From a virus (lineage: Duplodnaviria > Caudoviricetes), in the IMG/VR virus record IMGVR_UViG_3300020181_000004, positions 1 to 43,403 of that record: 43,403 nucleotides of DNA; one strand, 5' to 3'. This document shows, in pieces, positions 1-43,403 of this stretch. A model generated the notes under the pieces. That model was not told where the DNA came from, did no database searches, and was given only the letters and a program-made list of their open reading frames with translations. The first letter of the stretch is position 1. Each line of letters starts with the position of its first letter. The translations under genes and the position numbers were made by a program.

Positions 1-127
1 CATCGAATCTCGGCCCGGCTGGGCGCGTGAACTCAAAGGCGAGGGCTGGGAAATGCTCCAACTGATAATCCGGAAGGCGTTGTAATGGGGCTTTCAACCA
101 AGAAAACCACGTCCAAGACGAACCAGA
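1..127 (+). repeat. 127-bp terminal overlap, copy 1 (circular assembly overlap)
   Basis: Identical to 43277-43403; cuts through two coding genes. Confidence 0.97.
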
Positions 128-1758
128 CGCAGAACGAAACTGCGACCACGACGCCGAACAACCCGTCGTGGGTCACTGGCCCGATGCAGAACCTTGTCGG
201 CAAGATCGACCAGCTCGGCAACATGGACCCGCAGAGCTTCGTCGCCGGCCCCTCACAGCTTCAGCAGCAGGCTTTCCAGCAGGCCGGGAACCTCGGCGGA
301 TGGCAAACGGGCAACCAACAGGCGCAGAGCCTCGCCTTGCAAGCCGCGGGCGGGGGTCCGAACCTCGCACAGTCGACTGGCTACACTGCTCCGACGATCC
401 AGGGCGCAACGCTCGGCAGTCCTACTCTCGCTTCGACCACAGGCTATACGCCTCAGCAGATGGTGGCGGCGCAGACTGGGCCTGCGCAGAGCTACAACGC
501 GAACCTCGTCAATGCTCCGCAGCTGGGCAATGCGAACACCTATCAGGCCACGACGGGAACGGCTGCAGGTGTAGGACGGGCAGCACAGGCGCAGGCTCAA
601 CAGGCACAGGCCTCAACCGCCGCTCAGTTCATGGACGCCTATCGCAATCCCTATCAACAGCAGGTCGTGGACAGCTATCTGGCTGACTTCGATGCGAACG
701 CTGGTCGTGCGCAGGCTCAGCAGGCGGCGCAGGCGGCTCGCAATGGTGCATTTGGCGGCTCGCGCTATGGGATCGCTGAAGGGGCTCTAGGCGGTGAGCT
801 AGCTCGCGCTCGCGCATCCGGTCTGGGCGGTATTCTCCAGCAAGGCTTCAACACTGCAGCAGCCCTTGGCGGCGAGGATGCGTCTCGAGCAACGTCAACC
901 TCAGGTCTGAACGCACAGCTCGGCACGCAGACAAGCCAGTTCAATGCCGGCGAGCAGAACCAGAACGCCCGCCTCAGCGCTCAACTCCGCACGCAGGCCA
1001 ACCTCGCCAATGCAGGCTTCCAGAACGAGGCTGGGCAGTTCAACGCCGGCGCCCGCAACAACTTCGCCCTCACTGGTGCGCAGATGGGCCTACAGGCTGG
1101 CTTGGCGAACTCCGATGCATCCAATCGGGCGGCAGAGTTCGGAGCCAACGCCACCAACAACTTCGCGCTTCAGAACGCGAACTTCTCCCAGCAGGCCAAT
1201 GCAGCGAACACCGATGCTTCAAACCGTGCATCCGAGTTTGGCGCGAACTGGCAAAATCAGGCAGGTATGGCGAACACCGATGCGGCCAACAACTTCGCCC
1301 TCCAGAGGTTCGGGGCCGAGAACCAGCGCGGGCTTGCACAGGCCGATCTTAATGCCGCGGCTTCGCAGTTCGGCGCAAATGCGTTCAACCAGAACCAGCA
1401 GTTCAATGCTGGCCAGGGTGACACAGCCGCGTCGCGCAGGCTCCAGGCGGCGGGCCTTCTTGGGGATCTGGCGAATAGCGCGGGTTCAAACACTCTCAAC
1501 GACATAGCCCTTCAAGCCAATCTCGGAAGCCAGCAGCAGCAGCTTGCCCAAGCCCAGCGGCTTGCCCCGCTCGCCCAGCTTCAGGCGATGGCGCAGCTCT
1601 ACGGCGGGCTACCTCTCAATATGTTCGGCGGACAGACCGTGACGGGCAATTCGAGCATGAACGGCACGAACACCGAGAAGAGTAGCGGCGGACTGTTCAA
1701 CTCGCTGCTGGGGCTGGGAAGCCTCATTCCGTTCCAAGGAGGGATTAAGCTGTCATGA
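85..1758 (+). CDS. DNA ejection (internal virion/pilot) protein, Q/N/A/G-rich
   Basis: 557 aa; N-terminal T/K-rich stretch; YRNPYQQQVV and GAFGGSR motifs typical of podophage ejection proteins; follows the tail genes. Confidence 0.75.
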   Translation: MGLSTKKTTSKTNQTQNETATTTPNNPSWVTGPMQNLVGKIDQLGNMDPQSFVAGPSQLQQQAFQQAGNLGGWQTGNQQAQSLALQAAGGGPNLAQSTGYTAPTIQGATLGSPTLASTTGYTPQQMVAAQTGPAQSYNANLVNAPQLGNANTYQATTGTAAGVGRAAQAQAQQAQASTAAQFMDAYRNPYQQQVVDSYLADFDANAGRAQAQQAAQAARNGAFGGSRYGIAEGALGGELARARASGLGGILQQGFNTAAALGGEDASRATSTSGLNAQLGTQTSQFNAGEQNQNARLSAQLRTQANLANAGFQNEAGQFNAGARNNFALTGAQMGLQAGLANSDASNRAAEFGANATNNFALQNANFSQQANAANTDASNRASEFGANWQNQAGMANTDAANNFALQRFGAENQRGLAQADLNAAASQFGANAFNQNQQFNAGQGDTAASRRLQAAGLLGDLANSAGSNTLNDIALQANLGSQQQQLAQAQRLAPLAQLQAMAQLYGGLPLNMFGGQTVTGNSSMNGTNTEKSSGGLFNSLLGLGSLIPFQGGIKLS

Positions 1759-2474
1759 GTATGTTCGGCTCCCGCAAGGGCGGCGGTGGGTTCTTTGGCC
1801 CTGATATGATGAGCCGCTTTGCGCGCGCACAGGCGCTTACGCAGGGTGACTATGGTGCCGCTGCCGGCATCACCGCCGATATGCAGCGCAATTCCATCAT
1901 GCGCGAGCGTGCGGAACGTGAGCAGGCGGAAGCTCTCCAGCAGGAGCTAAGCCTCCGCTCTAGCTTGGAGATGGAGGGCTATCCGAGCCACGTCATCGAT
2001 GGCATCATGGCTGATCCCAAGCAAGTCTCAGCGCTGATGGTGTCCAAGTATCAGACGCGGCAAGGTGGGGCTGAAGGCCTGACCGTGGGCGGCATTGATC
2101 CCACCACGGGGCAGCTCCGCACCCAGACCTCTGCTGGCTGGCATAATGGCGACTATTTCGGTGCGAGCAACGGCTCGGGAGCCCCTGAAAGGCTGTATCA
2201 GGGCGAGAAGGTCATGCCAGTGGCGCCGGGAGGCTATCTCGGTGTCTACGGCGGGCCGCAAGCATCGGCGGGAGGAATGGGCGGAGGGACACCACCGGCA
2301 CCCCCTGCTGCGGCCGCTCCCAGCGCTAGTCCTCGCCCTGGCACGGTCGAAGACGGCTATCGCTTCAAAGGCGGTAATCCCGCTGATCCGAATGCTTGGG
2401 AACCGGTAGGAGGTGCGGGGCCAGCAGTGGCCTCGCGCACCTTTCGCAGACCCTCTGGCCTTTTCGGCAGGTAG
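1755..2474 (+). CDS. Second DNA ejection protein
   Basis: 239 aa; ATGA overlap; GGAGG RBS; C-terminal [17 protein letters not shown] motif; lies between two ejection-type genes. Confidence 0.65.
2409..2447 (+). promoter_or_regulatory. Hairpin plus TTT_C slippery site, candidate +1 ribosomal frameshift signal
   Basis: AGGTGCG(2411-17)/CGCACCT(2436-42) and GGGCCA/TGGCCT stems end at ACC_TTT_CGC; the +1 frame is the peptidase ORF. Confidence 0.55.
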
Positions 2475-2727
2475 GCTCACGAGCGGACGCAGAACCGTTG
2501 CTGGGAATAAGTTAGTCGGTGGGGTGTCGAACTCAGCCCACCTTCGTGGGGATGCAGTTGATTATGCGGGCGGCGACCTGAACCGTATCTCCAGTGCAGC
2601 TCGAAACTATTTCGGCCCCGGCGCCAAGGTGCTGCGAGAGTCCGACCACGTACATGTTGAGCTGCCAGGTTATGGCCGCGTCCCTTATTACGGGAAGCGC
2701 GGCATCTTTGGATTGAGAGGACGATAG
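2413..2727 (+). CDS. Peptidase M15 (D-Ala-D-Ala carboxypeptidase-like Zn peptidase), virion peptidoglycan hydrolase; possibly made only as a frameshift fusion
   Basis: TSGRR...[15 protein letters not shown]...SDHVHVE gives the SxHxxGxAxD and HxH motifs. Confidence 0.85.
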
Positions 2728-5418
2728 ATGCCAGCACCTTGGGAGCGCTATGGTGGCCAGTCGAATGGCGGCATTCGCTACATTCCCGGTCCTCCCGTCG
2801 ATCCTGAAGAGCAGGAGCGCGAGCGGCTTGCGCGCGAGAACGCAGCTCTCCAGGCGGCGAACTCGCGTGCCAACCTTGGGCAAGCTCCGTTGGATGCTCA
2901 AATCAAGGCGCTGGGCATTGACGCCGCCCGGCGCGCTCCTGCCGAGAAGGCTTTCGACAACGAGGCATCATTCCGCAAGGAGTTCAGCGCGCGCCCTGAG
3001 GTGGCGAACTACGGGACCATTCTCCCGCAATATACGAGCGCCATCCAGGCGGGGAACAACAAGGCCGGCGACCTCAACCTCGTAAATGCCTTCGCCAAGA
3101 TTCTCGATCCGAACTCGGTGGTTCGTGAGGGCGAGGTTGCGATGGCCAGCAGCGTTGGCGGCGCCAAGGAGCAAATCAAGGGCTACCTGGCAGCAATCAC
3201 GGGCAAAGGTGGCCTCACGCCCGACCAGCGCGCCGAGATCATGGGTGAAATCCGCACCCGCGGTTCGCAGGCAGCCGACGCCTATAATCTGACCCGCCGC
3301 AACTACACTGGCATGGCGCAGGAGTACGGCATCCCGTCTTCGAGGATCGTTGGCCCTCATCTCGCCACGCCGTACCAGCAGGTGGAGGCCAACTTCCTTC
3401 AGAGGCCCGTTCGCAATCTCGACAACACTGCTGGCGCTGTTCCGAACACGGGCAACTATCAGGAGATTCTGCGCTCCACGCTTTCGGACCCGCGGCTTCC
3501 GCCTGAGCAGCGCCTTTCCGCAGCTCGGCAGGTGGCGCAGCGCTTCGGGCGCCCCTTCGATGAGGCACAGGCGCTTAACGCTATCCGCACAGGCGCTCCT
3601 ATCCGCTTCGAGGAAGACCCGTCTCTCGCGCAGCCCTCCCAAGGTCAGGGCGGCGGGCTCATCAATTCCCTTGCTCAGTCCTTCCAGAATACTGCGGCGG
3701 GCGTGGGACAGGGGCTAGCCAGTCTTCCAGATGCGGCAGCAACCGCAGTAGGGGCGACCCTGGGGGTCGCTGCGGATGCTATTCCCGGCGTCCCTGAGTG
3801 GGTTTCCGATCGCCTGAAGAACCCCTTCACGATCGGCGGAGCGATCGAGCGCGCGTCCCCCACCTCGCAGGCGCCTGGTGGCCAGGTTGCCCGCTTCGGT
3901 GCGCAGCTTCTCGGCGGCTTCGCAGGAACGCCGCAGAGCCTCGTGAACAACGTCGTCAACCGCGTGGCTGGGCAGGTACCCGCTGGCTTTGCTGGAGTGA
4001 CACGCCCACCCGCGTCAGTTGAGGCGGCACAGGCTGCTCGCGATCTGGGTGTTAGGATGCCGCGCTTCGTGGCTGGCGGTCCTACGTCACAGCGCCTTGC
4101 CTCCGCTGCTGAGCAGACACCGTTCGGAGCGCCGATCATCGGCCGCGCCACGGAAACGATGATCAACGACGCGCAGCGTGCCCGTGACGTCCTTGCCTCT
4201 CGCGTAGGGGAGGCGGGCGAACTTGAAACTGCCGGCGAGGCGGCAATCCGTGGAGGCAGCAACTTCCTCACGCAGAGCGGAGCCAGGGCCGATCGCCTCT
4301 ATGGCCGTGCAGAGAAGCTGACTGGCGACGTTCGCATCCCGCTCAATAACGCCAAGGCGGCACTAGATCAGCAGATCGCCGAACTTGCCGACACTCCCGG
4401 CGTCGTCCCGCAGATGCTCAACACGCTGACGAGCCTCAGGGGCCGCATCGACGGAGAATGGACGCCTGCGAGCATTCGCCGGATGCGGACTATCCTCTCC
4501 AACCAGTTCGTGGACGCAGGAATGCAGCCTGGAGACGCTTCCCGCCGCGCTCGCATGGTCGTTGATGCAGCTGAGGACGACATGGTTGCCGGCCTCCGTG
4601 CTGCGGGTAAGGGCGGAGCTGCAAAGGCATGGCAGGACGCTTCCAAATTCTACCGGACCCGCGCTCAGCAGATTGAGGAGACGCTTGCTCCGATCCTTGG
4701 AGCCAACAACGACAAGACTGGCGCTGAGGTGGCACGTTCCCTCATGTCGAATGCCCGAGGCAACGGACCCCGCCTAGCCAACTTCCTCAAGGAAATACCC
4801 GCGGAAGAGGCTGGCTCGATCCGCGCCTCGATTATCAACCAGCTTGGTCGTTCGAACGCTGGGCAGCAGAACGCGGCAGGTGATGCCTTCTCGCTCGATA
4901 CGTTCCTGACGCATTGGGATCAGCTCAAGAGTTCGCGCAACCTCATCTTCGACCCTGAGACGAGGGCAGGGCTGAACATGCTGGCGCAGGTTGCCGATCG
5001 CGCGAAGGCCGCTGGCCGCACTCGCAACAACTCGAATACCGGCACCCCTATAGCTGCTATCGCGACCGCAGTTCCCGGTATCAGCGGCGCAACTGCTTTC
5101 GCCATGGGTTCACCGGCAGCGGCTGCGACCGGCTTTCTGGCGATGGCAGCGGGGGCGCTTGCCCAGTCAGGTGGCGCACGGCTCCTTGCGTCTCCTGGGT
5201 TTGCACGTAAGCTCGCACAGACGCCGGCTAGTGCGGTCGCCGCTCAGCGCTTCTGGTCATCTCCTTGGGTGCGCCAGATGGCGCGGGCGAACCCGGCGGT
5301 GGCGAATGATCTGGACACCTTCCAGCAAAGCATCTTGCAGGGACTGAACAGCAACGTGGTTACGCGAGCGGCAGCATCACCCGACGCCGAACGCGACCAG
5401 TATGGCTATTCCCGCTAA
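2728..5418 (+). CDS. Large DNA ejection protein (P22 gp16 position)
   Basis: 896 aa, Ala-rich and helical; N-terminal PWERY; DPNSVVREGE motif; last gene of the virion module. Confidence 0.75.
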   Translation: MPAPWERYGGQSNGGIRYIPGPPVDPEEQERERLARENAALQAANSRANLGQAPLDAQIKALGIDAARRAPAEKAFDNEASFRKEFSARPEVANYGTILPQYTSAIQAGNNKAGDLNLVNAFAKILDPNSVVREGEVAMASSVGGAKEQIKGYLAAITGKGGLTPDQRAEIMGEIRTRGSQAADAYNLTRRNYTGMAQEYGIPSSRIVGPHLATPYQQVEANFLQRPVRNLDNTAGAVPNTGNYQEILRSTLSDPRLPPEQRLSAARQVAQRFGRPFDEAQALNAIRTGAPIRFEEDPSLAQPSQGQGGGLINSLAQSFQNTAAGVGQGLASLPDAAATAVGATLGVAADAIPGVPEWVSDRLKNPFTIGGAIERASPTSQAPGGQVARFGAQLLGGFAGTPQSLVNNVVNRVAGQVPAGFAGVTRPPASVEAAQAARDLGVRMPRFVAGGPTSQRLASAAEQTPFGAPIIGRATETMINDAQRARDVLASRVGEAGELETAGEAAIRGGSNFLTQSGARADRLYGRAEKLTGDVRIPLNNAKAALDQQIAELADTPGVVPQMLNTLTSLRGRIDGEWTPASIRRMRTILSNQFVDAGMQPGDASRRARMVVDAAEDDMVAGLRAAGKGGAAKAWQDASKFYRTRAQQIEETLAPILGANNDKTGAEVARSLMSNARGNGPRLANFLKEIPAEEAGSIRASIINQLGRSNAGQQNAAGDAFSLDTFLTHWDQLKSSRNLIFDPETRAGLNMLAQVADRAKAAGRTRNNSNTGTPIAAIATAVPGISGATAFAMGSPAAAATGFLAMAAGALAQSGGARLLASPGFARKLAQTPASAVAAQRFWSSPWVRQMARANPAVANDLDTFQQSILQGLNSNVVTRAAASPDAERDQYGYSR

Positions 5419-5496
5419 ACAGCTCAGGCGCATCCATCGCTTCGGCACGAGCCAGTAAATCAGCCCGAGAGCTATTAGGACGTGCCAGACCTTCAC
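5377..5496 (-). CDS. 39-aa two-helix membrane peptide (not in ORF track)
   Basis: GTG-start ORF MKVWHVLIALGLIYWLVPKRWMRLSCLAGIAILVAFGVG, 15 nt after the secreted-protein gene; no clear RBS. Confidence 0.45.
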   Translation of the reverse strand: MKVWHVLIALGLIYWLVPKRWMRLSCLAGIAILVAFGVG

Positions 5497-5511
5497 CGAG
5501 CTAAGGTGTCG

Positions 5512-5871
5512 TCAATAGCTCGAGCAGCGGGTATTCCCGAACATATCCGTCCTGCAGCGCGTAGTGGTCCCATCGTCGCTGCGGAAGCGGGTATTCCCGA
5601 AGGCGTCCGTGGTGCCGCGAGTTGTGTTGCCATCGTTGTCGCGTAGCCGGATGTTCCCATAAGGATCGATCCTGCCGCGAGCGGTGGTTTCGCCGTTATT
5701 GCGGATGCGGACGTTGCCGTAAGGATCGACCGATCCCTGGGTGGTGTTGCCGTACATGTCACGGCAGCGCGAGTTGCCGAACATGTCCGTAGTGCAACGA
5801 GCGCTTTGCGCTTGGGCACTTGTGGTGACAATCATGCCTATCGCGAAAAGAGCTAGCTTCTTCATCTGCAT
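5512..5871 (-). CDS. Secreted beta-hairpin repeat protein (moron)
   Basis: Signal peptide MKKLALFAIGMIVTTSAQA; repeated DxYGN/DxFGN units; terminal Cys pairs. Confidence 0.75.
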   Translation of the reverse strand: MQMKKLALFAIGMIVTTSAQAQSARCTTDMFGNSRCRDMYGNTTQGSVDPYGNVRIRNNGETTARGRIDPYGNIRLRDNDGNTTRGTTDAFGNTRFRSDDGTTTRCRTDMFGNTRCSSY

Positions 5872-5948
5872 CCCCTGTTGAACCGGGGAAGATACGCTTT
5901 TTTAGCCCCAACATCAACGTCAGGAAACCGCATGACCCTGCGAACCCT

Positions 5949-6401
5949 TTGCCGCGGGCTGCGTCCGTGACGCTGCTGCTCGAAACGTGGCTCCGCTACA
6001 GCAGCCTCATCAATGGCACGCTCTTGCTCGGCATCCTTGCTCTGCTGCTGCGCTACTGGATTCAATCCCGGCGCCTGCGGATCGAGGAACGGAAGAACGA
6101 TCGCGACGGATATGGCGATCTGATCGATCGGCTAGAGAGGCGGATCGAGGGCTGCGAGCATGAGGCGATCGCTGCCAAAGAGGCAGCCGCACAGGCCAAG
6201 GCAACAGCGCTGGCGATGAAGGGCATTGTCCTGCGCCTGCACTCGCTCGTGCATCTCCTGCAGACCGAGCTCGAGCGCATCGATCCCGAAAGCGAAATCC
6301 TGAAGAACGCCAGGATGATGCTGCAACACATCTACCGCGACATCGAAATGATCCCCGGCGACGGCGTGGAGCCCCTTCAGGACATGGTGAGGAAGATATG
6401 A
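5949..6401 (+). CDS. Membrane-anchored coiled-coil protein at the head of the lysis cassette
   Basis: One TM segment (GTLLLGILALLL) then coiled coil; overlaps the endolysin start; start uncertain. Confidence 0.6.
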   Translation: MPRAASVTLLLETWLRYSSLINGTLLLGILALLLRYWIQSRRLRIEERKNDRDGYGDLIDRLERRIEGCEHEAIAAKEAAAQAKATALAMKGIVLRLHSLVHLLQTELERIDPESEILKNARMMLQHIYRDIEMIPGDGVEPLQDMVRKI

Positions 6402-6985
6402 GCCCAGAGGAAGCCAAGCGTCTACAGACGCGATTAGGCGTGCCAGCAGACGGCATTATTGGTAGAGGCACACTGAAGGCCTTGTTCCAGAAAGCAGGGG
6501 CGGCTCCGGAAAGGGCCGCCTCTCTTGCATTGGGGGCCAATGTCCATTTCCCGACGCATCACATCATGGACACGCCGCTACGGCTTGCTCACTTCATGGC
6601 GCAGGTTGGGCATGAGAGCGGCGGTTTCCGCTACATGGAAGAGATCGCTTCTGGCTCGGCTTACGAGGGCCGGAAGGATCTGGGCAACGTCATCGCGGGC
6701 GATGGACGGCGCTACAAGGGCAGGGGGCCGCTACAGCTAACAGGCAGGGCCAACTACCACCGCGTCGGCTGCATGATCGGCATCGACCTGGAGAGCAACC
6801 CTGAGCTGGCGGCCATTCCCTCGATCGGCATCCTGATAGCCTGCGTCTACTGGACCGACCGCGACCTCAACAAGCTTGCCGACAGAGACGACGTGGAAGC
6901 TGTGACCCGCAAGGTAAACGGCGGCTTCAACGGCTTGGGTGATCGCAAGGACCGGCTCCAGAAGATGAAGGAGCTGATGCTGTGA
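6398..6985 (+). CDS. Endolysin, glycoside hydrolase family 19, with N-terminal PG-binding motif
   Basis: LQTRLGVPADGIIGRGT; LAHFMAQVGHESGG; YKGRGPLQLTGRANY; TRKVNGGFNGL. Confidence 0.93.
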   Translation: MSPEEAKRLQTRLGVPADGIIGRGTLKALFQKAGAAPERAASLALGANVHFPTHHIMDTPLRLAHFMAQVGHESGGFRYMEEIASGSAYEGRKDLGNVIAGDGRRYKGRGPLQLTGRANYHRVGCMIGIDLESNPELAAIPSIGILIACVYWTDRDLNKLADRDDVEAVTRKVNGGFNGLGDRKDRLQKMKELML

Positions 6986-7254
6986 GTGACGATCAACTCG
7001 TCGCCGCTCCTCCCAAGGAAGGCTCCCTCTACCGCGCCATCATGGGCTTCGTGGCTCTTGCTGGCGGCCTTGGTGGCTTGGCAGGCCTCTACTTCATCAA
7101 AGTGCCGGCGGGGAATGAGGACGCCCTCATGCTCGCCCTGGGCCTGGTGCTTGGCTGGGGTGGGACCGTCATCTCCTACGAGTTCGGCAGCTCTCCATCG
7201 GGACGCAAGGCGGCCGAGGCAGGGCTTCGCAAGCCACAGGAGCAGCAGCCATGA
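6982..7254 (+). CDS. Holin
   Basis: 90 aa, two TM segments, YEFGSS motif, directly after the endolysin. Confidence 0.75.
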   Translation: MSDDQLVAAPPKEGSLYRAIMGFVALAGGLGGLAGLYFIKVPAGNEDALMLALGLVLGWGGTVISYEFGSSPSGRKAAEAGLRKPQEQQP

Positions 7255-7745
7255 TCCCGATCCGCGTCCGCGAGCACAAGAACGGTAGCGCCAACGCTTC
7301 GAACAGCTTCGTCGGCATCAGCATCTGGAAAGGCGCTCCTAACTTCGCTGCTGTGCTTGCCCAGGAACGTTACGAGTGGATGTTCAAGTGGAAGCTGGCG
7401 CTCGCCATGCTGCCTCTGGCGCTGGTGGTCGGCTACTTCACCCATTGGGCAGTCAGTCCCGTCATCTTTGCCTTCTCGATGCTGATCAGCCGCATTCCCT
7501 CGCTCCTGAGGCGCATGGAACTGCGAGGTCACGCGATCGAGGTTGCCGTTGCTCACAAGTTCTACGGAGTCCCTCTGGAGGTCCATGAGCAGAGCGAGGC
7601 GAGGGCGATGTTCTACGGCTACGGCGGGCTGTTCAAGAGCATGGGATCTGACACCGTAGCGGGCGAGCTGAAGAAGCTGCGTGGCTGGGCGAATGAGTGG
7701 GTCGATGAACATGCCGACGTGATCCGCCAGGACATGAAGCGGTGA
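7251..7745 (+). CDS. Hypothetical membrane protein
   Basis: 164 aa, central hydrophobic hairpin, translationally coupled. Confidence 0.65.
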   Translation: MIPIRVREHKNGSANASNSFVGISIWKGAPNFAAVLAQERYEWMFKWKLALAMLPLALVVGYFTHWAVSPVIFAFSMLISRIPSLLRRMELRGHAIEVAVAHKFYGVPLEVHEQSEARAMFYGYGGLFKSMGSDTVAGELKKLRGWANEWVDEHADVIRQDMKR

Positions 7746-8134
7746 TCGAACTCAGATACGCGACGGTCTCTTACACTGAGAACGGATGCGTAAGCTGGTT
7801 CAAGGACGGGAAGTTCTGGGGAGCCCATCCCCACGATACCCACCACTATGCGGTTATTGCCCATCGCTGCGGCTATGGTGACGACCTGCTAGCTTACTGC
7901 CGGGAGCATGAGGTTTGCCATCACCTAATCACGGAATGGCTCTACGACGGCCCTAGCCCGGTGATATGGGGCTTGGCGCACGGCGAAGAGATGCCCGCCT
8001 ATCACGCAGCGCTTGAGGAGATGGGCGCTCAGACGCTCCAGCGCTTCATTCGCGCCAACGAGCGGCCAATCATCGGCGGGGTCAACTGGGATGGCCTCAA
8101 GACCTACGCCCTCAGCAAACTGGAGGAAGCATGA
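7742..8134 (+). CDS. Hypothetical His-rich protein (HExxH-like REHEVCHH)
   Basis: 130 aa, GTGA coupling. Confidence 0.65.
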   Translation: MIELRYATVSYTENGCVSWFKDGKFWGAHPHDTHHYAVIAHRCGYGDDLLAYCREHEVCHHLITEWLYDGPSPVIWGLAHGEEMPAYHAALEEMGAQTLQRFIRANERPIIGGVNWDGLKTYALSKLEEA

Positions 8135-8235
8135 AGCGCTTCATCTATCGCTCGGCCGTCACTGGCCGCTTCGTGAGCAAGGCCTTTGCCGAGGCCAACC
8201 CAGCCATCACCATTCGTCAGGAGGTTCAGCGATGA
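8131..8235 (+). CDS. 34-aa protein with RSAVTGRFVS motif (not in ORF track)
   Basis: MKRFIYRSAVTGRFVSKAFAEANPAITIRQEVQR; GGAGG RBS; ATGA overlaps at both ends. Confidence 0.7.
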   Translation: MKRFIYRSAVTGRFVSKAFAEANPAITIRQEVQR

Positions 8236-8636
8236 TCGGCAATCTCTTTGCCTCAGTCGCCATGAAGGTGAGCGCCGGCATTATCGGCTTGCTGCTGATC
8301 TTTGCGGGCATCCAGTCCTATCGCCTATCAGAGCGGACAGAGGAGCGTGATCTTGCTCGAGCCGAGTTCCATACCGAGCAGGCCAAGCATGCCGTCTCCC
8401 TTGCGAGTATAGAGAGCCTGATGAAAGCGCTCTCCGAACAGAACCTGGCGATCCAAGGGCTGAAGGCGGATGCGGATCAGCGGGTGAAGGCGGCACAGGA
8501 GGCCCTAGGAGCTGCCAGAAGCGCCAACAATGCACAGGCGGGGCAGATAGACCGGCTACGCTCTAGCGCGTCTCAGAAGCCGTCTGACGAGCCATGTGAG
8601 GTGTCGGAGAAGTTGAAGGAGGCAACCGGCTTATGA
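8232..8636 (+). CDS. Inner-membrane spanin (Rz-like)
   Basis: Start reassigned to ATG 8232 (GGAGG RBS); N-terminal TM, coiled coil, C-terminal Cys. Confidence 0.8.
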   Translation: MIGNLFASVAMKVSAGIIGLLLIFAGIQSYRLSERTEERDLARAEFHTEQAKHAVSLASIESLMKALSEQNLAIQGLKADADQRVKAAQEALGAARSANNAQAGQIDRLRSSASQKPSDEPCEVSEKLKEATGL

Positions 8637-8941
8637 GAAGTTTAGGGACTTATAGCGTCATTCCCCTATGTCTCGCTAATCTTGCTATAACTGGCTGCGG
8701 CTACACATCCGAACCCGCAGTTCGCCTTGAGATCCAGCGCGTAGAGGTTCCCGTCCCTGTCGACTGCATCAATGCCGCCGACATTCCCGCAGTCGTTAAG
8801 TCGATGGACGAGGAATACGGGGCAGGGTGGAAAGAGCGGATGAGCGCTCCTCAGATTGCCGATGCGCTGGCGGCGAAGGTGCTGGAGCTGCGAGGATCGG
8901 ACAGGGAGTTTCGCGCACTCGTCTCAGGCTGCACTCGATAG
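8633..8941 (+). CDS. Outer-membrane spanin lipoprotein (Rz1-like)
   Basis: Lipobox LAITGC; VEVPVPVDC; C-terminal GC. Confidence 0.82.
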   Translation: MRSLGTYSVIPLCLANLAITGCGYTSEPAVRLEIQRVEVPVPVDCINAADIPAVVKSMDEEYGAGWKERMSAPQIADALAAKVLELRGSDREFRALVSGCTR

Positions 8942-8945
8942 CCGC

Positions 8946-9194
8946 TTATCCCCGCGGCGGCTCCATCGGAGCAGGCCTCAACGCCGCCTCCAACCTATCC
9001 AGAACCTCACCTGCATCCTGACGCTGTATCGTGGCTTCTCGTGTGTCCAGGGTATCGAATACCTCTCGTATGGCGTCTTCCATGCTTCCCTCTGGAGAGA
9101 TGCCCTTGCTTATGATGAGCATCGTCTTGTCGAGCTGATCGTATAGGTTGCGAAGGGAGGTTGTTGCTTCTCGCATTAGGCGGGGGTTGGTCAC
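8946..9194 (-). CDS. Hypothetical protein
   Basis: 82 aa, coupled to the upstream ORF, converges on the spanin. Confidence 0.55.
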   Translation of the reverse strand: MTNPRLMREATTSLRNLYDQLDKTMLIISKGISPEGSMEDAIREVFDTLDTREATIQRQDAGEVLDRLEAALRPAPMEPPRG

Positions 9195-9397
9195 TTCGTC
9201 ACGGCGCGGCGGATTAGGATCAGCTCAGCGAGCGCAAGGCTGGCAAGTATGAAGCCGAACGCCTCGATCACCTTATCCTCGTTCACCAGCCCGAACGCCA
9301 CCAAGATCAGCACTCCTGCGGCAAACAAGCGCAGGACGGGCACGAGGTGGTCCGTGAAAGCCTCGGTGAGCTCTTGTCTGAATGCGCGTAGCTTCAC
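9191..9397 (-). CDS. Small two-TM membrane protein
   Basis: 68 aa; GGAGG RBS before GTG; two hydrophobic segments. Confidence 0.65.
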   Translation of the reverse strand: MKLRAFRQELTEAFTDHLVPVLRLFAAGVLILVAFGLVNEDKVIEAFGFILASLALAELILIRRAVTK

Positions 9398-9450
9398 GAT
9401 CCCTCCTTCATCTCCACGTCCGCTAGGTCTTTCCTCATCTGACTTCCTTT

Positions 9451-9536
9451 GGGCGATGCGGCTTACGCCGCCGTTCTGCCACCCTTCGGGCTCAGCCGCT
9501 ACGCGTCTTCGTGCGTTGCATGGCTGCCACTATCGC
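9451..9536 (-). repeat. Structured three-hairpin element, copy 1
   Basis: GCGATAG..GAAGA-CGC[GTA]GCG-GCTGAG-CCC[GAA]GGG-TGGCAG..GCGGC[GTAA]GCCGC-ATCGCCC. Confidence 0.8.
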
Positions 9537-9705
9537 TAGTCCGGTATTCGCGTCGCCAGATGATGTCGTGACGGCCACGGGTAATAGAGAAATACCAGTC
9601 TCCCGGTCCCGCTGGTCGCGCTGCCAATTTGGCTAACCAGAGGAACGGATAGCTTCGGATGGAGAACGCTCCGGTCGAGCTGCTCGTTAGAAGATCATAA
9701 GCCAT
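9499..9705 (-). CDS. Hypothetical protein between structured elements 1 and 2
   Basis: 68 aa from ATG 9705 with GGAG RBS; stop lies inside element 1. Confidence 0.5.
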   Translation of the reverse strand: MAYDLLTSSSTGAFSIRSYPFLWLAKLAARPAGPGDWYFSITRGRHDIIWRREYRTSDSGSHATHEDA

Positions 9706-9764
9706 TTTAGTCTCCACGGTCTCGGCGTAGTTCATCGCGTAATTGCCTGCTTTTGCAAGACTTC

Positions 9765-9845
9765 GCGAGAGGATCGAAGCCTTTGGTCGAGACACCGAAG
9801 AGTGGCTCGATCCGTAGGACGAGAGCCGTGCCGAAGGCCTCGCCC
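9765..9845 (+). repeat. Structured three-hairpin element, copy 2
   Basis: GATCGAAGCCTTTGGTCGAGAC-ACC[GAA]GAGT-GGCTCGA-TCC[GTA]GGA-CGAGAGC..GCC[GAA]GGC-CTCGCCC. Confidence 0.8.
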
Positions 9846-9855
9846 CTAGACTTCT

Positions 9856-9870
9856 GTTCCCGCTCCGTTC
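9856..9870 (+). promoter_or_regulatory. Alphaproteobacterial LexA (SOS) box
   Basis: GTTC-CCGCTCC-GTTC, following a TAGACT -35-like hexamer and 12 nt before ATG 9883. Confidence 0.75.
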
Positions 9871-9882
9871 CACATGGCCCGG

Positions 9883-10167
9883 ATGCGATTCCCTCCTCCA
9901 ATCCTCATATCCAAAGCCCTTAAAGCTCTTGAGGAAGTAGCTCTCCAAGCAGAGACAGAAGCAGTTCCAAAGTCCGATAGCCTGAGGTTTCTCCTGGCGT
10001 ATTTGGCGAACCATGCTGAAGAGCGCTGGATGTTCGATAGCTTCTGGAAGGAAGCCACCACTCCGCCTCGAGATGCGTCTGCAGCTGCGAAGTTCGGACG
10101 AAGCCAATCGCTTACGGCTGCCGTGAACGGGATCTACGCACAGTTGAAGGTTGAGAGGCCGCATTAG
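9883..10167 (+). CDS. SOS-regulated hypothetical protein
   Basis: 94 aa (97 from 9874); lone + strand gene among - strand genes; LexA box upstream. Confidence 0.7.
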   Translation: MRFPPPILISKALKALEEVALQAETEAVPKSDSLRFLLAYLANHAEERWMFDSFWKEATTPPRDASAAAKFGRSQSLTAAVNGIYAQLKVERPH

Positions 10168-10670
10168 GCTGACCTCCAGATCACAAGCACGCATCCGAAC
10201 GGTGGCGAGCTGTTGAACTTGCCCTCGGGATTGTCAGGCAGGCCGAAGTTGAAGCGTCCGCGATAGAAGCGCGTCTCCAGCGGACCACGCCCGTCTCGGA
10301 AAGGCTCGATCATATCCTGCCACCAGCGCTGCTCAGTGCGGTTCGCGGGGAGTAGCATCACGATCAGCGGGCAACCGGCGTCATGCTCCTGCCAAGCCTT
10401 CTCAACCCACGGGCGAATGTCGCTATACGGCGGGTTGCACCAAACGCGGTGGCCCGCCCAAGACTGCGTCAGTCCGTTGGTGGTGAGGTCATAGTAGGCA
10501 GGCGTCTTGCGATTGCGCTCGTTCGCCGCAGCATCCAGCGTGAATGCGAACTCGTCGCGCAAAGGATCAAACACCTTCGCCGGCGTGATCCGCTCGTCAA
10601 CACTGTCGCTGGCACCACGTTTCCCAACCTGCTGGGGATGGTTGGTGATCTTGAAGCCGACGAGGCTCAC
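10164..10670 (-). CDS. Phage DNA N6-adenine methyltransferase (Dam-like) 1
   Basis: TP..F..L..EFAFTLDAAA; NGLTQSW; VWCNPPYS; VMLLPANRTEQRWW. Confidence 0.9.
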   Translation of the reverse strand: MSLVGFKITNHPQQVGKRGASDSVDERITPAKVFDPLRDEFAFTLDAAANERNRKTPAYYDLTTNGLTQSWAGHRVWCNPPYSDIRPWVEKAWQEHDAGCPLIVMLLPANRTEQRWWQDMIEPFRDGRGPLETRFYRGRFNFGLPDNPEGKFNSSPPFGCVLVIWRSA

Positions 10671-11182
10671 AGGGCCGCCCCATGAACAGCAGGCGCAGCC
10701 AGCTTTTCGATCTCCTCAAGGATGGCGCGGTTGATGACGAACCACTCGCCATGCCGGCGCTGAAGCCGAAACCTGCGATGGTAGTGATCCTCTAGGCTTG
10801 CATCGCCTTCCACGGTGGCGAGGATCTGAAGCTTCTCCGGTGAGCCGGTCTGAAGCTGCCTTAGGCGCCCAGGCACATCTTGGCTGGTGCCGATCTTCAC
10901 CTTACCGAGCATCTCTGCCGCCGCGCCGATGAAGTAGACCTTCTTCACGGGCAAGGCGTGATACCAAGCCTCATAGGCGTTGAGCATTGTGCGGTAGGCG
11001 GCGAAGGTGTCGCGTGTCTCTAGTGGTGTCTCACTGCCCTGCGGGTCTACGAGTCGCCACATGCCGTCCTGGCGCGGCTTCATAAGGTGCCACATGCCCA
11101 GAGCGAGCGGCAGACCAGTCTCACTGTCGCGGTAAAGGGTCGTGTCCTCGCGGAAGCGATTGTCGAAGAGCCCGGCCTTCAT
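10667..11182 (-). CDS. GIY-YIG family (T5orf172/MUG113-like) nuclease-domain protein
   Basis: VYFIG..VKIGTS.DV..RLRQLQTGSP..L..LA..E...H..F....HGEWF; start reassigned to ATG 11182. Confidence 0.85.
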   Translation of the reverse strand: MKAGLFDNRFREDTTLYRDSETGLPLALGMWHLMKPRQDGMWRLVDPQGSETPLETRDTFAAYRTMLNAYEAWYHALPVKKVYFIGAAAEMLGKVKIGTSQDVPGRLRQLQTGSPEKLQILATVEGDASLEDHYHRRFRLQRRHGEWFVINRAILEEIEKLAAPAVHGAAL

Positions 11183-11199
11183 GGCCGTGTTTCCTGCGC

Positions 11200-11216
11200 T
11201 GTACGGGATTTGTACG
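11200..11216. promoter_or_regulatory. Putative integrase arm-type sites, left arm
   Basis: TGTACG at 11200 and 11211 (11-bp period); the same pair recurs on the other side of the core. Confidence 0.55.
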
Positions 11217-11319
11217 CACGTTCCCTGCACGTTCGCACTTGTTCCTGCGCAAAGCTGCATGGAACATCGGGCCGCGCGCCGGAGGAGGGCGCTAACTGGC
11301 TTGAATTATATGGGGAAAA

Positions 11320-11366
11320 TGGCGCACCCGACAGGATTCGAACCTGTGGCCTCTGCCTTCGGAGGG
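11320..11366 (-). other. attP core = 3' half of host tRNA-Arg(CCG)
   Basis: Minus strand CCCTCCGAAGGCAGAGGCCACAGGTTCGAATCCTGTCGGGTGCGCCA contains the anticodon loop CTCCGAA, T arm and CCA; 18 bp from the integrase stop. Confidence 0.92.
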
Positions 11367-11384
11367 AATTGCTCCAAACCATGA

Positions 11385-12488
11385 TTAATCCTTATCAGAA
11401 AGTAGCTTAAGGCCCAACTGATTTTGCGCCTGTACGAGCCCTGTACGCAGCGCCTCATGAATTTTGGCGTCCGACTCCTCTGCGTGGGTGTAGACGCGAT
11501 CGACCATTCCGCCCTCTGGCGACCATCCTCCCACGTCCTCGATCGACTTGGTGTCCACGCGCTGGCGGACCTTCATTTCCTGCCCGAAGCCGTGACGGCC
11601 GGCAGAATGTGGCGGCAGTTCGGGGATGCCAGCCTTGCGACACGCGGTTGCCCAGCCCTTGCGCGGGCCACCACTGTCTGCCCAGCCAAATACGCGCAGG
11701 TTTCGCGTGTAGCGCTTGTCCCATCCCCTCGGCACCTTTGGCTTCAGGCGGCGCAGCTCCTCGGCTACTTCAGGCAGTAGGAGTACCTCTCGATCTTCAT
11801 GCCCCTTGGCGCCGGGAATGGTGATGCGATCCTCGTCCAGCTTCTTCAGGTGGTCTGGATGCATCGCCACAGCCTGCCCTACGCGAGCGCCGGTCGTGAA
11901 CATGAGAAGTGCGAGGGCTGCGTGCCGCTGGCTTGCGTGCTGCCTGAACTGCAGCAGCCATTCCCAGCTTCCTGGCGTCTTCTTCACGCGGCTCCGCTTG
12001 CCGCGCTTGCGGTCCTGCAGCACCCGCTCGGCCTTGGTGTAGCCGGGAATGCGGATAGGTGGGCAGAGATGCGGGTAGCGCTCGTTCGCCCCGTTGATCA
12101 CCGCACGGGCAGGGGCGATCACCCAACGCCTCCAGCTATCCGTGCTGTTGTTCGGATAGAGCTTGGGGCCAAGATCCTTGATCGTCTGCGCGGTGATCAG
12201 GCGCACTGGCTCGGCGCCTAGGTAGGCGAGGATGGGCACCAGGTACTTCGCCATCTGCTTGCCTCCGTGGTACAGCTCCACCGCATCGGCGAATGTGAAG
12301 ACGTGCTCCTCACCAACGACGTAGGCCTTTATCTCCCGGTCTGTCCTTTCGTTGATCCAGTCCCGCGCGCCAGCTTCTGTAGATGCGCGAGTGCTCTCGC
12401 GGATGTAGCCGGTGATCGGCCGACCGTTATATTCGACTTGCCCGCGCGCCCAGTAGACGGGGCCTCTTTTGTACGGCTCGAGCGGCAT
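11385..12488 (-). CDS. int: Tyrosine integrase
   Basis: TTGARVGQ (R), GAKGH (K), HSAGRH, VGGW, RVYTH (Y); start reassigned to MPLEPYKRG; adjacent to attP. Confidence 0.93.
   Translation of the reverse strand: MPLEPYKRGPVYWARGQVEYNGRPITGYIRESTRASTEAGARDWINERTDREIKAYVVGEEHVFTFADAVELYHGGKQMAKYLVPILAYLGAEPVRLITAQTIKDLGPKLYPNNSTDSWRRWVIAPARAVINGANERYPHLCPPIRIPGYTKAERVLQDRKRGKRSRVKKTPGSWEWLLQFRQHASQRHAALALLMFTTGARVGQAVAMHPDHLKKLDEDRITIPGAKGHEDREVLLLPEVAEELRRLKPKVPRGWDKRYTRNLRVFGWADSGGPRKGWATACRKAGIPELPPHSAGRHGFGQEMKVRQRVDTKSIEDVGGWSPEGGMVDRVYTHAEESDAKIHEALRTGLVQAQNQLGLKLLSDKD
11431..11447. promoter_or_regulatory. Putative integrase arm-type sites, right arm (inside int 3' end)
   Basis: TGTACG at 11431 and 11442. 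Confidence 0.55.
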
Positions 12489-12676
12489 GTGCTTTCCTGA
12501 AGGATGAAGTCGATTTGATCGGGCGTGATGAGCATTGCCTTGCCCATCTGGTGACAGGCGCCCAGCTCGCGAGCTTTGGCGCGCAGAGTGCGTTCGGAGA
12601 TATGAAGACCGCGGCCGGCGAACTCTTCGCACCAGGCCGACGGAGTTCTTCCGTCATTGAGGATGCGGCTAGCCAT
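12329..12676 (-). CDS. Excisionase-like HTH protein overlapping the int start
   Basis: ISERTLRAKARELGACHQMGKAMLITPDQIDFIL winged-HTH pattern; immediately upstream of int. Confidence 0.7.
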   Translation of the reverse strand: MASRILNDGRTPSAWCEEFAGRGLHISERTLRAKARELGACHQMGKAMLITPDQIDFILQESTCRSSRTKEAPSTGRAGKSNITVGRSPATSARALAHLQKLARGTGSTKGQTGR

Positions 12677-13037
12677 TCTTCCCCTTCTCCAAATGCACAG
12701 GGGATAGGACGACTTCAACGGCGGCTTTGGCAGCTTCCATCACTCGCTTATGATGCATTTGCCCCGGCTTTAACTCGCTCCAGGTAAGCAGCGTGTCGTG
12801 GACGTAGGTTCTATGCCAAATCGTCCGCGCCACCTTCTCGATCAACTCCTCATCAGCAGGTGAAGGGGGAGGGGAGAGGCGGGCAATGGCTGCGTCGAGC
12901 GTGTCAAGTTCTGCCTGAGTTTCTTGATCGTCCTCCGTTGTGACGTTGACCTGCTGAGCATAGGAGAGAACTGTTTGCTTCAGGTCTTCAAGCTGTGAGA
13001 TCAGCGCTTCATCCGATATATTCACTGTTCTGGTCAT
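12669..13037 (-). CDS. Hypothetical protein
   Basis: 122 aa; ELIEKVARTI motif common in early phage genes. Confidence 0.65.
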   Translation of the reverse strand: MTRTVNISDEALISQLEDLKQTVLSYAQQVNVTTEDDQETQAELDTLDAAIARLSPPPSPADEELIEKVARTIWHRTYVHDTLLTWSELKPGQMHHKRVMEAAKAAVEVVLSPVHLEKGKNG

Positions 13038-13055
13038 TGGTTGGCTCCGGAAGTT

Positions 13056-13137
13056 TGGCGATGCCTATCGGCCCGGGCTGCCACGGCTTCGCCGCTCAGC
13101 TGCTTCGCATCTTCGGCCCAGCTGGCATCCCTATCGC
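13056..13137 (-). repeat. Structured three-hairpin element, copy 3
   Basis: GCGATAG..GAAGA-TGC[GAA]GCA-GCTGAG-CGGC[GAA]GCCG-TGGCAG..GCC[GATA]GGC-ATCGCC. Confidence 0.8.
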
Positions 13138-13140
13138 GGG

Positions 13141-13641
13141 TCATGCGGCGATCTCCCAATCCTTGATTGAGAAGCCGGGGATGCCGGAGGCGGCAATTCG
13201 CTCCCCGGCCAATGCGCCGAAGCCAACAAGGACGACCGGAGCCCCGCTGTTGGCGGGCTGCTCAGTGCCGTCTGGCCGGCAGAACTTGATCCGATCCGCC
13301 AGAAAGAAAAGGTGGTCAGCTTTCCGCCATATGGGTTCGAACCACCCAGCCTCAGTCCGCGCGTGCACCAGCGCAATACCGTGGCCGTGACTTGCTAGAG
13401 CATCGATCCAGCGCCCGACCTCGTATCGATGGAACGGAGGGTTCAGCCAAACGAAGCCCTTCCAGACCTGAGCCAGCCCGTCATCCTTCGCCGTCCAATT
13501 ACACGCCGTCCCGATGTCCCAAGGGCGCATCGTTGCGGCGCAAGGATCTGTATCGAACGGGCCGAGAGCGTCGATCATCCACTTCGGAGTGAGATGTACC
13601 TGCGACTTGCCGATGGTTGATTGATGAGAGCCGATGGTCAT
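13141..13641 (-). CDS. Phage DNA N6-adenine methyltransferase (Dam-like) 2
   Basis: LTPKWMIDALGPFDTDPCA; DDGLAQVW; VWLNPPF; GIALVHARTE. Confidence 0.9.
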   Translation of the reverse strand: MTIGSHQSTIGKSQVHLTPKWMIDALGPFDTDPCAATMRPWDIGTACNWTAKDDGLAQVWKGFVWLNPPFHRYEVGRWIDALASHGHGIALVHARTEAGWFEPIWRKADHLFFLADRIKFCRPDGTEQPANSGAPVVLVGFGALAGERIAASGIPGFSIKDWEIAA

Positions 13642-13910
13642 CGTCCGCTCCCTTGCGCCTGATGAGCGCCGACAGGCGAAGACGCGAAGCGGCTGAGGTC
13701 CGTAGGACCGCCAGCAGGTTGCCCCGTCAGGGGACGCCCAATCGTGGAGATCACCACATCCCCCGGAGCCTTATCTGTTCTAACAACCCTATCCGGAGGA
13801 ACCACATCAGGGTTCCTGGTCCTCCTCACAAAGCTATCGCTAGGTCCGCTGGAACACCTATCCCCATCAGCATAGGCAAGCGTATTGCCGCTCCTGTCTC
13901 TCCAGGTCAT
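13638..13910 (-). CDS. Hypothetical protein; C-terminus reads through element 4 in antisense
   Basis: 90 aa, ATGA-coupled at both ends. Confidence 0.45.
   Translation of the reverse strand: MTWRDRSGNTLAYADGDRCSSGPSDSFVRRTRNPDVVPPDRVVRTDKAPGDVVISTIGRPLTGQPAGGPTDLSRFASSPVGAHQAQGSGR
13654..13739 (+). repeat. Structured three-hairpin element, copy 4
   Basis: TGCGCCTGAT..GAAGA-CGC[GAA]GCG-GCTGAG-GTCC[GTA]GGAC..AGCAGGTTG-CCCC[GTCA]GGGG-ACGCCC. Confidence 0.8.
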
Positions 13911-14269
13911 GACTGGCGCTCCAGTTCACGTCCGCGCTGGATTGCTGCGAGTGTCATTTGAACCTCTGGACTGGCGTCTTTGTCGCCCCGCAAGAACGGT
14001 GTTTCCGCGTACCATTGCGCCAAACCCTCAGCGGCCAGCCTGCGAGCCTCAATCAGGTCAGGATGGGGCGGCTGTATCTCGGAGAGTGGCTTCGACAGGT
14101 CACGAAGAGCCTGAGCCGCACACAGGACTGACCAGTTGCGGTCACGCTGGCCGGCCCTGATTGCCGCTTCATCGTTGGTTGCGACTTCATGGGTGATGCC
14201 AAGCCCGCGCGTGTAGCCGGCGGCGATAGAAGCCTCCCGAGCGCGGATCAGGATTTCTTCCTCAGTCAT
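13907..14269 (-). CDS. Hypothetical protein
   Basis: 120 aa, coupled; internal duplication (IRAGQRD / LRGDKD). Confidence 0.65.
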   Translation of the reverse strand: MTEEEILIRAREASIAAGYTRGLGITHEVATNDEAAIRAGQRDRNWSVLCAAQALRDLSKPLSEIQPPHPDLIEARRLAAEGLAQWYAETPFLRGDKDASPEVQMTLAAIQRGRELERQS

Positions 14270-14319
14270 CGGCCCAAATCCCCTTCGTTAGACCACTGCA
14301 CCCCATGCCGAGCGATCAT
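14266..14319 (-). pseudogene. 17-aa ORF resembling the NinB C-terminus
   Basis: MIARHGVQWSNEGDLGR, ATGA-coupled on both sides. Confidence 0.35.
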
Positions 14320-14771
14320 GCTGCCTCTCCGAGTTCGGCTTCGCCTTCCTGGCGCAGTTGGGTCACATCGCAGCCAAGGCGGCGCGAGATGCGTTCCAGC
14401 GCGGCGTCGATGAACTGCGCCCGCTCGTTCTCCGGCATGTTCTCGAAGGCGATGCTCTCGTAATCCCAGTCGATGATCTCGCCGGTCTTCTTGCTGACGA
14501 TCGGCTTCGCGAGCCCCTCTTCGCGCTTCAGCCAGCGGTGCAGCGCCTTGCGGGACAGTATCCCGTCCACGGCATCGGAAAGAAGCTCGCACGCCTTCTT
14601 GAGGCATATCCAGTAGAGGCCGAGACGCTTTGTGTTGCCGCGGATGTTGGTGATCTCGACACGCAGGAGCTTGTCCGGAAGGCTCGCCATCATCTCTTCG
14701 GCGGCCGGCGTAACTGGACGTAGTGCGCCGAAAGACTTGCGAAACAGGATTGGCTCGTTGTCAGCCATCAC
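14316..14771 (-). CDS. DUF1367/NinB-like recombination-associated protein
   Basis: GALRPVT; ESIAFENMPENERAQFID; sits in the recombination module. Confidence 0.65.
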   Translation of the reverse strand: MMADNEPILFRKSFGALRPVTPAAEEMMASLPDKLLRVEITNIRGNTKRLGLYWICLKKACELLSDAVDGILSRKALHRWLKREEGLAKPIVSKKTGEIIDWDYESIAFENMPENERAQFIDAALERISRRLGCDVTQLRQEGEAELGEAA

Positions 14772-15129
14772 GCTCCTCCCACAGTCTGTCCGCCACGGTC
14801 AGCAGATCGATCCCGTACTCTCTGAAGAAGCCGGGATGCCCCAGTGCCTCCACGCTTTCCCTCGGCCCCCAGATGATCTGATGATGCCTGCCGCACAACG
14901 GGACGACCCTCTGCTCCGATCGAGCTATCCGCCCGCCGTGGATCGAAGCCGTCACATGATGCAGCGTCGATGGACCTCCACAGACGAGACATGGCATCGA
15001 GCGAACCCGTGCATGGTGCCGCTTCTCTTCCGCGGTCGGCCCACGCTTCTTCTGCGGCTGCGGACAGCGCTCGGGTGCCTTCCTGCGAGGCTTGTCCCGC
15101 TTGGGCTTGAGGAAGGCGCGACGAAGCAT
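14761..15129 (-). CDS. Zn-binding HNH-like nuclease (DUF968/Ref-like)
   Basis: MPCLVCG..TLHHV..VVPLCGRHHQ..FFREYG. Confidence 0.8.
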   Translation of the reverse strand: MLRRAFLKPKRDKPRRKAPERCPQPQKKRGPTAEEKRHHARVRSMPCLVCGGPSTLHHVTASIHGGRIARSEQRVVPLCGRHHQIIWGPRESVEALGHPGFFREYGIDLLTVADRLWEERDG

Positions 15130-15132
15130 CCA

Positions 15133-15345
15133 TCACCGCACGTTCCACTCAAGCAGCCGATCGACTACCTCGGGCGTCTTCAGTGTCCCTGCAGGAAGGT
15201 GTCCAGTCCGTGCGCGATGCTTGAGCAGCCGACGCATCCGGTATGCAGGATCACTGGCGTAGCGTTCACGCCTTCGCTCACGGGAGCGGCGGTTAACCTC
15301 CTCCCGGTAGGCGCGTTCGGTGGCGAGATATTCGGCCTCGGTCAC
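15133..15345 (-). CDS. Arg-rich hypothetical protein
   Basis: 70 aa, coupled to the exonuclease gene. Confidence 0.6.
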   Translation of the reverse strand: MTEAEYLATERAYREEVNRRSRERRRERYASDPAYRMRRLLKHRARTGHLPAGTLKTPEVVDRLLEWNVR

Positions 15346-15971
15346 GCTGCGAGCCTTTCCGCTTCATACAGGCGCTGAAGTTCGGAGACGGTCTGCTCGA
15401 CCTCAGCCAGGAACTCGGCCACGTCCTTCTCGAGCTGCGCTATCGCCGCATCGTCACGCTCCACGCGGGCCACGAACAGGCGCATGGATTCCGGTAGCCG
15501 CGGATCGTAGCTGGCGAAGTCGCACCACTGCCGTCCCGTGCAGGCGAGCTGCCACTGGATCTGTGTGAGGTATTTGGCGGGGACAGACCGGCCGAGAAGC
15601 GTAGCTATATGCGTCGCGGTCTGCGGGCATTTCAGCTCGACCAGTCCATCCTCGCCAATCAGGCCGTCCGGTGACGCTCCGCTCATCGGAATGGTGGGAT
15701 GGTCGATGAACCCGACCTCCACCACGTCCGCGTCCTGCCTGAAACTGTAAGCCTCCCGAGCCTCGCACTCGGTGTCGGTGCCCCACTGCATTGCAGCGTT
15801 GGAGAACATCTCGGTGGGCGTGCCGGTAAGCCGCTCGGCGACAAGCTGCGCCGCGTAGGACGCTCTGCTTGCGCCCCAGCCCGTCTTTGTCTTGGCGACG
15901 ATGTCGGCAATGCGAGAGGCGGTTGCCTTGCCTAGCCGCGCATCGAACCATTCCGCCGATCGCTGGTCCAT
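15342..15971 (-). CDS. Lambda-exonuclease/YqaJ family 5'-3' exonuclease
   Basis: QRSAEWFDARLGKATAS; MQWGTDTE; GASPDGLI; ELKCP; QIQWQLAC. Confidence 0.95.
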   Translation of the reverse strand: MDQRSAEWFDARLGKATASRIADIVAKTKTGWGASRASYAAQLVAERLTGTPTEMFSNAAMQWGTDTECEAREAYSFRQDADVVEVGFIDHPTIPMSGASPDGLIGEDGLVELKCPQTATHIATLLGRSVPAKYLTQIQWQLACTGRQWCDFASYDPRLPESMRLFVARVERDDAAIAQLEKDVAEFLAEVEQTVSELQRLYEAERLAA

Positions 15972-15972
15972 C

Positions 15973-16608
15973 TCAGGCGGCCTTCTTCTGTGGGTTGAAG
16001 TAGGCTTCGGCCTCGTCCGGGTTCTTTGCCTTCAGCGCAGCCACCGCCTCGGTGTAGCGGGCAGCAGGGATGTCCCTGAGGCTCGGCACCTTGAAGTAGG
16101 TGCAGAACTTCTGCGCGTCGGCGCCAACGGCCTGCGCAAGCCCGATCAGCACGGCTGACTGCGTGTCGTCTACCTTGGCGCCATCCACGCGCTGGTGGTT
16201 GTTGTCGGCGCCCTTGCCGGCCACCGCGGCGTTCCCGTCGTCATCCTCAGGTGCAATGCCCACCATTGCCGTTAGGGCGTAGCGGCGGGCATAGGTGACT
16301 GCCGAGCCGTAACCCTGCGCATCCACCTTCGCGAGCGGGATGGTCAGGCGTTCGCTGATCCACTCGCCGCTTTCATGGACAAGCATGGTGGTCATCTCGA
16401 CCACGCCGGATGCTGCCTCGCCAGGTGCCTGGACCACTGCCAGGCCGTTCTTGGACAGAGCTTCGCGACAGGCGTCCCAGCAGCTCGCCAGGTCGGCATA
16501 CTTGCTCTTGAAGTGCGGGTTCGCGCTGTCCTTGCGTGCGCCTTCGATCATGCCCTGAGCCTTGGCGAGGGCGGCTCCAAGCGCAGCGATGCTATCGCTA
16601 TGGTTCAT
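15973..16608 (-). CDS. erf: ERF family single-strand annealing protein
   Basis: KDSANPHFKSKYADL; HESGEWI; AQGYGSAVTYARRYAL; EDDDGN. Confidence 0.95.
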   Translation of the reverse strand: MNHSDSIAALGAALAKAQGMIEGARKDSANPHFKSKYADLASCWDACREALSKNGLAVVQAPGEAASGVVEMTTMLVHESGEWISERLTIPLAKVDAQGYGSAVTYARRYALTAMVGIAPEDDDGNAAVAGKGADNNHQRVDGAKVDDTQSAVLIGLAQAVGADAQKFCTYFKVPSLRDIPAARYTEAVAALKAKNPDEAEAYFNPQKKAA

Positions 16609-16841
16609 TGGCTTAGTCCTTCATCGGGGGGTGATGGATGGAAGCGAAACTTGCCTTCGCGCCGGGCAGCTTCGACGTGGAGATGGGAGGCCGCGCCAAC
16701 GAGGGCATTCCACTCGTCCACGCTGAGCCCATCGCGCCCCAATCGAGTGCGAAGGGCTCCCAGCCTCTCTGCCGTTTGGCGATGCTCATGTGCTGCGAAT
16801 TCATCCAGCAGCTCGGCAAGTGAGCGCTTGTTATCGCTCAT
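16605..16841 (-). CDS. Hypothetical protein
   Basis: 78 aa; GGAGG RBS; coupled. Confidence 0.65.
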   Translation of the reverse strand: MSDNKRSLAELLDEFAAHEHRQTAERLGALRTRLGRDGLSVDEWNALVGAASHLHVEAARREGKFRFHPSPPDEGLSQ

Positions 16842-17386
16842 CTCCTCCCTCCCTCTATGGCGGAGAGGAGGGCATCTATTCGTCCGATTGAGTAGCAGAG
16901 CCCCTGCGCAAATCCGTCCGAATAGGATGACCTATCGCCTGTGGTCGACTGCTTGAGCATGAATTGCCGGAGGCCTTCCCGTATCGCCTCGATGCTGCCA
17001 GCAGGTAGTTTGCTGGGGCGGCATAGGACGTGTGGACCGTCCGTTTTGTATGCGCGAATGACCTCGGCAATCTCTGCGCCGACCTGCTTGACAGCCTCTT
17101 GCTTGGCAGGATCACGCCAATCGCGTTCGGCGCGCTGCACCGCATAATCGGCCACCAAAGCTGCGTGTTCATATATTTCATCCACCCCCGGATCGGGCTT
17201 GGTGGAGGCGAGGGCTGCAAGATCGACAAGCGCGCCCAACATGAACAGCGCGTCGGACAGTCCAGCGACTTCTTCAGGAAGCGCGAAGCCGACGAGCCGC
17301 TCTCCGTTGCCAAGGGGGGAGTTAATCCTGCGTTTCGCTGTCAGCAGTGGCTCAGCAAGCGCCAGGAGTGCTTCAGTATCAGCCAT
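16838..17386 (-). CDS. Hypothetical mosaic protein
   Basis: Start reassigned to MADTEALLALAE with GAGG RBS. Confidence 0.6.
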   Translation of the reverse strand: MADTEALLALAEPLLTAKRRINSPLGNGERLVGFALPEEVAGLSDALFMLGALVDLAALASTKPDPGVDEIYEHAALVADYAVQRAERDWRDPAKQEAVKQVGAEIAEVIRAYKTDGPHVLCRPSKLPAGSIEAIREGLRQFMLKQSTTGDRSSYSDGFAQGLCYSIGRIDALLSAIEGGRR

Positions 17387-17720
17387 TGTGGTCCTCGGGG
17401 TAAGGGATGGCGATGCGGAGTGTTGGATCGCTTGCGTGGAGCCGGTTCCACCACGCCATGACGTTGTACGCCCAGCCACCGAGGCGGCGCTCGTCGATGA
17501 GACACCCAGAAGAGTCTCGGAACGTGCGGCTGTTTGAACAGCGAATGTAGTAACCAGCACCGATACCCGCGTCTGATATAACGGCATGGCCGCCACACAG
17601 CTTGCAGGGGACGCACTTCTCTTGCGCGTCGAGCATCTGCTCGTGATACGACAAGCGCGAAGGATCGAAGCTCGACCCCTCAGGGGAGCGCCAACCCTCA
17701 GGCACGCTATCCCCCATCAT
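17379..17720 (-). CDS. Lar-like Zn-finger protein
   Basis: PCKLCGG..YYIRC..GC..WWNR, resembling the Lar restriction-alleviation pattern. Confidence 0.55.
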   Translation of the reverse strand: MMGDSVPEGWRSPEGSSFDPSRLSYHEQMLDAQEKCVPCKLCGGHAVISDAGIGAGYYIRCSNSRTFRDSSGCLIDERRLGGWAYNVMAWWNRLHASDPTLRIAIPYPEDHNG

Positions 17721-17980
17721 GAGGATGACTCGACTGTGTTTGTGGGGGTGGGCGCTTCAGGAAGCGGCATCCAGTGACTGATTTCGGTCATGTCCGGCGC
17801 GGCAACGTCAGCCAGAAGCTGCTCTGCGAACGTCCAGTATCCGTCCTCGCCGAGCTCTTCCGCTATGTCGGCGGGATACGCTTCCCAGCGGATGACCTCC
17901 GGCCATTCGTAGCCAACCGCAATTGCGAGAATGGCCGTCCCGTCTCGCGGCGCCGTGTCGATCGGTTGCCAGGCGCTCAT
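17717..17980 (-). CDS. DUF551 family protein
   Basis: WQPIDTAPRDGT ... SHWMPLPEAP. Confidence 0.85.
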   Translation of the reverse strand: MSAWQPIDTAPRDGTAILAIAVGYEWPEVIRWEAYPADIAEELGEDGYWTFAEQLLADVAAPDMTEISHWMPLPEAPTPTNTVESSS

Positions 17981-18153
17981 GCCAGCACCATCAGCGCCAG
18001 AAGAAACCCGACAATAACCAGCCCCTTCCAATCTCTTGATGCAGAGACGAGAGGATGAGCATCAGCACGGTTGCGAAGGTGATGCCCGCCTGTTGCTGTA
18101 GGGTCAGACATGGCGAACGACATGTGATCCGTGGGGATGTTGTGGAGGTTCAT
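17977..18153 (-). CDS. Small protein with C-terminal TM helix
   Basis: 58 aa ending GLVIVGFLLALMVLA; coupled. Confidence 0.55.
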   Translation of the reverse strand: MNLHNIPTDHMSFAMSDPTATGGHHLRNRADAHPLVSASRDWKGLVIVGFLLALMVLA

Positions 18154-18323
18154 CAGTCCCGCTCCCCTCTGTAGATTGCCTGCATTTCGGCCCACACTTC
18201 GGGAGGCCATGCGTCTTGACGGGTGCAGCGTTGGACACGCCGCTGGATCGGTTCGGGCTTGTCGATGTCGCCGCGGATGTGGAGCTTTTCACCAAGCTGG
18301 CGGGCCAACGGGAGGACGCTCAT
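18153..18323 (-). CDS. Hypothetical protein
   Basis: 56 aa; GGAGG RBS; coupled. Confidence 0.55.
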   Translation of the reverse strand: MSVLPLARQLGEKLHIRGDIDKPEPIQRRVQRCTRQDAWPPEVWAEMQAIYRGERD

Positions 18324-18538
18324 TGCAGCCTCCCTTCGATTACCCACTGACGGCCAGCAGCCTCAGCAGCTTCGCGTGTGGTGAACTTGTGCGTATGCCC
18401 ATCAGCGCGGCACCAATCGCCTTCACCAAAGAGGCGCAGGTGCCAGTGCAGGCAAATGCCAGGGCGAAGATCGCGCTTGTGGAATATCTCGTAGGACCGA
18501 GGCTCCGTCTGCGCTTCGATAGCGGCGGCGTATGTCAT
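18320..18538 (-). CDS. Hypothetical protein
   Basis: 72 aa; FTTREAAEAAG motif; coupled. Confidence 0.6.
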   Translation of the reverse strand: MTYAAAIEAQTEPRSYEIFHKRDLRPGICLHWHLRLFGEGDWCRADGHTHKFTTREAAEAAGRQWVIEGRLQ

Positions 18539-18849
18539 GCCTCACCTCCGATGCGGGTGAGGGCGGAGTTGAACTGCGCTATCGCGGCGCGAACCTCGCC
18601 AGCAGTCACCTGATCGCTGGCGCCGCTACCCATGAAGTGCAGCACAACAGCACCGTCGGGGACTGGCTCATCGACCAACTCGCATTGCGCCAGGGACATG
18701 CTGACTGGAAGCAGGCACCGCGACAAAGCGACTGCCGCCTCCAACCCCGGCACCACCTCATCAATGAAGAACTGGCGTACAGCCTCCATGCCTCCGTCGC
18801 GCTCTGCGGCGTCCAGCTTGTTCAGGAGAGTTTCGGAGAGGCGGGTCAT
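18535..18849 (-). CDS. Hypothetical protein
   Basis: 104 aa from MTRLSE; coupled. Confidence 0.6.
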   Translation of the reverse strand: MTRLSETLLNKLDAAERDGGMEAVRQFFIDEVVPGLEAAVALSRCLLPVSMSLAQCELVDEPVPDGAVVLHFMGSGASDQVTAGEVRAAIAQFNSALTRIGGEA

Positions 18850-19265
18850 GCCGCTTCTCCGGTAGGCTCTTGAGACGGCCGAAGGTTCTCGGCAGCCCAA
18901 CTACGCATGTGCTGCCAGCGGCTTTCCGGGTCCGCGCCCCAATAGGCCTCGTCGTTCATGAACTCGATTTCACGAACCAGCTGTTCGGCAATGCCGAATG
19001 TCGCCGCGATGCGGTCCGGGTCCTGCGGATGGAGAGCGCTCATGTCGACGCCGCGCCGCACGCCTACGCTGCCGATGGCGCAGACCTCGCCGTTCGCCTC
19101 CAGCTCATGGGCAATCAGCCGCTTCTCGGGCATGGCGTCGAGGGCGGCGATCAACTCACGCAGGAAGGCCTGCCCACGCCTTCCGCGGATCGCGCTTGCA
19201 ACCTGCCCGCGCCAACGGATCAGCTGCCAATTGTCGATATCTTCGTTGTAGCCGGCTCTGCTCAT
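18846..19265 (-). CDS. Conserved-looking phage hypothetical protein
   Basis: WRGQVASAIRGRRGQAFLREL..LDAMPEKRLI..VCAIG..EIEFMNDE..RWQHMRSW. Confidence 0.8.
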   Translation of the reverse strand: MSRAGYNEDIDNWQLIRWRGQVASAIRGRRGQAFLRELIAALDAMPEKRLIAHELEANGEVCAIGSVGVRRGVDMSALHPQDPDRIAATFGIAEQLVREIEFMNDEAYWGADPESRWQHMRSWAAENLRPSQEPTGEAA

Positions 19266-19277
19266 CGCCCGCTCCTC

Positions 19278-19363
19278 TGCGCCTGATCGAAGCCTTTGGT
19301 GGAGACAGCGCAGACTGGCTCCATCGCGTCAGCGACGAGAGCAGGTTGCCCGAAGGGACGCCC
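19278..19363 (+). repeat. Structured three-hairpin element, copy 5
   Basis: TGCGCCTGATCGAAGCCTTTGGTGGAGAC-AGC[GCA]GACT-GGCTCCA-TCGC[GTCA]GCGA-CGAGAGCAGGTTG-CCC[GAA]GGG-ACGCCC. Confidence 0.8.
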
Positions 19364-19422
19364 AGAAACGGCGGCTCCCACCTGATCAACCCTATCGAGG
19401 ATGCGCTTGGATAGATCGGGGG

Positions 19423-19668
19423 TCATGCTGATAGCGCCTTCTCGAGGCGATCAGCGAGGGCGCCGAAGGTGTAGGGGCTATCGGCTAGGGCGAGCGCCAT
19501 CCGATTGGATACGGTGCCTTCGAGGCTATCCGGACAAATTAGGTGCGGAAAGCCGAGGTCCCTTCCGAACTGCGACAGCGCGCAGCGGGAGGGATTGAAG
19601 AAATCGTACCCCTCATCCGCAGGCTTGCTGCGGAAGTAGGCGAGTGCCTGATGCTCTAGGGATTGCAC
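19423..19668 (-). CDS. First gene of the leftward early operon, hypothetical
   Basis: 81 aa; GGAG RBS; directly downstream of PL. Confidence 0.65.
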   Translation of the reverse strand: MQSLEHQALAYFRSKPADEGYDFFNPSRCALSQFGRDLGFPHLICPDSLEGTVSNRMALALADSPYTFGALADRLEKALSA

Positions 19669-19704
19669 CGTTCTATCTCCCGGCCCGATGTGGGCTAATG
19701 GGAG

Positions 19705-19750
19705 AACCTATAAAACAGAATTTGATATAATGTCAAACGCTATTTTGATA
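19705..19750 (-). promoter_or_regulatory. Leftward early promoter PL with operators
   Basis: Minus-strand TTGACA (19731-36); operator-like TATAAAA-N5-TTTGATA (19709-27) and TGTCAAA-N6-TTTGATA (19731-50). Confidence 0.75.
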
Positions 19751-19825
19751 TCACGGCATCATCCTAAGATAAAACCGTCGCGGCCTCTCCTCTTTAAGCG
19801 GCAGCCGGGGCGGAGAGAAGAGGGG

Positions 19826-20185
19826 ATGATGCGTGATACAAAGCGATTCGGAGTCTACATTGATGTTTTGATCCAATATCGTGAGATCTGGGAAAATGCG
19901 CTGCTCGGCCTCGAGCTGACCAGGGCCTATTGCGAGAGCTACACTGTCACGGCTGACAGCGTTGCGGCATCTCTCAGGATCAGTGACGATACTGCCAGGC
20001 GCTTGCTCGATCGGCTTGTCAGCCGAGGCCGCGTTCTGATGGTTATACAGCAAGGCCGGCGACGATACGCTCCGGTTGCGGAGTTTGCTGAACGGTCGCT
20101 GGCGATTATTAGTGAGGCTGAGAAATACCACCCGCAGACTGCGGTCGATGGCCATGCTTCAGCCGCAAACTGCGGCCTAACATAG
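19826..20185 (+). CDS. Winged-helix DNA-binding protein in the immunity region
   Basis: TADSVAASLRISDDTARRLLDRLVSRGRV; purine-rich RBS before ATG 19826. Confidence 0.75.
   Translation: MMRDTKRFGVYIDVLIQYREIWENALLGLELTRAYCESYTVTADSVAASLRISDDTARRLLDRLVSRGRVLMVIQQGRRRYAPVAEFAERSLAIISEAEKYHPQTAVDGHASAANCGLT
20132..20175. promoter_or_regulatory. Twin palindromes CCGCA-N3-TGCGG
   Basis: CCGCAGACTGCGG (20132-44) and CCGCAAACTGCGG (20163-75), 31 bp apart. Confidence 0.55.
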
Positions 20186-20256
20186 ATTGCCCCCTGCGGG
20201 AAAGCCGCGCAAAAACAGCTTTCCTACAGGCGTTTGCGTCCTCTAGGGCAGATTGA

Positions 20257-20271
20257 GTTCTTGTTCTGTTC
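20257..20271 (+). promoter_or_regulatory. Alphaproteobacterial LexA (SOS) box
   Basis: GTTC-TTGTTCT-GTTC, intergenic, 30 bp beyond the repressor stop. Confidence 0.75.
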
Positions 20272-20285
20272 TTCGGGAGCGATGT

Positions 20286-20519
20286 ATGCGAACAGCATTA
20301 ATCACGTGCCGCGCGCTTGGGGCTGTTGTTGCTGCCACGCAGCGTGAGCTGCATGCGATGCCCGCGTATGAAGCGGCGCGTCTTCAGGGAAAACTTCAAG
20401 CAGCCGCTTCGCTTCAAGCACGGCACTGGCAAGGGTGTCAGCTCTGTCGGACGTCATGCCCTCTAGCGCAAACAAGTGGAGCAGGATGTCTCTCAGGCCC
20501 TCGTCAGTCCCTTCACTAA
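20286..20519 (+). CDS. Cys-rich ORF antisense to the repressor (candidate antirepressor)
   Basis: 77 aa; GGGAG RBS 6 nt before ATG; SOS box upstream; CQLCRTSCPL. Confidence 0.45.
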   Translation: MRTALITCRALGAVVAATQRELHAMPAYEAARLQGKLQAAASLQARHWQGCQLCRTSCPLAQTSGAGCLSGPRQSLH

Positions 20520-20721
20520 GAAGGGCGCTTGGCGTGGTCTTCAGGACCCTAGCTACCTTTGCGAGCGTGACTGGATCTGGACGTGCGCCCTTCGTCCAAC
20601 TGTTGAAGCGTTGCGGGCTGACATCGCAGGCGAGCGCTGCCTGACGTTCGGACCTGAAGCCCGCAGCCTTCCAAGCCGCTGTTAATCTATCGGAAAATGA
20701 CACGCGGCGTATATGCGCCAT
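20302..20721 (-). CDS. cI: CI-like immunity repressor (XRE HTH, no S24 peptidase domain)
   Basis: FSDRLTAAWKAAGFRSERQAALACDVSPQRFNSWTKGARPDPVTLAKVARVLKTTPSALL; divergent from the Cro-like gene. Confidence 0.85.
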   Translation of the reverse strand: MAHIRRVSFSDRLTAAWKAAGFRSERQAALACDVSPQRFNSWTKGARPDPVTLAKVARVLKTTPSALLSEGTDEGLRDILLHLFALEGMTSDRADTLASAVLEAKRLLEVFPEDAPLHTRASHAAHAAWQQQQPQARGT

Positions 20722-20753
20722 CACATTTTGGAGGGCTATAAAATCAAAGGCGC

Positions 20754-20779
20754 TTGAACTATCAAATGAGATTTGATAG
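20754..20779 (+). promoter_or_regulatory. Rightward promoter PR with operator
   Basis: Perfect inverted repeat CTATCAAAT-GAG-ATTTGATAG (20759-79) right after TTGAAC; matches the PL operators. Confidence 0.8.
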
Positions 20780-20787
20780 GGAGAGGC

Positions 20788-21003
20788 ATGGCCAAGCCCA
20801 AACATCCCCATAGTAGCCTCATCCAGTCCCTCGGCCCTCGGCTCGTTCGGACGCAGTTCAACCTCTCGCATCAGCGCCTGCACGCTTGGACGGTGAACGG
20901 GGTTCCCTACACCCATCGCGCCGCCTTTGCGCAGCTTGCGATGCTCCACGGGCTCAGCATGCCGAGCGACTTCCTTGCCCCGCCAGTTTCGGAGGCAGCA
21001 TGA
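20788..21003 (+). CDS. cro: Cro-like protein
   Basis: 71 aa; LIQSLG..VRTQFNLSHQRLHAWTVNGVP; divergent from cI. Confidence 0.75.
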   Translation: MAKPKHPHSSLIQSLGPRLVRTQFNLSHQRLHAWTVNGVPYTHRAAFAQLAMLHGLSMPSDFLAPPVSEAA

Positions 21004-21185
21004 CCACCGCTCTTTCTCTCGCCATTCCTGCAAGCGTCATAGCTGCTGCTGCGCTGATCGTGGTGATCAGGATGGTGGTGCGCACTGAGTGCGCCCGCCC
21101 GCTCGGAAGGGCCCTCGCCAGCGCCGCGCTCGCATCGCTGAACGGCAGCATCAATCGGCTTTGGGTGGAGCACTCCCCAAGATGA
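21000..21185 (+). CDS. Small membrane protein
   Basis: 61 aa, N-terminal TM, GGAGG RBS. Confidence 0.55.
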   Translation: MTTALSLAIPASVIAAAALIVVIRMVVRTECARPLGRALASAALASLNGSINRLWVEHSPR

Positions 21186-21375
21186 GGTGCGCCATCTCCG
21201 AAGCAAATATGCAGGATTTGCGCTCGAGCTCTCCCGTCGCTCGCTCGGCAAAGCCAGCATATTCGTCGCTGACCCGTTGCACGATGCTCGCGGGCAGTAT
21301 TCCAGCTTCAACCATCCCCTGGAAGACAGCAGCCACGAACTTTGCGGTTCCGAGCGCTCTTGGGTCTCCGTCCAT
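21151..21375 (-). CDS. Antisense-oriented hypothetical protein
   Basis: 74 aa; GGAGAG RBS; fills a gap in the + operon. Confidence 0.5.
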   Translation of the reverse strand: MDGDPRALGTAKFVAAVFQGMVEAGILPASIVQRVSDEYAGFAERATGELERKSCIFASEMAHLILGSAPPKAD

Positions 21376-21456
21376 TTCTTCTCTCCGTGCATGTCAGACA
21401 ACCTGCACGTTAGCCGAAGCCGGGGCGGTCACAAGCCGTCCCGGTGGAGGCGTCGC

Positions 21457-21759
21457 ATGACCTTGATGCAGCTCCGTCTCTACCGCTTCATAGAGCGCTA
21501 CATCGCAAAGAAGGGCTATTCTCCTTCCTACGAGGAAATGCGCGCTGGTGTCGGTATCGGCAGCAAGAGCAACGTCGCTCGTCTTCTGGACGCACTGGAG
21601 GAGAGGGGCCGGATCCGCCGGCACCGTGACCGCGCACGTTCGATCGAACTCATTCCCGAAGCCACGCTGCTGGATCACGCGACGATCGACCAATGTATCG
21701 CCCGCATCCACGCCCTCGGCGGGAATGTCCAATTCATTATTGGGGGGCAGATGGGATGA
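21457..21759 (+). CDS. LexA-type DNA-binding-domain-only protein
   Basis: QLRLYRFIERYIAKKGYSPSYEEMRAGVGIGSKSNVARLLDALEERGRIRR..RARSIE; GGAGG RBS. Confidence 0.88.
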   Translation: MTLMQLRLYRFIERYIAKKGYSPSYEEMRAGVGIGSKSNVARLLDALEERGRIRRHRDRARSIELIPEATLLDHATIDQCIARIHALGGNVQFIIGGQMG

Positions 21760-21962
21760 GCCTCACTGACATCGCATTGTTTTGCCTCGCTTGGCTCGCC
21801 GTCTCCATCCTCGCAGGTCTCGTCTTCGGCCTCGCGCTCGGTCCTGCGAGCAACCACTCCCGCAGCCGTCTCTATCAGGCGCGGGATGAGGGCTCCTACG
21901 GCGACCATGCGGCAGTTCCTGGCGATTTTCCCACTCCTCATAGCGAAGGCTCTAAGAAATGA
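21756..21962 (+). CDS. Small membrane protein
   Basis: 68 aa, N-terminal TM. Confidence 0.6.
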   Translation: MSLTDIALFCLAWLAVSILAGLVFGLALGPASNHSRSRLYQARDEGSYGDHAAVPGDFPTPHSEGSKK

Positions 21963-22408
21963 GTGCGCCGCAAATCGTCGGGAAACGGAAGCCCGTTTCC
22001 GCTTCATCCATTCTGGAATCCATTGCCTCCGATCTGATGCAGATCAAGGCGGAGGATCGGCTGACGTTCGCTGATCTCGGCAGGGTGCTCGGCAAGTCTG
22101 AGGATCAGGCTGCCAAGTATTGCGAGGGCACCGCCGAGATGGGTGTGACTGCCTTCTACTTCGCCAAGCAAGCCTGGAACGGGCGCTTCACGGGGACAGC
22201 GGATGCGCTTGTCACTGAAGGCAAGGGGCAGAGCAACGACCGGTCCAAGGCTACTGCGATCTGCAAGGCCAACATGGCGCTCTCAATTGCGCTGGAAGAC
22301 GACGAAGAGGCCAGTCCGAGGGAGGTGCGCAAGATGCGCAAGGATCTCGAGGCCGCTCGCGAAGCCATTGATGAACTCCTGAACAAGCTATCGGTGAGGG
22401 CGGCGTGA
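21959..22408 (+). CDS. CII-like regulator
   Basis: LTFADLGRVLGKSEDQAAKY HTH; ALEDDE...E helical C-terminus; position downstream of cro. Confidence 0.6.
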   Translation: MSAPQIVGKRKPVSASSILESIASDLMQIKAEDRLTFADLGRVLGKSEDQAAKYCEGTAEMGVTAFYFAKQAWNGRFTGTADALVTEGKGQSNDRSKATAICKANMALSIALEDDEEASPREVRKMRKDLEAAREAIDELLNKLSVRAA

Positions 22409-23232
22409 GCGATATTGCACGACATCTGGACCAATTGGTCGACGGCTCGGCAGCGATCTTGGCTGAAGCTGTGGAGCGGTTCAATCCAACCCACATCGTT
22501 TCGATGGTTTCTGGCGGCAAGGACAGCGCCGCGTCTGATCAGGTCGCGCGGGAGCTAGGGGCCAACATCAATTTCGTCATGCACGGCAACACGCGCTGCG
22601 GCATCCCGGAGACGAGCGCCTTTGTGCGCGAAACCTACGGTCAACTAGGCGACTATGTCGAGGCAGACGCTGGCACCGCCTACGAGGATTATGTTCTCCG
22701 CAAGGGCTTCTTCGGCAAAGGCATCGGCGCTCACGGTTTCGCCTACCGGGTCCTGAAGGCCACCCCCTTCCGCAAGGCTACCTCGAAGCACATCCGGCAG
22801 GGCAAGAAAGGCGTGCGCGTCTTGCTTCTCAATGGCGCCCGCAAGGACGAGAGCGAAAACCGCCAGAAGCATCTTCAGACGTTCCGGCAAGACCCGGCCA
22901 GCCCCGGTAATATCTGGGTGAACTTGATCCACCATTGGAGCCAGGAGGACCGGGATAGCTATCTGCGCAGTCGCGGCACTCCAATCAACCCAGTTGCCCG
23001 TGAACTGTGCCGATCCGGCGAGTGCATGTGTGGCACGATGCAGACGGCGCAAGAGCGGGGCGAGGCAGCAGCGATCTTCCCGAAGTGGGGCGCTTGGCTG
23101 TCCGACCTAGAAGCGGAAGCGCGCAGGAAGCACGGCTTTGGTTGGGGTGAACCCTTCCCTAAGCCGCGGGACACGCGTCAAGACGACCTGTTCCAGCCGA
23201 TGTGCAAAGACTGCGTTCGGAGGGCGGCATGA
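22405..23232 (+). CDS. PAPS reductase family protein
   Basis: SGGKDS PP-loop; GARKDESENR; IHHWS; SGECMCG. Confidence 0.9.
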   Translation: MSDIARHLDQLVDGSAAILAEAVERFNPTHIVSMVSGGKDSAASDQVARELGANINFVMHGNTRCGIPETSAFVRETYGQLGDYVEADAGTAYEDYVLRKGFFGKGIGAHGFAYRVLKATPFRKATSKHIRQGKKGVRVLLLNGARKDESENRQKHLQTFRQDPASPGNIWVNLIHHWSQEDRDSYLRSRGTPINPVARELCRSGECMCGTMQTAQERGEAAAIFPKWGAWLSDLEAEARRKHGFGWGEPFPKPRDTRQDDLFQPMCKDCVRRAA

Positions 23233-23393
23233 CTTACGTCGTAGCGCTGGAGCGCGACCCCACTGATGAAGACGAGCGGACGTGGGAGATTATCACCCTA
23301 GACACTGATCCCGGCACTGAACTTGGGATTGAGATCGGTGGCCAGTTCGAAGACGACGGCCTGGTCTGGCGTGTCGCGGATATCTTCAGATGA
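23229..23393 (+). CDS. Small acidic hypothetical protein
   Basis: 54 aa, coupled. Confidence 0.55.
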   Translation: MTYVVALERDPTDEDERTWEIITLDTDPGTELGIEIGGQFEDDGLVWRVADIFR

Positions 23394-23719
23394 AGCGCTT
23401 AGAGGCCGCGAGCTACCCCGTCAGCATCTTCATCGGCGGAAGCGTCTGGGAGGCAGAGACGATCTGTCGGGCCTACTGCGATGAGGTTGGCCTGTGCGTC
23501 ACCGTCACTGAGACGAACTACGTCTACACAGACGGAGAGACGCTCGGGGTCATCGTGGGGCTCATCAACTATCCGCGATTCCCAAGCACGCCCGTCGCCA
23601 TCTGGGCGCATGCCGAGGTTCTGGCTGAGCGCCTACGGGTCGGCCTGAAGCAGGAGTCGTTCACGATCCAGGCGCCAGACAGGACTGTGTGGATCAGCCT
23701 CCGGGAGGAAGGGAAATGA
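23390..23719 (+). CDS. Conserved-looking phage hypothetical protein
   Basis: GLCVTVTETNYVYTDGE..GVIVGLINYPRFP. Confidence 0.75.
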   Translation: MKRLEAASYPVSIFIGGSVWEAETICRAYCDEVGLCVTVTETNYVYTDGETLGVIVGLINYPRFPSTPVAIWAHAEVLAERLRVGLKQESFTIQAPDRTVWISLREEGK

Positions 23720-23847
23720 TCACCCTCTTCAAACAATACATAGCCCGCAAAGCCTTGGCCAAGATGGTGAAGGCAAAGCGAGAGAGCTTCGAATGCGAGC
23801 GCTATCGCCGCAACCGTGCCGCTCAGCTCAAGCGGAGGCGGGTGTGA
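23716..23847 (+). CDS. 43-aa basic protein (not in ORF track)
   Basis: [43 protein letters not shown]; coupled at both ends. Confidence 0.6.
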   Translation: MITLFKQYIARKALAKMVKAKRESFECERYRRNRAAQLKRRRV

Positions 23848-24167
23848 GCTCTGGCCCCAAGATCGATGAAGATCGCAAGGCAGCGGTCCTGAAGCTCTAC
23901 AGCGAAGGCAAGAGCCTCCGTCAAATCGCGGAGGCGATCGGCTATCAGAACAAGGCGAGCGTTCACTACGCGCTCCAGCGCTATGGGGCGGTCAAGCCCA
24001 AGCCACAGCCTCTTTCAGAGGCGGAGCATTCGAGGATGTTCAGGCTGGACGCTGCGAGGGGTTCGCGGATGCTCCATGAAGCGACGGTTCGCTACTTCAA
24101 GAAGCACCATTGGTCGGCCGCTGAGATTGCCCTCTACGACGCCTGTAGATCGGAGGAAGGCCGGTGA
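23844..24167 (+). CDS. HTH protein
   Basis: [32 protein letters not shown]. Confidence 0.75.
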
Positions 24168-24574
24168 ACGTCTACACCGTCACCACCTTTGGCCCGCGAG
24201 AGTATCTCCAACACATCGGCCGCATCAACGTGGGTGAGCTGACCTACACACCGGTCAAGACGCGAGCAGTGACGATCGCCGGAATCCAGCAGGGGGTGGC
24301 GCTTTGGTTTGGCATCCCTCTGGCAGAGATGACTTCCGATCGCCGCAGCCGGGAAGTAGCCCGACCTCGTCAAGTCGCGATGTATCTCTCAAAGCTGCTG
24401 ACGCCCCGGTCTCTGCCTGAGATTGGGCGAGTCTTCGGCGGACGTGACCATACTACGGTCATACACGCTATCCGCCAGATAGATCGGCTTCAGAAGACCG
24501 ATCCGAAGCTCCGGCAGGATGTGGTGCATCTGACACGTCTTCTCTCTCAGGCGCGGCGCGGAGGGCTTGCTTGA
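24164..24574 (+). CDS. DnaA C-terminal (domain IV) HTH protein
   Basis: [42 protein letters not shown]. Confidence 0.92.
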
Positions 24575-24939
24575 AAGCTCCCCGGCCCCTCGAGAAGCAT
24601 ATCCAGCGCGACGTGGTAGCCTATCTACGCGCACGCAGGATCGATGCCTATCACTGCCCGAACGGCTCTGTGCTGGCGGGAGACGGAGCCGCACGCGCTC
24701 GCCAGGCCAATGCCCTCAAGAGCGCGGGTGTTGTTCCCGGCTTCCCAGATATACTCCTGATCGCCCGCACCTCAGACGGCCACCGCATCGGCTTCATGGA
24801 GGTCAAGCGGGAAGGGGAGAAGCTTCGCAAGGAGCAGGCTGACTTTGCCGATCGCTGCACCGACTGGCGCATTCCATTCGCAGTCATTCGCTCTGTCGAT
24901 GATGCCAAGGAAACCCTGGCTGAGTGGGGGTGGATGTGA
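24571..24939 (+). CDS. VRR-NUC nuclease
   Basis: [36 protein letters not shown]. Confidence 0.88.
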
Positions 24940-25412
24940 GCGGGCATCCTATCGAGCGCCACTGCCATAAGTGCGGCGCAGAGCCTGGGCAGCCGTGCAT
25001 GGGGAAACGCGGGCCTCGTGTTGCCCTTCATCGGGGGCGGGGAAGCCGCAGCTCGGTTACGGCAATCACTGCCCATAGGCTCAAGACGGAAAGCCCTCTT
25101 GAGGAGGTGCTAACCGCCAACATTTTAGGCTGGATCGATCATCACGGCGTCGTCGGACTCGATGTGGCCTCGCAAGTGCCGATCGGCCCCTACCGCGCAG
25201 ATATCATGCTGACGGACGGTAAGCGCCGCCTGGTCGTGGAGTGTGACGGCGCCACCTATCATAATAACCCGGCCGCCATTGCGCACGACAAGCGGCGGGA
25301 TCGGTACTTCACCATCCGGGGCATCGCAGTGATGCGGTTCACTGGTGCCGAGATCAGGCGCGACCCTCGTGGATGTGCCGCTGAAGTCGGCATGTGGATT
25401 TTGCGCCCATGA
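24936..25412 (+). CDS. DUF559 (Vsr-like) endonuclease with N-terminal Zn finger
   Basis: CHKCGAEPGQPC; ESPLE; QVPIGPYRAD; VVECDG..H..DKRRDR..VMRFTG. Confidence 0.88.
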   Translation: MSGHPIERHCHKCGAEPGQPCMGKRGPRVALHRGRGSRSSVTAITAHRLKTESPLEEVLTANILGWIDHHGVVGLDVASQVPIGPYRADIMLTDGKRRLVVECDGATYHNNPAAIAHDKRRDRYFTIRGIAVMRFTGAEIRRDPRGCAAEVGMWILRP

Positions 25413-26098
25413 GCATTCGAGTCATGGCCTCTGTCTGGGAGCTGCCTATGGCTCCGACCGATAAGCTGGTGCTTCTCGCGCTGGCCGACTGCGCCAACGA
25501 CGAAGGTCATTGTTGGCCATCAATAGCGACTATCGCCCGCAAGAGCGGTGTCAGCGAACGCAGCGTGCAACGGGCTATCCGCCACGCGGAGATGGTAAAG
25601 CTAATCAAGCGCGACGAGGTGATCGGGAGAGGATGCAATTATCGCTTCCTCCCCAGACAAGCTGTCACCCCCGACAACGTGTCACCGGCGACAAATGAGA
25701 CGCCGACCCCCGACACAGTGTCACCCAAACCATCAGGAACCACCATACCAAAGAAGGACAAGCCTTCTTTGGGTAAGCGCCCGCGCAAGCAAGCGCCGGA
25801 AGTCGAGCTTCCTGATGATTGGCAACCTCAGCCCTTCGGCACTGAGACCCAATGCCGCGCCATTGAGGATGGTTGGCCACCCGGCGAGCGGATCATCCAG
25901 CTTGAGCACTTCAGGGCTCATCACACGCGGAACGGAGACAGGTTCCGAGACTGGCAAGCAGCATGGCGCACCTGGGTTCTAAATTCGAGGAAGTTCAGAA
26001 ATGGCAAGCAACCCGATCATCAGATCCGAACCTCCTACCGCGACCCAATCCTTGGCGATGCGTTTGACGAGCTGCGTTCCGGCATGGGTCAGCACTAG
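25409..26098 (+). CDS. Replication initiator (lambda O-like, N-terminal HTH)
   Basis: KLVLLALADCANDEGHCWPSIATIARKSGVSERSVQRAI; internal iterons; DWQAAWRTW. Confidence 0.88.
   Translation: MSIRVMASVWELPMAPTDKLVLLALADCANDEGHCWPSIATIARKSGVSERSVQRAIRHAEMVKLIKRDEVIGRGCNYRFLPRQAVTPDNVSPATNETPTPDTVSPKPSGTTIPKKDKPSLGKRPRKQAPEVELPDDWQPQPFGTETQCRAIEDGWPPGERIIQLEHFRAHHTRNGDRFRDWQAAWRTWVLNSRKFRNGKQPDHQIRTSYRDPILGDAFDELRSGMGQH
25656..25726. repeat. Iterons, probable replication origin
   Basis: GACA-N3-TGTCACC at 25656, 25673 and 25712, with a degenerate copy at 25690. Confidence 0.8.
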
Positions 26099-26651
26099 CG
26101 ACCTAGACTCCACCAGCTTCCACATGCCTGACGTTCCTGCCGGCTTCGGAGATGCACTGAGAGCCGCGGCAAAGGCTCACCGGGAAGCGCAGGCGCCAGC
26201 GTCCTACGAGGAGCGCCGGGACATCCTGCGCGGACTTCGGCTCAGCACCGTGGCTCGAAATGAAAGCGAGCATGAGGCTCGAGCATCGTTCGAGAAGCTG
26301 ATTGCCGACCTTCAGGACGTACCCGCCGACATCCTGCGGGCCGCCTGTAGCGCCTACGCCAACGAGCCGGGGACGCGATACTTCCCAAGAGGTGCGGGCG
26401 AGCTGCGATCGTTCATCAACCCGCTTGTGGCGAGCCGCGCTCGACGCGCCTGGCGCCTGAACGAAATGGCGAAGGCGTCGGACGAGGTGTTTGACGAGAG
26501 CAAGCGCTGCCGTCCGGAAGACGCCGCCAAGATCATGGAGGAGTTCGGGCTCAAATCCGAAACCCGCGAGATGCTGAAGGCCCACCTCGGCTCACCCCGC
26601 AAGCCCACCGCATCCGATTACGAAGATATCAGAAGGAGCATGGGGAGATGA
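26001..26651 (+). CDS. Replication accessory protein (helicase-loader position)
   Basis: DLQDVPADILRAAC..RYFPR..ELR; follows the initiator; start uncertain. Confidence 0.6.
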   Translation: MASNPIIRSEPPTATQSLAMRLTSCVPAWVSTSDLDSTSFHMPDVPAGFGDALRAAAKAHREAQAPASYEERRDILRGLRLSTVARNESEHEARASFEKLIADLQDVPADILRAACSAYANEPGTRYFPRGAGELRSFINPLVASRARRAWRLNEMAKASDEVFDESKRCRPEDAAKIMEEFGLKSETREMLKAHLGSPRKPTASDYEDIRRSMGR

Positions 26652-26980
26652 ATGCGGTCAAGGCCCTCTCAGACTTGGACAGCCACCTCGCCCAGCTTCG
26701 AGAGGATGTTCGACGCGGAAAGGTTGCGAATACCGCGCTCGGCTGGCTGGAGGAATACGGGGCGCGATCGGCTACGGAGTTCCCCGGATTGGAGGTGGAT
26801 ATTGCCGCGCCATTTGCCACGGCGTGTTCTGGCTACAGCGAGGCGATCCAGTTCCTAGATGCGGCCGGAAAAGAGCTTGGTGATGCCATCGTGGCCCGGG
26901 CCATTGAGAATGCGAAAGCAGCCGTAGCCAAGGCTCTCAGCGCCTCAGCAGCCGTCCCTCAACAACATAATCCCAACTAA
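26648..26980 (+). CDS. Hypothetical protein
   Basis: 110 aa, coupled. Confidence 0.65.
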   Translation: MNAVKALSDLDSHLAQLREDVRRGKVANTALGWLEEYGARSATEFPGLEVDIAAPFATACSGYSEAIQFLDAAGKELGDAIVARAIENAKAAVAKALSASAAVPQQHNPN

Positions 26981-26989
26981 GGAAAGCAC

Positions 26990-27592
26990 ATGGCAAGAGC
27001 GGGCACACTGAAGGCGCTAAACGAAATGGCCGCAGCCATGAAGCGCCGCCGTGAGCAGGAAGAGCGCGAACGTGCTGCGCGTGCCACTGTGCGGGGGGCG
27101 CGGTCTGAGCCGGTTGCCAACGATGTTCTCGTGAACGCCTTTGCTGCGTCTCATGGTGATTACGAACCCGCTGCCCAGACAGGGCCGATGCGCCAGGCGC
27201 TGGTCAATCATGGCGGGACACCGCTTGCACGCTGGAAGAAGGCTGGCCTGCTCTCGGAGCCCCAGCAAGCCGCTATCGATCACTGCATCCGCCTATGGGA
27301 TCTAACGAGCACCAGCTCAGGACTGGTGGCCAATCTCGACCGCACGGTATTCGGGTGCAGCGGCGACGGCAACATTGCCGAGATCGAAGCGCGGTCTGAC
27401 CTGCATCGGATCAAGACAGGCTTTCCGCTGCCCTACTGGAGCGTTTTTGAAAACGTTTGCCGCTTCGATGAGCCTGCCGGCGTAGCTGGATCGAAGCTCG
27501 CTGAGGACGATGTTACCCGCCGAACGATGGCGCGCACGATCGTCTGCATGGTGGCGGACATGATCTACATGAGAGAAAGGCTTTCCTATTAA
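26990..27592 (+). CDS. Putative late activator/antiterminator (Q position)
   Basis: PLARWKKAGLLSEPQQAA; last early-type gene before the late promoter/terminator. Confidence 0.6.
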   Translation: MARAGTLKALNEMAAAMKRRREQEERERAARATVRGARSEPVANDVLVNAFAASHGDYEPAAQTGPMRQALVNHGGTPLARWKKAGLLSEPQQAAIDHCIRLWDLTSTSSGLVANLDRTVFGCSGDGNIAEIEARSDLHRIKTGFPLPYWSVFENVCRFDEPAGVAGSKLAEDDVTRRTMARTIVCMVADMIYMRERLSY

Positions 27593-27852
27593 TGAGGAGA
27601 ATGAAAATGGCCACAGCAATGAAGATAGAAAGGGCACCGTCCATGAAGACATTAGACGACGTAAAGTCGGACATGAGCGAGCTTTATGAGCAGGTAAAAA
27701 ACGGAGAGACTGACTTAAAGCTTGCCGGTGAACTAGCTAATATTACTGGCAAGTATCTCAAGGCAGCTCAGCTTGAGCTGGCGCGAGAGGTTTTTCTTTC
27801 CAATAATCCTGACAACCGCCCGAGGATCGCTAGTGCCGTATCGAGACCCTGA
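27592..27852 (+). CDS. Small helical protein
   Basis: LDDVKSDMSELYEQVKNGETDLKLAGELANITGKYLKAAQLEL; start uncertain. Confidence 0.7.
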   Translation: MRRMKMATAMKIERAPSMKTLDDVKSDMSELYEQVKNGETDLKLAGELANITGKYLKAAQLELAREVFLSNNPDNRPRIASAVSRP

Positions 27853-28510
27853 GCGAAGGCGCCAAGCCCAACGCGCCTATCGGGCGGCGAACCCAGAGAA
27901 GATCGCCGCCCTAGAGGAGTCTCGTCGCGAGAAGAAGCGCGAATACATGCGCAGGTACAATGCAGAAAACCGGGATCTCATTGCTGCGAGGAGGGCATTG
28001 AGGGGCGAGGCAATTCGCGCTCAGCAGCGGATATATCGCACAGAAAACGCTGAGAAAGTGCGCGATATAAAGCGGCGCTGGCGGGAAAATAATCGTGAGC
28101 GCGTGCGGGAATGCGACCGTCTCTGGAAAGCTGAAAACTTGGAGAAGGTGAAAGAGCAACGTCGGCGACACTACTGGTTGCACCGGGACGCCTATTTGGA
28201 AAAGGAGGCGCTCCGACGTGCGGCTGGCTATCAGCGCGAATGGCGTTCAAAAAATCTAGAGAAAGCTCGAGAGTGTGAGCGCGCCAGTCGCACAAGGAAT
28301 AGGAATGGCCGCCTGGCATATGCTAAAAGGTATCATGCCCAGCGCTATCATGAATTCGCTGATCGCAAGCGAGCGAGGGAAATCGCCAGAAAGCTAGCTC
28401 AAGGACTGGGTGTGAAAATTGAGCATGTGCCGCCCCATCTTCTTGAGGCCAAATTGCTTCAGGTGCGAGTTCTGAGAGAGGTGAAGGTAAAATGGAATAG
28501 CCGGGCTTGA
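27833..28510 (+). CDS. Arg/Glu-rich helical repeat protein
   Basis: GTG start MPYRDPE; ~15-aa W/Y-R-x-x-N-x-E-K repeats; C-terminal PPHLLEAK. Confidence 0.7.
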   Translation: MPYRDPERRRQAQRAYRAANPEKIAALEESRREKKREYMRRYNAENRDLIAARRALRGEAIRAQQRIYRTENAEKVRDIKRRWRENNRERVRECDRLWKAENLEKVKEQRRRHYWLHRDAYLEKEALRRAAGYQREWRSKNLEKARECERASRTRNRNGRLAYAKRYHAQRYHEFADRKRAREIARKLAQGLGVKIEHVPPHLLEAKLLQVRVLREVKVKWNSRA

Positions 28511-28535
28511 CGCGCTCAACGTCGGCATGCTATGC
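28507..28535 (+). promoter_or_regulatory. Putative late promoter (pR'-like)
   Basis: TTGACG-N16-GCTATG, resembling alphaproteobacterial sigma70 promoters; followed by a terminator. Confidence 0.55.
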
Positions 28536-28550
28536 GATTGGACCATAAGT

Positions 28551-28590
28551 AAAGATGCGCTTGCGGCTGATCGGCTTGCGGGCGCGTTTT
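28551..28590 (+). terminator. Attenuating terminator (tR'-like)
   Basis: AAGATGCGCTTGCG...TGCGGGCGCGTTTT hairpin with short T run. Confidence 0.55.
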
Positions 28591-28600
28591 GATTCAGAGT

Positions 28601-28730
28601 TTGCGCGGCGGCGTGGATGGACACGCAGGGCGTCGAAAGGCCGGCACGGTTCGCAAGGCCGTTGGTAGCCGGTGTGGAGTTCGATTCTCCCCGCCTCTTG
28701 CATAGCCGGTATCAAGCCCGGCCCGCGCAA
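28601..28730 (+). ncRNA. tRNA-like structured RNA with nested second T arm
   Basis: Closing stem TTGCGCGG/CCGCGCAA; GCGTG/CACGC arm; GCCGG-TATCAAGC-CCGGC arm; inner GGAG-TTCGATT-CTCC; two GNRA loops. Confidence 0.6.
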
Positions 28731-28760
28731 CTACAACTCGCTACAGGGAACCTACAGTTC

Positions 28761-28860
28761 GCGCGGCGGGCTATTCAGCCGGGCAGTGACGGGGATTAGA
28801 AGCCGCTGTGGCTTGGGCCTGATCAGCCTGAAGAGCCAAAGGGACCCTCCCACGCCGCGC
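28761..28860 (+). ncRNA. Second structured RNA with anticodon-like loop
   Basis: Closing stem GCGCGGCG/CGCCGCGC; TTGGGC-CTGATCA-GCCTGA hairpin. Confidence 0.45.
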
Positions 28861-29016
28861 AACACCCATTCAAGCTGGTCGGAAGTCCCCAGCCTGAACC
28901 CGCCACCTCTTCACCCGATGGCCACACAGGCACAGCCCTATCTCCCTGGGGCATCTTTGCACGGCAAGCGCATCGGCAACTGAATGAGTGTGGCGGGACT
29001 AATTCGGAGGAAAGCG

Positions 29017-29088
29017 ATGAACCTCGAGTATATCCTCATCCTCCTGCTGATCGTCCTTGTCGTCCTGGCGATCGTGCGTCGGATCTAG
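29017..29088 (+). CDS. 23-aa hydrophobic peptide (not in ORF track)
   Basis: MNLEYILILLLIVLVVLAIVRRI; GGAGG RBS 6 nt upstream. Confidence 0.7.
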   Translation: MNLEYILILLLIVLVVLAIVRRI

Positions 29089-29091
29089 GTC

Positions 29092-29586
29092 ATGACAGCC
29101 ATTGAAGGCGAGATTGTCCCCGCGGGGTTGCCCGTCCCCGGACCAGGGCGTAATTCCAAGTACCGCCCTGAGTTCAATGAACAGGCTCGCAAGCTTTGTC
29201 TCCTCGGGTACATCGATGAGGAGCTGGCGGACTTTTTCGGGGTGTGCGTTGCCACGCTGAATAACTGGAAGGCGCAGTTTCCCGCTTTTTTAGAGTCCAT
29301 AAACGCGGGCAAGGTCGTCGCGGATGCGGACGTAGCTGATAGCCTACACCGTCGTGCAATCGGCCAGGTCGTTTTCGTCGAGCGCATCCTCAAGAAATCA
29401 GAGGACGATCATGAGATCGTGCGCCTCTCTCAGTTCGTGCCGGGGGATGTAACCGCCCAGCGTTTGTGGCTTCTCAACCGCCGCAAAGGCAACTGGCGCG
29501 ACAAGGTAGAGACTGAACACAGCGGCAACGTCACCGTCAACCGAGTGGAGCGCGTGATTGTCGATCCTGCGCATCCCGACAGCTAG
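29092..29586 (+). CDS. terS: Terminase small subunit
   Basis: GRNSKYRPEFNEQARKLCLLG..ELADFFGV..TLNNWK..WLLNRR..WRDKVETEHSG. Confidence 0.92.
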   Translation: MTAIEGEIVPAGLPVPGPGRNSKYRPEFNEQARKLCLLGYIDEELADFFGVCVATLNNWKAQFPAFLESINAGKVVADADVADSLHRRAIGQVVFVERILKKSEDDHEIVRLSQFVPGDVTAQRLWLLNRRKGNWRDKVETEHSGNVTVNRVERVIVDPAHPDS

Positions 29587-30856
29587 GATATTTCAGCCGC
29601 TTCTGGCGCCGGCTCGCGACAAGGCAGCTCATGGTGGACGCGGATCAGGCAAGTCTCACTTCTTCGCTGGCATGCTCATCGAGGACAGCCTTGCTGAGCC
29701 TGGAGAGGCTGCAGGGGAGGGGCTTAGGTCGGTTTGCATTCGCGAGGTGCAGAAGGATCTGGCCCAATCGTCCAAGGCTCTCATCGAAGCCAAACTGGCG
29801 AGCTTCAACTTAGGTGAGGCGGACGGCTTCAAGGTCTTTCGGGATGTGATTACCACGCCGGGCGATGGAATCATCATCTTCAAGGGAATGCAGGACTACA
29901 CGGCGGATTCGATCAAGTCGCTGGAGAACTTCAAGCGCGCGTGGTGGGAAGAGGCCCAAGGCGCGACGCAGCATTCCATCAATCTCCTGCGACCGACTAT
30001 TCGAGAGGTCGGTGCGCAGCGCTGGTGGAGCTTTAACCCTCGCCGCAAGATTGATCCTGTGGATGTTATGTTTCGGGGCGACGAGAAGCCAACGGGCGCT
30101 GTGGTGGTTCAGGCCAACTGGCGGGACAATCCTTGGTTCACGAGCGAGCTAGAGCAGGAGCGGCAGGATTTCCTACGTACGCAGCCTGATCAATATGAGC
30201 ATGTCTGGGAAGGTGGTTACGTCACCGTCAGCGCGGGTGCCTACTTCGCCAAGGATCTAGCCAAGGCGAGGCTTGATGGCAGGATAGGGCATGTGGCGGC
30301 CGATCCGCTCATGACCATTCGAGCTTATTGGGACATTGGCGGGACCGGTGCAAAGGCTGATGCGACTGCCATCTGGGTTGTCCAGTTCGTCGGCACGCAG
30401 GTTCGGGTGCTGGATTACTATGAGGCTGTAGGTCAGCCGCTTGCCGCGCACCTAAACTGGCTACGATCGAAGGATTATGCAGCGGCTCTTTGCGTCCTTC
30501 CGCATGATGGCGCTGCGCACGACAAGATAGCGCGCACGACCTACGAAGGGGCAATACGAGAAGCGGGGTTCAACGTTCGTGTGGTGCCTAATCAGGGCGC
30601 TGGAGCGGCAATGCAGAGGGTTGAGGCGGCAAGGCGCCTATTCCCTTCGATCCACTTCAACGAGAAGCCCTGCAGCGCCGGCCTGGATGCTCTTGGTTGG
30701 TATCATGAGAAGCGCGACGAGAGCCGCAACATCGGCCTTGGTCCGGAGCATGACTGGTCAAGCCACGGTGCCGATGCATTCGGCCTGATGTGCATGGACT
30801 ACGAGGCTCCCAAGCAAGCCCAGCGCATCGTCTACAGCTCGAAGGGGATAGTGTGA
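29558..30856 (+). CDS. terL: Terminase large subunit (PBSX/SPP1-like)
   Basis: Walker A HGGRGSGKS; Walker B WWEEA; SFNP; RNase H-like YWDIG and HGADAF. Confidence 0.95.
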   Translation: MSILRIPTARIFQPLLAPARDKAAHGGRGSGKSHFFAGMLIEDSLAEPGEAAGEGLRSVCIREVQKDLAQSSKALIEAKLASFNLGEADGFKVFRDVITTPGDGIIIFKGMQDYTADSIKSLENFKRAWWEEAQGATQHSINLLRPTIREVGAQRWWSFNPRRKIDPVDVMFRGDEKPTGAVVVQANWRDNPWFTSELEQERQDFLRTQPDQYEHVWEGGYVTVSAGAYFAKDLAKARLDGRIGHVAADPLMTIRAYWDIGGTGAKADATAIWVVQFVGTQVRVLDYYEAVGQPLAAHLNWLRSKDYAAALCVLPHDGAAHDKIARTTYEGAIREAGFNVRVVPNQGAGAAMQRVEAARRLFPSIHFNEKPCSAGLDALGWYHEKRDESRNIGLGPEHDWSSHGADAFGLMCMDYEAPKQAQRIVYSSKGIV

Positions 30857-31110
30857 TGGCTTACCTCGCTGCGACTTCAAATGAGTACGGCGTGGCTGTC
30901 GGCGTCTTTCGTTGCGATACTTGCGGCGAGGACTTCACTATTTGCCCGAAGCCCGCTGATGTTCAAGCGTGGCCTAACTGCTTGGCCCCTGATTGCGCCA
31001 GCTACGATCAGGAGCGCGACATCGACAAATGGTTCGACGAAGGCAGGGTGCGTAATGTAGGCGGCAGATTGGTTCCCATTCGTGTCATTGAGGGCGGCAA
31101 GGCGCTCTAA
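30856..31110 (+). CDS. Small Cys-rich protein between terL and portal
   Basis: 84 aa; CDTC and CLAPDC; coupled at both ends. Confidence 0.65.
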   Translation: MAYLAATSNEYGVAVGVFRCDTCGEDFTICPKPADVQAWPNCLAPDCASYDQERDIDKWFDEGRVRNVGGRLVPIRVIEGGKAL

Positions 31111-33284
31111 TGGCCACCGTCCTCGACTTCCCCACCTATGAAGTCATTGACGAGCCCGCACCCGCACGTCCTGTATACCCGAATGAGTTCGTCTCTTGGC
31201 TCCAGAATGAGGAAGAGCGGGCCAAGAACAACGAGCTGAACGAAGAGCGCAAGGTTGCCATCAGCTTCTACAATCGCGATCCATTCGGAGATGAGGAAGA
31301 GGGCCGCTCCCAATACGTATCCGGGGACGTTCCCGAAGTCATCGACTACATGGTGCCGTCAGTCCTCAGGACGATGGTCTCGGGTGACAGGGTTGTCGAG
31401 TTCGAGGCGCTGGACAGCGGCTTCAAGGACATTCTGGAGGAAGCTACAGAGGCGGTCTCGCAGCAGTTCATGCAGGAGCAGTCTGGCTGGCGCATCCTTC
31501 ACGACAGCCTGAAGGCAGGGCTGCTTGAGAAGACGGGCGCCATCAAGTCGTTCGTCGAGGAAAAGCGCACCAGGCGGGAAGAGGATGTAACCGCTACGCA
31601 GCTCGCCCAGATGAGCGCTGAGGGCATTGAGATTGTGGAGTCCGAGCCGATCGGACAGTGGGCTGCACTGCCTGAAGAGCAGCGGGCACTGATTGAAGCT
31701 TCGGAAGCCCCCGAAGCGATCGACCAACTAGGCCCGATCTTCCGTGTCGCATGGTTCGAGACATCGCCGCGGTTTGTGGACATCCCGCTTCCCAATGAGG
31801 AGTTCGGCGTCGCTCCGGATGCTAGATCCTTGGATGAAGCGATCTACTACAACCACCGCACCATCAAGACCGTCTCCGATATCAACGCGATGGGCCTCGA
31901 TGGCGATGCTGTTGCGACGCAGGGCGATGCTTACACCGCAACGACGCTTAGCAAGACGCGCGATGGCGTGGTCAGCAATACCGAGGTTGTCCGCGACGGC
32001 CCCAACCGCGCGGTGTGGTTCCTCGAGGAATATTGCCGCTACGACCTGAATGGCGACGGGATTGCGGAGTTCCTACGGGTTCAGCGCGTCGGAACGGCGA
32101 TCCTCAGCGTCGATGAGATAGAATACGGCCCCTGCGAGGAATGGTGCCCGTTCCCGATGCCGCACAGGCGCGTAGGGCATTCTCTCGCAGACAAGACCAT
32201 GGACATTCAAAGGGTCCGTTCGGTTATCTTCCGGCAGACGCTGGACGGCATGTACGGATCGAATGATCCGACGACCTACATCGATGAAAGCGCGATCGGC
32301 GACAACACGCTGGACGATCTTCTCAACCCGACGCTGCGCCGGAAGATCGTTCGCTACAAGGGCACGGCGCCTGTCACGCGCACGAACTACTTCGACCCGA
32401 GCGCTGGCCAGTCGATGCTGGAAATGCTCATTGGCGAGCGTGAAAGCCGCACGGGCATCACCCGCCTCAACCAGGGCCTCGATGCAGACGCGCTGAACAA
32501 GACCGCTACCGGCACGGCCCTGATGCAGGCTCAGGGCCAGCAGATCGAGGAGTACATCGCCCGCAACTTTGCGGAGTTCGTCGGGCGGGTGTTCGAGAAG
32601 AAATACCGCCTGATGCGGGACTATGGAAAGCCGTTCGCCATCATCGTGGACGGACAGCCGCGCACGGTCGATCCCTCCAAGTGGCCGGATGAGATGCGGG
32701 TCATGGTGCGGGTTGGCTTGGGTGCCGGCAACAAGCAGCAGCGCATTGCCAACCGCATGTTGCTGCTGAACCTGCAGAAGGAAGCAGCGCAGAGTGGTGA
32801 TGAGAACATCACTGCCGAGCACATCTTCAACTCGGTGAAGGGCCTTGTTGCGGATCTGCAGCTCGGACAGCCGACTGACTATTATCCGGACCCGGCTACA
32901 CTACCGCCACCGTCTGACGAGCCTGACGTCGATCCTGAGGTTCTGAAGGTACAGGCCGAGGCGCAGCGCAAGCAGCAGGAACTGGAAGCCCGCATCCAAG
33001 AGATGCAGATGAAGCTCCAGATGCAGCAGGCGGAGGCTCAGGCCAAGGCTCAGCGCGCCCAGGAGGAAGCACAGCACAGGGCGCTGCTGGAGCAGGCTAA
33101 GGCGCAGACCAAGGCCTCTCAGGACCAGATGCGTGCAGAGTTCGAAGCGCGTCTTGCCGAGCAGAAGGCACAGCAGGAGTTCGTTCTGGCGCAGATGAAG
33201 CTTCAGATGGAAGCGTTTCTGCGTAGCGGGCAGGGCAACGCGAACCTGCCTGATAATCGACCCGGCGGGAGCCTAGCGGAGTAG
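31110..33284 (+). CDS. Portal protein (P22-like, with C-terminal barrel coiled coil)
   Basis: 724 aa; GRSQYVS.DV; RTGITRLNQG; TATG; Q/E-rich tail. Confidence 0.93.
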   Translation: MATVLDFPTYEVIDEPAPARPVYPNEFVSWLQNEEERAKNNELNEERKVAISFYNRDPFGDEEEGRSQYVSGDVPEVIDYMVPSVLRTMVSGDRVVEFEALDSGFKDILEEATEAVSQQFMQEQSGWRILHDSLKAGLLEKTGAIKSFVEEKRTRREEDVTATQLAQMSAEGIEIVESEPIGQWAALPEEQRALIEASEAPEAIDQLGPIFRVAWFETSPRFVDIPLPNEEFGVAPDARSLDEAIYYNHRTIKTVSDINAMGLDGDAVATQGDAYTATTLSKTRDGVVSNTEVVRDGPNRAVWFLEEYCRYDLNGDGIAEFLRVQRVGTAILSVDEIEYGPCEEWCPFPMPHRRVGHSLADKTMDIQRVRSVIFRQTLDGMYGSNDPTTYIDESAIGDNTLDDLLNPTLRRKIVRYKGTAPVTRTNYFDPSAGQSMLEMLIGERESRTGITRLNQGLDADALNKTATGTALMQAQGQQIEEYIARNFAEFVGRVFEKKYRLMRDYGKPFAIIVDGQPRTVDPSKWPDEMRVMVRVGLGAGNKQQRIANRMLLLNLQKEAAQSGDENITAEHIFNSVKGLVADLQLGQPTDYYPDPATLPPPSDEPDVDPEVLKVQAEAQRKQQELEARIQEMQMKLQMQQAEAQAKAQRAQEEAQHRALLEQAKAQTKASQDQMRAEFEARLAEQKAQQEFVLAQMKLQMEAFLRSGQGNANLPDNRPGGSLAE

Positions 33285-33286
33285 CC

Positions 33287-33472
33287 ATGCCGATATATGT
33301 CATCGCCAAGGCCAAGCTGCGCTCATGGGACATGGAGGACGACGAGCCTTTTCGTCCGCATCTGGACGTAGATGGGCACGAACCCTGCGACACTGGCCTG
33401 ATCTGCGTGACTGGCGAGCCGATCATGCGCCTGCCGAATCCTATTGGCTTTGGACGGGATGATGAGTGGTGA
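33287..33472 (+). CDS. Small hypothetical protein
   Basis: 61 aa; DTGL..TGEPIMR.PNPIGF. Confidence 0.65.
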   Translation: MPIYVIAKAKLRSWDMEDDEPFRPHLDVDGHEPCDTGLICVTGEPIMRLPNPIGFGRDDEW

Positions 33473-33789
33473 GCGACAACACCCTTCTCGCCCGCGTCAA
33501 TCGTGCCGGTGAGGCCGAAAGCGCCCTCAAGCAGCTCGATCCAGCCTTCGAGGCAGTAATCTCGCTCTACATGAAGCGGATGACGGAGATCGCCTCCAAG
33601 GAGCCTTGGGAAGGGCGGAAGATCACCAGCCTCGCAGTGGCGGCGAAGATCGCCGAGGAAGTGCGCGACTTCATCAAGGCGATTGCGCTGGACGGCCCTG
33701 TTGCCATGGATGAACTGAAGCGCCTGAGGAAGATCGAGGCGATGACGCCGGAGCGCCGGAAGGTGCTTGGGATCAGCCTGCCTAGTTAG
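33469..33789 (+). CDS. Head-module helical protein
   Basis: 106 aa between portal and scaffold. Confidence 0.7.
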   Translation: MSDNTLLARVNRAGEAESALKQLDPAFEAVISLYMKRMTEIASKEPWEGRKITSLAVAAKIAEEVRDFIKAIALDGPVAMDELKRLRKIEAMTPERRKVLGISLPS

Positions 33790-34014
33790 TTAGGCTTGGC
33801 ACAAGTGGTCGAGCGTGGCTTGGACGTAGAGTTGATATTCTAGAGGGTCTGAGGGTGCTGGCCGCGAGGGCACTACAAGATACTTCTCAGAGGGAAACTT
33901 GGAGTCCCATTGGTCCATCATCTCGTTGGTTGGCTCCGGGACAATAATTAATCGACGCCCCCTGAGCCTCTCTTCCCAGCGCTGCTCATATTCGTCGTTT
34001 AGTGCTGTGCTCAT
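33790..34014 (-). CDS. Antisense moron, hypothetical
   Basis: 74 aa filling the gap before the scaffold gene; visibly lower GC. Confidence 0.5.
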   Translation of the reverse strand: MSTALNDEYEQRWEERLRGRRLIIVPEPTNEMMDQWDSKFPSEKYLVVPSRPAPSDPLEYQLYVQATLDHLCQA

Positions 34015-34077
34015 GCTGCCGAACATACCATTCTCGGCCTTGAGAGCCAACAACATTCCCGCCTGAGCGGGTCACGC

Positions 34078-34100
34078 AGCCGCCTCTGAGCGGCTTTTTT
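34078..34100 (+). terminator. Rho-independent terminator
   Basis: AGCCGC-CTCTGA-GCGGCT-TTTTT. Confidence 0.7.
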
Positions 34101-34111
34101 CATGCAAGGAA

Positions 34112-35101
34112 ATGACATTGGCCCAGCTTGACGCTCAAGCAGCCGTTGTCGCTGACGATTCCACCGACAGCGCTGCGGCTCAGACGAACACGACCGCGAC
34201 GCAGCAGGAAGCCGAGCCGAAAGACGTCTCCCTCGAGGAGATGTATGGCGAGGATCGGCCTCAGGACGCCCCGGAAGCCGGCGAAGATGGCGCTGGTGAG
34301 GGTGAGGAGCGTCAGGAAGGCGAAGAAGGCGCTGAAGAGGGCGAGCAGCAGGACGACCTCCCGCCCGTAAACGCCCCTTCAAGCTGGAAAGCCGAGGAAA
34401 AGGAGCTTTTCTCCTCTCTCCCGCGCAATGTTCAGGAGACGATCGCCCGCCGCGAGGCTGAGCGCGACCAGTTCGTCAACCGCAAGTCGGAAGAAGCAAC
34501 CAAAGCTGCCCGCCAGGCCGAAGTTCAGGCCCTGCGTCAGCTCGATGAGCAGATCATCCCCCTATACGAGCAGCGCCTACAGGCCATGCTGCCGCAAGTG
34601 CCGCCGAAGCCCTCTTATCAGCTTCAGGCGGACGACCCTTATGCCTTTGCCGAGCAGATGGATGCTCATGAACGCGCGCTAGCCCAGCACTCCTACGTGC
34701 AGCAGCAGGTTCATTTCCTCCGTCAGCAGCAAGAGCAGGTTCAGCAGACGCTTTCAGCCCAGGAGGCCCAGGAAACGCACGCTGTCCTAAGTGAACAATT
34801 CCCCGAATATCTCGACCCAGATCAAGGTCCGAAACTCCGCGAAGAGCTGGGGTCCATCGCACTTGAGGTCGGATATTCTCCGGACGTGCTGGCAAATGCC
34901 AACGCCATGGACATCCTTGCGATGAGGAAGGTGAGCCACTGGAAGGCCAAGGCCGACCGTTGGGACGCTCTCCAGAAGGACAAGATGGCCAACGTGCGCA
35001 AGGCCAAGACGCTTCCGAAAATCGCGAGGCCTGGAACGGCGGGAGGCGGCGCTCAGCCGAAGAACGTCCCGATCGAGAAGGTCCTCTATCCCAACGATTA
35101 G
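34112..35101 (+). CDS. Capsid scaffolding protein
   Basis: Acidic N-terminus; APSSWKAEEKELF; coiled coil; directly before the capsid gene. Confidence 0.88.
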   Translation: MTLAQLDAQAAVVADDSTDSAAAQTNTTATQQEAEPKDVSLEEMYGEDRPQDAPEAGEDGAGEGEERQEGEEGAEEGEQQDDLPPVNAPSSWKAEEKELFSSLPRNVQETIARREAERDQFVNRKSEEATKAARQAEVQALRQLDEQIIPLYEQRLQAMLPQVPPKPSYQLQADDPYAFAEQMDAHERALAQHSYVQQQVHFLRQQQEQVQQTLSAQEAQETHAVLSEQFPEYLDPDQGPKLREELGSIALEVGYSPDVLANANAMDILAMRKVSHWKAKADRWDALQKDKMANVRKAKTLPKIARPGTAGGGAQPKNVPIEKVLYPND

Positions 35102-35115
35102 CGAAGGAGGCCTAG

Positions 35116-36120
35116 ATGGCTACCATCGGCAATTCATATCTCAACCTCATCGACAAATATCGTCGCGAGGACCGTTTCGGCAATATCGCACCCGTCATCG
35201 AGGCCCTGAACACCTTGAACCCTTTCATGAGGGACGCAGTGGCGATCGAGGCCAATGAGGGCACTACCCACAAGAGCACCATCCGCACCGGCCTGCCCGA
35301 TGTGACGTGGGGCAAGCTCTATCAGGGCATTCCGCAGTCGAAGTCCACCACGCAGCAGGTCGAAGATGCGACCGGCTTCGTTGAGGGTCTCTCGTTTGTG
35401 GATGACCGTTACCTGCAGCTTTCGAAGAACCCTGCCGCTGTCCGCATGTCGGAAGCGCAGCCGTTCCTCGAGGCGATCGCGCAGGAAGTGGCGACGAACA
35501 TCTTCTACGCCGATACGGCAACCACGCCGGAGCGGTTCAAGGGGCTGGGCGCTCGCTACGACACGCTTGCCAACACGCAGGTCATCAACGGTGGCGGCGT
35601 CGGGTCCGACAACACCTCGATCTGGTTCGTCACCCATGGTGAGCGCCAGACAGCGCTGATCTATCCGCAGGGTACTGCGGCCGGCGTTCAGCGTGAGGAC
35701 AAGGGCAGCCAGCGCGTCACCGACGATCTAGGCAATGCCTATTACGGCAAGGAAGAGCTGTTCCGTCAGCATGTCGGCGTTGCTGTTGGGGATTGGCGCT
35801 TCAATGCGCGTATTGCCAACATCGACGTCTCCGAGCTGCGGGCCGGCAACGTGGACATCTACGCCCTCATGCGGTCGGCTTACTGGAGGCTCCAGGGCCG
35901 CCGGAATGGCAATGTCCAGAATGGCGGCATGATCTCGATGGGCCGCACGGTCATCTACGCGAACCGTGAAGTCCTCGAAGCCCTCGATACGCAGGCCAGC
36001 GACAACGACAAGGTTCGCCTGACCCGCGATGAAGTCGAGGGCGGCGAGATCCTTGCCTACCGCCAGCTTCCGATCCGCGAGACGGATGCCCTGATCAACG
36101 CCGAAGCCGCGATCGCGTAA
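35116..36120 (+). CDS. Major capsid protein
   Basis: 334 aa; EANEGTTHKSTIRTGLP; PERFKGLGARY; DWRFNARIANIDVS. Confidence 0.93.
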   Translation: MATIGNSYLNLIDKYRREDRFGNIAPVIEALNTLNPFMRDAVAIEANEGTTHKSTIRTGLPDVTWGKLYQGIPQSKSTTQQVEDATGFVEGLSFVDDRYLQLSKNPAAVRMSEAQPFLEAIAQEVATNIFYADTATTPERFKGLGARYDTLANTQVINGGGVGSDNTSIWFVTHGERQTALIYPQGTAAGVQREDKGSQRVTDDLGNAYYGKEELFRQHVGVAVGDWRFNARIANIDVSELRAGNVDIYALMRSAYWRLQGRRNGNVQNGGMISMGRTVIYANREVLEALDTQASDNDKVRLTRDEVEGGEILAYRQLPIRETDALINAEAAIA

Positions 36121-36144
36121 CTCTCGCCAAAGGAGACATGAGAA

Positions 36145-36576
36145 ATGATTATGGACCGCACTTTGCTGTTCAGCGATCGTCAGGCGATCACTGCATCAGC
36201 AGCCTCCACGAACGTCGTGGAGCTTGGCGAGACTGGCACCGTTTACGGCGCTACTTCGCCTGTCGTCCGCGACATTGGCAACGGCACGGCAATCCCGCTT
36301 ACCGTTGCCATCACGGAAGGCTTCAACAACCTCACCTCGCTCACGATCGCCATCCAGGTGGACGACAACGCGGCCTTCACTTCGGCCAAGACTGTCTACA
36401 CTACCCCGGCGATTGTTCTCGCGGATCTCGGCGCAGGAGACGAACGCCCTCTGCCCGATTTCATTCCGCGGGGCACGAACGAGCGGTTCTTGCGCCTTTA
36501 CTACACCGTCACCGGCACCGCCCCGTCGCTCGGCAGGATCACTGCCGGCGTCTCCATGGGCAACCAGACCAACTGA
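36145..36576 (+). CDS. Capsid cement protein (Bbp16-like)
   Basis: MIMDRTLLFSDRQAITASAASTNVV ... ERFLRLYYTVTG..GRITAG. Confidence 0.88.
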   Translation: MIMDRTLLFSDRQAITASAASTNVVELGETGTVYGATSPVVRDIGNGTAIPLTVAITEGFNNLTSLTIAIQVDDNAAFTSAKTVYTTPAIVLADLGAGDERPLPDFIPRGTNERFLRLYYTVTGTAPSLGRITAGVSMGNQTN

Positions 36577-36588
36577 GGAGTCTAGACC

Positions 36589-36888
36589 ATGGCAAAGCAG
36601 CCGAAAACCTACACTGCCCCGCATCCGGTCTATGTGGATCGGCAGTATTTCAAGGCCAACCGTCCTTTCTCAACGACCGCTGAGAAGGGCGAGAACTGGG
36701 AAGAGCTTAGCAAGGTTGAGCAGCGTGTCGCGGATGCACAGCAGGATATCCCCGGCGACGTTCCTCTGGAAACGCTGGACCTCGCCGGCCTTCGCGCTGT
36801 CGCGGTCGAAAAGCGCGTCAACCCGGAAGGGCTGTCCAAGAAGGACCTCATCACTGCCATCAAGGCGGCGAGCGAGTCCAAGCTTTGA
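36589..36888 (+). CDS. Head-associated protein with C-terminal HeH/Rho-N-like motif
   Basis: LDLAGLRAVAVEKRVNPEGLSKKDLITAI. Confidence 0.7.
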   Translation: MAKQPKTYTAPHPVYVDRQYFKANRPFSTTAEKGENWEELSKVEQRVADAQQDIPGDVPLETLDLAGLRAVAVEKRVNPEGLSKKDLITAIKAASESKL

Positions 36889-36894
36889 CTGATA

Positions 36895-36928
36895 GGGGAG
36901 GGGCTTAACCGCTCCTCCCCACCTTTTT
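36895..36928 (+). terminator. Rho-independent terminator after the head genes
   Basis: GGGGAGGGGC-TTAACC-GCTCCTCCCC then ACCTTTTT. Confidence 0.7.
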
Positions 36929-36941
36929 GCAGGAGCCGAGC

Positions 36942-37343
36942 ATGGCAAACGCGATCTATCCCAAGTTCAAAGAGGCGCTGCTCGACGGCTCCACCAACAC
37001 TGATGTCAACGATGGCACGGTGAAGGTGGCTCTAATTGATACGGGCGCCTACACCTATTCCGCCGCGCACGATTTCTACGATGACGTGACTGGCGTAGTG
37101 GGCACTCCGCAGACCATCGCCAACACTACCGTCACCAACGGGTTGTTCGACGGCGATAACGTCACCTTTACCGCTGTTTCCGGTAATACCGTTGAGGCTC
37201 TGATCATCTACATCGACACCGGCTCGGCAGGCACTTCCCGGCTTGTCGCCTACCTCGACAGCGGTGTGACCGGCCTTCCCGTCACCCCGAACGGTGGCGA
37301 TATCAGCGTGAACTGGAACGCCAGCGGCATCTTCCAGCTCTAG
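36942..37343 (+). CDS. Virion structural protein
   Basis: MANAIYPKFKEALL..VKVALID..LPVTPNGGDISVNWNASGIFQL; beta-rich. Confidence 0.8.
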   Translation: MANAIYPKFKEALLDGSTNTDVNDGTVKVALIDTGAYTYSAAHDFYDDVTGVVGTPQTIANTTVTNGLFDGDNVTFTAVSGNTVEALIIYIDTGSAGTSRLVAYLDSGVTGLPVTPNGGDISVNWNASGIFQL

Positions 37344-37360
37344 CACGTGGGAGGCGGTTG

Positions 37361-37708
37361 ATGGCCATCAGCGATGAACTGGCCGATCTGCCGCAGCGAG
37401 AGCGAGAAAGGCGAAAGGTAGGGCACTTCGCCTCGCATATCCTGACGTCTCCCCGCTCGTTCCAGCGAAACAATATCCGTTGGACCATTCATGACTTCGG
37501 GCGGGTGGACCGGGACGACGTTCCGATGCTGCGCCTGGTTGTGTCAGCAAGGCCCGCCCCTAATGGCCAATGGCTGTTCCAAGAGAAGGAGCTGTTCTTC
37601 GTCAATCCTCCTATCCTCGTTCCGGATGGAGAGGATGGGGCAGGCAAGCCTCGGTTTCGTGAGGATCTGAAGGAAGCCTTGCGAACGATGCTGGACGCAC
37701 TTCTCTGA
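37361..37708 (+). CDS. Hypothetical protein
   Basis: FVNPPILVPDG..REDLKEAL; GGAGG RBS; coupled to the fibre gene. Confidence 0.7.
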   Translation: MAISDELADLPQRERERRKVGHFASHILTSPRSFQRNNIRWTIHDFGRVDRDDVPMLRLVVSARPAPNGQWLFQEKELFFVNPPILVPDGEDGAGKPRFREDLKEALRTMLDALL

Positions 37709-39192
37709 TGGCAACTTATGTCGTCTACAGCAGCGCGGCTGACCACACTGTCGAGATATTCGGGAGCAGTTGGGCCAACGTGCGCGAAGGCACGGGCAGC
37801 AAGTTCGCGCAGAACGCAACAAACTTCCAGCTTTTTGCAGGCGTTACTTCTTCCACCCAGCTTTACCAGTCGTTCCTAGGTTTCGACACCAGCGCTATCC
37901 CTGCTGGCACCGACAGCGCCGTCTCGCTGACCCTCACCGGCTACTTTGACAGCTACGGCAACAAAACCATCGGCATTGCCGAGCACGATTGGGCTGGCGG
38001 CGCTGCAAGCCTCATCAGCGGCTCTCAGCTTGCCGCCAAGACAACTCTCGGGTCCACGGTTGGCAACAACGCCGTCAAGACGATTGCCTTGTCCACTACG
38101 GCGATTCCCAGGACGGCCGCCTACAAGCTGGTAGTGTTCGACGTTGACCAGAAGGCCTCGACGACACCGGCCACATTCGGCAATTTCGCGTTCTATTCCA
38201 GCGAGCGGACTGGAACGACCCAAGACCCGTTCCTCACGTTCACAGTTGCAGAGGGCGGAGGGGCCACGGCCCTGACGCCTTCGCTGTTCACGAACAGCCA
38301 AACTTTCTTCTCACCCGCAATTGCCCAAACGCAGCCGGCGCAGACGCTTCAGGCGGCGCTGTTCACTAACACCCAGGCGTTTTTCGCTCCCTCGGTGGTG
38401 CGCGGCGCCATTGCTCTTGGCCCCTCATTTCTCACTAACGCGCAGGCATTCTACGCGCCCTCCGTAGTGGTTGGGGCGGTAACGCTATCTCCGCCGCTCC
38501 TGAGCAATGCGGAAGCATTCTATCCTGCCACCGTCGGGGCGGGGCCTGTCAATCTTCAAACGTCGCTGTTCACCAATACCAGCGTCTTCCTTGCCCCTTC
38601 AGTCAGCCTCGCCCAGCAGCTCAATCCGGCCCGCCTCGACAATTCCAGTCAATTCTACGCACCGTCTGTCACAAGAGGAACGGTCAGCCTCTCAGCAAGC
38701 CTCTTCAGCAACACGCAGAGTTTCTTCGCTCCTACGGTAGCCGCTGGAGCCAAGACACTTTCCCCGGCTCGCCTTGACAACAGCAGCACCTTCTATGGCC
38801 CTACGGTCACTGTAGGTGCCGCAGCGCTCGCACCGTCGCTGTTCGTCAACGCCAGCACCTACTTCAACCCGAGTGTTAGCAGGGGGGGCGTCAGCCTCTC
38901 TCCCGCGCTCTTCACGAACGCCAACAGCTTCTTCGCCCCTACGGTCGGGAATACGGGCTTCACTCTGTCGCCGCCGCTCCTGGCGAACGTCAACGAGTTC
39001 TTCGCGCCAACCATTGCGACAGGCGCCGCAGTCGTCACGCCTGAGCTATTCGCAAACGACAACATCTTCTTCGACGCAAAAATCGGCTTCATCTGGACCA
39101 AGCTTCCGGCAGCGGGCGGTTCCTGGACGCCGATCGAGCCAGCGGATGGCCCCTGGATCAGGAAAACCGCAGCAACGGGAGTGTGGCAATGA
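37708..39192 (+). CDS. Fibre-like protein: N-terminal beta domain plus tandem repeats
   Basis: YQSFLGFDTSAIP..SSERTGTTQDPFL, then about 12 LxPxLFTNxxxFFAPxV units of ~23-25 aa. Confidence 0.75.
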   Translation: MATYVVYSSAADHTVEIFGSSWANVREGTGSKFAQNATNFQLFAGVTSSTQLYQSFLGFDTSAIPAGTDSAVSLTLTGYFDSYGNKTIGIAEHDWAGGAASLISGSQLAAKTTLGSTVGNNAVKTIALSTTAIPRTAAYKLVVFDVDQKASTTPATFGNFAFYSSERTGTTQDPFLTFTVAEGGGATALTPSLFTNSQTFFSPAIAQTQPAQTLQAALFTNTQAFFAPSVVRGAIALGPSFLTNAQAFYAPSVVVGAVTLSPPLLSNAEAFYPATVGAGPVNLQTSLFTNTSVFLAPSVSLAQQLNPARLDNSSQFYAPSVTRGTVSLSASLFSNTQSFFAPTVAAGAKTLSPARLDNSSTFYGPTVTVGAAALAPSLFVNASTYFNPSVSRGGVSLSPALFTNANSFFAPTVGNTGFTLSPPLLANVNEFFAPTIATGAAVVTPELFANDNIFFDAKIGFIWTKLPAAGGSWTPIEPADGPWIRKTAATGVWQ

Positions 39193-39809
39193 TCACTGAC
39201 TACGCCTCGCTTGCTGCTGCTATCGCGAGCCACACGAACCGCGACGATCTCGATGGAGATATTCCCCGCTTCGTTCAGATGACAGAGGTCTACCTGCAGC
39301 GCCGGCTCCGAACCTTGGACATGGAGACGCAGGCCTATTCGTTGGTGTCGGACGAGGAAGTGACGGTTCCGGCAGACCTCCTTTCGATCCGCTCAATCTA
39401 CATGGAAGGCGAGCCAGAGCTTCCGTTGACGGCGGTTTCGCCCGCGGCATTGGCCGGAGAGTTCCAGGGGATGCAGGGCACGCCCTCCGCCTACTCGCTC
39501 ACCGGCAACACGATCCGGCTGTCTCCCAAGCCTGCCGAGGAGGTGAACCTCACCATCACCTATCTCGCCAAGTTCACTCCGCTTACCGAGAACACCGACA
39601 ACTGGATCATCCGCAATCATCCGGATGTCTATTTCTACGGCACCTTGGCTCAGGCCATGCTGTTCCTGAAAGACCCTGATGCCGCGGCGATCGGCAGCGT
39701 GTTCGAGGCTGCGGTGAACAACCTCGCCACCTCCCGCGCAATGGATCGCTGGGGTCCAGGTCTCACCATTCCAACAGGTGTCAGGCAGGTAGCAGGGGCG
39801 CGATGCTAG
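39189..39809 (+). CDS. Head-tail adaptor protein
   Basis: ITDYASLAAAIA..IPRFVQMTE..NWIIRNHPDVYFYGTL. Confidence 0.8.
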   Translation: MITDYASLAAAIASHTNRDDLDGDIPRFVQMTEVYLQRRLRTLDMETQAYSLVSDEEVTVPADLLSIRSIYMEGEPELPLTAVSPAALAGEFQGMQGTPSAYSLTGNTIRLSPKPAEEVNLTITYLAKFTPLTENTDNWIIRNHPDVYFYGTLAQAMLFLKDPDAAAIGSVFEAAVNNLATSRAMDRWGPGLTIPTGVRQVAGARC

Positions 39810-40024
39810 TTCGCCTGCCAGTTCCCAGCCCAGAGCTGCAGGGATTGGTCACGCAAATTGAGAGGGCTTTTCGAGGGGTGGGGGTGATGTCTTTTGCGGA
39901 CGCCACAGCCCTTCCTTCGGCCGCCGATAACCCGTTCCGCATCGCCTATGTGACTGACATCGATCGTCTTGCCTTCAGCAACGGCACTGACTGGATCGAG
40001 CTTACACCGGGAGCAACGCTCTAA
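39803..40024 (+). CDS. Small tail protein
   Basis: LPSAADNPFRIAYVTD..LAFSNGTDW. Confidence 0.75.
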   Translation: MLVRLPVPSPELQGLVTQIERAFRGVGVMSFADATALPSAADNPFRIAYVTDIDRLAFSNGTDWIELTPGATL

Positions 40025-40824
40025 TGCCCTCAACGCCGAGCACCAGCAATCGCTTTGAACTCCAGGCCGTTGGCGAGAACAACGACACCTGGGGCGAGAA
40101 GCTGATGGACGCCCTCCGCCAGACCGATCAGGCGCTGGATGGGCTGACGACGGTGAACCTGTCCGGAGCGGACGCTGAATACACCCTCGTGGTGGACAAT
40201 TACGAGGATGACGATGAAGCGCGTCGACGTGTTCTCCATCTCACTGGAACGCTCACCGGCACTGGCTCTGTCGTTATTCCGAACGTCACCAAAACCTATC
40301 TCGTCATCAACGACACCGATGCTCCGGTGGAAATCGGCACAGGCTCTGGAACGTCAGCCACAGTTCCTGCGGATCAGACGCGATGGGTGGTGAGCCTTGG
40401 CGGGAACGTCGTTCGGGTTGGCGGCGGTCTCGGGTCCATGGCCGACGTGAACCGGGCCACTACGGCTCAACTTCGCGCACGTGAAAGCGATACAGGCGTC
40501 ACGTCTCAAGGCATCCGCGACGCGCTTGCCTATGTGAACATTCCCTATGCCTCGACCATGACGCTCAATGGCGAAGCTGGCGTGAACTTCGAAAGCACGC
40601 TCACAGGCAATGTGACCTCGTTCGAGGTGTCCGATCCTATCGTCGGCGCCACCTACGCGATTGAGTTCGTCGGCAACAACGCAACTCCGCGCACGGTCAC
40701 ATTCCATTCGAACTTCAAGAACCCGCCGCTGCTCAACGACATCACCAGCTCGAAAGGCTACGAAGTCACTTTCAAGGTGCGGACGGCCACCAGGTTCATC
40801 CCTGTGGCGCTAAGGTCACTCTGA
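40024..40824 (+). CDS. Tail fibre protein
   Basis: MPST...FELQAVGENNDTWG N-terminus; TLTGNVT C-terminal domain. Confidence 0.75.
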   Translation: MPSTPSTSNRFELQAVGENNDTWGEKLMDALRQTDQALDGLTTVNLSGADAEYTLVVDNYEDDDEARRRVLHLTGTLTGTGSVVIPNVTKTYLVINDTDAPVEIGTGSGTSATVPADQTRWVVSLGGNVVRVGGGLGSMADVNRATTAQLRARESDTGVTSQGIRDALAYVNIPYASTMTLNGEAGVNFESTLTGNVTSFEVSDPIVGATYAIEFVGNNATPRTVTFHSNFKNPPLLNDITSSKGYEVTFKVRTATRFIPVALRSL

Positions 40825-41228
40825 TGCTCCTTGGGTCTCCGATCCTCATGGGAGACAGTGGCGGCATCGTTCTCACTGCGGGCCAGCAAACGACCCCCGG
40901 TTCCGGTGACGTTTACGTGGGCTACACCACCGAGGACGCCTTCAGCCAAGTGCCCGCGTTCGGCTCGCTAAGCGATGAGCCTGTCCAAGGTGCAGTCGTC
41001 TTGGCGCTCTACCAGAACAACGACGATAACGGCTCCTCGATCGACTTCTACGGCAACCAGGAAACATTGCTTGCCGCATATACTGGCGTGGAGGTCAATA
41101 GCGTCAAATACAGCCTGAATGCGCCGTTTTCCTATAGTGGCTCCAGTGTGCCGCCCCGCACACGCGGCACGATTTCTGGCCTGCTCGGCTTCGTCAGCGG
41201 CCAGCAATACCGCATCCGACTGGTCTAG
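40824..41228 (+). CDS. Fibre-tip/receptor-binding accessory protein
   Basis: 134 aa, beta-rich, coupled to the fibre gene. Confidence 0.55.
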   Translation: MLLGSPILMGDSGGIVLTAGQQTTPGSGDVYVGYTTEDAFSQVPAFGSLSDEPVQGAVVLALYQNNDDNGSSIDFYGNQETLLAAYTGVEVNSVKYSLNAPFSYSGSSVPPRTRGTISGLLGFVSGQQYRIRLV

Positions 41229-41240
41229 GGAGAAGAGACA

Positions 41241-42764
41241 TTGCGCTTTTCCCTCGAGCCTCCTCCGGGGCTGTTCAGCGACGATACGACCTTCGCTTCG
41301 CCCGGTGTCTGGGATGATGGATCGAACGTCAGGGCATGGCTTGGGAAGATGCAGGTCATTGGAGGATGGACGAGGGCCTTTACCGATGCGCTTGAGGGGG
41401 TCTGCCGCAACATCCACGCATGGACCGATGCGGACGGCGCCCTCAACATCGCGTTTGGAACGCATACGCATCTGTTCGTCTACAAGGGCGGGGCGCTCTA
41501 CGACATCACGCCGGCAGGGCTGCTGCCGGGATCTGAGCATGGAACGGGCGGTGCGCCAGGGTTCGGCTCCGGACCCTTCGGAATGGGGCCGTTCGGTAGC
41601 CCGGCATCGACCTATTGGGTGCGAACTTGGTCCTTCGCCAACTATGGCGAGTGGCTGATCGCCAACCCTCGCGGCGGAAACATCTACGTTTGGGAGAATG
41701 CACCTCTTTCACCGGCAACGGTAGTCACAAACGCCCCCACGCGGGTAAATGGCATCCTGGTTACTCCGGAGCGCCAGCTGGTGGCCTTTGGGTGCAACGA
41801 GGAGCTTTCAGGAGACTATAACCCGCTCTGCATTCGCGGCACGGACATTGAGGACATCGAGGCGTGGACCGTCACCGCGGCCAACAACGCATTTGAGCAT
41901 GTCCTTGAAGGTGGTGGAAGGATCGCTGGGCAGAGGCTCATCGGCCCGTATGTGGCTATCTGGACCGACGCAGCGCTCCACCAGGCGCAGTTCGTGGGGC
42001 AGTTGGGCCAGACCTACCAGATCGATCGGGTTGCGGATAATTGCGGGCTTGCTGCTCCCAACGCGGTTCACATCGAGGGGCAATCGGCTTTTTGGGTGTC
42101 GTCGGACTATCAGTTCCGCGCATGGCAGCTAGGCGGAAAGCCTGACATCCTGCGCTGCCCCATTTGGAAGGACTTTGCAGACAATCTCGTCACCTCGCAG
42201 AAGGAGAAGATCGTCGCTTCCGGCGTATCGAAGTTCGGAGAGGTGTGGTTCCACTATCCCGATACCCGCGATGGCAACGAGAACAGTCGCTACCTCGCAT
42301 ATTCGATCACTGAGTCCATCTCAAATCAGGCATCGATCTGGTTCAAGGGCATCCTCGCTCGATCGGCCGCAGTTGATGCGGGAGTTGCTACCAATCCCAT
42401 CATGGTCTCGCCTGATGGTAAGGCGTTCTACCATGAACATGGGAATACGGCGGACGGTGGAAGCCTGAGCTGGTTCCTCAAGAGCGCGGATCAGTATCTG
42501 GAAGAGGGAGGGGTGGCCCTACAGCTTCAGGGGGTGCGTCCGGACTTTGAAAACCAAGCCGGATCGATCGACCTCACCATTGCCGTGCGGACTTATGCTC
42601 AGGAGGCTCCGGTCATCAAAGGGCCGTTCTCCCTTCCTGTAAACGCGCACAAGCGAGACTTCCGAGTGACGGGGCAGATAGCCTCGTTCAAGTTCGCAGG
42701 GACGGAATATATGCGGCTTGGAAGGCCGGTGTTCCCTGCGGTGGCGGCGGGGCGAAGGGCTTAG
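41241..42764 (+). CDS. Tail nozzle/hub protein (P22 gp10 position)
   Basis: 507 aa, beta-propeller-like; WSFANYGEWLIA; FGEVWFHYP. Confidence 0.8.
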   Translation: MRFSLEPPPGLFSDDTTFASPGVWDDGSNVRAWLGKMQVIGGWTRAFTDALEGVCRNIHAWTDADGALNIAFGTHTHLFVYKGGALYDITPAGLLPGSEHGTGGAPGFGSGPFGMGPFGSPASTYWVRTWSFANYGEWLIANPRGGNIYVWENAPLSPATVVTNAPTRVNGILVTPERQLVAFGCNEELSGDYNPLCIRGTDIEDIEAWTVTAANNAFEHVLEGGGRIAGQRLIGPYVAIWTDAALHQAQFVGQLGQTYQIDRVADNCGLAAPNAVHIEGQSAFWVSSDYQFRAWQLGGKPDILRCPIWKDFADNLVTSQKEKIVASGVSKFGEVWFHYPDTRDGNENSRYLAYSITESISNQASIWFKGILARSAAVDAGVATNPIMVSPDGKAFYHEHGNTADGGSLSWFLKSADQYLEEGGVALQLQGVRPDFENQAGSIDLTIAVRTYAQEAPVIKGPFSLPVNAHKRDFRVTGQIASFKFAGTEYMRLGRPVFPAVAAGRRA

Positions 42765-42949
42765 CCCTTTATTCCAGCCTGATACACCTTCTTCGGGGTG
42801 GTGTCGCTGCGATGAGTAAGTTCTTTCGTTTTCCACTTCAGCGGCGGGTGGTGAGGCGGAGGCTGCTTTAGCAAGTTAGCCACCTGCGCTTCCAGCGTTC
42901 TAACACGAAATTCAAGCGCTGCAATCGGGTCGATGTGGTCTTCAGCCAT
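42761..42949 (-). CDS. Antisense small protein (possible moron)
   Basis: 62 aa; short coiled coil LEFRVRTLEAQV; fills an intergenic gap. Confidence 0.45.
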   Translation of the reverse strand: MAEDHIDPIAALEFRVRTLEAQVANLLKQPPPHHPPLKWKTKELTHRSDTTPKKVYQAGIKG

Positions 42950-42983
42950 GCCGTTGTCTTAGCACAAAAGGAGCCCGCCAGCA

Positions 42984-43361
42984 ATGATCTGGGATGCTCC
43001 TGACTGGATTAGCTACCTCACCTTTCGCGAACAAATAGCCGAAGCCGTCGATGAGACCCTGCACCCGATGGCATGGGTGGATGAGCAGGTTCGCAGCGGT
43101 GTGTTCCGTGTCTTCGCAAGTCGCAACGCTATTATCCTCGCCAAGATCGAGACCTACCCGTCAGGCGCCCGCGAAGTTCACGGCATCGTCGCCGCCGGGG
43201 ATCTCAACGACATCAAGAACGACCTCATCCCTCAGGCTCTTCGCTGGGGGAAGCTGCTCAACTGCATCGCAGGACGCATCGAATCTCGGCCCGGCTGGGC
43301 GCGTGAACTCAAAGGCGAGGGCTGGGAAATGCTCCAACTGATAATCCGGAAGGCGTTGTAA
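42984..43361 (+). CDS. Acetyltransferase-like assembly protein (P22 gp14 position)
   Basis: AAGDL..LRWGKLLNC...SRPGWAREL; between the nozzle and the first ejection gene. Confidence 0.7.
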   Translation: MIWDAPDWISYLTFREQIAEAVDETLHPMAWVDEQVRSGVFRVFASRNAIILAKIETYPSGAREVHGIVAAGDLNDIKNDLIPQALRWGKLLNCIAGRIESRPGWARELKGEGWEMLQLIIRKAL

Positions 43362-43403
43362 TGGGGCTTTCAACCAAGAAAACCACGTCCAAGACGAACC
43401 AGA
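43277..43403 (+). repeat. 127-bp terminal overlap, copy 2
   Basis: Identical to 1-127. Confidence 0.97.

Follow-up and report, generated by a model that had tools for sequence, protein, structure and literature searches.

RSF1010 (ssiA/ssiB) and ColE1 (its two n'-pas) are known to carry two priming signals, one on each strand, separated by a few hundred bases; each such pair works for a single origin rather than flanking variable genes again and again along a genome. In the G4-type site for DnaG primase, a hairpin is accompanied by a conserved CTG start triplet. Genes are flanked by inverted doublets or by alternating sites in REP/REPIN-RAYT systems, IS200/IS605 ends, pdif modules, T4-type PeSL cassettes and IncN CUP repeats, of which PeSL and CUP are promoter repeats, and integron attC sites are co-oriented, occur once per cassette and form simple hairpins read by IntI. 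In phiX174, the PriA site lies directly past the capsid gene, according to the accessible text of PMC9865509 and bioRxiv 10.64898/2026.07.25.740675.

The window analyzed here (the whole stretch of 43,403 nucleotides of the Caudoviricetes record IMGVR_UViG_3300020181_000004) carries five elements of a fold of about 80 bases, which is also present on conjugative plasmids and in microviruses. Our best reading is that the same priming fold of single-stranded DNA (ssDNA) is reused in phages as the ends of gene cassettes.

The element family and its predicted fold

The five elements are located at 9451-9536 (E1, minus strand), 9765-9845 (E2, plus), 13056-13137 (E3, minus), 13655-13739 (E4, plus) and 19279-19363 (E5, plus), confirming the coordinates and strands given in the preliminary description except for the starts of E4 and E5, each of which is one base further on. 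All of the stem changes it listed for the hairpins are present in the sequence. Its view that all five copies make up a single family was borne out by a covariance model made without E2 and E5 (R1), which ranked these two fourth and fifth in the window, with 25.3 and 17.9 bits, respectively. A further model (R2), made from 50 sequences with the window's five copies among them, scored E1 to E5 at 58.8, 65.3, 67.7, 56.5 and 45.0 bits (a range of 45-68 bits), with the next best place in the window at 17.5 bits. Covariation was upheld in a larger alignment: 23 of the 27 pairs show two-sided changes in the MAFFT alignment of the 50 sequences, paired cells make up 89% of that alignment against 31-39% in slid controls, and the covariation score was reached by none of 500 shuffles.

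As in the preliminary description, the elements fit no named family, at least within Rfam and among the ssi/PAS elements compared. Rfam 15 gave no match in the window at the gathering threshold, and the five weak matches up to E 10 within 8800-20400 do not overlap any element, while ARAGORN reported neither a tRNA nor a tmRNA. No description of the 80-base fold was obtained from full-text literature, mostly outside subscription journals, and an older description under ssi or CUP is possible. Rejected as candidates were the hammerhead reading of CTGATGA in E4, a motif missing from the other copies; the pattern match L067 (Actinomycetota), a different repeat without an R1 match; and the 'alpha-transposases' motif, described as a single hairpin in the accessible part of Weinberg et al. 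2007 (PMC1950547). One loose sequence pattern gave mostly noise, with an R2 match at 10 of the 80 scored loci (41 more loci were left out). By blastn, window positions 9300-14300 matched GenBank phages in methyltransferase and tRNA pieces only, and E3 had no full-length match among plasmids, so these phage copies lie out of the reach of blastn.

The three hairpins recognized earlier are present, but two long-range enclosing helices (P1 and P2) and a fourth small hairpin (hp0) had been missed. The predicted fold is closed and branched: a three-way junction encloses a four-way junction, and both G·A pairs and GNA loops are part of it. Its parts are, in order, P1, hp3, P2 with an A·G step, the four-way junction P2/hp0/hp1/hp2 and a 3' CGCC(C/A) end, and all pairs are valid in the structure of E3 drawn by hand. 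That every loop is of the GNA or GNNA type applies to the three named hairpins only, as the loops of hp0 are TTT, AAC, TGG or GACA. In hp1 of E2 and E5, the GNA loop is closed by one pair, followed by a mismatch; E2 has a Watson-Crick hp1 base and a tandem G·A in P2. Among 210 distinct ends, the 3' terminus is CGCCC or CGCCA in 173, and a loose pattern detects tandem G·A in P2 or hp1 in 154, nearly always in one arm only, and in neither place in 56. The motif GAAGCGG, which we take to be the PAS consensus, occurs in only 30 of these ends, and a TATAAT-like box in none. GCTG follows hp1 in just 38 of the 210, which sets the family apart from the G4-type primase site, and that column covaries with its partner. 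As predicted, this natural DNA structure is far more complex than a hairpin, and its G·A tandems exchange for Watson-Crick pairs across the family.

The earlier suggestion of folded ssDNA rather than RNA is well supported by the loop types and by the strand placement in plasmids and microviruses, and we consider it highly probable that the element acts on ssDNA. The loops of 97 distinct ends comprise 203 GNA triloops, 36 GNYA, 24 GNRA and 3 UNCG; shuffles lead one to expect 13.6 GNA triloops, an excess that is partly built in, because three of the four seeding patterns required a GNA loop in hp1. The comparison of DNA and RNA folding energies proposed with that suggestion gave no separation (z from -2.8 to +0.6 over both parameter sets and both strands). 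Structured RNAs, either ribozymes or regulatory RNAs, would agree with RNA folding that is as favorable against shuffles as DNA folding, and RNA often contains multi-way junctions and tandem G·A pairs. However, GNRA and UNCG loops are fewer than GNA and GNYA loops, the alignments contain few G·U/G·T pairs, copies in one operon are antisense as often as sense, and Rfam offers no match, leaving this reading very improbable.

Inverted pairs around single genes in temperate phages

In temperate phages, the copies are arranged as inverted pairs that enclose one passenger gene, with the 5' ends facing it. Close neighbors have this -/+ arrangement in 33 of 41 cases, and in 30 of 49 in a second set. 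Over 24 phage records and the window, 66 of 98 ends lie in -/+ pairs of less than 1.1 kb, with the other 32 unpaired or co-oriented, and one of the phages carries 16 ends. Passengers include methyltransferases, Lar-like and SLOG genes. Two records share both ends and the outer flanks around different passengers (G005 and G018), two others share an identical 81-nt end with unrelated flanks on either side (G009 and G014), one contains an empty doublet with a 6-nt spacer (G023), and one carries four cassettes in tandem (G004).

In the window, E1 and E2 bracket a small ORF and E3 and E4 a Dam-family methyltransferase gene, while E5 is unpaired. The downstream end of cassette 1 is E1, with P2 partly decayed, and its upstream end is E2; the candidate passenger ORF (9499-9735, minus strand; 78 aa from an internal ATG) runs into E1. 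It is part of an ORF at 9499-10194 that has no PHROG or Pfam match, and may not be a real gene. In cassette 2, the downstream end E3 starts 3 nt past the stop codon of the DNA adenine methyltransferase gene (13141-13641, minus strand; 166 aa; phrog_111, E 1e-28; PF05869, E 6e-9), and the 5' end of the upstream end E4 adjoins its ribosome-binding site. Two related loci were found for this methyltransferase, and G025, the single record searched in full, lacks ends, so the family also occurs without them. Between both cassettes and inside neither lie a tRNA-Arg-like attP piece and a tyrosine integrase (11317-12632, minus strand), and the phage's recombination module, an exonuclease with an Erf-like ssDNA annealing protein, is at 15342-16608 (minus strand; phrog_149, phrog_2324, phrog_155).

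E5 is an upstream end whose 5' end adjoins the ribosome-binding site of a gene of unknown function (18846-19265, minus strand; phrog_25637). This gene, for which no related loci were found, is likely the passenger of a cassette with one end lost; an R2 search with filters off detected no partner end for E5 in the window. Internally deleted relics may also be present: a possible one of a downstream end at 17408-17437 (minus strand), read by eye with no model support, and a probable one of an upstream end at 17655-17693 (plus strand; R2 14.7 bits, E 1, not significant), which keeps P1, the start of P2 and hp3 and lies inside the ORF 17379-17720. Among the contigs of run X1, which may stem from the source sample, a minority contig (depth 7 versus 16.5) has a joint from 13739 to 13848, the 108-nt segment at 13740-13847 being exchanged for a 72-nt segment without assignment, and the left break of this replacement is exactly the outer end of E4. 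Another X1 contig diverges from the window directly after position 19363, and among the joints listed for that run none bypasses a cassette.

A structure-specific recombination or strand-transfer site (attC- or HUH-like), with the end-gene-end unit as a non-autonomous cassette moved in trans, would accommodate a contig bubble beginning at the outer end of E4, the sharp and conserved outer terminus, the strict inverted pairing, the empty doublet and the four tandem cassettes, the passengers swapped between common ends and the many reading frames that run through both ends. The fixed 3' terminus suits a cut or strand-transfer site equally well as a priming site. Alternation with single genes and tandem arrays are reminiscent of integron attC, and, as in attC and in the DUF1874 motif (proposed as complex attC-like ssDNA in the accessible part of Weinberg et al. 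2017, PMC5737381), structure is kept and sequence drifts. On the other hand, target-site duplication is absent from 31 of 33 cassettes (the other two have 3 bp), and the 29 candidate passenger ORFs, a small sample, include no transposase, recombinase, HUH or reverse-transcriptase family. No universal gene that might be a shared mobilizer was found among the carrier records: window proteins have BLAST relatives in at most 8 of 24 of these records, many of which are fragments, and the largest single-linkage protein cluster reaches 16 of 25 records, its representative having a T5orf172-like part. The plasmid copies all face one way and each microvirus record has a single copy, an arrangement that needs no pair. 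Unlike attC, the phage cassettes have two inverted ends per gene, with no integron integrase family seen among the passengers and no Rfam match; unlike REP/REPIN-RAYT, IS200/IS605 and pdif, no GTAG-type tag, HUH transposase or XerC/D arms were found, and the fold lies at the 3' end of each strand. Overall, we regard such a strand-transfer site as possible, though rather unlikely. Flank BLAST found no empty site among relatives, which are distant, and the linkers common to relatives stop 5-15 nt short of the ends.

Alternatively, the ends in this phage might be nothing more than repeats passed on by descent and used as portable homology in Erf/Red-type recombination, in a linker- or PeSL-like shuffling, with the fold selected elsewhere. 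Related phages do share fold-less linkers of 36-60 nt at gene junctions, crossovers fall inside the ends, and relic ends are present. Nevertheless, the ends within one phage diverge in sequence yet keep their pairing, the opposite of what homology needs, and their orientation is strongly non-random, so we give this explanation little credence.

Copies on conjugative plasmids and microviruses

Plasmids of the F, IncN and IncW types carry the fold in their leading regions, in copies that all point the same way and lie on the strand inferred to be transferred. F has one copy at 58092-58173 and another at 63480-63561, both on the strand opposite the leading genes, and pEC14_114 has three co-oriented ones, while IncN pKOX105, the MOBF plasmid pIEC33019 and R388 carry three, three and two, respectively, each set on one strand and opposite most leading genes. 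In IncN, the copies are found upstream of ccgAI and ardA, a location for which CUP repeats are described. One plasmid-type copy matches 3,865 of 72,556 PLSDB records, 2,930 of these being typed conjugative. No copy was detected at 15-60 kb of ColIb-P9, which covers the leading region, so conjugation does not need the fold.

Five Microviridae records (four distinct sequences) contain one copy each on the coding strand: KT264808 (between VP1 and VP2), MH572438, L308, L326 and L348. The coding strand of microviruses is the virion strand, from which a gene promoter cannot work and on which the minus-strand origin must lie. The fold thus occupies the strand found as ssDNA in all five microvirus records and on the inferred T-strand in F, pEC14_114, pKOX105, pIEC33019 and R388.

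Like the KT264808 copy, the phiX174 n'-pas (the hairpin between genes F and G) is folded virion-strand ssDNA past the capsid gene, and its tandem-G·A helix base, CGAAG/CTGAG, is the same in hp1 of E1, E3 and E4. It differs in being one long AT-rich hairpin, in a single copy and with no cassettes, whereas the present fold is GC-rich and branched, and the helix base is the sole part shared. R2 searches gave no match on phiX174, ColE1 or the mini-F origin region, the places of classical primosome sites, an observation that counts against priming.

The plasmid copies share their strand and the same repeated leading-region modules with Frpo/ssiD, ssiE and ColIb-P9 ssi1-3, which are ssDNA promoters and initiation sites of plasmid leading regions (Samuel et al. 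2024, PMC11541004; Couturier et al. 2023, PMC9849209); the F copies neighbor Frpo homologues, and the two pEC14_114 copies inspected follow an ssiD/Frpo homologue at a distance of about 110 nt on its 3' side. The fold could then be an accessory ssDNA control or protection module by Frpo-type promoters, such as an SSB-excluding scaffold, a replication roadblock or an exonuclease-resistant cap, and have no part in priming. Besides the distance of about 110 nt in F-type plasmids, this is consistent with its position inside or at the end of the candidates Frpo*2, *6 and *7 (Samuel et al. 2024, PMC11541004, Supplementary Table 2), with a 2026 preprint whose accessible text presents an F ssDNA promoter hairpin as a roadblock, and with upstream phage ends on the template strand, adjoining the ribosome-binding site. 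However, the element lies about 110 nt past the end of the ssiD homologue and outside the defined ssiD, ssiE and ColIb Frpo sequences, and by eye the fold is not visible in the five known sequences of that Supplementary Table 2. In contrast to the Frpo/ssiD promoter, the element is 80 nt long and GC-rich, with no -10-like box and no stem rebuilding the -35/-10 boxes, and the microvirus copies, like the downstream phage ends, lie on the non-template strand. We therefore hold the accessory role to be improbable.

Proposed priming of the complementary strand

For the preferred reading of a reused priming fold, we lean slightly towards the element being a single-strand initiation signal, most likely for a PriA-type restart primosome over RNA polymerase or primase alone. 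The 80-base ssDNA would fold, and host replication proteins would prime the missing complementary strand in an ssi-like manner. We see roughly even chances for the combined proposal that the ssDNA fold lets the host prime the complementary strand and that the inverted pairs bracket genes swapped between phages. In the accessible text of the 2026 preprint, conversion of the F leading region is delayed and early events there are transcription-dependent, which gives no sign of a strong additional site for priming.

Because the 5' ends face inward, the signal would lie at the 3' end of each passenger strand, and whichever strand is displaced could become double-stranded. If the passenger were opened, two helicases would be loaded and travel outward, and local extra copies might be recombined into other phage genomes by the phage Erf/exonuclease system, with the ends as crossover points. 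That the opposed signals copy either passenger strand, and that the extra copies are recombined via Erf/exonuclease at the ends, is put forward tentatively. More doubtful is the widest version, in which an unrecognized priming fold common to F/IncN/IncW and microvirus origins has been made into a self-copying gene cassette by temperate alphaproteobacterial phages, without a transposase or integrase of its own, driving the mosaicism of their early regions.

Priming of the transferred plasmid strand and of most microvirus genomes in the recipient cell is only partly known, and the family provides one defined 80-nt priming candidate, present twice in F and in thousands of conjugative plasmid records. 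It would also offer a concrete cause for the gene-by-gene swapping seen in the early regions of temperate phages.

The fold and its place in the window

All five of the roughly 80-nt elements claimed in the preliminary description are present in the window, at 9451–9536 (minus; E1), 9765–9845 (plus; E2), 13056–13137 (minus; E3), 13655–13739 (plus; E4) and 19279–19363 (plus; E5), and its inability to assign them to a named family agrees with a Rfam search of the window, which returned no match to any of them. IMG/VR relatives, which were gathered by exact-pattern scans, indicate that the element is a closed fold. The 5′ GCGNN pairs with the 3′ NNCGC in a long-range helix (P1), which is followed by CC or CA and from which the hairpin hp3 branches, while a second long-range helix (P2), made up of a G-C pair, an A·G step and a covarying pair, closes a four-way junction of P2, hp0, hp1 and hp2. 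In E3, this junction contains no unpaired base, and all the drawn pairs are valid. The base of hp1 reads CGAAGA/GCTGAG in E1, E3 and E4 (C-G, tandem G·A, A-T, G-C and A·G), while E2, E5 and many relatives have a Watson-Crick hp1 base, with GA opposite GA located in P2 instead.

In a MAFFT alignment of 50 such ends, 89% of the cells were paired, with two-sided changes at 23 of the 27 pairs, and the covariation score was matched by none of 500 shuffles. Related sequences can outdo shuffles, so more weight is given to the slid controls, with 31–39% paired, and to the number of pair types. A further set, comprising 122 distinct ends, reached 95.8% paired and 25 of 27 pairs in a model-based alignment, which itself leans toward structure. 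The covariance model built from 50 ends including E1–E5 (R2) scored these five elements at 45 to 68 bits, with the rest of the window at 17.5 bits or less.

The window spans an entire virus record (43,403 bases), which has a terminal repeat of 127 nt. Judged from its gene content, the virus is a temperate phage, with an integrase (11385–12632), a tRNA-Arg-like attP piece (11317–11374) and a repressor, besides exonuclease, Erf, NinB-like protein, terminase and portal genes. Its host is likely alphaproteobacterial, since element-bearing relatives were found in Microvirga and Sphingomonas genomes, including a carrier prophage of Sphingomonas metalli (L069). E1–E5 all lie at gene junctions on the integrase/recombination-gene side of the repressor, where most genes are on the minus strand. 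Two Dam-family methyltransferases, at 10164–10670 and 13141–13641, lie 2.5 kb apart; the ends bracket only the second, and a weak end-like stretch (10254–10292; R2, E 0.3) was located within the first. The gene adjoining attP (10667–11260) is of the T5orf172/MUG113 family, and phmmer revealed its relatives in 10 rows from nine of the 24 carrier records. A 60-nt repeat was also observed four times at 5526–5825, with spacings of 60, 60 and 120 and copies 60–75% alike, contained in the minus-strand ORFs 5493–5831 and 5512–5871.

Inverted pairs and cassettes in phages

Ends were found with R2 in 24 of the 25 phage records searched whole, which had been preselected, 24 of them for holding a pattern hit. 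Together with the window, these 24 records contain 98 ends, 66 of which form 33 pairs, each consisting of a minus copy and, less than 1.1 kb after it, a plus copy, with the 5′ ends facing inward and CGCCC facing outward. A third of the phage ends have no such partner. The 41 neighbours less than 1.1 kb apart, as pairs not fully independent, comprise 33 that are 5′-inward, five reverse and three co-oriented. A second scan with a different pattern yielded 124 loci, 79 of which were scored and 76 had an R2 match, and 30 of 49 neighbour pairs were 5′-inward (29 of these <800 bp), a count that omits two loci from contigs already used.

Two inverted ends and the passenger gene between them are here called a cassette. 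E3 and E4 enclose a Dam-family methyltransferase, E1 and E2 a small ORF without a family, and E5 is unpaired. The passengers in other records were varied, with Pfam searches of 29 candidate passenger ORFs giving only methyltransferases, YspA-SLOG, a Lar domain and weak matches, and no mobility enzyme. Reading frames frequently traverse one or both ends. One phage record (G004) harbors 16 ends and four tandem cassettes, and in another (G023) two ends are separated by only 6 nt. Both ends and the outer flanks are common to records G005 and G018 around different passengers. An end that is identical in G009 and G014 is bordered by unrelated sequence on either side. Target duplication was absent in 31 of the 33 cassettes, no precise empty site was found in the relatives compared, and no gene was shared by every carrier. 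In contigs of sequencing run X1, possibly from the source sample of the window, a minority path swaps the 108 nt directly after E4 for 72 different bases, and no joint skipping a cassette was found in these contigs. Outside E4, the stretch 13740–13900 contains imperfect short repeats of ACCACATC, CCGGAG and CTATC and is polymorphic in this run.

Other arrangements were observed around some ends. In G005 (C1, ~26470–26950; loci L104 and L022), an ORF that reads in translation as HNH-endonuclease-like is inserted within a downstream end, between P2 and hp3, and the syntenic end of G018 is intact. At locus L177 (721–2502), minus and plus ends with 5′ inward surround 1.6 kb with tyrosine-integrase-like and small excisionase-like genes; a recombinase between ends was observed nowhere else among the loci examined, and the two are probably solo ends. 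Unrelated early genes are joined at near-identical linkers of 35–60 nt, consisting of a gene end, a ribosome-binding site and first codons, in G016 (C1, 38900–41520) versus G017 (C1, 2780–5610) and in G005 versus G018.

Copies on plasmids and in microviruses

With 38 candidates scored per genome, R2 gave matches in at least 21 of the 121 Sphingomonas metalli family genomes. Several of these matches stand alone on contigs that resemble plasmids or ICEs, in antisense orientation and upstream of genes named from their translations as ArdC-like or ParB-like. A blastn search with one such solo copy obtained 3,865 PLSDB records, 2,930 of them typed as conjugative, and in 2,603 the match covered at least 80% of the copy. 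R2 detected three copies each in pIEC33019, IncF pEC14_114 and IncN pKOX105, two each in F and R388, and one in a Bradyrhizobium plasmid, while ColE1, ColIb-P9 (15–60 kb) and phiX174 gave no match. The plasmid copies are co-oriented within each plasmid and lie in the leading region, opposite to most leading genes. Samuel et al. 2024 (PMC11541004) report leading genes as T-strand-encoded, and from this and the relaxase/oriT side we infer that the copies are borne by the transferred strand. Two pEC14_114 copies lie ~110 nt 3′ of a homologue of ssiD/Frpo, a leading-region ssDNA promoter, outside its sequence. In Supplementary Table 2 of PMC11541004, candidates Frpo*2, Frpo*6 and Frpo*7 contain the fold or end with it, and the consulted parts of that paper do not single it out. 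Frpo*4 and Frpo*5 of the same table have another GC-rich motif, starting TTCGCCATCAGACC, at the place that the fold has in other candidates, possibly a second family interchangeable with it.

A single coding-strand copy was found in each of five Microviridae records, namely KT264808 (between VP1 and VP2, 49.6 bits), MH572438 (core only, 30.4 bits) and L308, L326 and L348, the three of the 124 loci with microvirus protein matches; L326 and L348 hold the same element. A single compact 70-nt form without hp3 was observed at L289, L303 and L317 and in the look-alikes L292, L300, L307, L309, L330, L347, L349, L352 and L354, with phrog_2554 nearby in three of these virus contigs and transglycosylase genes in some. 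A different tandem repeat in an Actinomycetota MAG (L067), containing CGAAGA-hairpin-GCTGAG, matched the pattern and not the model, and was rejected as a family member.

Probable single-stranded form and proposed role

GNA triloops closed by C-G are very stable in DNA. Hairpins of at least 3 bp in 97 distinct ends contain 203 GNA, 36 GNYA, 24 GNRA and three UNCG loops, compared with 13.6 GNA loops in shuffled ends, an excess partly built in because three seeding patterns demanded GNA in hp1; the opposite strand contains 10 UNCG loops. DNA and RNA folding energies, the comparison suggested in the preliminary description, did not tell the two forms apart, and genomic position is the stronger argument for DNA. 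The earlier reading of five real copies, most likely of an ssDNA element, is retained, with a family larger than it stated.

With one copy on the microvirus virion strand and several on the plasmid transferred strand, the best reading of the element is a signal for complementary-strand synthesis. RNA polymerase or primase alone is argued against by the absence of a −10 box (0/210 ends) and of a conserved CTG (only 38/210). This, together with a tandem-G·A helix base common to the element and the phiX174 hairpin and kept in one arm of 154 of 210 ends (loose pattern), favours a putative PriA-type loading site; the phiX174 hairpin binds PriA according to PMC9865509 and bioRxiv 10.64898/2026.07.25.740675. 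A strand-transfer site at the fixed CGCC(C/A) terminus fits equally, and priming is weakened by the classical sites not being members of the family, by the third of phage ends that are unpaired, and by the delayed conversion and transcription-dependent priming that the preprint bioRxiv 10.64898/2026.01.09.698686 describes for the F leading region, its results section naming no further site.

Among known systems, ssi/sso signals would function alike, but by sequence the element proved to be none of the named members examined; attC arrays, REPINs and pdif modules resemble it in layout only. Neither the fold nor the cassettes turned up in our literature search, and older ssi/CUP papers beyond it could describe them. 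The element is probably a new form of single-strand initiation signal, in a cassette arrangement that may be categorically new. In the phage pairs, each passenger strand has the fold at its 3′ end, and either strand could be converted alone. We infer that opening of the passenger would let helicases load outward at both sides, like a small bidirectional origin, and that extra passenger copies with such ends would be plausible substrates for Erf/exonuclease recombination.
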